Shown here: positions 1 through 34,669 of the stretch, one piece after another | How positions within the stretch are numbered: the stretch's first letter is position 1 | Layout: each line of letters starts with the position of its first letter | Origin: a bacterium | GTDB lineage: Bacteria; Patescibacteriota; UBA1384; JBDRDK01 | Reading direction: 5' to 3' | Assembly: GCA_043820855.1 (NCBI GenBank) | Contig: JBDRDK010000039.1 | Coordinates: forward strand, 1-34,669 | Length of the DNA stretch: 34,669 nt | Position numbers and translations under genes: made by a program | Notes under the pieces: generated by a model | The model's database searches: none | Told to the model about the DNA's origin: nothing | The model's input: only the letters and a program-made list of their open reading frames with translations

Positions 1-281
1 ACCTCTTTTACTCTTGGGATCTGCTCATATAGTTCGTCTGGAGCTTTGACTCTCTTGGCTTTGTATCCAGCAAACTTTTTGTGTCTAAATGTTGGCCCCC
101 TAAGATCAAAAGTAGATACTACATATTTTGGTTTGAGATCAACTATTGCTTTGAGTAAGATACTTGCAAAACCAAATATAGCGCCAGTTGGCTCACCAGA
201 AGGAGAGCGCAGGTTTGGCATAGCATGGAAACCTCTGTGTATAAGGGCGTTACCGTCAATTATCAAAAATTTAGATTTCAT
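1..281 (-). CDS. polA: DNA polymerase I, N-terminal 5'-3' exonuclease domain (runs off window edge)
   Basis: Not in ORF track. Manual translation from ATG at 281: MKSKFLIIDGNALIHRGFHAMPNLRSPSGEPTGAIFGF...FDLRGPTFRHKKFAGYKAKR..PDELYEQIP, the typical PolI 5' nuclease start. A stand-alone 5'-3' exonuclease cannot be excluded. Confidence 0.88.
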   Translation of the reverse strand, partial: MKSKFLIIDGNALIHRGFHAMPNLRSPSGEPTGAIFGFASILLKAIVDLKPKYVVSTFDLRGPTFRHKKFAGYKAKRVKAPDELYEQIPRVKE

Positions 282-288
282 AAATTTT

Positions 289-396
289 TTAGTTATTTGG
301 TTATTGAAAAATTAAGTTATTAAGTTATTAAGTGATCGAGTGATTAAGAATTTTACTCAATAACCCAATAACTCTATAACCCGATCACTTGTTTTT
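289..396. repeat. Inverted octamer array: (TAAGTTAT-like)n followed by (ATAACYYR-like)n
   Basis: Units ttagttat/ttggttat/taagttat/taagttat/taagtgat/cgagtgat then ataaccca/ataactct/ataacccg/atcacttg. 319-396 matches the reverse complement of 2908-2985 at 74/78. Confidence 0.9.
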
Positions 397-1704
397 ATGG
401 TAGCCCAGTTCGCTTAGAATTTTTTTGATAATATCTCTATCGCTCCAAGGTATTTTTTGCTCGCCTACAACTATACATTCTTCAGCACCTTTGCCAGTCA
501 CAACCACTAAGTCACCTCCACCAGCTGCAGTCAGGGCTTTACGTAAAGCTTCTTCACGACTTGAGATTTTGAAATAATCTAATCCTAATTTCAGTTTCTT
601 TTCTTTGCGACCTTTTGGCACACCGCTTGCAACCTCTTCGATAATAGTGTCTGGATCTTCGGTGTATGGATCTTCATTAGTTACAAACACTAGATTTGCA
701 AATCTACCAGCCAGAGCTCCAAGTATAGGTCGCTTAGTTTTGTCTCTATCTCCGCAAGCACCAAGCACTGCGATAATTCGATTAGGTCGTAAATTACTTA
801 GAGTTTCATATAGTTTTTTTAAAGCATCAGGAGTGTGGGCATAATCTACGATTACTGTAAAGGGCTGACCAGCTTCGATTTTCTCAACTCTACCAGGTAC
901 TAGTTTTACTTTTTCTAAACCTTTTTTACAAATACTCAAAGGTACACCTTGGGACAAACCAGTAGCAATAGCAGCTAATGCGTTTTGCACATTAAATCTT
1001 CCTGGTAAATTTAGCTTGATCTCCTGATCACCTTTGGCACTAGTCACATAAAACTGGCTGTATGAAGCTGTATAATTGGTTTTTTTAGTGCTGACATCTC
1101 CACCCAGTATTCCGTATTTTAATTTATAATCAGCGTCAAATTTGTTGAAATATGAAAAGCTAGGATCGTCTCTATTTACAATAATTACTTTTTGCACTCC
1201 GTCTTTGTGTAGAGATTTTTTCAAACCAGAAAAAAGCAATGCTTTGGCACGTTTGTATTCATCCATTGTCTTGTGGTAATCAAGATGCTCTTGACTAACA
1301 TTAGTTAAGACAGCTACATCAAATGGAATTCCCCAAACTCTGTGCTGAACCAAAGCATGAGAGGTAACCTCAATTATTGCGTACTGACATTTGGCTTTGT
1401 TCATCTCAGCCATGAGAGAAAGAAGCTTAAATGGGGACTGGGTAGTCATCTTGGTTTCATTGACTCTATCAACCCCAGCAATACTGATATTTATAGTACT
1501 CACTAGCCCGACTTTGAAACCAGCTTCTTCAAGTATTGCTTTGGCGAGATTTGCAGTTGTTGTTTTGCCGTTAGTACCAGTGATCCCAATCACGATCATT
1601 TTCTTACCCGGAAATCCATAGCGAATATTAGCCAAAATAGCTTGCAGTTTATGATACAACAAGATTACCTCAGGTGATAAAATTTTACGCAAGTATTGTT
1701 TCAT
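385..1704 (-). CDS. murE: UDP-N-acetylmuramoyl-tripeptide synthetase (Mur ligase)
   Basis: GITGTNGKTT P-loop, EVTSH, EHLDYH, DYAHTPD, GDRDKTKR, VTGKGAE. The specificity motif reads EDPY rather than DNPR. Confidence 0.92.
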   Translation of the reverse strand: MKQYLRKILSPEVILLYHKLQAILANIRYGFPGKKMIVIGITGTNGKTTTANLAKAILEEAGFKVGLVSTINISIAGVDRVNETKMTTQSPFKLLSLMAEMNKAKCQYAIIEVTSHALVQHRVWGIPFDVAVLTNVSQEHLDYHKTMDEYKRAKALLFSGLKKSLHKDGVQKVIIVNRDDPSFSYFNKFDADYKLKYGILGGDVSTKKTNYTASYSQFYVTSAKGDQEIKLNLPGRFNVQNALAAIATGLSQGVPLSICKKGLEKVKLVPGRVEKIEAGQPFTVIVDYAHTPDALKKLYETLSNLRPNRIIAVLGACGDRDKTKRPILGALAGRFANLVFVTNEDPYTEDPDTIIEEVASGVPKGRKEKKLKLGLDYFKISSREEALRKALTAAGGGDLVVVTGKGAEECIVVGEQKIPWSDRDIIKKILSELGYHKNK

Positions 1705-1710
1705 AGCAAG

Positions 1711-1876
1711 TTAGTTATTAATTATTTCAGCCAGAGGCTTCAACCATAGACCGATAGTCCTCTGGACTAGATCGTCTCAGACAAAGCCTGACTCGCTTTG
1801 GACGAAGTTATTAGTGACTTGTGACTGGTTATTGGCTTTGTTCTACTAGTAACCAATAACTGATAACTAGTAACCA
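1711..1876. repeat. Composite element: heptamer array with nested REP-like double hairpins
   Basis: ttcagccagaggct...gatcgtc...ctttggacgaa, interrupted by related hairpin copies and flanked by (ttRgtta)/(taacYaa) heptamers. Homologous to the reverse complement of 18440-18560. Confidence 0.8.
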
Positions 1877-1879
1877 TTG

Positions 1880-2806
1880 TTACAGTCCTCTTCGCTGTCT
1901 CTCAATAATTTTATATGTTTTGTAAAGCCAAGGTGCAAAAATGAGATCATAGCTTCCGATTAGCTCTATGTGTCTACCACCGAATTTTTCTTTAAATTCT
2001 GTTATGCCGTCGTATTTATGTTTTTTTACATTTTTTGGGCTTACAGCTAAAAGGTCATAGATTGTGCAATTCTTTCTCTTTGCATCTTTGATTATGTGCC
2101 AGTGCAAAAGATATGGAGCCATCAAGTTTCGGTGTTCACTAGATGATGCACCGTACAAATATGTGGCTGTACTACCCTGAAAAGTTGCAATAATAGCTGC
2201 CAAAGGTTGGTGTTCAAAATATGCGAGATAAACTTCGCCAATCTTTTTCTTTTCAAAAGTTGCTAACATTTTTTGAAAATATATTTTTGCTCTAGGTGTG
2301 AATTTGTCGCGTTTACTGGTTTCAACAAATAGTTTGTAGAAATTTTTGAGTTCACGAGTAGAAATACCAGATGTAATCTTAATACCTTTTTTCTCAGCTA
2401 AGCTCACATTGTATCTACCTTTTGGTTTCATTTTTTTAAGAATTTTTTCCTGTGTGTCTGAGATATCAAGCATGTTTCTTGAGCTAGGTTGAAGCTCTTC
2501 AAAGCTTTTGATAAATTTATTTTTCTCTAAAAAGCTATTAGTTTGCTTGTCTGTAGATTCAACAATAGGTTCAATTTTCAAAAATATCGCATTTGTACGC
2601 TTGGCTAATTCTTTGACTTTATCTATATCTAATTCAAGCAAAGCTTCTTTGGTTACTTCCGGAATATATAATACAGATCTACCAAGTGCAATCTTTTTTT
2701 GCAAAATCCAAACCTTGCTAATTTGGTGCTGTCTCCAACCAAAATTAGCTTTAAAATCACTCCATTCTTTGGTTTGTAAAACGCTGTCGTAATTATCTAA
2801 ATTCAT
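1880..2806 (-). CDS. FemAB/FemX-family lipid II peptide-bridge aminoacyltransferase
   Basis: LQTKEW N-terminal motif, MKPKGRYNV, YLYGASS, APYLLHW, GITEFKEKFGG. Confidence 0.88.
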   Translation of the reverse strand: MNLDNYDSVLQTKEWSDFKANFGWRQHQISKVWILQKKIALGRSVLYIPEVTKEALLELDIDKVKELAKRTNAIFLKIEPIVESTDKQTNSFLEKNKFIKSFEELQPSSRNMLDISDTQEKILKKMKPKGRYNVSLAEKKGIKITSGISTRELKNFYKLFVETSKRDKFTPRAKIYFQKMLATFEKKKIGEVYLAYFEHQPLAAIIATFQGSTATYLYGASSSEHRNLMAPYLLHWHIIKDAKRKNCTIYDLLAVSPKNVKKHKYDGITEFKEKFGGRHIELIGSYDLIFAPWLYKTYKIIERQRRGL

Positions 2807-2815
2807 ATCACCTTT

Positions 2816-2824
2816 ATTTTACCA
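2816..2824 (-). promoter_or_regulatory. Extended -10 (TGgTAAAAT) for femAB-murE; near-leaderless
   Basis: Reverse complement of attttacca, ending ~10 nt before the ATG at 2806. Confidence 0.5.
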
Positions 2825-2907
2825 CATTTTAAGCAATATTATAGGGAAGGTAAATTATACAAGGAACTATAAATAGTTTCAAGTCATCGATTTTTTTGAG
2901 ATAATAG

Positions 2908-3013
2908 AAAAACAAGTGACCGAGTTATAGAGTTATTGGGTTATTGAGTAAAATCCTTAATCACTCAATCACTTAATAACTTAATCACTACTTTTATTAA
3001 TAACTTAATAACT
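2908..3013. repeat. Inverted octamer array in the tsaD leader
   Basis: caagtgac/cgagttat/agagttat/tgggttat/tgagtaaa then atcactca/atcactta/ataactta, running up to the tsaD ATG. Inverted copy of 319-396. Confidence 0.9.
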
Positions 3014-4108
3014 ATGTATATCCTAGCAATAGAAACATCTTGTGATGAAACTAGCGCTGCAATTGTAGATCAAACAGGCAGTGTGTTGGCTGTAGAAACC
3101 ATATCGCAGATCCCTATCCACAAAAAATACGGTGGGGTCGTGCCAGAGGTTGCATCCCGCAATCACACGCTTGTGATACTGCCGACTATTCAAAAGGTAA
3201 TTAAAAAAGTGTTCAAAACAGATGACTTAAAGATCGGTTTGCATAAAATAGACGCTCTAGCTGTAACAGTGGGCCCTGGTCTTATCGGGTCACTTTTGGT
3301 TGGAGTAAACACAGTTAAAACATTGGGGTACCTAAGTGGTAAGAAAATCTTTGGTGTTAATCATCTTGAAGGCCACATATACGCAAATTGGATCAAGTCA
3401 TCAGTTACTGGTTATCAGTTATCAGTTACTGGTAAGCAAAAACTAATCACCAATCACCAATCACCAATAACTAACATTGAGTTTCCTGCTTTGGTATTGA
3501 TTGTATCTGGCGGGCACACTAGTTTGATCAAGATGCTCGACCACGGCAGATATCAAACTCTTGGACAAACCTTAGATGACGCAGCTGGAGAAGCTTTTGA
3601 TAAAGTTGCCAAACTCTTGGACCTACCCTACCCAGGCGGACCAGAGATTGAAAAACGTGCAAAACTGGGCAACCCCGAAACTTATAACTTACCCATACCA
3701 ATGGAAAAATCTCAAGACCTAAATTTTAGTTTTTCTGGACTGAAAACAGCTGTACTTTATCTTGTGAAAAAAACTAAAGATATTCAGAAAGATGATCTAT
3801 GCAAAAACTTTCAAGATGTATTAATTAAATCTCTACTGCAAAAGACATCAAAAGCTACCCGAATTCATAAGCCCAAATCAATCCTTTTGTCTGGTGGGGT
3901 AATTAATAATAAAGCTTTGAGGCAGAGCTTCAAGTCTTATTTTCAAAAACATTTCAAAGATATTAATTTGTACATGCCCGATCTATTATTTTGTACTGAT
4001 AACGCAGCTATGATCGGTGCTGCAGCTCAGTATCAATCCTTGAAATCATCAGGTAAAAACTGGTATGATATTGATGTTGATCCAAACGCCAAATTAGCAA
4101 ATGGCTAA
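3014..4108 (+). CDS. tsaD: tRNA N6-threonylcarbamoyladenosine transferase TsaD with a repeat-derived insert
   Basis: ILAIETSCDET, GGVVPEVASRNH, NHLEGH, VSGGHT, DDAAGEAFDK, FSFSGLKT, CTDNAAMI. Confidence 0.96.
   Translation: MYILAIETSCDETSAAIVDQTGSVLAVETISQIPIHKKYGGVVPEVASRNHTLVILPTIQKVIKKVFKTDDLKIGLHKIDALAVTVGPGLIGSLLVGVNTVKTLGYLSGKKIFGVNHLEGHIYANWIKSSVTGYQLSVTGKQKLITNHQSPITNIEFPALVLIVSGGHTSLIKMLDHGRYQTLGQTLDDAAGEAFDKVAKLLDLPYPGGPEIEKRAKLGNPETYNLPIPMEKSQDLNFSFSGLKTAVLYLVKKTKDIQKDDLCKNFQDVLIKSLLQKTSKATRIHKPKSILLSGGVINNKALRQSFKSYFQKHFKDINLYMPDLLFCTDNAAMIGAAAQYQSLKSSGKNWYDIDVDPNAKLANG
3394..3474. repeat. Inverted heptamer array, in frame inside tsaD
   Basis: tcagtta/ctggtta/tcagtta/tcagtta/ctggtaa ... 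aaactaa/tcaccaa x3/taactaa. Confidence 0.9.
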
Positions 4109-4220
4109 TGGCATATGGCGAATGGCACATAGCAAATAGCAAATGGCATATAGCAAATGGCGAATGGCACATAGCAAATAGCAAATGGCATATAGAAAAT
4201 AGCAAATGGCATATAGAAAA
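4095..4220 (+). repeat. Tandem heptamer array, 18 units, consensus TRGCNNA
   Basis: Exact 7-bp period (tagcaaa, tggctaa, tggcata, tggcgaa, tggcaca...) with a higher-order 42-bp duplication. Contains the tsaD stop codon. Confidence 0.95.
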
Positions 4221-4234
4221 TGGGGAGTAATGAA

Positions 4235-6379
4235 ATGAAAAAATTATTTGACAAACAATTTGATGGACCATATAAGGCCAGTGAGTTTGAGCCGGAAATT
4301 TTGAAATTTTGGGAAGAGAAAAAATACAGTCAAGCTGAGAATAATTCCAGAAAAGAAAAATTTGTAATCTCTACACCTCCACCAAATGTCACAGGCGAAT
4401 TGCATATCGGTCATATCACGCCTTTTACTTTTATTGATATATATGGCAGGAAAAACAGAATGGCAGGAAAAAATGTCCTTCTTGTACCCGGCACTGATCA
4501 CGCTGCGATCGCTGCTCAAAATGTAGTAGAAAAAGAATTGAAGAAAAAAGGTATAACCAAAGAAAAGCTTGGTCGTGAAAAATTCCAAGAAGAGATGTGG
4601 GAATTTATCAAGGAATACAGGCCTCGTATTGAAAAACAGATTAAAATGGTTGGAGTAAGTGTTGACTGGTCTCGAAATCACTTTACTATGGACCCTGACC
4701 TGACTAATGCAGTACACGAAGCATTTCAACGCTTAAAAAAAGATAAACTAATTTATCAGGACGAGTATCTAATTAATTGGTGTCCTAGATGTGGTACTGC
4801 TCTTTCTGATGATGAAGTTGAGCACAAAGAACAAACAGCAAAGCTGTATACTTTTAAATATTCAAAAGATTTTCCAATAAGTATTGCTACAACCAGGCCA
4901 GAAACTAAACTCGGGGACACAGCCGTAGCTGTAAATCCAGAAGATAAAAAATATAAGAAATATATTGGACAAACTTTTGATGTTGATTTTCTTGATGTAA
5001 AGCTGAATATCAAGATCATCGGCGACCGTGAAGTTGATCCAAAATTTGGTACAGGTGCTGTGGGCATCACACCTGCTCACTCTTTAGCTGATTGGCGTAT
5101 TGCCAAAAGTAATAACCTAAAAATCATTCCAGTTATTGGTCAAAATACTAGAATCTTGAAAGGTTTCGGAGAATTTTCTGAAATGAAAATAGGTGATGCA
5201 CGAAACAGAATCGTAGAACTACTAAAAGAGAAAAAACTTCTAGAAAAAGTTGAAGATATAAAAAACAATCTCTCAATATGCTATCGCTGCGAAGCACTTA
5301 TCGAACCCCTTCCTTCCAAACAATGGTTTATTAAAATTGCGCCTTTAGCAAAGTTAGCTCGTGATGCAGTTAAAAAGGGTGAAATCAAAATCATTCCAAA
5401 AAACTTCGAAAAAGTATATTTTAATTGGATGGATAATATTCATGATTGGTGTATTTCCAGACAGCTGTGGTGGGGACACGAACTTCCAGAAAAAGACAGT
5501 AAGGATGTGCTGGATACTTGGTTTTCATCAGCTTTATGGCCTTTTGCCACTCTTGGCTGGCCCAAAGAAACTTCTGATTATAAAAACTTTTATCCAACCA
5601 GTATGATGATTACTGGCTCGGATATTCTCTTTTTCTGGGTTGCCCGAATGATTATGTTTGGCAAGTATTTCACAGGTAAAGCTCCTTTTGAAACAGTGCT
5701 TATGCACGGCCTAATTCTAGACAAAGACGGTAAAAAGATGAGCAAATCCCGTGGCAATGTGATTAATCCAATCCCAATGATTGAACTATACGGATCAGAT
5801 GCTTTGCGTATGGCAGTAATTGTTGGCAACACGCTTGGTAACGATATAGCGCTTGGTGAGGATAAGATAAGAGCATATCGAAACTTCTCAAATAAAATAT
5901 GGAACGCAACTCGATTTGTAATTAGTAATTTAAGTGATTTTGATCCCTCGCTTACACCCGGGACAAGTCCCAAGATGGACAAAGAATCAGAAAAATACTT
6001 GGAAAATCTTAATAAAATTATTGCTGAAACTAATGAGCATTTCGCAAAAAAACGCATTGCTTTGGGTGCTGAAAAACTGTATGAGTTTTTCTGGCATTAT
6101 TTCTGTGATAAATGCATAGAAGAATTAAAACCGAAATTGAGCACAGCGAAACCCCGTACCGACGACACTAAGTTGTCTGGTGCGCGGGCCAATCAAGAAA
6201 AACTCGCTGCTCAACACACCCTATATATAATGCTCATAAATTCCTTAAAGCTTTTACACCCATATATACCTTTTGTAACTGAAGCTTGTTGGCAAAAGCT
6301 TAAAAAAAACATTAAGAATAATAACTTAGAAGAAAGTATAATGATCGCCAAATGGCCAAAGCAAATAGAAGTTAAGTGA
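4235..6379 (+). CDS. valS: Valine--tRNA ligase (compact form)
   Basis: PPPNVTGELHIGH, PGTDHA, ATTRPET, DWCISRQLWWGH, DVLDTWFSS, KMSKS. Start placed at ATG 4235 after GGGGAG rather than 4220, which lies at the end of the repeat. Confidence 0.95.
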   Translation: MKKLFDKQFDGPYKASEFEPEILKFWEEKKYSQAENNSRKEKFVISTPPPNVTGELHIGHITPFTFIDIYGRKNRMAGKNVLLVPGTDHAAIAAQNVVEKELKKKGITKEKLGREKFQEEMWEFIKEYRPRIEKQIKMVGVSVDWSRNHFTMDPDLTNAVHEAFQRLKKDKLIYQDEYLINWCPRCGTALSDDEVEHKEQTAKLYTFKYSKDFPISIATTRPETKLGDTAVAVNPEDKKYKKYIGQTFDVDFLDVKLNIKIIGDREVDPKFGTGAVGITPAHSLADWRIAKSNNLKIIPVIGQNTRILKGFGEFSEMKIGDARNRIVELLKEKKLLEKVEDIKNNLSICYRCEALIEPLPSKQWFIKIAPLAKLARDAVKKGEIKIIPKNFEKVYFNWMDNIHDWCISRQLWWGHELPEKDSKDVLDTWFSSALWPFATLGWPKETSDYKNFYPTSMMITGSDILFFWVARMIMFGKYFTGKAPFETVLMHGLILDKDGKKMSKSRGNVINPIPMIELYGSDALRMAVIVGNTLGNDIALGEDKIRAYRNFSNKIWNATRFVISNLSDFDPSLTPGTSPKMDKESEKYLENLNKIIAETNEHFAKKRIALGAEKLYEFFWHYFCDKCIEELKPKLSTAKPRTDDTKLSGARANQEKLAAQHTLYIMLINSLKLLHPYIPFVTEACWQKLKKNIKNNNLEESIMIAKWPKQIEVK
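5942..5967 (-). repeat. REP-like hairpin (family A), in frame in valS
   Basis: ccctcgcttacacccgggacaag resembles the reverse complement of 7430-7454 (cccttcgattacactcagggcagg). Confidence 0.6.
6152..6188. repeat. GC-rich hairpin, in frame in valS
   Basis: cgtacc-gacgac-actaa-gttgtc-t-ggtgcg stem-loop within AT-rich coding sequence; encodes PRTDDTKLSGAR. Confidence 0.6.
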
Positions 6380-6404
6380 ATTAGTTACTAAGTTATTAAG
6401 TGGG
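6373..6404 (+). repeat. Octamer array, left arm flanking the four-helix-bundle gene
   Basis: taagtgaa/ttagttac/taagttat/taagtggg; includes the valS TGA. Confidence 0.7.
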
Positions 6405-6408
6405 AGGG

Positions 6409-6777
6409 ATGGAAAAACGTAAAAAAATTAAAACTTTTCAGGACCTTCGAGTATGGCAAAAGTCACATAAACTTGCATTAATAATCTATAAAATAACTAC
6501 GAAACTCCCTAAACACGAACAATATATTTTAATCAATCAAATTCGAAGATCTGCAATTTCAATACCAGCAAATATAGCCGAAGGTATGGGCAGAAACACT
6601 AAAGCAGAACTCAAGAACTTTCTTTATAATGCAAGAGGTTCTTTGCAAGAAACAATATACTTTTTAATACTCATAAAAGATTTAAATTATATAGATTCAG
6701 AAGAATATGAGAAAATATCTAAGCGTTATTTAGGATCAGGGAAAGCAATAAATATATTTCTGAAATCATTAAAGTAA
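6409..6777 (+). CDS. Four helix bundle protein (23S rRNA IVP / TIGR02436-like, Avd-like fold)
   Basis: FQDLRVWQKSH, PKHEQY, QIRRSAISIPANIAEG, ARGSLQET. Start is ATG 6409 or GTG 6400. Confidence 0.92.
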   Translation: MEKRKKIKTFQDLRVWQKSHKLALIIYKITTKLPKHEQYILINQIRRSAISIPANIAEGMGRNTKAELKNFLYNARGSLQETIYFLILIKDLNYIDSEEYEKISKRYLGSGKAINIFLKSLK

Positions 6778-6778
6778 T

Positions 6779-6810
6779 ATCTCTTAATAACTAAAACACT
6801 TATTAACTAT
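6779..6810 (-). repeat. Octamer array, right (inverted) arm flanking the four-helix-bundle gene
   Basis: atctctta/ataactaa/aacactta/ttaactat; cttaataact (6783-6792) is the exact reverse complement of agttattaag (6391-6400). Confidence 0.7.
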
Positions 6811-7846
6811 GTCTACTAGTAAATATAAATATCTTATTCGAATCCTAATGTGGGTAATTAGTATTATTGGTATTTTTGTAATAATAACTGTCCTGGTGTG
6901 GTTTAGTACTGGTAGTGTTCGTAAAACTGTAAGTCAAGATTATCAGAAAGACGCAGAAAAACTTATTGAAAATCATGAATATGACGACGCTATACTAGCT
7001 TTGAATAAAGCTGGTTTTTTTGATCCTTCAAATGATCAAGCTTGGTATGAGCTCGGTAAAATACATCGTAGTTTTTATGAATATACTCTATCTAGTAAAA
7101 GCTTCCTCAGATCTTGGAAAGCAAAAGAAGATGATAAATACTTGATAGCTTATATTGAAAGCTTACTAAAAAATGATGAGAGCGATATAGCTGAAGAATT
7201 TCTTGTGAGCATTGATGAATCTGATCTCTCAAATAGTTTGTTGTGGCTTATAAAAGCAGAAGATCAAAAACTCTCAGACGCAAAAAAATATGCGAACAAA
7301 ATAAAACGAAAATCACAAAAAAATTATTTTTTGTCATTAACCAATTTACTTGAAGAAGATTATCGGAAATTTGCAGAAACTTTAAAAAATATTCAAATCC
7401 ATAAATCAAATTCGGAGACACCTGATTTTGCCTGCCCTGAGTGTAATCGAAGGGTAATCTGGAAATTATACCCGGATTCAAATACTTTATCATCTCTAAA
7501 ATCAGCAAATAATAAAATATTAAATAGCCAAATCGCAGAATCTAAATCTCTATATTCTTATCAAGCTTTTGCCGAACTTGGACTGGGATCGATTGTGATA
7601 GAACCGTTAAAGGATTTAATTGCGGACAATTTAAATTATCGAGATGCTTGCATAGTGCTGGGAGAGATTTATTATCTTGAGGAAAATTATACAACTGCTC
7701 TTGAAAAACTAAAAAGCGCTGAAAAACTGGACTACAACTATCTGCCTACACTACAACTTCTGTATAAAACCTACCTGGCCCTAGATCAAGCAGATAAAGT
7801 TGAAGATTACAATCTACGCATTGAAAAACTGCAATTTGAAAACTAG
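6809..7846 (+). CDS. Membrane-anchored TPR-repeat protein
   Basis: N-terminal TM helix; TPR-like helices (AWYELGKIH, ACIVLGEIYY...ALEKLKSAEKLD). Confidence 0.8.
   Translation: MSTSKYKYLIRILMWVISIIGIFVIITVLVWFSTGSVRKTVSQDYQKDAEKLIENHEYDDAILALNKAGFFDPSNDQAWYELGKIHRSFYEYTLSSKSFLRSWKAKEDDKYLIAYIESLLKNDESDIAEEFLVSIDESDLSNSLLWLIKAEDQKLSDAKKYANKIKRKSQKNYFLSLTNLLEEDYRKFAETLKNIQIHKSNSETPDFACPECNRRVIWKLYPDSNTLSSLKSANNKILNSQIAESKSLYSYQAFAELGLGSIVIEPLKDLIADNLNYRDACIVLGEIYYLEENYTTALEKLKSAEKLDYNYLPTLQLLYKTYLALDQADKVEDYNLRIEKLQFEN
7430..7454 (+). repeat. REP-like hairpin (family A), in frame in the TPR gene
   Basis: gcctgccctgagtgtaatcgaaggg; related to 30834-30857, 31117-31135 and 5942-5967. Confidence 0.7.
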
Positions 7847-7887
7847 ATTACAATTATCTGCCTACACTCAAATTGCTTGCCAAAACC
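7839..7887 (+). pseudogene. Diverged relic copy of a TPR gene 3' segment
   Basis: 38/49 nt identical to 7723-7771; KLDYNYLPTLKLLAKT vs KLDYNYLPTLQLLYKT. Confidence 0.7.
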
Positions 7888-7904
7888 CATTACTTACCAA
7901 AACC

Positions 7905-7942
7905 TATTTTAACACAAAAAGAACGATCGGTCTTTACGTGTT
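7905..7942. repeat. 38-bp direct repeat, copy 1 (palindromic, with leftward extended -10)
   Basis: tattttaacacaaaaagaacgatcggtctttacgtgtt; 36/38 identical to 8533-8570. Confidence 0.92.
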
Positions 7943-7953
7943 GCGTATACCCG

Positions 7954-8490
7954 TTATTGTTTTAAGTCAAATAGCTTTTTGATTTTTTCTTCCCCCGAAA
8001 TATTCGAGCTTTCAATAAATACTAGTTCTTCCGTCACTGCTTTATCGAAAAGGTCTGCTAAATCTTCAAAATTGATTTTATACGGTATAATCCAAATGCT
8101 TTTTTGTAATTGCTTAAAACCTAAATAAAATAAATATTCTCTTAACTGTTTTCTGCTGTTTCTTTTTGTTTCTGGAATATCAAATGCGATAATTCTCCAC
8201 TTCCCATCCCATTTTGGCGACTTATATTGTAATTTTCCTGAACTAGCTTTTAATAATTCAAGTTTACCTTTAAGGGTTAGATAAAATTTATCTTTTTTTT
8301 GAATGATTAGTTCTTTTTTAATTAAATCTTTGAAGGAGCGCCTATAGCTTGATTCGAATTTAAATTTTGGCTTAACTCGATATCCTTTATAGGGATAAGT
8401 TATAATATCTTCAAAAAAATCTATTCCATCTATAAATTTATTCGTTAGTTCTTCTGCCAAATAATATAAGATCTTATTTTTACTTTTCAT
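7954..8490 (-). CDS. PaaX-like protein: wHTH plus Cas2-like/PaaX middle domain
   Basis: LIKKELI..FYLTLKG winged helix, then WDGKWRIIAFDIPE..R..LR..L..LGF.QLQKSIWI. Confidence 0.85.
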   Translation of the reverse strand: MKSKNKILYYLAEELTNKFIDGIDFFEDIITYPYKGYRVKPKFKFESSYRRSFKDLIKKELIIQKKDKFYLTLKGKLELLKASSGKLQYKSPKWDGKWRIIAFDIPETKRNSRKQLREYLFYLGFKQLQKSIWIIPYKINFEDLADLFDKAVTEELVFIESSNISGEEKIKKLFDLKQ

Positions 8491-8491
8491 G

Positions 8492-8533
8492 TTTATTTGT
8501 ATTCTTATCTGTTTTATTTGTATTCTTATCTGT
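8492..8533. repeat. 21-bp perfect tandem duplication in the PaaX-like leader
   Basis: tttatttgtattcttatctgt x2. Confidence 0.85.
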
Positions 8534-8570
8534 ATTCTAACACAAAAAGAACGATCGGTCTATACGTGTT
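8533..8570. repeat. 38-bp direct repeat, copy 2; overlaps the putative PaaX-like promoter
   Basis: tattctaacacaaaaagaacgatcggtctatacgtgtt; the minus strand gives TGtTAGAAT at 8534-8542. Confidence 0.92.
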
Positions 8571-8655
8571 AACTGTATGCTGTAAACTGTATAACGAATG
8601 ATTATTGTAATAATTTAAGATATTATAGATATTATAGAATAGACAGATTTGTTTA

Positions 8656-8664
8656 TGTTATAAT
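8656..8664 (+). promoter_or_regulatory. Extended -10 promoter of the T4SS-like operon
   Basis: TGtTATAAT ~90 nt upstream of ATG 8757. Confidence 0.6.
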
Positions 8665-8709
8665 TAAAACAAATCCACCGTGTGTGGCAGATATTGGAAT
8701 TTAACCAGC

Positions 8710-8746
8710 GTCCCGCTGAGCGGGACTTCCCGAGCTAGACTCGGGA
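8710..8746. repeat. Two adjacent GC-rich hairpins (REP-like) in the operon leader
   Basis: gtcccgc-tga-gcgggac and tcccgag-ctaga-ctcggga. Confidence 0.75.
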
Positions 8747-8756
8747 GTGAGGGGCG

Positions 8757-10220
8757 ATGAAAATAAAAAAACCAATTGTATATTACTTTATATTAAGTAT
8801 TATTTTTGTACTAGTCTTTAATCTTTTCTACTTCCAACCCTTAGAAGTTCGTGCTCTAGAAGGATGGCAAGATATTCGCTGTGATGAGCAAATTGATCAA
8901 TTCTCTTATGAAAACGCAGAATGTACTATACCGGTAAAATTTAGAGATCCAGAACAAGTTTCATTTCCAGATACTTGGAAACCAACAGTGAATGACTACG
9001 TTGGCGGAGGAACATTATTATTACCAGAAAGATTAAAAATCAGGACATCTTTAATGTGGAGGATATTTACTACAGATTTAATGAAGAATCTAGACGAAAA
9101 AATCCATGAAGCCAACTCTCTACCCATTGGTCTGAAGCTTTGTGCCCATGGATTTGAATACAAATTATCAGACGTATATTACAAGGTGTCTATTAACATC
9201 AACATTCTAGTCCCCGATGAAACTGCTGACGACCAAGGCTATGTATCTCCTACGGGTAATTATTACAGAAAGATATTTGAAGATAGCGGTAATACATATA
9301 TGAAGTTTTCTAATGAAGGTAGTATTTTAGATTGGGATACTTGGTTTAATATTTTCGAAACAGACAAAGATGCAGATGATTCGAACATCCAGTCGGACCC
9401 AACAACTCAAGAATTATGGCAAGAATTTAAAATTCCTAGAAATGCTCAACAAACAGATTATGTTGGAAATGGCGACCCATTATTATTTGCAAACTTTGAA
9501 GTACATGCTTTAGATGACATCAACTGTACCGGTTCAGACTGGAATTTTTTCCATGATGACATTATAGGTAACGGGATTATAGGTTCTGGCCCTATAAATC
9601 TTGGTGAAAGAAGTGAAAACACGATTCAAGCTCCAGGAATATCGTTGGAAATAAAGGATAAAAATACTGGTGAATTTAAGCCATTAAATGTAGGAGAAAA
9701 TCAAGGAGAATTTGCTAAGGAAATCAAAGTAAAGTTTACTCCGCTCGCAAATCAAGCAATTACTAACTATAGGCTGTGGTGGGAAAATGAAAGTTCTACT
9801 TCAGAACTACCAGAAGGAATTCATCATCCAACTAACCCGGAATATGTACTATACAAACAATCAACTCCTACAGTAAATCAGTTTACTGAGGAAAACAGTA
9901 AATATACAGCGATCTTTAATGAGGATTTTGAACTCCCTAACCAGGTTTGTTTCTTGCTTGACTTTGTCCCACCTGAAGCAGATCAAAGAGCGTCACCTTC
10001 TACCAGATGTGTCAGATACAATGATGATGGCACGGTATTAACATATTCACCTGGATACGATTCGCCAATAGGTGACCCGGGTGGGACTTTTGAAGATAGA
10101 TCGTGCAACCTCATAGACGGACCTATTGAATATGTAGTGTGTTTATTAGCCCAATTTGCCATTAATTTAATGGAAGTAGCAATTCAAGGTATTTTAATGC
10201 CAGCAATAATTGCTTCTTAA
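8757..10220 (+). CDS. Exported/membrane hypothetical protein, first gene of the T4SS-like operon
   Basis: N-terminal signal/TM, acidic extracellular region with paired Cys, hydrophobic C-terminus. Confidence 0.7.
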   Translation: MKIKKPIVYYFILSIIFVLVFNLFYFQPLEVRALEGWQDIRCDEQIDQFSYENAECTIPVKFRDPEQVSFPDTWKPTVNDYVGGGTLLLPERLKIRTSLMWRIFTTDLMKNLDEKIHEANSLPIGLKLCAHGFEYKLSDVYYKVSININILVPDETADDQGYVSPTGNYYRKIFEDSGNTYMKFSNEGSILDWDTWFNIFETDKDADDSNIQSDPTTQELWQEFKIPRNAQQTDYVGNGDPLLFANFEVHALDDINCTGSDWNFFHDDIIGNGIIGSGPINLGERSENTIQAPGISLEIKDKNTGEFKPLNVGENQGEFAKEIKVKFTPLANQAITNYRLWWENESSTSELPEGIHHPTNPEYVLYKQSTPTVNQFTEENSKYTAIFNEDFELPNQVCFLLDFVPPEADQRASPSTRCVRYNDDGTVLTYSPGYDSPIGDPGGTFEDRSCNLIDGPIEYVVCLLAQFAINLMEVAIQGILMPAIIAS

Positions 10221-10262
10221 ATATTCTAATGATTAAAATCAAATTTTTAAATATTTAAATGT

Positions 10263-12902
10263 ATGGTCAAACTGCGGTTTCTTAAATTCTCAATAGTATT
10301 CGGTGGATTGATTCTGCTCTTTTTGATTTTTACTCCAATCAAGATCAAACCAGCTTTTGAATCTAATTTAAATAATCAATTAACGTCTGAATTTACTTCT
10401 GTATCAAGTGTCAATATTGAGGTTAACAAAGCCCAAGCTGATGATGTTCGCCTAAGAGACCGAATTGATCCAAATTCAAGTAATTACAATTCAAATCACT
10501 ATATTATAAATGTTTGGCGGACAATGCGAGGCTTAATAAACTCAGCTTTGGTTATTGTTTTGCTTCTTGCGGCTTTTGCAAATATACTGCATATCAATAT
10601 TGACACTTATACAATCAAAAAAGTTCTACCAGCAATGGTTCTCGGAGTAATTCTGGCAAACTTTAGCTTATTTATCTGCAGGATGTTTTTAGATGTAGCA
10701 GATGTAGTCAGCACCACTTTTTTGCAGGCAGATATTACTGATGCTGCTGGGTCGGCTGTGGAATTTGGCAATAAAATCGAAGTTATGCTCGGCTTTGATA
10801 AAATAAGCTTCGACGATCTCAAGAGTGGTGGAGCTATATTGACTATAATTGGCGGTACAGTTGCGGCAACGGGTTGGGCCACAATAGGAATCGGTCTTCT
10901 TTTTGGAATTTTAATTTTTATACTTGGTCCTGTACTTATCATTTTTTTACTCGCTATGCTTTTTTGGGCCAGGGGGGCGTTCCTGCAATTTCTTATTATG
11001 ATTTCTCCGCTGGCTTTCTTTCTTCTTGCTTTTCCATTTACCCAACAATTGTTCAAAAAATGGTGGTCAACATGGTTAAATTGGGTTTTTATGAAACCAG
11101 TTGTTTTTGCGTTGTTGTGGATGGGCAGTGAGATTGGTAAACAAACACAGAGTACGGGCGCTAATCTCCTCTCCTGGGTAATGGGCGTTACTCTCCTGGT
11201 TATGTCAGTTATGGTACCTTTTAAGCTCGGTGGAATAGTTGGTTCAGCATTGTCTGGTTTTGGCGATAAGGTAGGAAAATGGGGATTGGGATTAGCAGGT
11301 AGAAAAATCGCCACAACGGCTAAATCTGATTGGACAAAAACTGCTGAAAAGCAAGAAAAATTTGCACAACTAAGAGATGACTTTAAAGAATATCAAGACC
11401 TGAAAGCAAAAGAATCAGACCTGCAAGCAAAATATGACGATGATACAGCAACGGATGAAGAAGTTGATCAACTTGCAAAATTAGAAGAACTAGAAAAAGA
11501 CCCACCAAGACCGCCTGGACTAGGAGCACGCTGGGGTGCATTTGGTCCTGGGGCTGGAGGTCTTGCTACTACAGATTGGTTGCGTAGAACAAAACAAACA
11601 GAACAAGGGGTACAAGAAGCTTGGGAAAAAGCCCAGATGACTCGATCTTCCATAGAAGGAAACAAAGCATTAATTCGGGATGATGCTGCTGGAAAATTAG
11701 AAAGATTAAAAGATTTAGAAAAGAAAAAAGTAAAATTAGCAAAAACAGGCAACTCGCTGTCAACAAAAGAAGGAGTAGAACTAAATGATTTGAGAGCACA
11801 GAGACAAGAATTACTAAGTGCTAGTCCAAAAGCTCTTGACAAAATTCAAAAAAGAATTATTAAAAAAAGGATTGAGGTTAATGGATACGAAGAGGCAAAA
11901 TATGCAACTGCTGAATCTGCAATGGACTTTTTTGAAAAAAACAAAACCGCTGTAGCAAATTTTAAAGCAGGTAGGGGTTATAAAAATACCGCTCACCAGA
12001 ACTGGCAATTGGAAATATTTACCGAGGAAATGAGAACGGATCTGAATAAAGTGGGGTCATCAGGAGATTATCAAAACGGGGTAGCGAAAGCTCATGCCTA
12101 TGGAATCAAACATACCGGGGACTTAACAACAATGGGAATAACAAAAGAAGATTTAAAACCAGAAAATAGGCAGAGGTTTCTGGATAAGGCGATGCGTATG
12201 ACCCGATACAACAAACAAATTTTTGGTGCACAAGTTGCTAATTCTGCAAAAGCTTCTCATAGAATGTCAGACCGGCCCTTCAAGGGAGCATTGGAATTTG
12301 GAAAAGAGGAAATCGATATTTCGGGGCCTGGAGTAACAGTTCGTACGGATCCTAGTGGAAAAGTTAGAGTTGAAGGTTCTACTGAAGCTGTTTCTGAAAT
12401 GGCTCGAAAAGCAGAGGCAGGGGTAGAAACAGAGGGTCAAAAATTACAAGAAGAAATCACTGGAACTATGGAGGGTACAAGTATTGACGTTGATATAGAT
12501 ACAGAGTTATTTGGTAAAATAACTGTGAGCGCTAAAAATCCTCGAATAGATGATGAACAAGCTGTTGAAAACTTTATGAAAACAGTAAAAACAGAATTAG
12601 AAAGAACAGGCCGGACAATAAGTGGAGAGCAGGAAACAGATTTAAGGAGACTTGCAACAAAAAGAGTGCAAAGAGCTCGCGTGTACAAAAAACATCATGA
12701 AGCTGGTAGAGAGTCTGTTCACGAACAACAAACCCAACGCTTTGAAGCTGAAATAGCAAAGGAGCTCGAGATAACAGCAAGGGAACATCCGGATACAAGA
12801 CAACAAGCCACCAAAAGAGTTCTTGATGATGGGGACGATGAATGGGGGGAGATACTCGTTGAAGGTGATGACGAAGAAGACATAGATTTCTCATTAGACT
12901 AA
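10263..12902 (+). CDS. VirB6/TrbL-like polytopic membrane protein with a long charged C-terminal tail
   Basis: W..MR.L.N...V.LL..AFANI...IKKVLP......NFS; R...LQFL...SPLAF....FP......KWW; several TM helices; lies upstream of PrgI/VirB4. Confidence 0.78.
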   Translation: MVKLRFLKFSIVFGGLILLFLIFTPIKIKPAFESNLNNQLTSEFTSVSSVNIEVNKAQADDVRLRDRIDPNSSNYNSNHYIINVWRTMRGLINSALVIVLLLAAFANILHINIDTYTIKKVLPAMVLGVILANFSLFICRMFLDVADVVSTTFLQADITDAAGSAVEFGNKIEVMLGFDKISFDDLKSGGAILTIIGGTVAATGWATIGIGLLFGILIFILGPVLIIFLLAMLFWARGAFLQFLIMISPLAFFLLAFPFTQQLFKKWWSTWLNWVFMKPVVFALLWMGSEIGKQTQSTGANLLSWVMGVTLLVMSVMVPFKLGGIVGSALSGFGDKVGKWGLGLAGRKIATTAKSDWTKTAEKQEKFAQLRDDFKEYQDLKAKESDLQAKYDDDTATDEEVDQLAKLEELEKDPPRPPGLGARWGAFGPGAGGLATTDWLRRTKQTEQGVQEAWEKAQMTRSSIEGNKALIRDDAAGKLERLKDLEKKKVKLAKTGNSLSTKEGVELNDLRAQRQELLSASPKALDKIQKRIIKKRIEVNGYEEAKYATAESAMDFFEKNKTAVANFKAGRGYKNTAHQNWQLEIFTEEMRTDLNKVGSSGDYQNGVAKAHAYGIKHTGDLTTMGITKEDLKPENRQRFLDKAMRMTRYNKQIFGAQVANSAKASHRMSDRPFKGALEFGKEEIDISGPGVTVRTDPSGKVRVEGSTEAVSEMARKAEAGVETEGQKLQEEITGTMEGTSIDVDIDTELFGKITVSAKNPRIDDEQAVENFMKTVKTELERTGRTISGEQETDLRRLATKRVQRARVYKKHHEAGRESVHEQQTQRFEAEIAKELEITAREHPDTRQQATKRVLDDGDDEWGEILVEGDDEEDIDFSLD

Positions 12903-12938
12903 ACACGACATAATTAAAATATTAAATTAATTTATAAA

Positions 12939-13628
12939 ATGACAACAGAAAAATTTGTTAAAATCCAAAAAAAACTTGCTCAATTATCAAGAATTCCTCT
13001 TTCAGAAATAAAAAGGAAATTTCCAGATTTCCGTAGCTCAAAAGAAAAAATCAAAAAATTTATAAAAGAACATCGTGAAGCTATCCGTAATTTAAATCAA
13101 AAAGAAATTATTGAAGAAATAAGTCAAGCTGATCCGGAAAATATTAAAAATGTCCTGGATGCTGCATCTAAAAAATATTTTGCCAAGAAATTTCGGACAA
13201 CCATGGAAAGACCGGAATTTGAAAGACAAATAAATATTCTTAATTCAGAAAATCCCGATCTTATTCAAGGATTTATCAAAACAGGTGCAGAATCTGAGGT
13301 AATTATTAATACAAATACATCTTGGTTAAGAAAAATTTTTCATCATATTACCCGCAACTATGAGATTACTGGGGAAAGTCAGGCTGAAGATATGTTCAAA
13401 AAGTTTTTAATTGAAAAAAAAGATGAAATCGCTACTGTTTTGCGGGTCCATCTAAAACTATATAACAAAAAAGGTTCACCATTTCGGGGAAAGCTTTATG
13501 AAATCTTTGAGCCCCAGGCTTTTGACCGCCAGATGACTAATTTAATTATTGAGGCAGTCAAATCTTACAAGAAAACTTCTGAAGCCTTACCGCAAACCAG
13601 CAATCAAGGTCAAACACCAAGTGGCTAA
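12939..13628 (+). CDS. Hypothetical soluble protein in the T4SS-like operon
   Basis: 229-aa ORF, co-oriented with the operon, no recognised motif. Confidence 0.65.
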   Translation: MTTEKFVKIQKKLAQLSRIPLSEIKRKFPDFRSSKEKIKKFIKEHREAIRNLNQKEIIEEISQADPENIKNVLDAASKKYFAKKFRTTMERPEFERQINILNSENPDLIQGFIKTGAESEVIINTNTSWLRKIFHHITRNYEITGESQAEDMFKKFLIEKKDEIATVLRVHLKLYNKKGSPFRGKLYEIFEPQAFDRQMTNLIIEAVKSYKKTSEALPQTSNQGQTPSG

Positions 13629-13640
13629 TGAAAGCTTACC

Positions 13641-13710
13641 GAGTTATTGGTTATTAGTAACTAGTTATTAGAAACAAAATACGAGTTCAAGTGGCCAAGT
13701 TATTGAGTAC
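13641..13710. repeat. Degenerate heptamer array
   Basis: gagttat/tggttat/tagtaac/tagttat/tagaaac, followed by caagttat/tgagtaca. Confidence 0.7.
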
Positions 13711-13739
13711 AAATAATTGAAAATTTAATTTAAAACACC

Positions 13740-14303
13740 GTGCAATTTCAAGTACCACAAAATATCGATATGGAAGATAAAATAGTAGGTCCGCTAACTA
13801 TGAAAAATTTTTTGATATTATTATTTGGTGGCATGTTTGTATATGTAATTTTTTTACTGCCGTTACCTAGGGCTGTAAGTATTGTAATTGCTGTCCCGAT
13901 CATAATAGCATTATTACTTGTATCTTTTATTAAGATACAAGACCAGTCATTCCCAAAGTTTTTTACAAGTTTAGTGTATTTTTGGCTTCGTCCAAAAAAA
14001 AGAGTGTGGAGTCAAAAAGATATATTACCTGAAATAAAAATCAAAGATAAGCCCAAAAAAGAAGAGATACATATATCAAAACAAGTTAGTAGCCAAGCCA
14101 TACAAAAGCTCGCTGAAATCGTTGATACCAAAGGATGGAAACCTATCAGCAGTGAAAATTCCGAACAAGAACCATTAAACATATCTAATCGAGTTAAATC
14201 TAGTGAAGAAACCAACGTTCCTCAAGCAAAAATAGAAAACAAAAACATTGAAGATGTTTTTGATGACAAAAATTTAAAGGAGGGTAGTGAACAAGCGAGA
14301 TAA
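13740..14303 (+). CDS. PrgI-family (VirB3-like) protein
   Basis: QFQVPQNIDMEDKIVGPLTMK, two TM helices, RPKKRVW. Confidence 0.9.
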   Translation: MQFQVPQNIDMEDKIVGPLTMKNFLILLFGGMFVYVIFLLPLPRAVSIVIAVPIIIALLLVSFIKIQDQSFPKFFTSLVYFWLRPKKRVWSQKDILPEIKIKDKPKKEEIHISKQVSSQAIQKLAEIVDTKGWKPISSENSEQEPLNISNRVKSSEETNVPQAKIENKNIEDVFDDKNLKEGSEQAR

Positions 14304-15012
14304 AACTGACAAACCAAAGGCAACACCTAGTACGCAAGCCCATCTACCTATTGCAGAAATAGTTAATGGTACTGTTATTATGAAAGACGGTTCATTGCGC
14401 ATGGTGCTTATGGTTGCTGCAGTAAATTTTGACTTAAAGAGCGAGAAAGAACAGGATGCATTAATAATAGGATTTCAAAGGTTTTTGAATTCTTTGGAAT
14501 TCCCTATACAGATAGTTATGCAGTCTAGAAAAATTAACTTAAATCAATATATAAAGAGTTTGGAAAAAAGAAGAGATGAAGCTCGCAATGAACTTATTGT
14601 CGCTCAAATAGAAAATTACACCGCTTTTCTGATTAAATTATTATCAGTAGCAAATATAATGACGAAAAAGTTTTATCTAGTAGTAACTTATATACCTCCT
14701 GTGTTGAAAAAAGAATCGATTGTTGCTGAGTTTTTACAAGGAGTGGGCAGACAAGTTCCAAAAGTTGAGATCACAAACTTCAACGAGTACTACAAGGAGT
14801 TATCTCAAAGAACTCGACTGGTAGCCTCAGGGCTAAATCCGCTCGGCTTAAGAGCGATTCAACTAAACACCCAAGAATTAACTGAACTATATTACAACAC
14901 ATACAATCCAGATACCTCTATGCTTGAAGAATTGACAGATACAAAAAATATTACAACCCAACAATTATCAAAAATAAAATCAGATCAAAACAATGCCAAT
15001 AACAAACAATAA
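14287..15012 (+). CDS. TraC/VirB4 N-terminal-like T4SS protein (no P-loop)
   Basis: TQAHLPIAEI..G...MKDG, VNFDLKSEKEQ, FLNSLEFPIQI, ELYYNTYNP; SD AAGGAGG before GTG. Confidence 0.8.
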   Translation: MNKRDKTDKPKATPSTQAHLPIAEIVNGTVIMKDGSLRMVLMVAAVNFDLKSEKEQDALIIGFQRFLNSLEFPIQIVMQSRKINLNQYIKSLEKRRDEARNELIVAQIENYTAFLIKLLSVANIMTKKFYLVVTYIPPVLKKESIVAEFLQGVGRQVPKVEITNFNEYYKELSQRTRLVASGLNPLGLRAIQLNTQELTELYYNTYNPDTSMLEELTDTKNITTQQLSKIKSDQNNANNKQ

Positions 15013-16762
15013 AAAAATGTTGAGTCGTGAACAAGGAGAAACCACCATACTGGACATTATCGCTCCTTCTGATTTAGTAGTAAGCCCCAATTATCTACAG
15101 CTAAATAAATACTATGTGCGTACAATATTTGTGTACACATATCCAAGATATTTATATACGAATTGGCTGTCTTCAATAATTACTTATGATATCCCGCTTG
15201 ATGTGGGGATGTATATATATCCCGTAGAATCAAAAGCTGCAATGTATAATTTACGTACAAAAATCGGCCAACTAGAAGCAAGCCACAGAATCCAACAAGA
15301 AAAAGGACTGGTATCTGACCCAGAGCTTGAAACCGCTATCCAAGACGTAGAACAGCTCCGTTACACATTGCAAAAAGGTGAGCTTAAACTTTTCAGATTT
15401 AGTCTGTATTTCACCATATATGGGTCTAGCGTAGAAGAACTAGATACTGTCACAAAACAAATGGAATCTATACTAGGCGGTAAAATGATTTATAGTAAAG
15501 AAGCTTTATTGCAAATGGAACAAGGGTTTACTTCAACTGTACCTGTGTTTTTAGATGAATTAACAGTTACCCGCAATCTCGATACTGGTTCAATGTCTTC
15601 AGTCTTCCCATTTACTTCATCAGAGCTTACCAGTAATTCCGGGATATTGTATGGAATCAACAGACACAACAACAGCTTGGTACTGTTCGATAGGTTTAGC
15701 TTAGAAAATCCCAATATGGTTGTGTTTGCAAAGTCAGGTTCAGGAAAGTCCTACGCTGTAAAACTAGAGATACTTCGATATTTAATGTTTGATACTGATG
15801 TAATGGTTATAGATCCTGAAAATGAATACAAAGACTTATGTGAAGAAGTTGGGGGAAGTTTTATTAATCTAAGTATTAAATCTGATCACAAAATCAACCC
15901 CCTTGATCTGCCTCGTGTCACCAACAAAGATGAAGATCACGAGGGATTACTCCGAGAAAAAGTAATTCTTCTTCATGGCTTAATGCGATTAATGCTCGGG
16001 AGAATGACCCCAGAAGAAGATTCGATACTAGACAAGGCACTATTTGAAACTTATGCGCTCAAAGATATTACTCAAGACCCATCAACTTTTTCTAACCCTG
16101 CTCCGGTATTGGGTGATTTGCACAGTGTACTGGAAAATATGCGAGGCGCAGAAAAATTAGTATTAAGGTTATCGAAATTTACAGAGGGCACTTTTTCCGG
16201 ACTATTAAACAATCCGACTAATTTAAATTTTGATAAAGGTTTTATAGTTTTTTCTATCCGTGACCTCGAAGACGAACTTCGACCTATAGCTATGTATATG
16301 ATGTTGTCTCATATATGGGACAAGGTACGCTCTAATTTACGAAAACGTATACTAGTTATCGACGAGGCGTGGTGGATGATGCAATACGAAGATAGTGCGA
16401 AATTTCTGTACGGTATAGCAAAACGGAGCAGAAAATATTATCTTGGCTTAACAGTAATTAGCCAAGACGTGGAAGACTTTCTGACATCTCGCTATGGTCG
16501 GAGTGTGGTTGCGAACTCTAGCTTACAACTATTACTCAAACAAGCACCTTCAGCAATTGATAATGTAGCCGAAGTATTTCATCTTACAGAAGGAGAAAAA
16601 TTCTTATTACTCAATAGTGATATAGGCGAAGGATTGTTTTTCGCAGGTTTAAACCATGTAGCGATTAAAATCCTTGCATCACCCGAAGAACACATATTTA
16701 TCACTTCCAACCCTCAGGAGATATTAGAGATTCAGGAAGCGAAAAACATTACTAATAAATAA
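14993..16762 (+). CDS. virB4: VirB4-like type IV secretion ATPase
   Basis: Walker A AKSGSGKS, VIDPENEY, INPLD, Walker B LVIDEAW, KRSRKY, SQDVEDF, GEGLFF. Confidence 0.9.
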   Translation: MPITNNKKMLSREQGETTILDIIAPSDLVVSPNYLQLNKYYVRTIFVYTYPRYLYTNWLSSIITYDIPLDVGMYIYPVESKAAMYNLRTKIGQLEASHRIQQEKGLVSDPELETAIQDVEQLRYTLQKGELKLFRFSLYFTIYGSSVEELDTVTKQMESILGGKMIYSKEALLQMEQGFTSTVPVFLDELTVTRNLDTGSMSSVFPFTSSELTSNSGILYGINRHNNSLVLFDRFSLENPNMVVFAKSGSGKSYAVKLEILRYLMFDTDVMVIDPENEYKDLCEEVGGSFINLSIKSDHKINPLDLPRVTNKDEDHEGLLREKVILLHGLMRLMLGRMTPEEDSILDKALFETYALKDITQDPSTFSNPAPVLGDLHSVLENMRGAEKLVLRLSKFTEGTFSGLLNNPTNLNFDKGFIVFSIRDLEDELRPIAMYMMLSHIWDKVRSNLRKRILVIDEAWWMMQYEDSAKFLYGIAKRSRKYYLGLTVISQDVEDFLTSRYGRSVVANSSLQLLLKQAPSAIDNVAEVFHLTEGEKFLLLNSDIGEGLFFAGLNHVAIKILASPEEHIFITSNPQEILEIQEAKNITNK

Positions 16763-16771
16763 TTCGACTCT

Positions 16772-18433
16772 ATGTCAAACAATCAAGATCAAACATCTCA
16801 AAACCCTGACCTTCAACCTGATTCAAATATTGAAATTACTCATCAGTTCCCAGCTCAAAAAACTGAAAGAAAACAAGAGATAAAAGATATATTTGAAGAG
16901 GGACTTGCTTTCGAACCGCAAAATGTAAGTACTACTCCGGAACCCAAACAAGAACCCAAAACTTCCTCTTCTGTTAAAACACCAGTAACCCGATCACCTC
17001 GAGACATACCACAAGAACCGCCACAAATTGAAACAGACAACTTAAGAAAACCAGAAACTGTAGATACTGACGGCTTAGGATCATTACAATTAAAAGGGTT
17101 TAGTCAAAACCAGAATAAATCTACTCAAGAAACATCATTACCCGCACAACCACCCCATAAGAAATCAATACTTGGTTTAATTATTGGAACAATCATCGCC
17201 TTACTGGTTCTCGGCGGTGGGGGGTATACGTATTTTACTTTTTTCACCAAAAAAACCATTACTCTAAAACTAAACACTGAAGATGCTGTAGTAAAAATTG
17301 ACTCCAAAGATTACAGTTCCGAGATTCGCAACCAAGTATTAGAGATAAAACTGTCTGGTGATGTTCATAAGTTTGAAATAAGCAAAGATAATTATTTTAC
17401 TTATAAAAAAAGTATCGATTTATCCAAATTACAGAACAACAACTTAGAGGTTGATCTTCGTTCTTACCCGATTGCTCAACAATTAATGAAATATACTGCA
17501 GATTACCTGCGGGCTTATTTTGTTAGTGATTTGTTATATTATCGTAGCAATCAGGGCAAAACCTTATATTCTATCACGCTAAACAGCGACGGTAGTCAAG
17601 AGGACTTTCAAAGGTTATCGCCTGACATAATGGTTAGTATCAATAATTTAGTATGGAGCCCAAGATTTGACTCAACAATTATTCAAATTCCAGCTGACAA
17701 AACCAAAGGAACGGTATTTGCCGAAGGTGGCACTTCCGGTACAAAAACTTTTATTTATTTTGACTATAAAAATGTCCAATACATAGGAAGTAATATTCTA
17801 GACATTAAATATTCCCAAGATGGAAAATCCATTTATTATAATACAACCGGTGGCTTATTACTAAAATCTTTAATTGAAAACATATCTGAATCTCAACAAC
17901 TATTAAATACAAAAAAAGCTTTACTGGAAAACCCCAAAATAGTGATATCAAATACTGGCAATTATTTAGCTTTAATCCCTCAATCGACTAATTATGAGGA
18001 TAACCAAATATATCTATTTGATATTACCAGCAAAGAATTAACTGAATTAATTACTGATGGCAGCCAGTTTGATGCAAGGTTTTCTACAAATGACTCAAAT
18101 CTATTATTTGTCACATATTCAGAAAGTGGACCCGTGCTTAACGCAGTAAACATACAATCTAAAGACATTTTTGATTTAAACATCCAGACCTCTATAGAAA
18201 ATACGGTATGGTTAGATGATGAAAATATTTTATTTAGTAAGTATAATAAAAGCAGTAATAGTTATGAAGTAAACAAAAGAGGGATGGATTCTGATTCTAA
18301 CGCTAGTTATAGATTTGACTCTGCAAAAACTTTGGAGATAAAAAATATTTTATTTAATCCGGATAATAATATCCTGTATTTTTTAAATAATAGTTTAATT
18401 TATTATTTAAAGTTAGATGATGGAAGATATTAA
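16772..18433 (+). CDS. Single-pass membrane protein: disordered N-terminus, PEGA-like domain, TolB-like beta-propeller
   Basis: TM near aa 133-157; AVVKID..H.FEISKDNY; WSP, YSQDGKSIYY and FSTND blade motifs. Confidence 0.7.
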   Translation: MSNNQDQTSQNPDLQPDSNIEITHQFPAQKTERKQEIKDIFEEGLAFEPQNVSTTPEPKQEPKTSSSVKTPVTRSPRDIPQEPPQIETDNLRKPETVDTDGLGSLQLKGFSQNQNKSTQETSLPAQPPHKKSILGLIIGTIIALLVLGGGGYTYFTFFTKKTITLKLNTEDAVVKIDSKDYSSEIRNQVLEIKLSGDVHKFEISKDNYFTYKKSIDLSKLQNNNLEVDLRSYPIAQQLMKYTADYLRAYFVSDLLYYRSNQGKTLYSITLNSDGSQEDFQRLSPDIMVSINNLVWSPRFDSTIIQIPADKTKGTVFAEGGTSGTKTFIYFDYKNVQYIGSNILDIKYSQDGKSIYYNTTGGLLLKSLIENISESQQLLNTKKALLENPKIVISNTGNYLALIPQSTNYEDNQIYLFDITSKELTELITDGSQFDARFSTNDSNLLFVTYSESGPVLNAVNIQSKDIFDLNIQTSIENTVWLDDENILFSKYNKSSNSYEVNKRGMDSDSNASYRFDSAKTLEIKNILFNPDNNILYFLNNSLIYYLKLDDGRY

Positions 18434-18439
18434 AAAGGA

Positions 18440-18560
18440 GTGATTGGTAACTGGTGGTTAGTTACTGGTTATTGGTTACTAGACTAATAACTTCGTCCAA
18501 AGGACGATCAGCCTCTGGCTGAAATCATTAATAACCAATAACCGACAACTAATCATTAAT
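18440..18560. repeat. Inverted heptamer array carrying one REP-like double hairpin
   Basis: ttggtaa/ctggtgg/ttagtta/ctggtta/ttggtta ... tcgtccaaaggacga-tcagcctctggctga ... taaccaa/taaccga/caactaa. Confidence 0.85.
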
Positions 18561-18562
18561 TT

Positions 18563-20263
18563 ATGGCTTATCAAAAAGAGAAAAAACTTGGCGAAATAGA
18601 ACTTCCGATAAAAGAAACGGTTGAACGGAAAGTTGAAATAAAACCAGGAAAAGTCGAGATGGAGACCGAGAAAATACCTTTTGCCAAGGAACTTCCTACG
18701 TCCCCTACAATAACCTCTCCAACTGGGGGCAAAACCAAAGGGGGGCCAAAGAAAAAAGCTGGTATAACAGCAAGGGCCGAACCTAGTCCTACACCTCCAC
18801 AACCTAAACCTGGGGAACCGGCAGTATCTCCATCATCACCTCCACCGCCCCCACAACCTAAAGCTGGGGAACCGGCTGTATCTCCATTTGAAAAAAAACC
18901 TGTTCTCCCAGAGGAAGTAGCAGGAGAAAAACCAAAAGAAAGAGAAGAACCCAAAAAAGAACCCAAGAAAGAAGAACGTAAAGAGGAAACTCCTGAAAAA
19001 GAGGAATCTTCAGACGAAGGAGAAGCAGGAGAAAGGGGAAGAGAAGTAAAAAAGGAACAACCTGAGGAGCAAAAACCTAAAGAAGATGAAGAGGACAAAG
19101 AAGAAAAAAAAGACGGAGAAGAGGAACCAGAAAAGAAAGACGAAAAGGAAAAAGAGCCAGAGGAAGAACCAGGAGAAGAAAAAGGTGGGCCAAGAGAAGA
19201 AAAAGAAACCAAGCCCGGGGAAGAAGAACCAGTCGGTGGCAAAGTTAAAAAACCAAAAGCAGGAACATCAAAAGGAGTTGGAGCAGCTGAAGGGACAGCA
19301 GATAAGGGTGCGGCAGGCGCAGCCAGGGCAGGGGCAGCTGGCGGTGCTCGCACCGCAACCGGGGTTGGAGCTAAGCTAGGTACAGCCTTGGCAAGATTGG
19401 GCCCTTGGGGCTGGGCAGCGTTGGCAGTGATAATAGTAGTTGTAGTGATATTGATTTGTGCAGCAGTTGGCTGCAGTGATCGGTTTGGTTCCAGTCTGCA
19501 TCAGCCCGATGATGGCTCGGAAGGTAGATATACTCGAGCATATGCTGGAGATAATAATGCTCAAGCTGAAGTGATTGCAGTTGAAGGTTCTGAATTTAAA
19601 GACAGTATCAGCATCATATCCGACCAAGAAGGTAGCGATAATTTACAGCCATTATCTGATGAAACAGTTAATATTATTGATAGTTTGATGGGTCTGAACC
19701 CGGACCAAGAACAGTCCAGAGAGAATATGATAGAACAGGTCAGTCAAAACTATCAAAGTATTTTGGATCATCTGGGTATATATATAGTTGGACTTCCGGG
19801 CCATTTGGAAAATATTAATCAGAGGCAGATCGATAATATTACGGTCAATATAGCAGAAAGAAGAATATATTTACATTCTTCAGCTAACAAAGACAAAGAT
19901 CTAATCCTAGGTAGTGCCCCAGTATATTTTGCTTATGATGCACTCAATAATATTCAAGGCGCAACACTTCCTTCGGGTACAACCAAAATTAAAAAAATTC
20001 AGGACGCAGGCGAAGGCAATCATTTTATAGATAAAAACGGCTATGATTTCGGTAGATATTATATTGAATTAGATGGTAAACCGGAATTTATTATTGGCGC
20101 AAACACAAAAGATGAAGAACTGAACACAGACAACTACTCGCTATCTATGCTGCGAGCCACTTCTGGCCCGTTGAGAGTGTCTAGTTCTGACCTGGAGAAT
20201 TTAGCTAAATACTTATTAAAACACTCCAATCACAACATTAAAATAAGTTTTATCAATGAATAA
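18563..20263 (+). CDS. Membrane protein: Pro/Glu/Lys-rich N-terminus, Gly/Ala-rich region, TM, degenerate YkuD-like C-terminal domain
   Basis: PPQPK.GEPAVSP x2; TM WGWAALAVIIVVVVILIC; C-terminal ITVNIAERRIYL...PV...LPSG...FGRYYIEL...TSGPLRV..DL. Confidence 0.7.
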   Translation: MAYQKEKKLGEIELPIKETVERKVEIKPGKVEMETEKIPFAKELPTSPTITSPTGGKTKGGPKKKAGITARAEPSPTPPQPKPGEPAVSPSSPPPPPQPKAGEPAVSPFEKKPVLPEEVAGEKPKEREEPKKEPKKEERKEETPEKEESSDEGEAGERGREVKKEQPEEQKPKEDEEDKEEKKDGEEEPEKKDEKEKEPEEEPGEEKGGPREEKETKPGEEEPVGGKVKKPKAGTSKGVGAAEGTADKGAAGAARAGAAGGARTATGVGAKLGTALARLGPWGWAALAVIIVVVVILICAAVGCSDRFGSSLHQPDDGSEGRYTRAYAGDNNAQAEVIAVEGSEFKDSISIISDQEGSDNLQPLSDETVNIIDSLMGLNPDQEQSRENMIEQVSQNYQSILDHLGIYIVGLPGHLENINQRQIDNITVNIAERRIYLHSSANKDKDLILGSAPVYFAYDALNNIQGATLPSGTTKIKKIQDAGEGNHFIDKNGYDFGRYYIELDGKPEFIIGANTKDEELNTDNYSLSMLRATSGPLRVSSSDLENLAKYLLKHSNHNIKISFINE

Positions 20264-23200
20264 ATCTATTAAGTCCACATGTATTCTGAGTATGAGCTTG
20301 TTGATTGCTCTTTTGCCTGTATTTATTCCTTTTTCACAACGAGCTCAAGTTCAAGCTCAAAATAGAGTTGAAACTGTTGATGCAGCTCCCAAAGGCATAG
20401 ACTTAAACAACCGACTAGTTTCGGCTATAGCAGAAGCTCATAAAAACCAAGTTCAGTTTCTGATGTTGAATATGGCTGGACAAAAGCCGCTATTAAAGAT
20501 AAACCGAAAAGATCTTGAGCGTATAAAAAATAAAAAAATCGATAGGCGCATCCTAAAAACTCTTAACTATTTGGTAACCCCTAGAGAATTTGGTGGAGCT
20601 GGTTATAATTACTTAAAAATTCGAAGAATAATGAAGGGTTATGACACACCAATATCTAACCGCAAAATCTCCCGAGAGTATCCCAAAGATACTGATCCAA
20701 ATATATCAGTTCATAGCTCGGGGCAGGCAGTGGACATCGAAGAGATTGACTATATTTACTCCACCTTGAAAGAAAGCTCTTTGATAAAAACCAAGAAAAA
20801 ACCTCAAGCCCCGATGCCTATCAAAGTAGCTTGGCAGAGCAATGAAGGATTTGATCAGTCTGGTGGAATGGAAACTTATAACCAAAGCATGCAAGGACTA
20901 TTTAATGAATACGGTACTGATATATTAAATCAATCTTTAACACTAGAGCTAGCAGATTTATACGGCACAGAGCTAGATTTAAATAATTTATCTTTAACAG
21001 ATTTTGAAAGTTTAGCCAAAGCTACTGCGCTAGAATGGTTTTTAGCAATGGCAGATATGCCTGGACTTGACCTGTCTGGCTTGAATCTTTCTAGCCTATC
21101 TTGGGGCGAATTAGTGCGTGAAGTTTCACGAGGTTATCTTGGGGACGTATTAGGGATAGACTCTGAAGGATTAAGAGGTAATGGGTTTAGTGAAATAAAA
21201 CAAAATGTTGGTAGAGCAGAAACTGAAGATCGACTTGGTGTACCAAGTGGATCACTTGAAACAAAAAATGGCAAATCTGATGAAATGCTTAGACATATGG
21301 CTACTCGCAGACTTGAAGATGATTTGGAATTCGCTAGAGATTCATTGAAAAACATTGCTTCGGAAACAGCTGTCCAGAAAAAATTTAAAGATGCTGTTAC
21401 TCTGTATCACGCAAGTCGGGTAGATAGTGCACTAGGAATGCCGCCAAGCTCAACGCCAAATTATTACACAAATATTTTACAATCAGGTAGTAAATCCCAA
21501 ATATCAGATGCTTTATTCAATATCGGAGCATATTACGCTAGTCAAATTTTAGTAAATAACCTGTCAGAGCAAAGTCTAGTTTATCGCTGGATAACTAGCA
21601 AGGGAAGTGTGTCATCACAAATTGATTTTAATTTAGCTGGTAACAAATTAGAAATAGACGAAACTAGATTAGCTGGAAATGTTAGCTTGAAATCTGGCGA
21701 CATTGAAAATCTATTTATTAAAGATGGTGCCAACGCTGTATTCAATCGACTGGGGGAATCAACTCTTTTAGACGGTCTAGGAAGTGCAGCTTTGGAAAAC
21801 TTCGACTCTTTAGCAAATGTTTATGCTGATTTTAACTTTTACAGCAATACTGCAAAAGATATTCAAGATCAACTTGAAAGTTTGAAAAGTCAGAGCGGGT
21901 TCTCGGATATCGCTAATACACTTGCTGGAATTGTTAGCGGCTTAACTGTTATTAGTGGATCAGAAGATAACTATGATACAGAACGCGACATAAGGTCTAT
22001 GTCAGAAGCTGCCCGAGAATTAAGTCAGTTTGAAATCCAAGAAGGAGGTACGCCTTCTGAAAGCATCCAAGAATTAGAAAATAACATAAACTCCTTTGTT
22101 GAAGGAATAAACTTACCTTTCTTGCCCGGTCTTTCAATGGACGATCTTGATATCCCTGATTTAAATATTTACGGCACTAATATTTCGAGCTTGGGCCTCC
22201 TGGACGCAATAGCTAGTGAAAATCCAGAAACTAGTTTACAAAATATTGGTATAGAAATATTAGAAAACAATTGGGAGTTTAGTTGGGCTTTACCATCCGG
22301 AACTATGAAAAAATTATTCAATGGTGAAAATGTTTCAGGCGAAGTTGAAACTACGCTAGGTAACATTGCTTCAGATTATGTTCAAGATGAGTTTGGTATC
22401 GATTTTTCTGGTGAAGATCTTGTAAATATATTTCATGGAGATTTTGATAGTTTGATTGACGTGGGTGGGGCAATGATAGATGGGGCATTAAATTTGCCTA
22501 TTGGTAGCACTGCAAAATCAATTCACGACGGTGGAGACCCTGAACAAATTTTTGAAAACACTGGCTCATTACTCATAAGCCAGTTCTTGGGACTGGACTT
22601 TCCAGTAAGCCTGGAGGGCAATATCTCTCAAAATATTGGCGCTGGGATAATTGAAACTAGACTAGGATTTGAATTAAATTCACTAGAAAATTATTCAAAT
22701 ATTAATGACATGATCTCGGAGTTAGGAGTTGATAGGGTTGCAACGATCTTCCACTTAGATTTAAATGGCGCAAATACAATTACAGATACCGTTATTGAAA
22801 GCTCATCCGACGGTATACAATATATCGGCTCTTATCTTAAAATAAACCAAGATAGCGTTAAGCACTTTCTAGAAGGTGGTACGACTCAAGATTTATCTAA
22901 CGATGTCGGAGAATCTTCTGCGCTTCAAATAACAGCCGACAAACTCATAAACCACCTGGGCCTTGATCCAAGCATCAAAGACATTATACAAGAAGATGTG
23001 ATTGACAAACTAATAACCAAGGAAGGTTGGAACACTAAAGATGTTGTAGGATCTGCTTTAATTCTTTTGGCAGGGGAAAAACTAGAAGAAGTAACCGGAT
23101 TACGAGCTGAAGAATTAAAGGATATATATGAATCTTCTGAAAATTTTAACGAAACAATAACAGAAGCTGGAATGAGAATTGTAGTTCAAATGTTTTCTGA

Positions 23201-24815
23201 TTACTCAGGGTTTCCAGAAGAAGACTTTGATAATATTGTCCGTGAGTTCTATGAAACCAACACGGTTACCACTGAAAGCTTACGCAACTTAACGTCTAAG
23301 GTTGGTTTTAGATTATTAAAAGAAGCTTGCCAAGCTCAAGGAGTAGACTGCGCAACAGATGCAAATTTATTTGCCCAAAGTGTAGCTATCAACGGTATTA
23401 CTCAGGGAAATGTAAAAGAGTTTTTAAACGGCGCGTCTGTAGCTGCAATAGAAACCCTTTATAACACCGAATTTAAGGATGAGGTTGGCATTGATTTTCA
23501 ATACATCCACGACGCGGTTACAGCTAACCCAGAACTGGTAAATTCATGGATGACTAACAACAATGTCAACCCGGAAAGCGCTACCGAAGAACAGATTCGT
23601 ACTGCTGAACGCGAATCGCGCAATAAAGCCCAACGAATATTGCAATACAATATAATGGACGCTCAATTACATCGAATAGACCCGGGTATTCCACAAGGAT
23701 TTGCAGAAGTAATGCTGGAAGGAGACGAAGATAGTCGTCGATTTGTATTTGGGACTTATATTTTCGATAAAATCGAAGACGAGGTTGGCATACCTTCCGA
23801 ACTATCTAGAATATATACTACATTGCGAAGTGACTTTATATATGGCGTGGACATAACCAAAGAAAAATATTGGGATGACGTTGAAGCCGCGGCAACAGAC
23901 ATGCTTGACTCTGTGCTACGTGATAAAACTGGTATTAACTTTTCAGACGGAACAATAGATACGTTATTCAAGGGTAATGTTGGCGATGCCCTGGAATTGA
24001 ATATGAGCGTGATATCTGATTTTGTTGACGGCTATATTGGACTACCTCGAGGAACAACTCAATTGATTTATAAATCTTATCAAGTTTACGCTGAATCCCT
24101 AAAAACCTATCAAAACGTATTGGCTGGGGGTGACGCAGAAGCAATCGCTCAAGCCAAAACTGCTTATAATGCTCAAGTAGCTGCTATTGTAGTTACCTTA
24201 GTAAACTTTGCATTTGGAAAACAGTTTGCAAAATTAGATCAACAATTTGGACTACCAGCAGGTACCACCTCGTCTATTATTGGGCTGGGGATTACTTGGT
24301 TAATTACTGGAGCAATACCTATAATAGGAGTTATTGGCTTAGCTTATAATGTGTTGTTTGGGGTATATAAAGTTAAGATGTTTTCTACCCCGTGTAATTA
24401 CCAGCCTGCTGTGGAAAATCCCCCAGCTTGGATGAAAATGCGTAACCCAGATCATCCTGATGAATTAGGTATATTACCTTCTGCGTTCCCATACTGCCCA
24501 GGCGAGTGGTCGTATAAACCAAAGTTCTCGAGTGAGACATTCAAGGATACTGCAATACAATCCGCACAATACAAGGTTGCTATGCTAATAGGTGATCTGT
24601 TGTATATGAATGATAACTTGGAAGCTCTGAATGATAAAATTGCTGGGGAGAACGGGAATATGCAACCTATCCAGATCCTTACCTTGCGAGAAGAAGATCG
24701 AAATCGATATCTGTATAAGGTAATTACAGAATACGGCAAAACAGCTGGAGCTAGAGGACGAACAGGAGTAATTATCTCTGAAAAAGTTTGGGACGTAGTA
24801 CACATTGGTTACTAG
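20256..24815 (+). CDS. Giant exported protein with split M15/DD-peptidase-like Zn motifs and a repetitive helical core
   Basis: Signal peptide; SVHSSGQAVD (aa 151-160); C-terminal QPIQILT...WDVVHIGY; recurring LG(L/M/V)PxG(S/T). Confidence 0.7.
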   Translation: MNKSIKSTCILSMSLLIALLPVFIPFSQRAQVQAQNRVETVDAAPKGIDLNNRLVSAIAEAHKNQVQFLMLNMAGQKPLLKINRKDLERIKNKKIDRRILKTLNYLVTPREFGGAGYNYLKIRRIMKGYDTPISNRKISREYPKDTDPNISVHSSGQAVDIEEIDYIYSTLKESSLIKTKKKPQAPMPIKVAWQSNEGFDQSGGMETYNQSMQGLFNEYGTDILNQSLTLELADLYGTELDLNNLSLTDFESLAKATALEWFLAMADMPGLDLSGLNLSSLSWGELVREVSRGYLGDVLGIDSEGLRGNGFSEIKQNVGRAETEDRLGVPSGSLETKNGKSDEMLRHMATRRLEDDLEFARDSLKNIASETAVQKKFKDAVTLYHASRVDSALGMPPSSTPNYYTNILQSGSKSQISDALFNIGAYYASQILVNNLSEQSLVYRWITSKGSVSSQIDFNLAGNKLEIDETRLAGNVSLKSGDIENLFIKDGANAVFNRLGESTLLDGLGSAALENFDSLANVYADFNFYSNTAKDIQDQLESLKSQSGFSDIANTLAGIVSGLTVISGSEDNYDTERDIRSMSEAARELSQFEIQEGGTPSESIQELENNINSFVEGINLPFLPGLSMDDLDIPDLNIYGTNISSLGLLDAIASENPETSLQNIGIEILENNWEFSWALPSGTMKKLFNGENVSGEVETTLGNIASDYVQDEFGIDFSGEDLVNIFHGDFDSLIDVGGAMIDGALNLPIGSTAKSIHDGGDPEQIFENTGSLLISQFLGLDFPVSLEGNISQNIGAGIIETRLGFELNSLENYSNINDMISELGVDRVATIFHLDLNGANTITDTVIESSSDGIQYIGSYLKINQDSVKHFLEGGTTQDLSNDVGESSALQITADKLINHLGLDPSIKDIIQEDVIDKLITKEGWNTKDVVGSALILLAGEKLEEVTGLRAEELKDIYESSENFNETITEAGMRIVVQMFSDYSGFPEEDFDNIVREFYETNTVTTESLRNLTSKVGFRLLKEACQAQGVDCATDANLFAQSVAINGITQGNVKEFLNGASVAAIETLYNTEFKDEVGIDFQYIHDAVTANPELVNSWMTNNNVNPESATEEQIRTAERESRNKAQRILQYNIMDAQLHRIDPGIPQGFAEVMLEGDEDSRRFVFGTYIFDKIEDEVGIPSELSRIYTTLRSDFIYGVDITKEKYWDDVEAAATDMLDSVLRDKTGINFSDGTIDTLFKGNVGDALELNMSVISDFVDGYIGLPRGTTQLIYKSYQVYAESLKTYQNVLAGGDAEAIAQAKTAYNAQVAAIVVTLVNFAFGKQFAKLDQQFGLPAGTTSSIIGLGITWLITGAIPIIGVIGLAYNVLFGVYKVKMFSTPCNYQPAVENPPAWMKMRNPDHPDELGILPSAFPYCPGEWSYKPKFSSETFKDTAIQSAQYKVAMLIGDLLYMNDNLEALNDKIAGENGNMQPIQILTLREEDRNRYLYKVITEYGKTAGARGRTGVIISEKVWDVVHIGY

Positions 24816-24863
24816 TTATTAGTTAAAATTGAAAAGTTAAAATTTTTGAATTTTGGGTTTCAA

Positions 24864-25151
24864 TTATATTGCTCTAATTTTAACAGCTCTAATTCTGTTT
24901 TGACCTATTCTTTGGTCTAATATCTTTTGAATATCTGGTAATATCATCCCAATGTCCAAAGTCAAAGCATGGGAACAATAAATATATAAAATACCCCTGT
25001 TAAATTTATATTTAATGTCCTCTGTGTCCTGATCAACCAGAGAGTTAACTACAAGCTTGGCCTGATAGCACACTAAAGCAGCTTGAGCTGGCTTTTTTAC
25101 AAAAGAGGTGGTTTTTTTATTTTCAATTATGCGATTAATGTTTGTAAACAT
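24864..25151 (-). CDS. DciA/DUF721-family protein
   Basis: Follows recF with TAATG coupling; F.RGILYIYC...L...I..I.IR pattern. Confidence 0.65.
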   Translation of the reverse strand: MFTNINRIIENKKTTSFVKKPAQAALVCYQAKLVVNSLVDQDTEDIKYKFNRGILYIYCSHALTLDIGMILPDIQKILDQRIGQNRIRAVKIRAI

Positions 25152-26245
25152 TATAGTTTGATCAAGTTAAACTTTTTGGTTTTTGGATAAATGGTGGTAG
25201 AGGTAAAGATGCTTTGTTCGTCACCTAGATTTTCCAACAAATACTGTCTCCTACTTTTATCAAGTTCTGAGAAGGCATCATCTAATAAAAACAAGCATTT
25301 CTTGATATTGAGCTGTTCTTTTAAGAAATGTTTTTGGCTAAACTTCATAGCCAGAACTGCTGTTTTACCTTCACCTCGAGAACCTAAACAACTTATTTTA
25401 TTGTCATTTATACTTAAATTAACATCGTCACGGTGTGGACCTATGGATGTGTTCCCCTGTTTTATGTCAGTTCTTATGTTCTGCTGTAATTTTTTTTGAT
25501 ATATATCACGTATTTCTCCTAACTTAAAATTCCCGATCTCCGCACTGACCGTACCTTCCAGTAATAACTCTACCCTATCTTTCGTGCCACTAATATCTTT
25601 ATATTGGGCTTGTATATATTTATTTAAGCCTTTTATAATGTTATTTCTATTAAAGATGATATCACTACCAATACTAACGAGCTCGGAGTCCCAAAATTCC
25701 AGCTCGTGAATGTCTGCACGCCCCAGCCCTACAACAAACAACAGCTTATTCCGCTGTCTGATGATTTGTGAGTACCTTAAAAGCTTGATAGCATGAGTAG
25801 GTTTAGTTTGAGCTATAAATAGGTCTATGATTGATCTACGATCTTTCGGGGTCCCCCATATCATCCTTAACTCTTCAGGAGCAAAAACAATTACCGGAAA
25901 CTTACCGATAAAATTAGAGATGCCGACCTTTTTTGAGTTTCGATAAAAAGACTTTTTAATTTTTTTAAGATCTATGGCTTGCAGAGTCAAACTCTGTTTG
26001 TGGTTTATGTTTTTCAGCTCATCTTTCCAGTTAATAAATATACTACTGGGAAGCTTTGTGTCTTTGATATAATCTTGGTTACTGTTCGCCCTAAAAGATT
26101 TGCCGGTGCACACTAGGTGTAAAGCTTCTAAAATATTAGTTTTGCCGGTTCCGTTTTTTCCATATATTAAATTTCTGTCAAAGAATTTAAATTCTCTTTC
26201 AGAAAAGCTTCTGAAATTGTGTAATTTAAGAGCTTGTAGTTGCAT
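25151..26245 (-). CDS. recF: DNA replication and repair protein RecF
   Basis: NFRSF, GKNGTGKTNILEA, GPHRDD, SRGE, LLDDAFSELD. Confidence 0.95.
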   Translation of the reverse strand: MQLQALKLHNFRSFSEREFKFFDRNLIYGKNGTGKTNILEALHLVCTGKSFRANSNQDYIKDTKLPSSIFINWKDELKNINHKQSLTLQAIDLKKIKKSFYRNSKKVGISNFIGKFPVIVFAPEELRMIWGTPKDRRSIIDLFIAQTKPTHAIKLLRYSQIIRQRNKLLFVVGLGRADIHELEFWDSELVSIGSDIIFNRNNIIKGLNKYIQAQYKDISGTKDRVELLLEGTVSAEIGNFKLGEIRDIYQKKLQQNIRTDIKQGNTSIGPHRDDVNLSINDNKISCLGSRGEGKTAVLAMKFSQKHFLKEQLNIKKCLFLLDDAFSELDKSRRQYLLENLGDEQSIFTSTTIYPKTKKFNLIKL

Positions 26246-26260
26246 GATGGATCCATTATT

Positions 26261-27373
26261 TTATTCCTCTGTTCTAAGAGGCATGATCACATATATGTAA
26301 TCTTTATCTTTGGGGTTGATTATTCTTGCTGGTGCTAATTTTTCAGTCAGCCCCAATTCCACACTTTCTCCTGACATATTATTTAGGGCATCAATAATAA
26401 ACCTGGCGTTAAAAGCAATTTCAATGTTTTCTCCTTGTACGTCTGATTTAACCTGAATTTTACTGTCCCCGATTTGATTTGATTGCGCGAGTATTATCAG
26501 GTTATCCTTTTCTGTTTTTACACGTACGTTGTTTGCAGTATTTTGAGAAAACAGACTTGCGCCTTTAATAGCGCTTAAAAATTGCTTTTTATTTGTAAGG
26601 ACAATTGTACTTGGTGAAGCAGGTATAATCTGCTCATAACTAGGAAAGGCACCCTCTATCAACCTAGAACTAACTTCAGCGTCGTTATCAAACTTAAATA
26701 AAATTTGGTTTTCAGATATATTAATTTTTAGTTTGTCTTTGGTGTTTGAATAAGCACTTATTATCCTGTGCACTTCTTGCATTGTTTTGGCCGGCACTAT
26801 AACTTTGGGTAAGTCTAACTTACTACCTAAACGAACGGTTTGTTCAGCTAATCTATAACTATCAGTTGACACTAGTTTAAGTTTGTTTTCTGTGAAATTA
26901 AACAACACCCCGGATAATACTGGGCGGGATTCGTCAGTTGCGCAAGCGATAGTTACTTTTGGAATGGCTTCTTCTATCTGCCTAGCAGACACTTCGAAAC
27001 CTTGGTCTTCTTTTATGGTTGGGATAACCGGAAATTCACCCGACTCTATGCCTGATATCTTTGCTTGGTAGTTATCGCTTTGAATGTTTAAACTTAAGTC
27101 GTTTGTTTCTAGTTGAATGTTTGTATCTCTATTGTTGTTAACAAAATCACTTAAGATTCTTGCTGGTACGGTTATTGCGCCCTGTTTATCTATCTTTGCC
27201 CTGACCCAAACATTTATACCTACCTCCAAATTAGTCACTGATAATTTTAACCTTCCTTTGTCGGTAGATATTAACACATTACTAAGTATGGGTAGTGTTT
27301 TCGGACTAGAAATTATTCTAGAACAAAGATTCAAACCCCTGTTTAAATTTTCTTGTGTGCATGCGAGCTTCAT
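26261..27373 (-). CDS. dnaN: DNA polymerase III beta clamp
   Basis: LPILSNVL, RPVLSGV, STDSYRLAE, SRLIEGAFPSY, IAFNARF, VIMPLR. Confidence 0.97.
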   Translation of the reverse strand: MKLACTQENLNRGLNLCSRIISSPKTLPILSNVLISTDKGRLKLSVTNLEVGINVWVRAKIDKQGAITVPARILSDFVNNNRDTNIQLETNDLSLNIQSDNYQAKISGIESGEFPVIPTIKEDQGFEVSARQIEEAIPKVTIACATDESRPVLSGVLFNFTENKLKLVSTDSYRLAEQTVRLGSKLDLPKVIVPAKTMQEVHRIISAYSNTKDKLKINISENQILFKFDNDAEVSSRLIEGAFPSYEQIIPASPSTIVLTNKKQFLSAIKGASLFSQNTANNVRVKTEKDNLIILAQSNQIGDSKIQVKSDVQGENIEIAFNARFIIDALNNMSGESVELGLTEKLAPARIINPKDKDYIYVIMPLRTEE

Positions 27374-27383
27374 AAAACTCCCT

Positions 27384-27651
27384 TTTTATTATTTATATAT
27401 ATTAAAAGAATAGTAATATATTTAATAGGTGTGTTGTTTTTTGTGGATAAATTTAACATTGAACTTATATAAAATTACCTTTAATTGTGGATATCTTGTT
27501 AAAAGATTGTGGTTATTTTGGGTATAAAAGACGCGCCCAGGGGGGTAATTTATTTAATCTGGCAACAGAAGTAGAAAAATCGAAAGAGAAGATGATAATA
27601 TGTTTTTAACCACAACCTTTCCAATAACTTATCCACAGCTTTTGTGGATAA
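27384..27651. other. oriC (dnaA-dnaN part): DnaA boxes plus AT-rich unwinding element
   Basis: Perfect boxes at 27442-27450, 27629-27637 and 27643-27651; near-boxes at 27486, 27508 and 27606; AT-rich tract 27384-27427. Confidence 0.88.
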
Positions 27652-29010
27652 CTAATAACCGTATAAAGCTTCTTTGATCTTGGCTAAATCTGACTGAAGA
27701 CTTGGGCTATTTTGAGCTTCTTTTTCTATCTTTTCACAACCGTGCATTATAGTAGTATGGTCCTTTTTGCCTAAAAAAGTAGCGATGCGAGGAAAGGAAT
27801 AGTTCATCTCAACCCGTAGCAAATACATGGTAATTTGTCTGGGCGCAACAACCTCTTTGCTGCGACCCCTGCTAATCAAATCTTCCTTTTTTAGATTATA
27901 ATGTCTGCAAACAGACTCTAAGATCTTTTCAGAAGTTATTGATTTTAAGTTTGGCTTAATTAGTTCCTTTAATGCGAGCTTAGCGTCTTCAAAGCTTATA
28001 TTTTGTTGGTTAAGCTCAACATAAGCCATTAAGCGATTAAGGGCGCCCTCCAGTTCTCGAATATTAGTTTGAATATTTAAAGCGATATACTCTATGGTTT
28101 CTGGTTCTAGTTGTAGTTTTTTTTCTTGAGATTTGGACTCTAGAATGGCCTTGCGGGTTTCAAAGTCAGGTACGCCTATGTCGGCGATCACGCCCCAACC
28201 AAAACGTGACTTCAAGCGATCTTCCAGGGTGGCTATGGCCTTAGGCGGACGATCCGAAGAAAGAACTATTTGTTTGTTAAGTTGATGTAGGTAATTAAAA
28301 GTATGGAAAAATTCTTCCTGTGTGCCTTCTTTGCCCGCTAAAAATTGAACATCATCAATCAGTAGTGCGTCAGTTCCTCTATAGGTTTTTTTGAAATCAT
28401 TTACATTGCCGGACCGGATAGATTGAATGAACTCATTGCAAAAACGTTCACAAGATACATATAGCACCTTGTTTTTAGGGTCTTTTTTTTGGATCTCGCG
28501 ACCTATGGCTTGCATTAGATGAGTTTTACCCAAGCCCACGCCCCCGTATAGAAATAAAGGATTATAGGACTTACCAGGATTTTTGCTTATAGCTAGCCCT
28601 GCCGCGTGGGCTAATTTATTGCTCTGGCCAACCACAAAAGTTTTAAACGTATATTTCGGGTTCAAGGAAGTTGTTTTTGTGGTTTTCTTGGTATTAGCCA
28701 TAACAGTATTGTGAAGGTCTGTGGCTTGTGTTTTCGGTTTGGTTAGTTTTTGGTTAGTAATTTTTCCCGAACTAACTTTAAATTCAATTTTTTTTATCGT
28801 TGAAACTTGTTTTCTAAGAATTTTTAAAACCTGGTCATAGTATTTTTTCTTTAACCATTCTTGGATAAATATACTTGGAACGCCAATTATAATTTGGTTG
28901 TCATCAATTTCTAAAATAACCGTGTCTTTAAACCAAGTTCTATAAATAGCGTTTGACAGGGTCAGTTCAAGTTCTGCCAAAGCAACGTCCCAAACTTTGT
29001 CTTTATCCAT
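27652..29010 (-). CDS. dnaA: Chromosomal replication initiator DnaA
   Basis: LNPKYTF, YNPLFLYGGVGLGKTHL, IDDVQF, NIRELEGAL, KDHTTIMHG. Start moved to ATG 29010 (MDKDKVW); the ORF-track start lies on a DnaA box. Confidence 0.97.
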   Translation of the reverse strand: MDKDKVWDVALAELELTLSNAIYRTWFKDTVILEIDDNQIIIGVPSIFIQEWLKKKYYDQVLKILRKQVSTIKKIEFKVSSGKITNQKLTKPKTQATDLHNTVMANTKKTTKTTSLNPKYTFKTFVVGQSNKLAHAAGLAISKNPGKSYNPLFLYGGVGLGKTHLMQAIGREIQKKDPKNKVLYVSCERFCNEFIQSIRSGNVNDFKKTYRGTDALLIDDVQFLAGKEGTQEEFFHTFNYLHQLNKQIVLSSDRPPKAIATLEDRLKSRFGWGVIADIGVPDFETRKAILESKSQEKKLQLEPETIEYIALNIQTNIRELEGALNRLMAYVELNQQNISFEDAKLALKELIKPNLKSITSEKILESVCRHYNLKKEDLISRGRSKEVVAPRQITMYLLRVEMNYSFPRIATFLGKKDHTTIMHGCEKIEKEAQNSPSLQSDLAKIKEALYGY

Positions 29011-29054
29011 AGCTATAATCCTGTCTTGCGTTGTTTTAAAGAGTATAATTAAGG

Positions 29055-29113
29055 TTATCCACAACGTAAGACTATAATATCAATTTTATCCACAGCTATC
29101 AATTTTATCCACA
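29055..29113. promoter_or_regulatory. Three perfect DnaA boxes upstream of dnaA
   Basis: TTATCCACA at 29055, 29086 and 29105; the latter two sit in a 17-bp duplication, tatcaattttatccaca. Confidence 0.9.
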
Positions 29114-29121
29114 AGTATTAA

Positions 29122-29130
29122 ATTATAGCA
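29122..29130 (-). promoter_or_regulatory. Extended -10 of dnaA (TGcTATAAT)
   Basis: Reverse complement of attatagca, just upstream of the DnaA boxes. Confidence 0.6.
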
Positions 29131-29235
29131 TATATTTACAGATAACAACAAGAAATTAGATAAGCACATTTGATTTTTTTAGCAGCTTAGATTAAAATAA
29201 AACAGATTAAACAAATCATTTTTTTATTTAATACT

Positions 29236-29400
29236 ATGAAAAGAACATATCAACCAAAAAAAGCTAAAAGAGTCAAGACCCATGGTTTCCGGAAAAGAAA
29301 CGCTTCAGTATCCGGTGCAGCTGTTTTAAGGCGTAGAAGGGCAAAAGGCAGAAAAAAGCTTACACCCAGCTTGACTAAAAAACAGCGAAAAAATAAATAA
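29236..29400 (+). CDS. rpmH: 50S ribosomal protein L34 (54 aa, short basic C-terminal extension)
   Basis: Not in ORF track: [54 protein letters not shown]. Confidence 0.96.
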
Positions 29401-29723
29401 TGCTAGCTAAAACATATAAACTTACAAGCCAAGATTATAGTAAAGTATTAAAAAACGGAAAAAAGATAAATCTAGGTTGGGTAGGTATAGTGTACACAAC
29501 AAGCCAGAACAACAAACCAATGTTTGGTTTAGTTGTACCGGCGTCAGTAATAGCTAAAGCAGTTCAAAGAAATCAGATCAAAAGAAAAATATATAACACA
29601 GTACAAGATATAATTTCAACTGAGTTAAAGCATAATTATAAAGTATTAATTAGAGTGTTCAGAAAACCCAACAAGCAGGATTATCAAAAGCTGTATAACA
29701 CAATAAATGATTTACTATGTTGA
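29400..29723 (+). CDS. rnpA: Ribonuclease P protein component
   Basis: FGLVV....KAVQRNQIKR (RNR-like motif); follows rpmH. Confidence 0.9.
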   Translation: MLAKTYKLTSQDYSKVLKNGKKINLGWVGIVYTTSQNNKPMFGLVVPASVIAKAVQRNQIKRKIYNTVQDIISTELKHNYKVLIRVFRKPNKQDYQKLYNTINDLLC

Positions 29724-29953
29724 GATACATAGCGTTAAGATCAATACGACTATATCAGAAAACTTTATCGCCAGACCACGGGGTTATGCGCAAAGTATTA
29801 GGTGAAAGATTTTGTAAGTTTCAACCAACTTGTTCAGAATATACATACCAAGTAATTAATAAACACGGTTTTTTCAAAGGGAGTTTTATGGGGTTATGGC
29901 GGGTTTTAAGATGTAACCCTTGGAACGCTGGAGGAAAAGACTCAGTGAAATAA
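29717..29953 (+). CDS. yidD: Membrane protein insertion efficiency factor YidD
   Basis: YQKTLSP, CKFQPTCSEY, RVLRCNPW..GGKD. Confidence 0.93.
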   Translation: MLRYIALRSIRLYQKTLSPDHGVMRKVLGERFCKFQPTCSEYTYQVINKHGFFKGSFMGLWRVLRCNPWNAGGKDSVK

Positions 29954-29955
29954 TA

Positions 29956-30013
29956 TCGGTGATTAGTTAGGATTTTATCTACAAGTAACCAGCCACCAGC
30001 AATCAATAACTAT
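29956..30013. repeat. Degenerate inverted heptamer array
   Basis: tcggtga/ttagtta ... taaccag/ccaccag/caatcaa/taactat. Confidence 0.6.
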
Positions 30014-30020
30014 TTTTATT

Positions 30021-30788
30021 ATGGATATAGGAAAATATTTACTTTATCAACCACTGTTTAATGTCTTAGTTTTTCTAAGCTTTTTATTTTCAGGCAATCT
30101 AGGTATAGCGATAATTGTATTGACTATACTGATTAGATTAGTTTTGTTTCCATCATTTAAAAAAACCTTAGAAATTTCCAGGGCCCAACAGGATCTACAG
30201 CCAAAAATAGACGAGCTTCGCAAAGAACACAAAAACGACAAACAGAAACAAAGCGGAGAGATGATGAAGCTGTTTCAGGAAAACAAAGTAAACCCATTTT
30301 CTAGCTGTCTGCCCACTATAGTTCAGTTGATAATACTAATATCTTTATATTCTGTATTGCGTGAGGGTATAAGTGTTGAAATGTTTGACGAGCATTTGTG
30401 GTCATTTATACCAAGACCTGATCAAATACATACCCACTTTTTGATATTTGATCTTACCAAACATGATTTGTGGATATTGCCTACTCTTGCCGGGGGTTTT
30501 CAGCTTATACAGTCATACTTGATGATGTCTAGAGCTAAGTCAAAAGTAACTCCATCTACTCAAAACACTTTAATGAAAAATATGATGTACTTTTTCCCGA
30601 TATTTACATTTATCATAGCTCGACAGTTTCCAGCTGCTCTGGCTTTGTATTGGACTGTAAACACCGGATTTTCTGCTTATCAACAGTATTTAGTAAATCA
30701 TGATTTGGACATATTAATGCGAAAAAATTCGAACAAGCCCAACAAAGTAAAGCTTTCGGTAAAAACCAAAAAACGATCTAAAAAATAA
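30021..30788 (+). CDS. yidC: YidC/Oxa1 membrane insertase (short, monoderm type)
   Basis: GIAIIVLTILIRLVLFP, LQPKI, NPFSSCLP..VQ, PAALALYW. Confidence 0.93.
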   Translation: MDIGKYLLYQPLFNVLVFLSFLFSGNLGIAIIVLTILIRLVLFPSFKKTLEISRAQQDLQPKIDELRKEHKNDKQKQSGEMMKLFQENKVNPFSSCLPTIVQLIILISLYSVLREGISVEMFDEHLWSFIPRPDQIHTHFLIFDLTKHDLWILPTLAGGFQLIQSYLMMSRAKSKVTPSTQNTLMKNMMYFFPIFTFIIARQFPAALALYWTVNTGFSAYQQYLVNHDLDILMRKNSNKPNKVKLSVKTKKRSKK

Positions 30789-30796
30789 TATCTCTT

Positions 30797-30891
30797 TGTC
30801 ATTCTGAACTGACGCTACTGCGTCATCCTGAACTTGCCCGCCCAGAGCTCAGCCGAACGCCCAAGCTCATTACGAGTAAATTCGGGATGAC
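30797..30891. repeat. Nested REP-like mosaic
   Basis: gtcatcctgaa (30822) pairs with ttcgggatgac (30881); extra arm gtcattctgaact; tgacgc-tact-gcgtca hairpin; inner family-A copy at 30834-30857. Confidence 0.7.
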
Positions 30892-30925
30892 CATTATTTG
30901 TATATAATATATATGAAAAGGTATA

Positions 30926-31015
30926 GGAAGCGTGCCAGAGTGGTTTAATGGACCTGTTTCGAAAACAGGTGTAGTCGCAAGACTACCAGAGGTTCGAATC
31001 CTCTCGCTTCCGCCA
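30926..31015 (+). tRNA. tRNA-Ser(CGA)
   Basis: Acceptor GGAAGCG/CGCTTCC-G-CCA; anticodon arm cctgt-tt-CGA-aa-acagg; long variable arm gtagtc-gcaa-gactac; T-loop GTTCGAATC. Confidence 0.97.
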
Positions 31016-31105
31016 TTAGACTTTCTGATTTTTTAGAATGGATTTAAAAAAATGCAGAAGCACTCATGGTCTTCGACCGTTCAACTTAAATTGAAAAAAT
31101 CGAAT

Positions 31106-31147
31106 GTGCTGAGCGATCCTGAGTTTATCGAAGGAGAGTCGAAGTAC
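31106..31147 (+). repeat. REP-like family A copy nested in a related copy
   Basis: gtgctgagcga[tcctgagtttatcgaagga]gagtcgaagtac. Confidence 0.7.
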
Positions 31148-31227
31148 AGTTTCAAATCAAAGTAGGCACGCATTGCTTTTTTAATTATCACCTCTAGATA
31201 GTTAAACAATCTAGTATTGTTAAATTC

Positions 31228-31249
31228 TGGTACAATATTATAAAGGAGG
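31228..31249 (+). promoter_or_regulatory. Extended -10 (TGgTACAAT) and SD (AAAGGAGG) for the PilB/GspE gene
   Basis: tggtacaat at 31228-31236; aaaggagg at 31242-31249. Confidence 0.65.
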
Positions 31250-31253
31250 AGAG

Positions 31254-33005
31254 ATTACTAACACACAGAACAGTTCACAAGACATAACTGAGACATTAAC
31301 TGCGGGTGCTTCCCCTAAAAAAGTTCAAGATCGAACCTTTACTAAAGATAACAAAACACACCCTACGGCAAACATAAAGATTGATAAGGAGTTAGAGGGC
31401 TATAAAAAACAAAAAGAAGAAATTTTTGTACAAAACAAAGCTAAGAATTTAGGTTATCCGTATTTAAATTTAGTTGGTAAGCATATTCCACCAAAACCGT
31501 TAAGTATAATTCCAAAAGTTATTGCGCAAAAGCACAAAATAACACCTTACACAATCCAAGGCAATAAGTTGTGGATTGCTGCAGTTAATCCAGAAGACCA
31601 CGAGATGACAGCTCAGATTTTACAACTTTTGAAGCCACACAATCTAGACATGGCCATAGCTATAATTTCTGAGACCAGTCTAAGATATGCTTTAAAAAGC
31701 TATGATTTTGTTGTTGTATCAAAGCCAATGAGCGACACAGCTGAAATAAGCAAAGGTACTGAAGAGACAATCAAACAAGAAATTAAATCAGTAGCTAATT
31801 TAAAAGCTCGACTATGCCAATCTTCTACTTCACAGGTTCTCGATGTTCTTATATCAGGGGCTATCCAAGTAAAGGCCTCAGATATACACATTGAACCCAA
31901 AGAAAATACAGCCAGAATTCGTTTTCGAATTGACGGATTTTTGCATACTATATCCGAACTACCACAAGAAACATACAAACTGTTAAGATCCCGGATAAAA
32001 TTTTTGGCAAAACTAAAATTAGATTTAAGTAAATTGCCTCAAGACGGTCAATTTGAGGTAACTCAACTTCAAAAAAAAATAGATGTTCGAGTATCAAGTT
32101 TACCGTCAGTATATGGAGAAAATCTAGTTTTAAGATTATTAACTCAAGAAAATAGATTTTATTCTCTGGACGATCTGGGCTTTAATGATGTTGTACAGCA
32201 AGCAGTGAAAGAAGCTATATCTAAGCCCCACGGTATGATTTTAAACACCGGCCCTACTGGATCAGGCAAGACTACAACACTCTACGCAATACTAGAACAA
32301 TTAAATAAACCCGGAGTGAAGATTATTACCTTAGAGGATCCAGTTGAATACCGTTTACAAGGGATAAGTCAATCTCAGATTGACCCAGAGAATGGGTATG
32401 ATTATGTAGCCGGAATTCGATCAGTTGTTCGTCAAGATCCGGATATTATTATGATAGGAGAGATAAGAGATCGCGAAACTGCCAAAACCGGCATTCAAGC
32501 TGCCCAAACAGGCCATTTAGTTTTATCCACCCTACATACAAACAATGCTGTAGCTACTATTGTCCGTTTAACTGAAATGGGGGTCGAACCGTACCTATTA
32601 CCCGGCTCAATTAATCTAATTATTGCTCAAAGATTAGTTCGAAAAATATGTCAAAGCTGTCGTGAGCAATATTTGCCTGATCAGAAAATTATCGATGAAA
32701 TACAAAATATTTGGAAAAACACACCAAGTAAATTTCGAAACAATAAGTCGATTCCTAATAAATTATGGAGGGGGAAAAAGTGTGAGAGATGTAATAATAC
32801 GGGATATTCTGGAAGAATAACTGTCGCGGAAGCTTTAACCCCAGACAGTGAAATTGAAAATATGGTTATAAATAGAAACTCTGTGCTAGATATTCAGAAA
32901 ACTGCTCGGAGAAAAGGTATGGTAAGTCTTTTGGAGGATGGGATATCGAAGGTTTTGGAAGGTGTTACAACTATTGATGAAGTTTGGAGAGTTGCAAAAG
33001 AATAA
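31254..33005 (+). CDS. GspE/PulE/PilB-family pilus assembly ATPase (583 aa, probable ATT start)
   Basis: ASDIHIEP, PQDG, GPTGSGKTTTLY, TLEDPVE, RQDPDIIMIGEIRD, STLHTN, CxxC x2. The frame is open 105 codons upstream of the ORF-track start and encodes the N-domain (AKNLGYPYLNL...LSIIP...A). Confidence 0.9.
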   Translation: MTNTQNSSQDITETLTAGASPKKVQDRTFTKDNKTHPTANIKIDKELEGYKKQKEEIFVQNKAKNLGYPYLNLVGKHIPPKPLSIIPKVIAQKHKITPYTIQGNKLWIAAVNPEDHEMTAQILQLLKPHNLDMAIAIISETSLRYALKSYDFVVVSKPMSDTAEISKGTEETIKQEIKSVANLKARLCQSSTSQVLDVLISGAIQVKASDIHIEPKENTARIRFRIDGFLHTISELPQETYKLLRSRIKFLAKLKLDLSKLPQDGQFEVTQLQKKIDVRVSSLPSVYGENLVLRLLTQENRFYSLDDLGFNDVVQQAVKEAISKPHGMILNTGPTGSGKTTTLYAILEQLNKPGVKIITLEDPVEYRLQGISQSQIDPENGYDYVAGIRSVVRQDPDIIMIGEIRDRETAKTGIQAAQTGHLVLSTLHTNNAVATIVRLTEMGVEPYLLPGSINLIIAQRLVRKICQSCREQYLPDQKIIDEIQNIWKNTPSKFRNNKSIPNKLWRGKKCERCNNTGYSGRITVAEALTPDSEIENMVINRNSVLDIQKTARRKGMVSLLEDGISKVLEGVTTIDEVWRVAKE

Positions 33006-33034
33006 AAAACAGCGGCACTAAGTCCGCTGTTTTT
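33004..33034. terminator. Bidirectional intrinsic terminator
   Basis: aaaaaacagcgg-cactaagt-ccgctgttttt between convergent genes. Confidence 0.9.
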
Positions 33035-33051
33035 CTATAATATATTTTATA

Positions 33052-33411
33052 TTAAGTAGTAAGAACTAATTCGTAAACCCACCCAATTATTGCATACGCA
33101 GCACCAATAATAATTAATCCAATAATTGCATTTACTAGTGTATTTCTGCCAGCAGTTGCTTTTTCTGCATCTCCTGCAGAAGTAATGTATTGATAACCTC
33201 CCCAAATAGCATAGATTACAGCAAATACCATCGCAAAAATCAAAAACCATAATATTACAGTTTGAATTAATCGTGGGAAGTCATTTACCGGGAAAGACCC
33301 CCTTGGGATAAAATTATTCCATGGTTCTATGCTCCTAGATTGAGCAAAAGCTACAGCGGGAGCTAAAATACTAGCAGTAACACCGGAAATAGTTGCAAAT
33401 AATTTTTTCAT
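33052..33411 (-). CDS. TrbC/VirB2-like pilin
   Basis: Signal peptide ending AVAFA; TM-GGYQYITSAGDAEKATAGRNTLVNAIIGL-TM. Confidence 0.88.
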   Translation of the reverse strand: MKKLFATISGVTASILAPAVAFAQSRSIEPWNNFIPRGSFPVNDFPRLIQTVILWFLIFAMVFAVIYAIWGGYQYITSAGDAEKATAGRNTLVNAIIGLIIIGAAYAIIGWVYELVLTT

Positions 33412-33480
33412 AAACCTCTCCTTTAATTATTGTATGATTACTATCTCTATACACATAGTAGTATTAAATTATATATTTTG

Positions 33481-34248
33481 TCAAATTAGAAACGTCTGTC
33501 TAATAAAAATCATGATACCATATGCTGAAAGTGAAATTATCAGGCCAACCACTGCCCAAATTAAAGATTTTTTTGCTCCTGCTGTTTTGTCTACATCACC
33601 TAATGCTAGTCCGTATTGAATACCAGAAATCAAAATCCATATTACAGCTGCAACCCAAGCAACGGTTAACAATACTTCGACTATCCCTCCTGCAAAACAA
33701 GCCAAGTCACTGATAGTAAAGTTTTCAGCATTTAATAAAGTATTTCTGACTCTTGTATATCCGGTGTCATTAATATTACAAGCAGTTCCTACGGCTCCCC
33801 CACCAGCACTGCCAACAACAGCCATTCCTTTTATTGCTGCGCCCCACCCACTTTGAGGAGTTAAGCCAATAGGTATAGTAATAGAGTATTTACCACCCAT
33901 TATGCCATCACCAGTGCCAGATACAGGCTGACCATTGTGATCATAAACATCTACACCCTGAATATCATCTATTGAAGCAAATGGACTTGGTATTACATTA
34001 TTGATTATCCATACATTACCTGATGCTTGGGATTCATTCAATTCCCAATATTCGTCAAAACCCCTGGGAATTTCTTTATATTCTTTTTCTTCTTCATTAT
34101 TTTCATCTCCACTTCTTGGATCTATGTCTTCGTCTTGAGCAAAAACAATTTGAGCAGAATATACAGAATATTTAAAAGGTAGAAAAATAATAAATCCACC
34201 TAGGACTAAGAAAATCAAGATTTTAGTAATATTGAAATAATTTTTCAT
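33481..34248 (-). CDS. TrbC/VirB2-like pilin with an N-terminal extracellular extension
   Basis: Signal peptide, acidic/Gly-rich domain, C-terminal SGIQYGLALGDVDKTAGAKKSLIWAVVGL. Confidence 0.8.
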   Translation of the reverse strand: MKNYFNITKILIFLVLGGFIIFLPFKYSVYSAQIVFAQDEDIDPRSGDENNEEEKEYKEIPRGFDEYWELNESQASGNVWIINNVIPSPFASIDDIQGVDVYDHNGQPVSGTGDGIMGGKYSITIPIGLTPQSGWGAAIKGMAVVGSAGGGAVGTACNINDTGYTRVRNTLLNAENFTISDLACFAGGIVEVLLTVAWVAAVIWILISGIQYGLALGDVDKTAGAKKSLIWAVVGLIISLSAYGIMIFIRQTFLI

Positions 34249-34279
34249 ATTTTGGCGACTTATTATTTTTTATTATAAT

Positions 34280-34669
34280 TTATTCAGGGTCTGAGACCGG
34301 ATTATCGTTTCCATTACTGTCTCCATTTGGAACTGGAGTGTTGTTTTCATCTCCGTTTCCATTACCACCAGACGTGCCCGACCCGCTTATTTTTAATTCA
34401 ATAAAGCTAACTATAGCATATGCTGCGAAAGCGATTATTAATCCAATAACTGCTCCGATTACTGCATTTTTGCCTTGATTTGCAACAGAGGGGTCGCCTG
34501 CCGAAGTTATATACAGATACCCGCCCCATATTATTGCTACTACGGTAACAACCACAGCGATTATAGTAATAAAACCAATAATGTTACGGACATAAACCAT
34601 CAAATCTTCCCACGGTGTGTTTGTATGACCCGGTAATTTAGGGCTGGAGATGTCATCAAAGTTATCACC
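34280..34669 (-). CDS. TrbC/VirB2-like pilin with a Gly/Asn tail (5' end beyond window)
   Basis: GGYLYITSAGDPSVANQGKNAVIGAVIGL; frame open to the window edge. Confidence 0.82.
   Translation of the reverse strand, partial: GDNFDDISSPKLPGHTNTPWEDLMVYVRNIIGFITIIAVVVTVVAIIWGGYLYITSAGDPSVANQGKNAVIGAVIGLIIAFAAYAIVSFIELKISGSGTSGGNGNGDENNTPVPNGDSNGNDNPVSDPE

Follow-up and report, generated by a model that had tools for sequence, protein, structure and literature searches.

A four-helix-bundle gene and its inverted short-period arrays: a candidate selfish cassette in a Patescibacteriota genome

In the genome of a bacterium of the Patescibacteriota (lineage UBA1384; JBDRDK01, GenBank assembly GCA_043820855.1) a small gene lies between valS and the gene of a TPR protein, framed by short tandem repeats that run forward on one side and as reverse complements on the other. 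The question is whether gene and arrays belong together and, if so, what kind of element they form. The locus is part of a stretch of 34,669 nt (contig JBDRDK010000039.1), which is called here the window. A first-pass annotation, made from the letters of the window, had seen in it filled and empty forms of an undescribed mobile or RNA-structure element. We lean, with some reserve, towards the explanation that positions 6362-6824 are a selfish cassette of the intervening-sequence (IVS) type, which has been gained or lost as one piece and consists of a four-helix-bundle (4HB) gene and inverted 7-8-nt arrays. Judging from the sequence comparisons given below, recognition of these repeat units by the protein of the same cassette is probable. 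The features of the window are collected in Table 1.

Table 1. Cassette, arms and ORF-less arrays in the window, with the evidence for each.
Positions	Strand	Feature	Evidence
289..396	.	ORF-less 8-nt array hairpin, near-identical reverse-orientation copy of 2911-2985	inverted repeat; fold z=-3.4
1714..1877	.	Composite insert, absent from L122: GC-rich module 1714-1805, then 7-nt array hairpin 1806-1876	alignment
2911..3012	.	ORF-less 8-nt array hairpin, gap between FemAB-like gene and tsaD, absent from L122	alignment; fold
3405..3473	+	69-nt (23-codon) 7-nt array in frame in tsaD, absent from L122	alignment
4098..4234	+	ATRGC heptamers, second array family, gap between tsaD and valS, absent from L122	TRF; alignment
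6362..6824	+	Whole block: 5' arm, 4HB gene and 3' arm, absent from L122	MAFFT pairwise alignment, 463 nt
6372..6408	+	5' arm with GTTAY/GTGAY-family units, about four, each of 8 nt	TRF, inverted repeat, sequence reading
6409..6777	+	4HB protein gene, 122 aa, PF05635 23S_rRNA_IVP / TIGR02436	Pfam, NCBIfam, PDB matches
6778..6811	+	3' arm, reverse-complement units ATAAC/TTAAC	inverted repeat 6783-6808, sequence reading, border alignment
13643..13668	+	Single forward arm, four 7-nt units	unit-cluster scan
18440..18560	.	ORF-less 7-nt array hairpin, loop with two small GC-rich hairpins	two inverted repeats; fold
24804..24825	+	Single arm, forward, with about three units of 7 nt	TRF

The assignment of the gene to the 23S rRNA IVP family, made in the first-pass annotation for 6373-6810, is borne out by scores above both curated cut-offs: the product matches PF05635 with E=1.7e-38 and 131.5 bits (Pfam, cut-off 33.8) and TIGR02436 with 124.4 bits (NCBIfam, cut-off 24). 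A GTG at 6400 is an alternative start. The relatives in the PDB, 2gsc_A (E=5.9e-15) and 2rld_A (E=9.2e-7), are solved four-helix-bundle structures with five chains per entry. The translation contains RxxxSxxxNxxE, read R-S-A-I-S-I-P-A-N-I-A-E, with Q in the place of the leading G of GxxRxxxSxxxNxxE, the conserved motif of the S23p family according to the available excerpt of PMC3936711. The 2016 Coxiella paper (PMC4990558) and PMC11270868 assign no function to the family. Among 301 Patescibacteria genomes sampled, 151 contain members of it (one unpublished genome, G170, is included in the tally), and the number of matches in a genome of about 1 Mb ranges from 0 to 15. The family is likewise common in cyanobacteria, and a tblastn search of a phage collection gave no match. 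We know of no transposase-like activity of the 4HB fold. Gene orientation carries no signal, 24 of 35 4HB genes being co-oriented with both neighbours versus 592 of 957 controls (p=0.48).

The two arms had been read as forward octamers at 6373-6404 and reverse-complement octamers at 6779-6810, and both were recovered: Tandem Repeats Finder (TRF) reports a period-8 array at 6372-6401 (3.8 copies), and an inverted repeat search pairs 6375-6400 with 6783-6808 (26 nt, 77% complementary). The cassette provides the stop codon of valS (TGA at 6377-6379, inside the 5' arm; the valS product scores 861.8 bits against a cut-off of 704) and the present start codon of the TPR gene (ATG at 6809, the last codon of the 3' arm). 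The 5' arm also holds a Shine-Dalgarno-like run, GGGAGGG, immediately upstream of the 4HB ATG, and shares an exact match of 20 nt with ORF-less arrays on three other contigs of the same genome (C14, C7 and C23). The local stem is weak: when the 3' arm was shuffled 2000 times, 147 shuffles gave a duplex at least as stable as the real one at -15.9 kcal/mol (p about 0.07), and so did 126 among 2000 random 39-nt windows taken from the contig. In the 451-nt cassette the two arms are paired in the MFE as well as in the centroid fold, and the fold energy of the whole cassette is ordinary (z=-0.32). The genome encodes RNase III. Of two sequencing runs with slight overlap with the query, one of RNA (X1) and one of DNA (X2), the RNA contigs matched the window only in an exact 232-nt piece of valS (5741-5972), which speaks neither for nor against expression of the cassette. 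It had been stated that rRNA and reverse transcriptase (RT) are missing here; indeed, the Rfam match in the window is one tRNA only, and an RVT_1 match is absent from the window and from the 94%-complete genome.

A syntenic relative, L122, permits comparing the locus with and without the block. It has the FemAB-like gene, tsaD, valS and the TPR gene in the shared order, with a valS product 84% identical, and it lacks all of 6362-6824, arms included; its valS and TPR genes overlap by 22 nt. The empty valS-TPR junction that was to be looked for in relatives is therefore present in a close one. This empty site lacks the arms as well, which means that the gene did not enter a hairpin already present there; gene and arms differ as one block. 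The idea of a mobile element survives this comparison, in which the cassette and ORF-less arrays alike are present in one genome and absent from the other. The four further array insertions marked in Table 1 are also missing in L122, and a generic array detector run on its 8 kb found no array. In the alignment with L122, none of the five insert borders shows a target-site duplication, and a classification as MITE was rejected for this reason. Two outgroups (L123 and L042) retain the FemAB-like gene, tsaD and valS, with no TPR gene downstream; because no outgroup has the TPR gene beside valS, insertion is preferred to deletion by parsimony only. The synteny with L122 stops after the TPR gene, where the next ORFs are unrelated, and the indels considered are those up to position 7846 of the window. 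The closest valS in a scan of genome contigs, 49% identical, was rejected for an empty-site comparison as too distant. The indel pattern against L122 is easier to reconcile with dispensable insertions than with a regulatory circuit.

Arrays without an ORF, built from the same families of units, are scattered over the genome and sit at gene borders beside stop and start codons. Clusters of GT[TG]AY units (at least three units, spaced 6-9 nt) number 42, compared to 0, 0, 2, 1 and 0 in five Markov-1 shuffles. The units had been called octamers, which is right for the cassette and for 289-396 and 2913-3013, but over the whole genome period 7 dominates, with 104 spacings of 7 nt versus 35 of 8 nt. 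Among six gene-free hairpins proposed in the first-pass annotation five are arrays, whereas at 29956-30013 no array was detected and the fold is ordinary (z=-0.14). One of the five, given as an empty array at 3394-3474, does not lie between genes: it is within tsaD, in frame, with a poor fold (z=-1.9), and the Pfam TsaD match is broken into two stretches. The single arms placed at 13641 and 24805 were both found again as forward arms. The hairpin at 2911-3012 (-28.2 kcal/mol, z=-4.9) matches 319-393 of the opposite strand at 94.7% identity across 75 nt, and that at 18440-18560 (-42.9 kcal/mol, z=-5.7) carries in its loop a module with 11 further copies in the genome. Copies of the GC-rich module 1714-1805, part of an insert with a fold z of -2.55, occur on at least nine other contigs. 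Two ORF-less copies have 94.7-94.9% identity across 75-78 nt, and identity of about 95% points to copying rather than to local slippage. The ATRGC array at 4098-4234 (period 7, 18.1 copies by TRF, all in one direction) provides the stop codon of tsaD and the Shine-Dalgarno sequence and start of valS.

With the strict setting of the generic detector (23/28 matches) only 14 arrays were found in this genome, and after calibration on shuffles it was relaxed to 20/28. Of 72 arrays, 44 have at least four 7-mers in common with the arms of one of the two 4HB genes of the genome, a count confounded by base composition. The other 4HB gene, on contig C14, is flanked by the ATRGC-type heptamer family, with one forward array on its upstream side and, downstream, a forward and a reverse array as a pair, which is not a simple bracket. 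A third family, TTTGARC (about seven arrays), is without a 4HB gene in the assembly, which is 94% complete, and a strict rule of one gene for one array family was rejected on this ground.

The layout of the cassette recurs around 4HB genes of other genomes. Tandem scores and inverted 6-mers were taken as the main statistics. In Patescibacteria, at least eight inverted 6-mers are common to both flanks of 31 of 66 4HB genes and of 62 of 1130 control ORFs; with a threshold of at least five, the counts are 47/66 versus 250/1130. In a class sample, 18 of 39 4HB genes have a tandem score of at least 14/24 on both sides, versus 42 of 1132 controls (Fisher p=1e-14), and at least ten inverted 6-mers are shared at 12/39 versus 21/1130 (p=7e-11), whereas direct sharing of 6-mers between the flanks of 4HB genes is not enriched in that sample (p=0.999). 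An independent sample of the phylum, with 27 new genomes, gave 15/27 for at least eight inverted 6-mers and also 15/27 for tandem arrays on both flanks. Periodic inverted arms beside homologs, proposed for testing against controls, are thus far above background. The energy of the flank duplex also separates 4HB genes from controls (Mann-Whitney p=8e-7), but it was dropped as main statistic because it is noisy in AT-rich DNA and alternative start codons favour the controls. Outside the phylum, 18 plasmid loci were compared, of which 11 have inverted arrays (from cyanobacteria, from Riemerella and in a 23S rRNA insertion of Azospirillum), while at the Pseudanabaena galeata and Gemmatirosa loci the arrays are direct. 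A gene between inverted arrays is the rule for the 4HB family in Patescibacteria, and the same layout is found in cyanobacteria, Bacteroidota and one alphaproteobacterial rRNA insertion. About a quarter to a third of 4HB genes are without clear arms. The proposed correlation between array count and 4HB count counts as weak evidence: Spearman 0.50 (p=0.02) across 21 genomes of which 16-40 kb each were used, with a Mann-Whitney p of 0.018 for array density, both on small samples with non-independent kin.

The arm units also vary together with the protein. Cross-genome pairs of 4HB genes with a normalised protein similarity of at least 0.35 share 5.07 arm 6-mers versus 1.85 in other pairs (permutation stratified by genome pair, p=0.0002), and in the outer flanks, used as control, the values are 1.12 and 1.16. 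None of the nine best arm-sharing pairs has a homologous neighbour gene within 2.5 kb. Arm units are common to 4HB genes that are about 55-64% identical and belong to different bacterial families and unrelated loci. Across unrelated genomes, and at loci without common origin, the sequence of the arm unit tracks protein phylogeny. This lends indirect support to the idea of the first-pass annotation that the protein may bind the arms.

How well do other explanations account for these observations? Gene and arrays might be a host regulatory system, in which a 4HB ring would act in trans as an RNA-binding regulator of the border arrays (on termination, mRNA stability or translation) and would regulate itself through the arrays around its own gene, in the manner of ring proteins that bind periodic RNA repeats. 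The position of the arrays beside stop and start codons agrees with this, and so do the match between ORF-less unit families and the arms of 4HB genes of the same genome, the co-variation of units with protein, and the prevalence of the family in Patescibacteria genomes, otherwise very reduced. Nevertheless, arrays and cassette are missing from a close relative with the same gene order, one array sits in frame inside tsaD, the number of copies varies as widely as given above, and related cassettes occupy non-orthologous loci, so we think that this explanation is unlikely. It is also improbable, in our opinion, that protein and repeats have no tie at all, the arrays being slippage-prone border hairpins (terminators or insulators) that frame small, often-transferred 4HB genes incidentally. 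Arrays do flank ordinary genes, to which most ORFs with arrays on both flanks belong at locus L027 of genome G015; they occur in three of eight sampled genomes where a single-protein search gave no 4HB gene; the local stem at 6362-6824 is weak; and the heptamer copy number varies among Coxiella strains, which points to slippage (accessible text of PMC4990558). However, the arrays on the two sides of ordinary genes are of differing families, whereas those of 4HB genes are mutual reverse complements. Moreover, units in neutral non-coding DNA should be randomised at the protein identities at which arm units are still shared between unrelated loci, and near-identical ORF-less copies exist.

That the inverted arms at 6362-6824 are a chance pairing of unrelated arrays in an array-rich contig is very improbable. 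The genome has only two or three unit families, which makes matching arms fairly likely, two of its non-4HB genes also sit between inverted arms, and the duplex gives p of about 0.07; against this, the block is missing as a whole in L122 and inverted 6-mers are enriched at 4HB genes over the phylum. Scarcely credible is a role of the gene as accessory protein (Avd) of a diversity-generating retroelement: the similarity to bAvd (PF22296, 23.8 bits) and to NF033474 (36.4 bits) is weak and under the cut-offs of 40 and 80 bits, and with the RT missing from window and genome this identity is effectively refuted.

Returning to the selfish cassette, its arms would be its cis-acting sites, and the 4HB protein may recognise the units of its own arms. 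Homologs crystallise as rings of five chains, and each subunit would probably take up one unit of single-stranded RNA or DNA. In a read-through transcript, the 5' and 3' arms would pair into a stem. This stem could be a substrate of RNase III, as in the Coxiella 23S IVS, with the cassette RNA being released and the host cistrons separated. The shorter ORF-less arrays would be non-coding relatives that depend on, or derive from, coding cassettes, as REPINs do with respect to the RAYT gene.

The closest known systems are the 23S IVSs with an S23p ORF (Coxiella burnetii helix 45; Leptospira), which also have a PF05635 ORF, there in the loop of an inverted-repeat stem such as the arms at 6362-6824 may form. 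According to the accessible text of PMC4990558, two to three GACAGAT units, in tandem and of variable copy number, stand immediately 5' of the S23p start in the Coxiella IVS, which has a 28-bp terminal stem; RNase III cleaves at the first repeat in vitro, and S23p is probably not made in vivo in the view of its authors. The Azospirillum plasmid 23S rRNA copy has arms of GGACAGA type. In contrast, the cassette of the window lies between protein-coding genes and not in a 23S or 16S rRNA helix, and its arms are AT-rich 8-mers that pair weakly. REPIN-RAYT systems (see the abstracts of PMC3116915 and PMC3337134) comprise dispersed hairpin repeats and a low-copy gene flanked by inverted repeats. Short hairpin repeats at gene borders, a repeat family tied to a gene lineage and dispersed inverted doublets of the 4HB-flanking family are found here too, a likeness that is organisational only. 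RAYT is a HUH tyrosine transposase, whereas the gene of the cassette encodes a helical bundle of 122 aa for which no catalytic activity is known; a RAYT (HUH/Y1) identity was rejected, the sole Pfam matches being PF05635 and the bAvd match under cut-off. Moreover, REP is a single palindrome and not a tandem 7-8-nt array, and several 4HB cassettes and unit families are possible per genome (up to 15 matches).

Intergenic tandem heptamers as such have been published. The consulted part of PMC4692102 reports heptamer repeats in Nostoc and, in Xanthomonas, inverted arrays, with 70-75 heptamer pairs in convergent orientation as potential stem-loops; as of 2015, it says, detailed literature on such repeats was lacking, and the paper makes no mention of S23p or 4HB proteins or of intervening sequences. 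In our data 4HB genes of Nostoc and Calothrix plasmids are flanked by GGGAACA- and GGGTGTA-type arrays. The link between array and gene is the new element here, and the word undescribed needs to be restricted accordingly: Coxiella IVS and Xanthomonas and Nostoc heptamers were known, but no paper stating a general link between the 4HB family and heptamer arrays was found in searches limited to an open-access library. In cyanobacteria, short tandem heptamer repeats go by the name of STRR. Avd acts with nucleic acid in its retroelement, and shares a homologous fold with the window protein, which differs in scoring under the cut-offs of the Avd models and in that no RT was found. The resemblance of PF05635 to Avd is noted in the available excerpt of PMC10053308. 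As for in-frame insertion, seen here in tsaD, a parallel is offered by the following elements.

Rickettsia palindromic elements are small hairpin repeats that insert in frame into protein-coding genes; unlike the arrays of the window, they are not known to have an associated 4HB-family gene or a short-period tandem structure. A wider generalisation can be proposed only tentatively, and we think it rather doubtful: PF05635 proteins and 7-8-nt arrays might be cognate pairs across bacteria, forming self-propagating cassettes. Each ring-shaped 4HB protein would read its own unit, one per subunit, and the many ORF-less heptamer arrays would be non-autonomous offspring, among them the STRRs of cyanobacteria, the heptamer pairs of Xanthomonas and rRNA IVSs without an ORF. 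This would amount to a replicator similar to REPIN/RAYT, built on a non-enzymatic nucleic-acid-binding protein.

If gene and arrays do belong together, rRNA intervening sequences, heptamer arrays and the Avd-like proteins in operons and cas loci would be one system, and the reading as cognate pairs, if true, would give the orphan S23p family a function. It would also mean that the most reduced of bacterial genomes hold an active population of small insertions, which rewrite gene borders and even enter essential genes in frame, such as tsaD and valS.

The window is the whole of contig C39 from a Patescibacteriota genome (GCA_043820855.1, here G000) of 746 kb in 64 contigs, with 35% G+C, 94% completeness and 6% contamination. 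In the species collection, the closest genomes are related to it at class level only, and the closest named relatives of its valS come from Saccharibacteria MAGs. Between valS and a TPR gene lies a cassette of 463 nt (6362–6824), in which the gene of a four-helix-bundle protein (4HB) is flanked by two arms, i.e., inverted runs of short repeat units (see table). The protein has the RxxxSxxxNxxE motif given for the family in PMC3936711 and has the five-chain crystal entries 2GSC and 2RLD among its relatives. The DGR protein Avd was considered and rejected: the 4HB score was under the cut-off and a reverse transcriptase was not found in G000. The two arms pair in the MFE fold of the cassette and in its centroid fold, with a duplex of −15.9 kcal/mol that is equalled by 147 of 2000 shuffles; taken alone, the stem at this locus is not convincing.

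Features of the window and of other contigs (C) of G000, with their state in the syntenic metagenome contig L122; z, folding relative to shuffles
Feature	Position	Description	In L122
valS	upstream of 4HB gene	NF004349, 861.8 bits (cut-off 704)
Period-8 array (5' arm)	6372–6401	directly 5' of 4HB ATG; TRF; valS stop codon inside
4HB gene	6409–6777	122 aa; PF05635 (23S_rRNA_IVP), E = 1.7e-38; TIGR02436 far over cut-off
Reverse complement of period-8 array (3' arm)	directly 3' of 4HB stop	TPR gene ATG at its end
TPR protein gene	downstream of 4HB gene
Composite insert	1714–1877		absent
Hairpin array	2911–3012	102 nt	absent
Heptamer array	3405–3473	69 nt, in frame in tsaD, +23 residues (VTGYQLSVTGKQKLITNHQSPITN)	absent
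ATRGC heptamer array	4098–4234	137 nt, ~18 units in one direction, between tsaD and valS	absent
GC-rich hairpin	6139–6195	57 nt, in frame in valS; −22.5 kcal/mol, z = −2.9	absent
GC-rich insert	7430–7453	24 nt, inside TPR gene	absent
ORF-less array	289–396	z = −3.4, clearly better than shuffles
ORF-less array	1740–1880	z = −2.55, moderate
ORF-less array	2905–3015	z = −4.9, clearly better than shuffles
ORF-less array	3390–3480	z = −1.9, weak
ORF-less array	18436–18562	z = −5.7, clearly better than shuffles
Site first annotated as empty hairpin	29950–30020	z = −0.14, no structure
GC-rich two-hairpin module	1714–1805, 18486–18530	types CGTCCAAAGGACG and CAGCCTCTGGCTG
PaaX_M/Cas2-like-domain gene	7954–8490 (−)	178 aa
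Direct repeats	7910–7943, 8538–8570	~33 nt, CGATCG core
Second 4HB gene of G000, with flanks	C14:26975–27545	gene at 27102–27454, flanked by ATRGC family; tRNA gene adjoins
tRNA-binding-domain protein gene	C10:1883–2273 (−)	129 aa, between inverted arms
FtsX-like permease gene	C57:5903–7118 (−)	404 aa, between inverted arms

The first-pass annotation had suggested looking in relatives for an empty valS–TPR junction, and L122 provides it. Its ValS is 84% identical to that of the window, and both sequences have the gene order Mur ligase, FemAB-like gene, tsaD, valS and TPR gene. In the alignment, 6362–6824 is missing from L122 as a single block, and the junction is a 22-nt gene overlap with no arm. 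Gene and arms differ as one unit between the two sequences, and the block is gained or lost as such. Since the empty site carries no arm, the 4HB gene did not enter a pre-existing hairpin there. The dispersed relatives of the arms that hold no ORF also insert into coding sequence. The site of the insert in tsaD is a loop that varies too in a 41%-identical homolog, and for the piece in valS no second copy was found in G000. Where the array between tsaD and valS is missing, in L122, these genes overlap; more generally, the inserts supply stop codons of upstream genes and Shine-Dalgarno sequences or start codons of downstream ones. No target-site duplications were seen at insert borders in this alignment. 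No insert of at least 6 bases is particular to L122 in the syntenic stretch, and the array detector returned no arrays over its 8 kb. An outgroup comparison gave no polarity for gain in the window versus loss in L122; we favor gain in the window lineage, because losses exact enough to restore gene overlaps at several sites would be improbable. The synteny stops past the TPR gene, where the gene of the PaaX_M/Cas2-like-domain protein is bracketed by direct repeats; its paralogs on C53, C28 and C63 have long flanking repeats with a similar palindromic core.

The layout is family-wide. Twelve further genomes, each representing a different family of the class, were inspected; in nearly all homologs a short-period array lies 5' of the start and its reverse complement 3' of the stop, with unit sequences that vary by locus. 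For quantification, a profile from the first matches was used to collect 39 distinct 4HB ORFs, which were compared with ~1130 other ORFs of the same genomes, a crude control formed by a greedy set of the longest ORFs, with start codons picked for maximal score in both groups equally. Both flanks have a tandem score of at least 14/24 in 18/39 4HB ORFs and 42/1132 controls (Fisher p = 1e-14), the genomes being of one phylum and so not independent samples. The periodic inverted arms anticipated at homolog flanks are indeed enriched: at least eight 6-mers are common to the upstream flank and the reverse-complemented downstream flank in 16/39 versus 62/1130 (p = 4e-10), and at least ten in 12/39 versus 21/1130 (p = 7e-11). 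For 6-mers shared between flanks in direct orientation there is no enrichment in the same set (p = 0.999). The picture is the same in a second independent sample, the best PF05635 locus in each of 27 further genomes across the phylum, with at least five inverted 6-mers in 21, at least eight in 15 and at least ten in 13, and both flanks tandem in 15. Of 301 genomes sampled from the phylum, 151 gave PF05635 matches, as many as 15 in a single genome; this tally takes in the unpublished genome G170. The cassettes at L003 and L273 (genomes G015 and G055) have GTAAC/GTTAC-type units like those of the window, in opposite orientation relative to the gene.

Some results do not follow a simple rule. Between about one quarter and one third of the 4HB genes lack clear arms. 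Housekeeping genes too have flanking arrays, the unit families then being unlike on the two sides, and in G000 two non-4HB genes are bracketed by inverted arms, which belong to the GTNAY and ATRGC families. Upstream of the 4HB gene on C14, the only other one in this genome, lies a forward ATRGC array, and downstream of it a pair of arrays, one forward and one reverse.

The arms co-vary with the protein. Where 4HB proteins are related, so are their arm units, even between bacterial families, as in the ATAAAGT-type units around proteins of 59–64% identity in three genomes (G010, G014 and G016). Over 640 cross-genome pairs, 5.07 arm 6-mers are shared at a normalised protein similarity of at least 0.35 versus 1.85 in the rest, while the outer flanks ~100–200 nt further out, used as a control, share 1.12 versus 1.16. 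Label permutation across all pairs gave p = 0.026; when permuted within genome pairs, which takes out composition effects, 0/5000 reached the observed excess (p = 0.0002). These are not conserved orthologous loci, since none of the nine best arm-sharing pairs has a homologous neighbor gene within 2.5 kb. We infer that selection acts on the unit sequence itself, because unconstrained non-coding DNA should be randomised at ~60% protein identity and a stem alone would be free to drift by compensatory change. The simplest reason for such selection would be that the protein of the cassette recognises the units. Two weaker observations agree with this. The overlap of ORF-less arrays in 7-mers is larger with the 4HB arms of their own genome than with foreign ones (mean 5.56 vs. 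2.38, a comparison confounded by base composition), at p ≤ 0.05 for 36/99 arrays and with no effect in three genomes. Array density rises, albeit weakly, with 4HB copy number.

In G000, at least three GT[TG]AY units at 6–9-nt spacing form 42 clusters genome-wide versus 0–2 in five Markov-1 shuffles, and a composition-blind detector found 73 arrays versus 3 in shuffles. A looser core raises the count to 54 clusters over 26 contigs, with unit spacings of 7 in 104 cases, 8 in 35 and other values in 7; the term octamer used initially is adequate for the window 4HB locus but not for the array family. Besides the GTNAY and ATRGC families there is a TTTGARC family, smaller in size, along with a few more. 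The TTTGARC family, the third, has ~7 arrays (C17, C21, C25, C51 and C62), and no 4HB gene for it was found in the 94%-complete assembly. The six sites first annotated as empty hairpins deserve the name to different degrees: three fold clearly, one moderately and one weakly, and that at 29950–30020 is unstructured. Local slippage is another possible origin of such arrays. However, 319–393 and 2911–2985, which lie on opposite strands, share 94.7% identity across 75 nt, and exact stretches of 19–20 nt are common to the cassette 5' arm and ORF-less arrays of three other contigs; judged by these identities, the ORF-less arrays are copies and not the result of local slippage alone. A GC-rich two-hairpin module, in the loop of the 18440–18560 hairpin and beside 1806–1876, has 11–14 further copies in G000, spread over nine or more other contigs and frequently located inside or beside heptamer arrays; its window copies gave no Rfam match at the gathering threshold.

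Outside this phylum, a tblastn search against plasmids gave 34 records, mostly cyanobacterial. Inverted arrays adjoin the ORF at 11 of the 18 loci inspected, with the layout partly judged by eye: Nostoc punctiforme and Nostoc C052 (orthologous loci), Scytonema and Trichormus (orthologous loci), Anabaena 90, Picosynechococcus, Leptolyngbya, N. edaphicum, Calothrix brevissima, Riemerella (Bacteroidota), and Azospirillum, in which an unannotated copy lies inside 23S rRNA (by eye, unscored). Direct arrays on both sides occur at two loci, in Pseudanabaena galeata (L205) and Gemmatirosa (L261), a one-sided array at two (the same protein on two PCC 7120 plasmids), and none at the remaining three. At L205, long AAAAGCT runs lie upstream of the 4HB gene and AAAAGCC runs downstream. 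On cyanobacterial plasmids, 4HB genes are also found within CRISPR-cas operons (L205, L207 and L209), as cas6-4HB-cas4 twice and cas10-4HB-cmr3 once, in agreement with the older report of 18 family genes in cas loci (PMC3936711).

Parts of this organization have been described. The 23S IVS of Coxiella has an S23p ORF within a stem-loop whose terminal stem measures 28 bp, two to three tandem GACAGAT units just 5' of the start, in a number that varies by strain, and in-vitro RNase III cleavage at the first repeat (PMC4990558). In CPR bacteria, 23S_rRNA_IVP ORFs are scattered across several 16S and 23S insertion sites (PMC11270868). The intergenic regions of Xanthomonas and Nostoc are enriched in heptamer repeats, with 70–75 convergent pairs in Xanthomonas (PMC4692102); that paper does not mention the 23S_rRNA_IVP/S23p family. 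Our search of the open-access literature found no paper stating a general link between the 4HB family and repeat arrays.

The organization resembles that of REPIN/RAYT systems, with the ORF-less arrays standing to the cassette as REPINs to the RAYT gene. The window 4HB gene differs in having no transposase domain, so the cassette is not a member of that group. In our opinion, the 4HB protein would bind its own repeat units, as the co-variation of both suggests. By analogy with rRNA IVS, the arms might pair in a read-through transcript, which RNase III, encoded in G000, would then cut. The ORF-less arrays dispersed over the genome may be non-autonomous or decayed derivatives of such cassettes.

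Follow-up and report, generated by a model that had tools for sequence, protein, structure and literature searches.

The window, by which we mean the whole 34,669-nt stretch of DNA that was analysed, holds a single gene for a 178-aa protein between a TPR gene (6809-7846) and a T4SS-like ORF (8757-10220) that leads into further T4SS-like genes; the gene lies on the minus strand and both neighbours on the plus strand, the antisense arrangement described in the initial annotation. The pair of direct repeats reported there to bracket the gene is real, its two 38-nt copies being 95% identical (36/38) and 628 nt apart from start to start, and each copy does indeed contain an imperfect palindrome (Table 1). 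When up to three mismatches were allowed, the 32-nt palindromic core was found exactly twice in the window, with no match in 100 dinucleotide shuffles, and a search of the complete 746-kb assembly (94% of the genome) again gave two sites only, both at this cassette. Even the 16-nt half-site pattern is confined, genome-wide, to the four arms of these two copies. Palindromes of comparable strength number 38 across the genome, compared with 5-10 in shuffled contigs.

Table 1. Features of the palindrome-bracketed gene and its surroundings (window coordinates)
Feature	Position	Strand	Remarks
Cassette gene, 178 aa, ATG start	7954..8490	-	PF20803 PaaX_M ("central Cas2-like domain"), E 5e-20
Promoter-like site of the cassette gene	8534..8562	-	9/12 matches, TG present
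5'-flank repeat copy	8533..8570		Palindrome core 8539-8570, 12/16 arm pairs, centre CGATCG; probable operator, overlaps the gene promoter
3'-flank repeat copy	7905..7942		Palindrome core 7911-7942, 13/16 arm pairs; begins 12 nt past the stop codon
Leader tandem repeats, 2 x 21 nt	8483..8524	-	Motif AGAATACA triplicated
Cassette-holding stretch, 910 bp, TPR gene to T4SS-like ORF	7847..8756		From comparison with L042
49-nt copy (78%) of TPR-gene bases 7723-7771	7839..7887	+	Repeat search; adjoins the left side of the cassette

The tandem repeats in the leader lengthen the gap between palindrome and ATG, which is 43 nt here and 11 nt in the closest paralog, whilst the partial copy of the TPR gene on the other side is possibly a local duplication linked to the insertion. 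A tRNA was the sole Rfam match in the window, and none fell in the cassette region.

Promoter and operator features of the repeats

The putative promoter of the gene consists of a -35-like TAGACC (8562-8557) lying within the palindrome, a 17-nt spacer and an extended -10, TGTTAGAAT (TAGAAT with TG; 8542-8534), which lies at the gene-side edge of the upstream palindrome. The upstream palindromes of the paralogs carry TGCTAAAAT and TGTTATAAT at the equivalent edge (TGnTAnAAT). Because the upstream copy overlaps the -35 and the spacer of this extended -10, a protein bound there would repress its own transcription. Family-wide evidence supports the upstream copy as a promoter/operator: TGnTAnnnT occurs just 3' of the upstream centre, in gene direction, at 22/76 loci and at three other positions, taken as controls, at 4-8/76. 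The distance from the -10-like hexamer to the palindrome centre has no sharp peak across the family, whose genomes are AT-rich.

The downstream copy has a -10-like TGTTAAAAT (7914-7906, minus strand) which faces away from the gene. The extended -10 motifs claimed for the two repeats are both present; the promoter scan lists the upstream site only, and the downstream -35 matches at 3/6 positions. Outward firing of the downstream copy, also suggested initially, is not a trait of the family: an outward extended -10 was found at 7/76 loci, which is the background level, and the window has one because its repeat runs 6 nt beyond the palindrome. Neither did the T4SS promoter supposed to lie ~85 nt from the upstream copy reappear, the promoter scan listing no plus-strand promoter-like site in 8571-8756.

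A winged helix joined to a Cas2-like domain

The protein begins with a winged-helix part (helix 46-58, wing 62-71) and continues as a Cas2-like domain (98-178) in which D104, R113, Q129 and S131 are invariant. D104 corresponds to the beta-1 Asp of Cas2, the metal-binding residue of that protein; it is found in 131/131 rows of the family alignment and lines up with the FDL of Cas2 6jhz, whilst E. coli PaaX lacks it. The Pfam scan returned PaaX_M alone, with no PaaX N-terminal domain or PaaX_C at E <= 0.01, and no transposase or recombinase domain was found in the Pfam, NCBIfam or PADLOC scans of the protein; the NCBIfam and PADLOC matches are to PaaX and Cas2 models, apart from a single weak match to a wHTH model (PADLOC). 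An AF2 model (pLDDT 79) resembles the PaaX-like Rv0674, PaaX and Cas2. A homodimer is predicted with a score of 0.51, compared with 0.00 for the best control, with contacts 100% consistent between runs and a partner pLDDT of at least 63; of the solved same-chain pairs 20 of 30 score as high, as does 1 of 23 single chains, and the result may derive from the Cas2 and PaaX dimers already solved. The predicted interface lies within the Cas2-like domain and includes the beta-1 Asp, Q129 and S131. Among 436 pairs of family members with 40-60% overall identity, identity averages 34.5% in the helix and wing and 54.6% in the Cas2-like part, a faster divergence of the winged helix that could stem merely from weaker constraint.

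By curated cut-offs the cassette protein is neither a PaaX nor a Cas2. PaaX (E. coli W structure 8a39; TIGR02277), the phenylacetyl-CoA-responsive repressor of the paa genes, is a dimer that binds a palindromic operator, and the resemblance extends through the N-terminal winged helix and the Cas2-like middle domain which follows it: the family profile aligns with 8a39 across the two parts, WDGKW motif included (E 4e-6), and 8a39 and Rv0674 are the top Foldseek matches. However, the cassette protein has 178 aa rather than 316, with nothing beyond the middle domain; it scores 35.9 bits where the TIGR02277 cut-off is 264.55, and carries FDIPE and QKSVW, which are Cas2 motifs, where PaaX has LLLS--EG and LAPSLM. 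Further differences are the candidate sites on either side of its own gene, the several copies per genome and the variable presence among relatives. The genome has no detected paa genes (PF05138, PaaA/PaaC) and no Cas1 (PF01867), in agreement with the initial statement that paa and cas genes are missing.

To Cas2 (TIGR01573; 6jhz, 5zyf) and its VapD-type relatives the protein is linked by the ferredoxin-like fold, by the beta-1 Asp and a Q-S-V motif which both align with 6jhz, by a dimer predicted to form through this domain, and by PADLOC and NCBIfam Cas2 models matching residues 98-134. It differs in being fused to a winged helix and in standing alone, with neither Cas1 nor a CRISPR array, and the window copy reaches 22.6 bits, under the TIGR01573 cut-off of 24.5, whereas the paralogs on contigs C53 and C63 score above it (27.9 and 27.5 bits).

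Private palindromes, paralogs and empty sites across the phylum

The family was found in 102 of the 401 sampled genomes of the phylum, with 9-12 copies in some single genomes of 0.8-1.5 Mb; species representatives hold at least 580 family loci. A six-frame HMM search found four copies in total in the genome of the window; a fifth paralog or pseudogene was rejected, the next-best match having E 0.45. Each of these four has its own palindrome pair with ~600 bp between the copies, and the idea that paired palindromes co-occur with the homologs and differ between paralogs holds well beyond this genome (4/4 here, 86/106 loci phylum-wide). Both copies are palindromic at 58 of the 86 loci with a bracketing repeat pair, one copy at 18, and at 10 both are below threshold; by the criterion used for repeats, no pair is seen at 20/106 loci. 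A palindrome was defined here by at least 10/14 arm pairs in fixed 14-nt arms, 10 being the 99th percentile of the measured background; this supersedes a stricter X-drop criterion (score of at least 9), under which 39 loci were retained. The palindrome centres lie at medians of 35 nt ahead of the start codon and 34.5 nt past the stop, and the centre reads CG[AG][TC]CG at 51/76 loci whilst the arms vary. Neighbouring genes change from locus to locus with no conserved partner. No relatives were found in viral contigs, and plasmids returned only actinobacterial PaaX-like genes of less than 50% identity.

The palindromes are private to each copy. Within five other genomes with 9-12 copies each, every copy with a recognisable repeat has a repeat of its own (six copies read per genome). 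Same-genome paralogs nevertheless cluster on the tree, where the four copies of the window's genome form one clade (support 99) and the six of genome G350 another (97); one G350 copy, common to G350 and the same-genus genome G270, branches outside four other G350 copies. This orthologous pair (75% nt identity) has kept its palindrome type, whereas the other G350 copies, at a similar divergence, have different palindromes. The highest within-genome identity is 65-80% aa in each of the five genomes from which six copies were sampled, and 68% in the genome of the window; near-identical within-genome copies were absent from the sample, the maximum being 80% aa.

Empty sites do exist among relatives. 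One is at the window's own site in L042, the sole relative recovered by a metagenome scan: its valS is 84% identical, and the flanking genes are separated by 73 bp containing neither cassette nor palindrome. The right limit of this indel is uncertain: the next ORF of the window cannot be aligned with that of L042, and the 73-bp spacer, aligned to window positions 7840-8800, scores 38, within the range of shuffles (mean 32.5, maximum 52), a non-significant result which leaves the right edge unfixed. The ORF at 8757-10220 has no homolog in 40 relatives, all of them merely of the same class, and the GTDB representatives therefore gave no orthologous site for the window. In another genus, that of G350 and G270, five G350 cassettes were checked in G270 (L025 and three further G350 copies were outside this comparison): three sites are empty, one of them a 5-bp gap between two genes, and one cassette is at the same locus in both; L132 gave a match on the left flank only. 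No empty site retains a lone palindrome, contrary to the initial expectation that excision would leave one repeat behind: both copies go with the unit, and the inserted stretch is longer than the palindrome-to-palindrome distance by 58-186 nt.

There is also one case of relocation among 135 loci. L053 and L083 are 82% identical over 628/626 bp and the similarity stops at the outer palindrome edges; their right-hand neighbours are unrelated, and the left flank is just 127 nt long. L045/L067 was considered as a second boundary case and rejected, since comparison of the proteins (57%) shows its right flank to be syntenic. The junctions of the window, of L053/L083 and of L137/G270 show no target-site duplication. 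From these comparisons, the cassette behaves as an insertion/deletion unit.

Readings of the cassette

We lean, with modest confidence, towards a phylum-wide family of self-contained units of palindrome, gene and palindrome, in which a homodimer binds its own palindromes and represses itself. The gene product would combine a variable winged-helix part with a conserved Cas2-fold dimerisation core, and the most likely target of the dimer is the ~32-nt palindrome of its own cassette, present in this genome only at the two ends of the gene. On this view the variable helices would contact the private outer arms, with the conserved core placed above the CGRYCG centre, itself conserved. Occupation of the upstream copy would make the gene self-repressing, and the second copy would serve as a marker of the other end of the unit. 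Movement of the unit might depend on its own Cas2-like domain or on host recombination. Against this reading count the loci with no repeat pair or with non-palindromic pairs, the variable spacing of the -10-like hexamer, the lack of target-site duplications, of near-identical copies and of a known recombinase domain in what was compared, the single relocation pair and the uncertain right edge of the indel at the window. L019 and L035, moreover, are 78% identical and their palindromes are wholly different, so that a large change in specificity would be needed from few substitutions. The initial annotation offered either an operator pair or a mobile cassette; of that twofold proposal, the paired palindromes, the empty sites and the upstream promoter/operator stand, whilst the lone repeat left behind does not.

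Several alternatives share much of this evidence. An autonomous minimal mobile element, whose protein is itself a nuclease or recombinase that pairs the terminal palindromes with self-repression as a by-product, is in our estimate unlikely. It would account for cognate sites found nowhere in the genome except the two ends of the gene, for cassettes that come and go among relatives, one of them in a new context where the shared sequence stops at the outer palindrome edges, for the clustering of same-genome copies with the G270-shared copy outside four other G350 copies, for the family-wide conservation of the palindrome centre, and for the universal beta-1 Asp, absent from E. coli PaaX, which falls with Q129 and S131 in the predicted dimer interface. 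Insertion sequences provide the precedent, their transposases binding the terminal inverted repeats and, in many of them, repressing a promoter in one end as a by-product; like them, the cassette is a one-gene unit with cognate sites at both ends, a promoter in one end, and a presence that differs, sometimes by relocation, between genomes. Unlike them, each cassette end is a full palindrome, and there is no known transposase fold, no target-site duplication in the junctions compared and no identical within-genome copies among those sampled. The inserted stretches overshoot the palindromes by the margin given above, and homologs are absent from the viral contigs, with only distant actinobacterial PaaX-like genes on plasmids. 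In addition, Cas2 is not known to have recombinase activity, and its nuclease is weak and dispensable for CRISPR adaptation. A further comparison is with REPtrons, in which a single-copy RAYT gene is flanked by imperfect palindromes thought to be recognised by its product. Related lone palindromes do occur elsewhere in the genome (C29:10437, C36:13561, C36:13695, C44:5972 and C17:1835); however, each palindrome type has 0-2 diverged lone sites where REPs number in the hundreds, the type on contig C39 (the window's own) has no lone sites and two copies only, and the cassette protein is not an HUH/Y1 transposase (no HUH domain in the Pfam scan). Conversely, the gene could be an ordinary, vertically inherited self-repressing regulator whose operators form a ~630-bp DNA loop, with presence and absence due to loss only; this we regard as distinctly unlikely. 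The wHTH, the PaaX-like ancestry, the promoter-overlapping operator and the predicted dimer all fit such a regulator, as do the syntenic close pairs (L009/L066, L060/L080, L101/L107 and L045/L067). A repressor that targets itself alone has, however, no evident purpose, and the model demands exact loss at four sites, one of them restoring the 5-bp intergenic gap; it sits poorly with L053 and L083 adjoining unrelated genes and with 9-12 copies in a genome, or nine against one inside a single genus.

The remaining alternatives concern what the palindromes do. A portable switch for neighbouring genes, with promoters at both palindromes directed towards the TPR/valS side and the T4SS-like operon, is highly doubtful. 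The outward-pointing motif on the downstream copy agrees with it, as does L142, where a third palindrome of the same type brackets an adjacent ORF that, judged by eye, we take to resemble YraN-type nucleases; moreover, some members (L045) have the -10 box inside the palindrome, and both copies would therefore carry one. Yet outward extended -10s at the downstream copy are at background, the neighbours differ at each locus with no conserved partner, and the plus strand between the upstream copy and the T4SS-like ORF lacks a promoter-like site. A role for the palindromes as hairpins in RNA or single strands (terminators, or stabilisers at the 5' and 3' ends of the mRNA), and not as double-stranded sites, is very improbable. 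Their position just outside the coding region at both ends would suit hairpins, and one mismatch of the window palindrome is a G-U pair on the sense strand; against this, the four window folds (-5.8 to -8.5 kcal/mol, z -0.96 to +0.51) are no better than shuffles, a T-run is absent and a terminator-like site is called at neither copy. Sense-strand stem mismatches at the 76 loci comprise 83 G.T, 69 A.C and 249 others, giving no strand bias, and asymmetric copies occur in either orientation (18 direct, 6 inverted). Scarcely credible, finally, is a remnant or variant of CRISPR adaptation, with a Cas2 gene left between CRISPR-like repeats. In size the repeats match those of CRISPR, they are partly palindromic, and two paralogs pass the Cas2 model; the genome, however, has no Cas1, the repeats are two only, with ~590 nt between them that are the gene itself, the window protein falls short of the Cas2 cut-off, and the N-terminal wHTH with its WDGKWR motif is of PaaX type.

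The wHTH-Cas2-fold family is large and unstudied, and automatic models label its members Cas2 or PaaX though they fall under neither definition. In the literature on PaaX in Patescibacteria and the candidate phyla radiation (CPR) no description of a palindrome-bracketed module was found; PMC3506569 discusses Cas2 homologs as potential toxins carried by mobile elements. That a gene should be present in many copies, with no recognisable targets beyond its own two ends, calls for an explanation in genomes as small as these. If the unit is a selfish element, it would be one of few recorded instances of spread within CPR genomes; alternatively it could be a new regulatory or chromosome-organising device. 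Going further, the cassettes may constitute a new class of minimal selfish element in which a wHTH-Cas2-fold protein recognises, represses and mobilises its own palindrome-ended unit and the protein-palindrome pair acquires a fresh private specificity with every duplication, a speculation to which we attach a low probability. Were it true, there would be Cas2-fold proteins outside CRISPR that act on palindromes of repeat size, which would be relevant to the origin of Cas2 and the palindromic repeats in CRISPR adaptation. The many pairs of protein and private palindrome would furthermore amount to a naturally occurring orthogonal set of repressors and operators, and the cassettes offer a clean system in which to follow the divergence of DNA-binding specificity after duplication.

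Layout of the family and its palindromes

The window gene stands between two copies of a 38-nt repeat (Table), and the initial annotation's description of these as near-identical palindromes holds, both 32-nt cores being imperfect palindromes with a CGATCG centre (13/16 and 12/16 arm pairs); its statement that the gene is antisense to both neighbours was equally correct, the gene being on the minus strand and the neighbours on the plus strand. The core occurs twice in the window, compared with no occurrence in 100 shuffles, and twice in the whole genome (746 kb, 64 contigs, 94% complete), and a genome-wide search with up to three mismatches, or with the half-site pattern, found this palindrome at the window gene alone.

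This bracketed layout is a family trait and not a local peculiarity. The genome carries four paralogs, on contigs C39 (the window), C28, C53 and C63, the last three being 68, 49 and 48% identical to the window protein, and all four lie between two copies of a palindrome of their own, 598-628 bp apart, with common centres (CGATCG or CGGCCG) and unlike arms. Homologs were found in 102 of 401 sampled genomes of the phylum, with at least 580 relatives among species representatives, and 106 loci were studied: the four above, 29 from the phylum sample and 73 of 80 from the species-representative scan (one without a complete ORF, four duplicates and two at contig ends were left out). The paired palindromes that the annotation had proposed seeking in the flanks of homologs are widespread, as a repeat pair surrounds the ORF at 86 of the 106 loci (score exceeding the highest among 20-30 shuffles by 4 or more), with none by this criterion at 20. 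Both copies are palindromic in 58 of these pairs, one in 18 and neither in 10, taking at least 10/14 arm pairs as palindromic (background 99th percentile, 10); where at least one copy qualifies, the centre is CG[AG][TC]CG in 51/76 and CTATAG in 10/76. Median centre-to-centre distance is 638 bp; one centre precedes the first in-frame start by a median of 35 nt and the other follows the stop by a median of 34.5 nt. A literature search on PaaX in Patescibacteria or the candidate phyla radiation (CPR) returned no papers, and broader searches listed no description of such a module.

Five lone palindromes of the same class, differing from the nearest paired type at 4-8 of 32 positions, also occur in the genome, with no fifth gene or pseudogene found beside them. 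At C36:13561 the core is perfectly palindromic, two symmetric change pairs from the C53 type; this palindrome and its C28-like companion, 134 nt away, share a gap of 550 bp that is flanked by an ORF of 372 aa, presumably similar to the tRNA thiolase MnmA, and by another of 94 aa, and no family gene or remnant was found near them. Family members are also present in assemblies labelled Acidoferrum, Verrucomicrobiota or Bdellovibrionales (L046, L098, L058, L095), two of them (L046, L098) longer (261 aa) and on a long branch; these may reflect mis-binning or transfer beyond the CPR.

Features of the cassette loci and their counterparts
Feature	Position	Strand	Detail
Window, 38-nt repeat pair	7905-7942, 8533-8570		36 of 38 positions match, starts 628 bp apart (repeat search)
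Window, family gene	7954-8490	-	178 aa; PF20803 'PaaX central Cas2-like domain', E 5e-20
Window, PF05635 gene	6400-6777	+	125 aa; 23S rRNA intervening-sequence protein family, E 2e-38
Window, 49-nt stretch and copy	7723-7771, 7839-7887		78% identity
Window, two GC-rich hairpins	8710-8745	+	just 5' of the start at 8757
Window, ORF after gap	8757-10220	+	487 aa
L042, ORF after gap	7064-8530		488 aa
L042, valS and TPR genes	3935-6004, 5983-6990		overlapping
Lone palindromes	C29:10437, C44:5972, C17:1835
Lone palindrome, C53-like	C36:13561-13592		L037 2561-2592
Lone palindrome, C28-like	C36:13695-13726		L037 2695-2726
C39, upstream copy	palindrome edge	-	TGTTAGAAT
C39, downstream copy	minus-strand end	-	TGTTAAAAT
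C28, box			TGCTAAAAT, 6 nt, ATG
C53, box			TGTTATAAT, AAGAGG, ATG
C63, box			weaker candidates
L127, empty site			1,371 bp in G350, 33 unaligned bp in G270
L127, 141-aa ORF	2192-2617	-
L137, empty site			824 bp in G350, direct junction in G270
L147, empty site			1,157 bp in G350, 52 bp in G270
L142, palindromes	743-770, 1371-1398
L142, 164-aa ORF	814-1308	-	between these palindromes

Presence, absence and relocation

The sole relative found for the window locus, the metagenome contig L042 (84% identity in valS, 71% in the TPR gene), has the order valS, TPR, 73 bp, 488-aa ORF and TrbL-like gene, and lacks both the cassette and any palindrome of its class, the gap after the TPR gene being 910 bp in the window versus 73 bp. 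Presence also differs between two genomes of another genus, G350 with nine copies and G270 with one: among five G350 cassettes compared, three have empty sites in G270, L142 is present at the corresponding locus and L132 was assigned to neither class. At L127, where the insertion comprises the cassette and an extra 141-aa ORF, only 5 bp lie in G270 between the stop codon and the ATG of the next gene; in G350 the inserted stretch directly precedes a gene that we take to be gatC. The empty sites anticipated by the annotation therefore exist; however, its idea that a single repeat would be left behind does not fit them, as L042 has no palindrome and none of at least 11/14 was found in the two G270 empty-site stretches scanned. 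No target-site duplication was found at any junction read.

A relocation of the cassette is indicated by the alignment of L053 and L083 (85% amino acid identity; 82% nucleotide identity over 628/626 bp), whose homology ends at the outer palindrome edges on both sides. Their right-hand neighbours are unrelated (presumably DEAD-box-like and GlyA-like proteins), and the left flank of L083 is just 127 nt; four other close pairs are syntenic. In an unrooted tree of 131 proteins, made by a quick method (FastTree), the four own copies group together (support 99), as do the six sampled copies of G350 (97) and six of G339 (84). L142 is placed outside four further copies of G350, and for three of these the G270 site is empty. 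The L142 orthologs have kept their palindrome type at 75% DNA identity, while other G350 copies of similar divergence have different palindromes. As within-genome amino acid identity reaches at most 65-80% (six copies sampled in each of five multi-copy genomes), the sampled copies give no sign of very recent copying. With its sites only at the ends of its own gene, multiplying within lineages and inserted between unrelated genes, this putative DNA-binding protein behaves like a selfish cassette, whose movement its Cas2-like domain might drive.

Several smaller features accompany these loci. The ORF after the window gap has no detectable similarity to its L042 counterpart and cannot be aligned with it (best E 1.6), the TrbL-like proteins being 34% identical; it has the appearance of a T4SS-associated gene that was replaced or evolves very fast. 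The PF05635 gene between valS and the TPR gene is missing from L042, a second indel beside the cassette. A 49-nt stretch near the TPR 3' end recurs directly past the TPR stop codon, adjoining the cassette, and at L137 a flanking hairpin is partly repeated in a similar-looking way beside the insertion. The first hairpin before the ORF at 8757 (GTCCCGC-loop-GCGGGAC) occurs at six genomic places (C10, C14, C18, C39, C50, C52) and is a small dispersed repeat family. The L127 ORF, of unknown family, runs opposite to the cassette and is followed by a GC-rich hairpin. L142 carries one further palindrome of its type, the third (centre CTCGAG, 14/14), on the far side of a divergently transcribed ORF, presumably similar to YraN-type nucleases; this arrangement is kept in G270.

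Promoter overlap, site type and protein

The repeat overshoots the palindrome on one side by exactly 6 nt, the -10 hexamer, and the -10 motif is thus present in both copies. The claim of a promoter motif in each repeat stands for the motif itself, but the promoter scan lists the upstream copy only (TAGACC-17-TAGAAT with TG), the downstream -35 being poorer. Three of the genome's four paralogs have a TGnTAnAAT box where the upstream palindrome ends on the gene side, or 5 nt past this edge; the C28 spacing would give a leaderless transcript, and the window leader is 43 nt, lengthened by two 21-nt tandem repeats. Family-wide, 22/76 loci have a TGnTAnnnT whose start, read in gene direction, falls 5-45 nt past the upstream centre on its 3' side, compared with 8, 7 and 4 of 76 at three control positions; no fixed spacing was found for the plain -10 hexamer.

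Whether the palindromes act in DNA or as RNA hairpins can be judged from several features. The four possible hairpin RNAs of the window have folding energies (-5.8 to -8.5 kcal/mol) that do not surpass those of shuffles (z -0.96 to +0.51). Selection on an RNA stem would enrich G.T among sense-strand stem mismatches, and the absence of this bias over 76 loci (G.T 83, A.C 69, other 249) counts against such a stem. Asymmetric copy pairs are direct at 18 loci and inverted at six, and the occurrence of both orientations fits a symmetric double-stranded site. Double-stranded DNA sites are thus favoured over RNA hairpins.

Foldseek placed PaaX-like Rv0674 first, then E. coli PaaX (8a39) and many Cas2 chains, and the family profile matches 8a39 (E 4e-6) and Cas2 6jhz (E 0.003). 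In profile alignments the FDIPE and QKSVW motifs of Cas2 are kept in the family, whereas E. coli PaaX has LLLS--EG and LAPSLM; D104 is present in 131/131 aligned rows. The window protein falls under the curated cut-offs for PaaX (35.9 versus 264.55 bits) and Cas2 (22.6 versus 24.5), two paralogs exceeding the latter. No Cas1 or PaaA/PaaC was found in the 94%-complete genome, in agreement with the annotation. PMC3506569 proposes Cas2 homologs on mobile elements as possible toxin-like RNases.

The predicted homodimer scored 0.51 (best of three controls, 0.00), a mark attained by 20/30 solved same-chain pairs and 1/23 single chains, with 100% contact agreement between runs, partner pLDDT of at least 63 and an interface at residues 100, 102-104, 128-132, 141 and 155-166; this pass may stem from resemblance to solved Cas2 and PaaX dimers. 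Over 436 pairs of 40-60% overall identity, the helix-plus-wing is 34.5% and the Cas2-like part 54.6% identical, a pattern matching that of the palindromes, whose arms vary while the centre is conserved. The winged helices would read the arms with the dimer core over the centre, and we infer this dimer geometry, binding to the cognate palindrome and self-repression.

Among 135 family proteins (loci L007-L151, including four duplicates), an N-terminal 19-mer of strong hydrophobicity (Kyte-Doolittle at least 1.6) is found in 63. It is absent from the own four-member clade (best windows 0.44-1.02); where present, it resembles a membrane anchor and often terminates in A-P-G or A-P-N.

What the first reader, a model, noticed from the sequence alone, without database searches (positions are those of the whole stretch)
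20256..24815. 1519-aa protein that appears to be an M15 Zn-peptidase domain split by a >1,200-aa insertion
Seen: aa ~95-165 read IDRRILKTL..L...I.RI.KGY...SVHSSGQAVDI (H153, D160). The last ~80 aa read V..LI.DLL.M...MQPIQILT...WDVVHIGY-stop (H1516). Established: M15/Hedgehog-DD-peptidase (LAS) enzymes bind Zn via SxHxxGxAxD plus a later His (HxH or ExxH), normally only tens of residues downstream and often near the domain end. Inference: the two termini fold into one peptidoglycan peptidase and the huge helical region loops out of it as a stalk. This would be an unusual cell-wall-opening or needle-like component of the CPR T4SS, or a Hedgehog-like non-catalytic adhesin (D1513xxH instead of ExxH).
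Basis: partly seen in the sequence, partly recalled or inferred. Interest (0 to 1): 0.82.

Follow-up and report, generated by a model that had tools for sequence, protein, structure and literature searches.

The report
Giant T4SS protein, split zinc-peptidase domain
The last gene of a type IV secretion cluster in an ultrasmall (Patescibacteria) bacterium encodes a 1519-residue envelope protein whose two ends appear to fold together into one zinc-peptidase-like module, separated by a helical insert of more than 1000 residues.

Summary
ORF 20256-24815 (+) encodes 1519 aa with S151-x-H153-x-x-G-Q-A-x-D160 near the N-terminus and D1513-x-x-H1516 three residues from the end.

- Conservation: among 125 cluster representatives carrying both end modules, H153/D160/H1516 are all present in 111. 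The modules are always 1015-2456 aa apart.
- Co-folding: a two-chain prediction of the N-module (aa 66-236) and C-module (aa 1370-1519) scored 0.77, against 0.00 for the best control. D160 against H1516 was among the most confident contacts.
- Co-occurrence: the C-module never occurs without the N-module in 201 genomes.
- A Cys pair (positions 169 and 1377) is present or absent together in 92 of 92 aligned members.

Not established:
- Homology to M15/LAS rests on the motif only. Pfam gives no hit, and hhalign gives 9-19% probability.
- The fold could not be searched, because no single-chain model of both halves was possible.
- The acid three residues before H1516 is kept in only 56 of 125.
- Membrane topology parity is open.

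The gene is a syntenic core component of the Patescibacteria T4SS (22 of 22 informative loci). Verdict: a new variant of a known kind. Catalysis is unproven.

The parts
20256..24815 (+). Whole gene: 1519-aa giant envelope protein (P0001), the last gene of the T4SS cluster
   Evidence: synteny
20265..20339 (+). N-terminal hydrophobic segment (aa 4-28), read as a Sec signal peptide or membrane anchor
   Evidence: Hydropathy scan. 112 of 125 family members have exactly one such segment before the N-module. The signal-peptide reading is an inference.
20451..20963 (+). N-module (aa 66-236), the N-terminal half of the composite domain. Near-invariant residues: D96, R98, G113, G114, G116, S151, H153, G156, Q157, A158, D160, W193, Q194.
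   Evidence: Alignment A2; column counts; chain 1 of the complex prediction
20706..20735 (+). S151-V-H153-S-S-G-Q-A-V-D160: the LAS/M15-type signature carrying two proposed Zn ligands
   Evidence: hhalign aligns exactly this stretch to the S-x-H-x-x-G-x-A-x-D of VanY domains
20964..24155 (+). Insert (aa 237-1300): acidic, predicted all-alpha, with no known family or fold. Its length varies from 1015 to 2456 aa across the family.
24159..24221 (+). Hydrophobic segment 1 (aa 1302-1322), a candidate transmembrane helix
   Evidence: helix aa 1294-1319 in the AF2 model
24273..24374 (+). Hydrophobic segment 2 (aa 1340-1373, 34 aa): one kinked transmembrane helix or a hairpin. It follows the conserved loop motif G-L-P-A-G-T.
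   Evidence: two short helices, aa 1337-1351 and 1356-1368, at low pLDDT
24363..24812 (+). C-module (aa 1370-1519), the C-terminal half of the composite domain. Near-invariant residues: P1471, Q1473, T1476, R1478, G1504, H1516.
   Evidence: Alignment A3; column counts; chain 3 of the complex prediction
24792..24812 (+). D1513-V-V-H1516-I-G-Y: the terminal strand with the proposed third Zn ligand. It is predicted to pair with the A158-V-D160-I strand.
   Evidence: Least-error contacts: chain 1 residues 93-96 with chain 3 residues 146-148
10263..12902 (+). Context: VirB6/TrbL-like membrane protein
   Evidence: weak, E 0.0071; conserved upstream in 6 loci
13740..14303 (+). Context: PrgI (VirB3-like) protein
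   Evidence: PF12666, E 1.1e-09
14287..16762 (+). Context: VirB4 ATPase encoded as two overlapping ORFs (14287-15012, N-terminal part; 14993-16762, P-loop part)
16772..20263 (+). Context: two unknown ORFs (553 aa and 566 aa) between virB4 and the giant gene
   Evidence: the 553-aa ORF is conserved in 6 loci

Best explanation
P0001 is the conserved terminal component of the Gram-positive-type (MPF-FATA-like) type IV secretion cluster of Patescibacteria.

Proposed architecture:
- It enters the envelope through an N-terminal signal peptide or anchor.
- Residues ~80-235 and ~1420-1519 then fold together into one globular domain next to the membrane.
- That domain is built around H153, D160 (both from the S-x-H-x-x-G-Q-A-x-D loop and strand) and H1516 (from the last strand). 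This is the His-Asp-His zinc triad of LAS/M15-type cell-wall peptidases.
- The ~1100 residues between the halves (1015-2456 in relatives) form an acidic all-alpha mass that projects as a closed loop.
- A two-segment hydrophobic anchor (aa 1302-1373) brings the chain back to the same side.

Most likely function: a zinc-dependent peptidoglycan peptidase, or at least a peptidoglycan-stem-peptide-binding module. It would play the VirB1-like wall-opening role beside the T4SS channel, while the insert is the exposed, fast-evolving part.

Shown: the ORF, the motifs, their family-wide conservation, the strict co-occurrence of the two halves, the synteny, and the predicted co-folding.

Inferred: zinc binding, homology to M15, topology, catalysis and the substrate.
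For: (1) Motifs are present and non-random.

(2) Family. A profile search with the N-module found 268 cluster representatives at E<=0.001, 192 of them at E<=1e-10.
- Of the 155 proteins held, 125 carry both modules. They are 1299-3106 aa long, with the modules 1015-2456 aa apart.
- The remaining 30 are mostly truncated fragments, plus 6 divergent full-length proteins.

(3) Conservation.
- H153 in 147 of 156 rows, D160 in 151 of 156, A158 in 149 of 156, Q194 in 151 of 156.
- H1516 in 118 of 125 rows (2 Tyr, 5 gaps).
- The complete H-D-H triad is present in 111 of 125.

(4) Co-folding. The prediction used the N-module alignment, Zn and the C-module alignment.
- Median ipSAE was 0.77 (runs 0.77, 0.76, 0.83). 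The best of 3 controls scored 0.00.
- In the tool's calibration, 58 of 80 solved complexes and 2 of 110 mismatched pairs reached the mark.
- The runs share at least 78% of contacts, and the partner's pLDDT is at least 66.
- The least-error contacts are chain 1 residues 95-96 (D160, I161) with chain 3 residues 146-147 (V1515, H1516).

(5) Co-occurrence. In 201 sampled Patescibacteria genomes the N-module is found in 18 and the C-module in 15.
- All 15 are among the 18.
- In 13 the two matches lie in an open frame of the same length.
- In 2 they lie on separate contigs of fragmented assemblies.
- No genome has the C-module alone.

(6) Covariation. Cys at N-module position 169 and Cys at C-module position 1377 are both present in 79 and both absent in 13 of the 92 members aligned at both positions. 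There are no mixed cases, and P0001 has Ser at both. Both positions lie in the predicted interface.

(7) Likeness to M15.
- hhalign aligns the motif stretch to the VanY zinc motif (22 columns, E 0.0037; greedy alignment of 100 columns, E 0.0012).
- VanY is the family hit by most members in a per-member Pfam scan, although only by 2 of 30 and below threshold.
- The nearest named language-model clusters are M15, M15_3, Hedgehog and M15_4, at scores 0.83-0.87. These are leads only.

(8) An acidic residue sits at position 1513 or 1481 in 117 of 125 members: 61 at 1481 only, 31 at 1513 only, 25 at both.

(9) T4SS link.
- virB4 lies upstream on the same strand in 22 of 30 loci. These are all 22 loci that have at least 3 kb of upstream flank.
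- No SLT, phage-lysozyme, M23, CHAP or VanY match lies on the window's contig.
Against: - No Pfam, NCBIfam or PDB sequence match supports M15 for P0001 or for the module profiles.
- hhalign probabilities are low (8.9% and 19%). The C-module shows nothing against VanY.
- The N-module folded alone is only moderately confident (pLDDT 71; 55-59 over the motif region). It has no Foldseek match in PDB or BFVD.
- The composite fold was never compared with a solved LAS enzyme.
- The acid three residues before the last His, which is the catalytic base in VanX/VanY-type enzymes, is D or E in only 56 of 125 members.
- The position that hhalign and the eye align with the Arg of S-G-Y-R-S is D, T, N or S, not Arg. 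That Arg is invariant in the 16 VanY domains of alignment A4.
- Hydropathy cannot fix the number of membrane spans. A crude estimate gives 2 in 49 members, 3 in 53 and 1 in 18. An odd number would put the C-module in the cytoplasm, away from the N-module.
- The complex prediction used my own alignments and a riding zinc ion, unlike its calibration. Halves of one fold can also pass from the model's memory of solved folds.
- The Cys covariation rests on about 3 independent changes, and the sign test is not significant.
Confidence: 0.6

Rival explanations
1. The composite His-Asp-His module is real and LAS-derived but no longer hydrolyses anything. The zinc site, often with a disulfide, acts as a clasp that closes the giant loop. 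Alternatively it is a peptidoglycan-binding anchor that fixes the T4SS-associated surface protein in the wall, comparable to the non-proteolytic zinc site of the Hedgehog N-terminal domain.
For: - The acid at -3 from the last His is present in only 56 of 125 members, whereas the metal triad is kept in 111 of 125.
- The canonical Arg position is not Arg.
- Related genomes carry separate, conventional lysozyme+M15 and SLT+M15 proteins close to the giant gene. Those could do the cutting.
- The own genome has SLT, M23 and CHAP enzymes elsewhere.
- Hedgehog-type clusters appear among the language-model neighbours (lead only).
Against: - An acid is kept at position 1513 or 1481 in 117 of 125 members, which looks like a maintained catalytic residue that moved.
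- R1478 (101 of 125), Q1473 (115 of 125) and Q194 (151 of 156) are conserved beyond what a metal clasp needs.
- No recognisable wall hydrolase lies in this window's T4SS cluster.
Confidence: 0.25
2. The two termini do form one domain, but it is a fold of its own. The S-x-H-x-x-G-x-A-x-D resemblance to M15 is convergent or fortuitous, and the function (metal-dependent or not) is unrelated to peptidoglycan.
For: - All sequence and profile comparisons with M15 are below significance.
- No small protein of 86-300 aa matches the N-module profile, so no unsplit intermediates were found.
- No fold match was found for the N-module alone.
- The C-module is far larger than the last hairpin of an M15 domain.
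Against: - The ten-residue signature is exact and is expected 0.0004 times per protein.
- It is the only stretch hhalign picks, and it is aligned in register with the VanY zinc motif.
- A His at the extreme C-terminus on a strand predicted to pair with the Asp strand is what the LAS site requires.
- Several independent M15-type clusters are the nearest named neighbours.
Confidence: 0.12
3. The termini never meet. The hydrophobic region spans the membrane an odd number of times, so the C-module is cytoplasmic (for example, contacting VirB4) and the N-module is outside. The predicted interface would then be an artefact.
For: - Hydropathy allows 1 or 3 spans in 71 of 125 members by a crude count.
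- AF2 splits the 34-aa segment into two short helices.
- Structure predictors can dock chains that do not bind (caveats).
Against: - The score is 0.77 against 0.00 in 3 controls, with the conserved ligands in direct contact.
- The Cys169/Cys1377 pattern (79 both, 13 neither, 0 mixed) fits an inter-module disulfide, which needs both on the same, oxidising side.
- Most C-modules contain Cys: 104 of 125 have at least one in the last 150 aa.
- The two modules co-occur strictly.
Confidence: 0.08

Closest known systems
VanY / MEROPS M15 (LAS) zinc D,D-carboxypeptidases and related M15 cell-wall peptidases (Pfam PF02557, PF13539, PF08291)
   Same: - Exact S-x-H-x-x-G-x-A-x-D signature.
- A later His on a terminal strand, ending H-x-x-[YF]. 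Compare E-P-W-H-Y-R-Y in the 16 Patescibacteria VanY domains aligned here.
- The hhalign match is in register at the zinc motif.
- Extracytoplasmic setting.
   Different: - The domain is not contiguous: 1015-2456 aa and a membrane anchor lie between the second and third ligands.
- No significant profile match.
- The Arg of S-G-Y-R-S is absent at the aligned position.
- The acid before the last His is kept in only 56 of 125.
- The C-terminal half has its own conserved P-x-Q-[IV]-x-T-x-R block.
VirB1-like peptidoglycan hydrolases of Gram-positive T4SSs (PrgK of pCF10, TraG of pIP501, CD419/TrsG types)
   Same: - Encoded inside a monoderm-type T4SS cluster, membrane-anchored and facing the wall.
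- From recall, PrgK also carries a LAS-superfamily (LytM) domain. The papers on it were seen only as entries in the reference list of PMC12102498.
   Different: - No SLT, lysozyme, CHAP or NlpC/P60 domain.
- Three to ten times larger.
- The enzyme-like domain is split.
- Quinonero-Coronel et al. 2025 (PMC12102498, passages read) report that VirB1 homologues are mostly not associated with virB4 in Patescibacteria. In the passages I read, they do not mention this protein.
Conventional lysozyme+M15 and SLT+M15 proteins next to the giant gene in other Patescibacteria (L045, 439 aa; L050, 623 aa)
   Same: Same T4SS neighbourhood. They have a membrane anchor and M15-type S-x-H...D...C-x-H motifs.
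   Different: - Their M15 domains are contiguous and are detected by Pfam VanY.
- They have no counterpart in this window (no BLAST hit to any of 13 window proteins).
- They are probably the 'peptidase and lysozyme homologues downstream of virB4' that PMC12102498 cites from Wang et al. 2023. I could not check this, because Table S2 is a closed supplement.
Hedgehog N-terminal signalling domain (LAS fold with a zinc site of debated catalytic role)
   Same: - His-Asp-His zinc site in an extracellular, non-classical setting.
- Hedgehog/M15_3 clusters are among the language-model neighbours (score 0.83, lead only).
   Different: Eukaryotic, contiguous and small. No sequence match was found here. 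The comparison is from recall.

Membership tests
LAS / MEROPS M15 zinc peptidases | First two zinc ligands in H-x(6)-D, within S-x-H-x-x-G-x-A-x-D | tested here: met
   S151-V-H-S-S-G-Q-A-V-D160. H153 is kept in 147 of 156 rows, D160 in 151 of 156, A158 in 149 of 156 and G156 in 140 of 156. 10 of 20000 shuffles contain the pattern.
LAS / MEROPS M15 zinc peptidases | Third zinc ligand: a downstream His on a beta-strand next to the Asp strand | tested here: met
   H1516 is kept in 118 of 125 rows. It is predicted to contact D160 with 0.3 A expected error. This is a prediction, not a structure.
LAS / MEROPS M15 zinc peptidases | Catalytic acid three residues before the last His ([DE]-x-x-H), or H-x-H | tested here: inconclusive
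   P0001 has D1513. Family-wide, D or E occurs in 56 of 125. An acid at position 1513 or 1481 occurs in 117 of 125. No H-x-H was found.
LAS / MEROPS M15 zinc peptidases | Conserved Arg of the S-G-Y-R-S strand (invariant R32 in the 16 VanY domains) | tested here: not met
   The aligned K-G-Y-D130-T has D, T, N, S or E at this position across the family. R1478 in the C-module (101 of 125) might substitute, but that is an inference.
LAS / MEROPS M15 zinc peptidases | Significant match to a family profile | tested here: not met
   No M15 family for P0001 at E<=1. Per-member scan: VanY 2 of 30 (best E 0.07), M15_4 1 of 30. hhalign probabilities 8.9% and 19%. PDB profile searches found nothing relevant.
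LAS / MEROPS M15 zinc peptidases | One contiguous domain of roughly 100-200 residues | tested here: not met
   The gap between the modules is 1015-2456 aa in 125 of 125 members. No protein of 86-300 aa matches the N-module profile.
LAS / MEROPS M15 zinc peptidases | LAS fold (central antiparallel sheet with the triad at one edge) | not testable with these tools
   The protein exceeds the 1200-aa folding limit. A fusion of the termini is a joined sequence and was not built. The complex prediction returns no searchable model.
LAS / MEROPS M15 zinc peptidases | Zinc binding and peptide-bond hydrolysis in peptidoglycan | not testable with these tools
   This needs biochemistry.
Patescibacteria MPF-FATA-like T4SS gene cluster | Encoded in one transcriptional direction with virB4, prgI (virB3-like) and a virB6-like gene | tested here: met
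   Window. Relatives: virB4 is upstream in 22 of 30 loci, which are all 22 with at least 3 kb of upstream flank. prgI and the VirB4 N-terminal ORF are present in 20 of them, the other 2 being cut within virB4 by the locus end.
Patescibacteria MPF-FATA-like T4SS gene cluster | Origin-proximal chromosomal position (stated in the abstract of PMC12102498) | tested here: met
   recF, dnaN and dnaA lie directly downstream on the other strand. recF is downstream in 18 of 30 loci and dnaN in 17 of 30.
VirB1-like T4SS peptidoglycan hydrolases | SLT/lysozyme and/or CHAP/NlpC-P60 catalytic domain | tested here: not met
   No such Pfam or NCBIfam match in P0001, nor in three large relatives.

The most novel reading that the evidence does not exclude
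The protein is a contact-gated split enzyme. The 1000-2450-aa helical loop would be the host-facing part of the epibiont's T4SS. Because the loop's two ends are the two halves of one zinc peptidase site, held in most relatives by an inter-half disulfide, pulling on or rearranging the loop at host contact would open or close the active site. That would couple host attachment to local cell-wall cleavage and channel assembly. It would be a mechanically or allosterically switched peptidoglycan hydrolase of a kind not described for any secretion system.
Probability: 0.08. Interest if true: 0.85.

Novelty: new variant of a known kind. Interest (0 to 1): 0.62.

Why it matters
The T4SS cluster is reported as essential for epibiotic growth of the one genetically tractable Saccharibacterium, and its function is unknown. 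It has no relaxase or coupling protein (Wang et al. 2023, PMC10633639, passages read; PMC12857230, passages read).

This gene is a syntenic member of that cluster wherever the family occurs. It is by far the largest gene in the cluster, and no family name attaches to it.

Recognising that its two ends form one LAS-like zinc site does three things:
- It gives the protein its first testable handle: three point mutations, a zinc measurement and a muropeptide assay.
- It supplies a candidate for the missing VirB1 function in clusters, like this one, that lack a recognisable hydrolase.
- It offers an extreme example of domain discontinuity. The insert is five to twelve times longer than the domain and contains the membrane anchor. 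This is a case that domain-based annotation pipelines systematically miss.

Tried and rejected
- Pfam, NCBIfam and PDB sequence searches of the whole protein gave nothing usable. The only hits were FliD_C at E 0.018 and FeoB at E 0.11, both rejected as noise.
- The N-module folded alone (pLDDT 71) gave no match in Foldseek PDB or BFVD.
- AF2 of aa 320-1519 gave pLDDT 66.5 and pTM 0.38. Foldseek returned only non-significant alpha-solenoid rows such as exportin, so 'stalk' or any known fold for the insert is not claimed.
- Internal repeats: a BLAST self-comparison found none. A G-[LIVMF]-[PDN]-x-[GSNED]-[STA] motif occurs 5 times against 0.46 expected (maximum 4 in 500 shuffles), which is too weak to build on.
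- Pfam on three large relatives found no domain in the inserts.
- An M15_3 alignment for profile comparison was not possible. Only 2 of 151 genomes had a match.
- A language-model search with the C-module gave no usable hit.
- A search for small stand-alone relatives of the N-module (86-300 aa) found none.
- The two ORFs between virB4 and the giant gene were checked for a hydrolase and none was found.
- A tree-based test of the Cys covariation found only 1 supported independent pair (3 in all), which is not significant.
- Literature: no paper holds 'Patescibacteria' + 'T4SS' + 'M15'. Searches, and passages of PMC12102498, PMC10633639, PMC12857230 and PMC7427843, did not mention this protein. 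Supplementary tables (Table S2 of Wang 2023; Table S3 of Quinonero-Coronel 2025) are closed and may annotate its orthologue.

Full report
**Observation**

The window holds an ATG-initiated ORF at 20256..24815 (+) of 1519 codons.
- I95-D-R-R-I-L-K-T-L.
- S151-V-H153-S-S-G-Q-A-V-D160-I.
- At the very end, M-Q-P-I-Q-I-L-T ... W-D1513-V-V-H1516-I-G-Y-stop.

The ten-residue pattern S.H..G.A.D occurs once. It is expected 0.0004 times from composition and appeared in 10 of 20000 shuffles. The protein has 13 His in all. The start codon overlaps the preceding ORF by 8 nt.

**Context**

Upstream on the same strand lie:
- a weak VirB6/TrbL-like protein (10263-12902);
- a PrgI family (VirB3-like) protein (13740-14303);
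- a VirB4 ATPase encoded as two overlapping ORFs, 14287-15012 and 14993-16762. The first matches the N-terminal part of VirB4/TrsD models and the second the TraG P-loop domain;
- two ORFs of unknown family, 553 aa and 566 aa.

Downstream on the other strand lie recF-like, dnaN and dnaA genes. This is the origin-proximal, Gram-positive-type T4SS cluster described for Patescibacteria (PMC12102498, abstract and passages). That cluster is reported as essential for epibiotic growth in Southlakia epibionticum (PMC10633639, passages; PMC12857230, passages).

No SLT, phage-lysozyme, M23, CHAP or VanY match lies on the window's contig. SLT, M23 and CHAP genes exist on other contigs of the genome, which is 94% complete.

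**The family**

A word-indexed search found one 47%-identical protein and five at about 30% identity over 17-18% of the query. In their alignment, S151, H153, G156, Q157, D160, D1513 and H1516 are invariant.

A scan of one genome per species returned 30 loci, all from Patescibacteria: records titled Saccharibacteria, Berkelbacteria or Patescibacteria group.
- All 30 ORFs have S.H..GQ[AG].D.
- The 24 ORFs with an intact 3' end are 1399-3173 aa long. All 24 end in H-x-x-[FY], some with a GGxx tail.

A profile of the N-module (A2, 30 rows) searched against 1.84 billion representatives found 268 proteins at E<=0.001 and 192 at E<=1e-10. The best 150 were returned.

Of the 155 proteins then held, 125 match both an N-module and a C-module HMM.
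- They are 1299-3106 aa long (median 2370).
- The modules are 1015-2456 aa apart (median 1825).
- The other 30 are mostly short fragments, plus 6 divergent full-length proteins whose ends look similar but escaped the HMM.

No protein of 86-300 aa matched the N-module profile. I found no unsplit version.

**Conservation**

| Module | Residue counts |
|---|---|
| N-module (156 rows) | D96 152, R98 147, G114 153, S151 138, H153 147, A158 149, D160 151, W193 129, Q194 151 |
| C-module (125 rows) | P1471 114, Q1473 115, T1476 113, R1478 101, G1504 119, H1516 118 (2 Tyr, 5 gaps) |

The full H-D-H triad is present in 111 of 125.

Against a simple M15 reading:
- D1513 is D or E in only 56 of 125.
- The residue aligned with the Arg of the VanY S-G-Y-R-S strand is D, T, N, S or E.

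However, an acid is present at position 1513 or at 1481 (in the P-x-Q-I-x-T-x-R-x-x-D block) in 117 of 125: 61 at 1481 only, 31 at 1513 only, 25 at both. This may mean the general base sits at either position. The pattern follows subfamilies, so it is suggestive only.

**Do the ends fold together?**

The protein is too long for the folding tool, and a fusion of the termini is a joined sequence that I may not build. I therefore submitted the two unaltered stretches as separate chains with their alignments and a zinc ion.

Results:
- Median ipSAE 0.77 (runs 0.77, 0.76, 0.83), against 0.00 for the best of three controls.
- In the tool's calibration, 58 of 80 solved complexes and 2 of 110 mismatched pairs reached this mark.
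- The runs agree in at least 78% of contacts, and the partner's pLDDT is at least 66.
- The most confident contacts are chain 1 residues 93-96 (A158-I161) with chain 3 residues 146-148 (V1515-I1517). That is the Asp strand pairing with the terminal His strand, with D160 against H1516 at 0.3 A expected error.
- The interface is large, with 212-242 contacts. It also involves the conserved P-I-K-V-A-W-Q block and the C-module helix around aa 1436-1448.

Caveats stated by the tool apply:
- My own alignments and a riding ligand differ from the calibration.
- Halves of a known fold can pass from memory, which would show likeness rather than binding.

Consistent with an incomplete half-domain, the N-module folded alone is confident only in its first 60 residues and poor (pLDDT 55-59) across the zinc motif.

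**Independent support for the co-fold**

1. In 201 sampled Patescibacteria genomes the N-module occurs in 18 and the C-module in 15.
   - All 15 are among the 18.
   - 13 are in an open frame of identical length.
   - 2 are on separate contigs of fragmented assemblies.
   - No genome has the C-module alone.
2. Cys at N-module position 169 and Cys at C-module position 1377 covary perfectly.
   - Of the 92 members aligned at both positions, 79 have both, 13 have neither and none has only one.
   - P0001 has Ser at both.
   - Both positions fall within the predicted interface (chain 1 residues 99-111; chain 3 residues 1-10).
   - An inter-half disulfide would also place both halves on the oxidising side of the membrane.
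   - The pattern reflects only about three changes on a tree, and the sign test is not significant.

**Is it M15/LAS?**

The evidence is at motif level.
- hhalign of the N-module profile against 16 Patescibacteria VanY domains (A4) picks exactly the zinc motif, in register: 22 columns, E 0.0037, probability 8.9%.
- A greedy alignment extends to 100 columns, covering the first helix, the G-Y strand and the zinc motif, at E 0.0012 and probability 19%.
- The C-module shows nothing.
- In a per-member Pfam scan, VanY is the family hit by most members, but only by 2 of 30 and below threshold.
- The nearest named language-model clusters are 'Peptidase M15 domain-containing', M15_3, Hedgehog/M15_3 and M15_4, at 0.83-0.87. 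Scores under 0.9 are leads only.
- Profile searches of PDB sequences found nothing.

I therefore describe the module as LAS/M15-like and do not file it as a member. Four features fail: a significant profile match, contiguity, the canonical Arg, and a conserved acid at -3 (that last one only partly).

**The insert and the anchor**

AF2 of aa 320-1519 with 33 rows gave pLDDT 66.5 and pTM 0.38.
- It predicts about 55 helices and essentially no strands until the C-module.
- The C-module strands fall at aa 1473-1476, 1504-1507 and 1516-1518.
- Two blocks, roughly aa 330-450 and 720-980, are confident (pLDDT 80-94).

Foldseek found no match at E<=0.001. The insert is acidic, has no internal BLAST repeats and has no Pfam domain, including in relatives twice the size. 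'All-alpha loop' is supported. 'Stalk' or 'needle' is not.

Two hydrophobic segments precede the C-module: aa 1302-1322 (21 aa) and aa 1340-1373 (34 aa). They are separated by a conserved G-L-P-A-G-T loop.
- If the second segment is a single kinked helix, there are two spans and the C-module returns to the outside.
- If it is a hairpin, there are three spans and the model fails.
- A crude family-wide count gives 2 spans in 49 members, 3 in 53 and 1 in 18, so hydropathy does not settle it.
- The co-fold prediction and the Cys pair favour the even number.

**Distribution and neighbours**

The family is single-copy and lineage-restricted. It was found in all 10 sampled genomes of the window's own class, in 6 of 6 of another family (f20) and in 2 others, for 18 of 201 in total.

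virB4 lies upstream on the same strand in 22 of 30 loci. These are all 22 loci with at least 3 kb of upstream flank; the other 8 have less than 1.7 kb.

In f20 genomes, conventional membrane-anchored lysozyme+M15 (439 aa) and SLT+M15 (623 aa) proteins lie a few kb from the giant gene. These may be the 'peptidase and lysozyme homologues downstream of virB4' that PMC12102498 cites from Wang et al. 2023. If so, the giant protein itself is not what that sentence refers to. I could not check this, because the table is a closed supplement. This window has no counterpart of those proteins.

**Mechanism proposed**

1. Sec-dependent export of the N-terminus (inferred).
2. The N-module and C-module associate on the outer face of the membrane and bind zinc through H153, D160 and H1516. 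The contact is predicted; the metal is inferred.
3. The composite site binds, and probably cleaves, peptidoglycan stem peptides next to the T4SS channel. This would supply the VirB1-like function that this cluster otherwise lacks (inferred).
4. The variable helical loop is exposed and evolves fast (length variation is shown; exposure is inferred).

I put 0.6 on the composite LAS-like zinc module in a T4SS core component. Within that, the odds are roughly even between active hydrolase and non-catalytic clasp or anchor.

**Novelty**

In the searches made and the passages read, I found no description of this protein or of a split LAS domain in a T4SS. Supplements were not visible. It is a new variant of a known kind: a familiar zinc site in an extreme discontinuous architecture, in a secretion system of unknown function that matters for the epibiotic lifestyle.

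Noticed in passing
window 14287-15012 and 14993-16762 (+): VirB4 is encoded as two overlapping ORFs. The 241-aa ORF matches the N-terminal part of VirB4/TrsD models (NF045975 positions 94-234, E 3.9e-11), and the 589-aa ORF carries the P-loop domain. Both pieces are conserved side by side in 20 related loci, so this looks like a family-wide split rather than a frameshift.
   Followed up: partly
P0001 residues 169 and 1377 (window 20760-20762 and 24384-24386): In relatives, Cys at these two positions is present or absent together: 79 have both, 13 have neither and 0 are mixed, out of 92. This window's protein has Ser at both. This suggests an inter-module disulfide in most of the family.
   Followed up: yes
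P0001 residues 1481 and 1513 (window 24696-24698 and 24792-24794): An acidic residue is kept at one or both of these C-module positions in 117 of 125 relatives: 61 at 1481 only, 31 at 1513 only and 25 at both. The catalytic base may have moved between them.
   Followed up: partly
L045 (G044:C1, 439-aa ORF) and L050 (G069:C2, 623-aa ORF): In another Patescibacteria family, conventional membrane-anchored lysozyme+M15 and SLT+M15 proteins lie within a few kb of the giant gene. This window's cluster has no counterpart.
   Followed up: partly
window 25151-29064 (-): recF-like, dnaN and dnaA lie directly downstream of the T4SS cluster, so the cluster is origin-proximal. The same recF/dnaN arrangement is seen in 18 and 17 of 30 related loci.
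   Followed up: yes
window 16772-18433 (+): A 553-aa ORF after virB4 has a weak beta-propeller-like signal (TolB model, E 0.00043, aa 347-471). It is conserved in 6 related loci. Its function is unknown.
   Followed up: partly
window 6400-6777 (+): A 125-aa ORF matches the '23S rRNA-intervening sequence protein' family (PF05635, E 1.8e-38). It lies between a class I tRNA synthetase gene and a TPR protein gene.
   Followed up: no
window 1880-2806 (-) and 385-1704 (-): A FemAB-family peptidyltransferase and a Mur ligase sit at the window's start. This points to an interpeptide-bridged peptidoglycan, which is relevant to what a stem-peptide peptidase could cut.
   Followed up: no
P0001 aa 1330-1337 and relatives: The short loop between the two hydrophobic segments carries a conserved G-L-P-A-G-T / A-P-P-G-F-T-N motif, with P1334 and G1336 invariant in A1. 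G-[LIV]-P-x-G-[ST]-like motifs recur 5 times in the protein, against 0.46 expected.
   Followed up: partly
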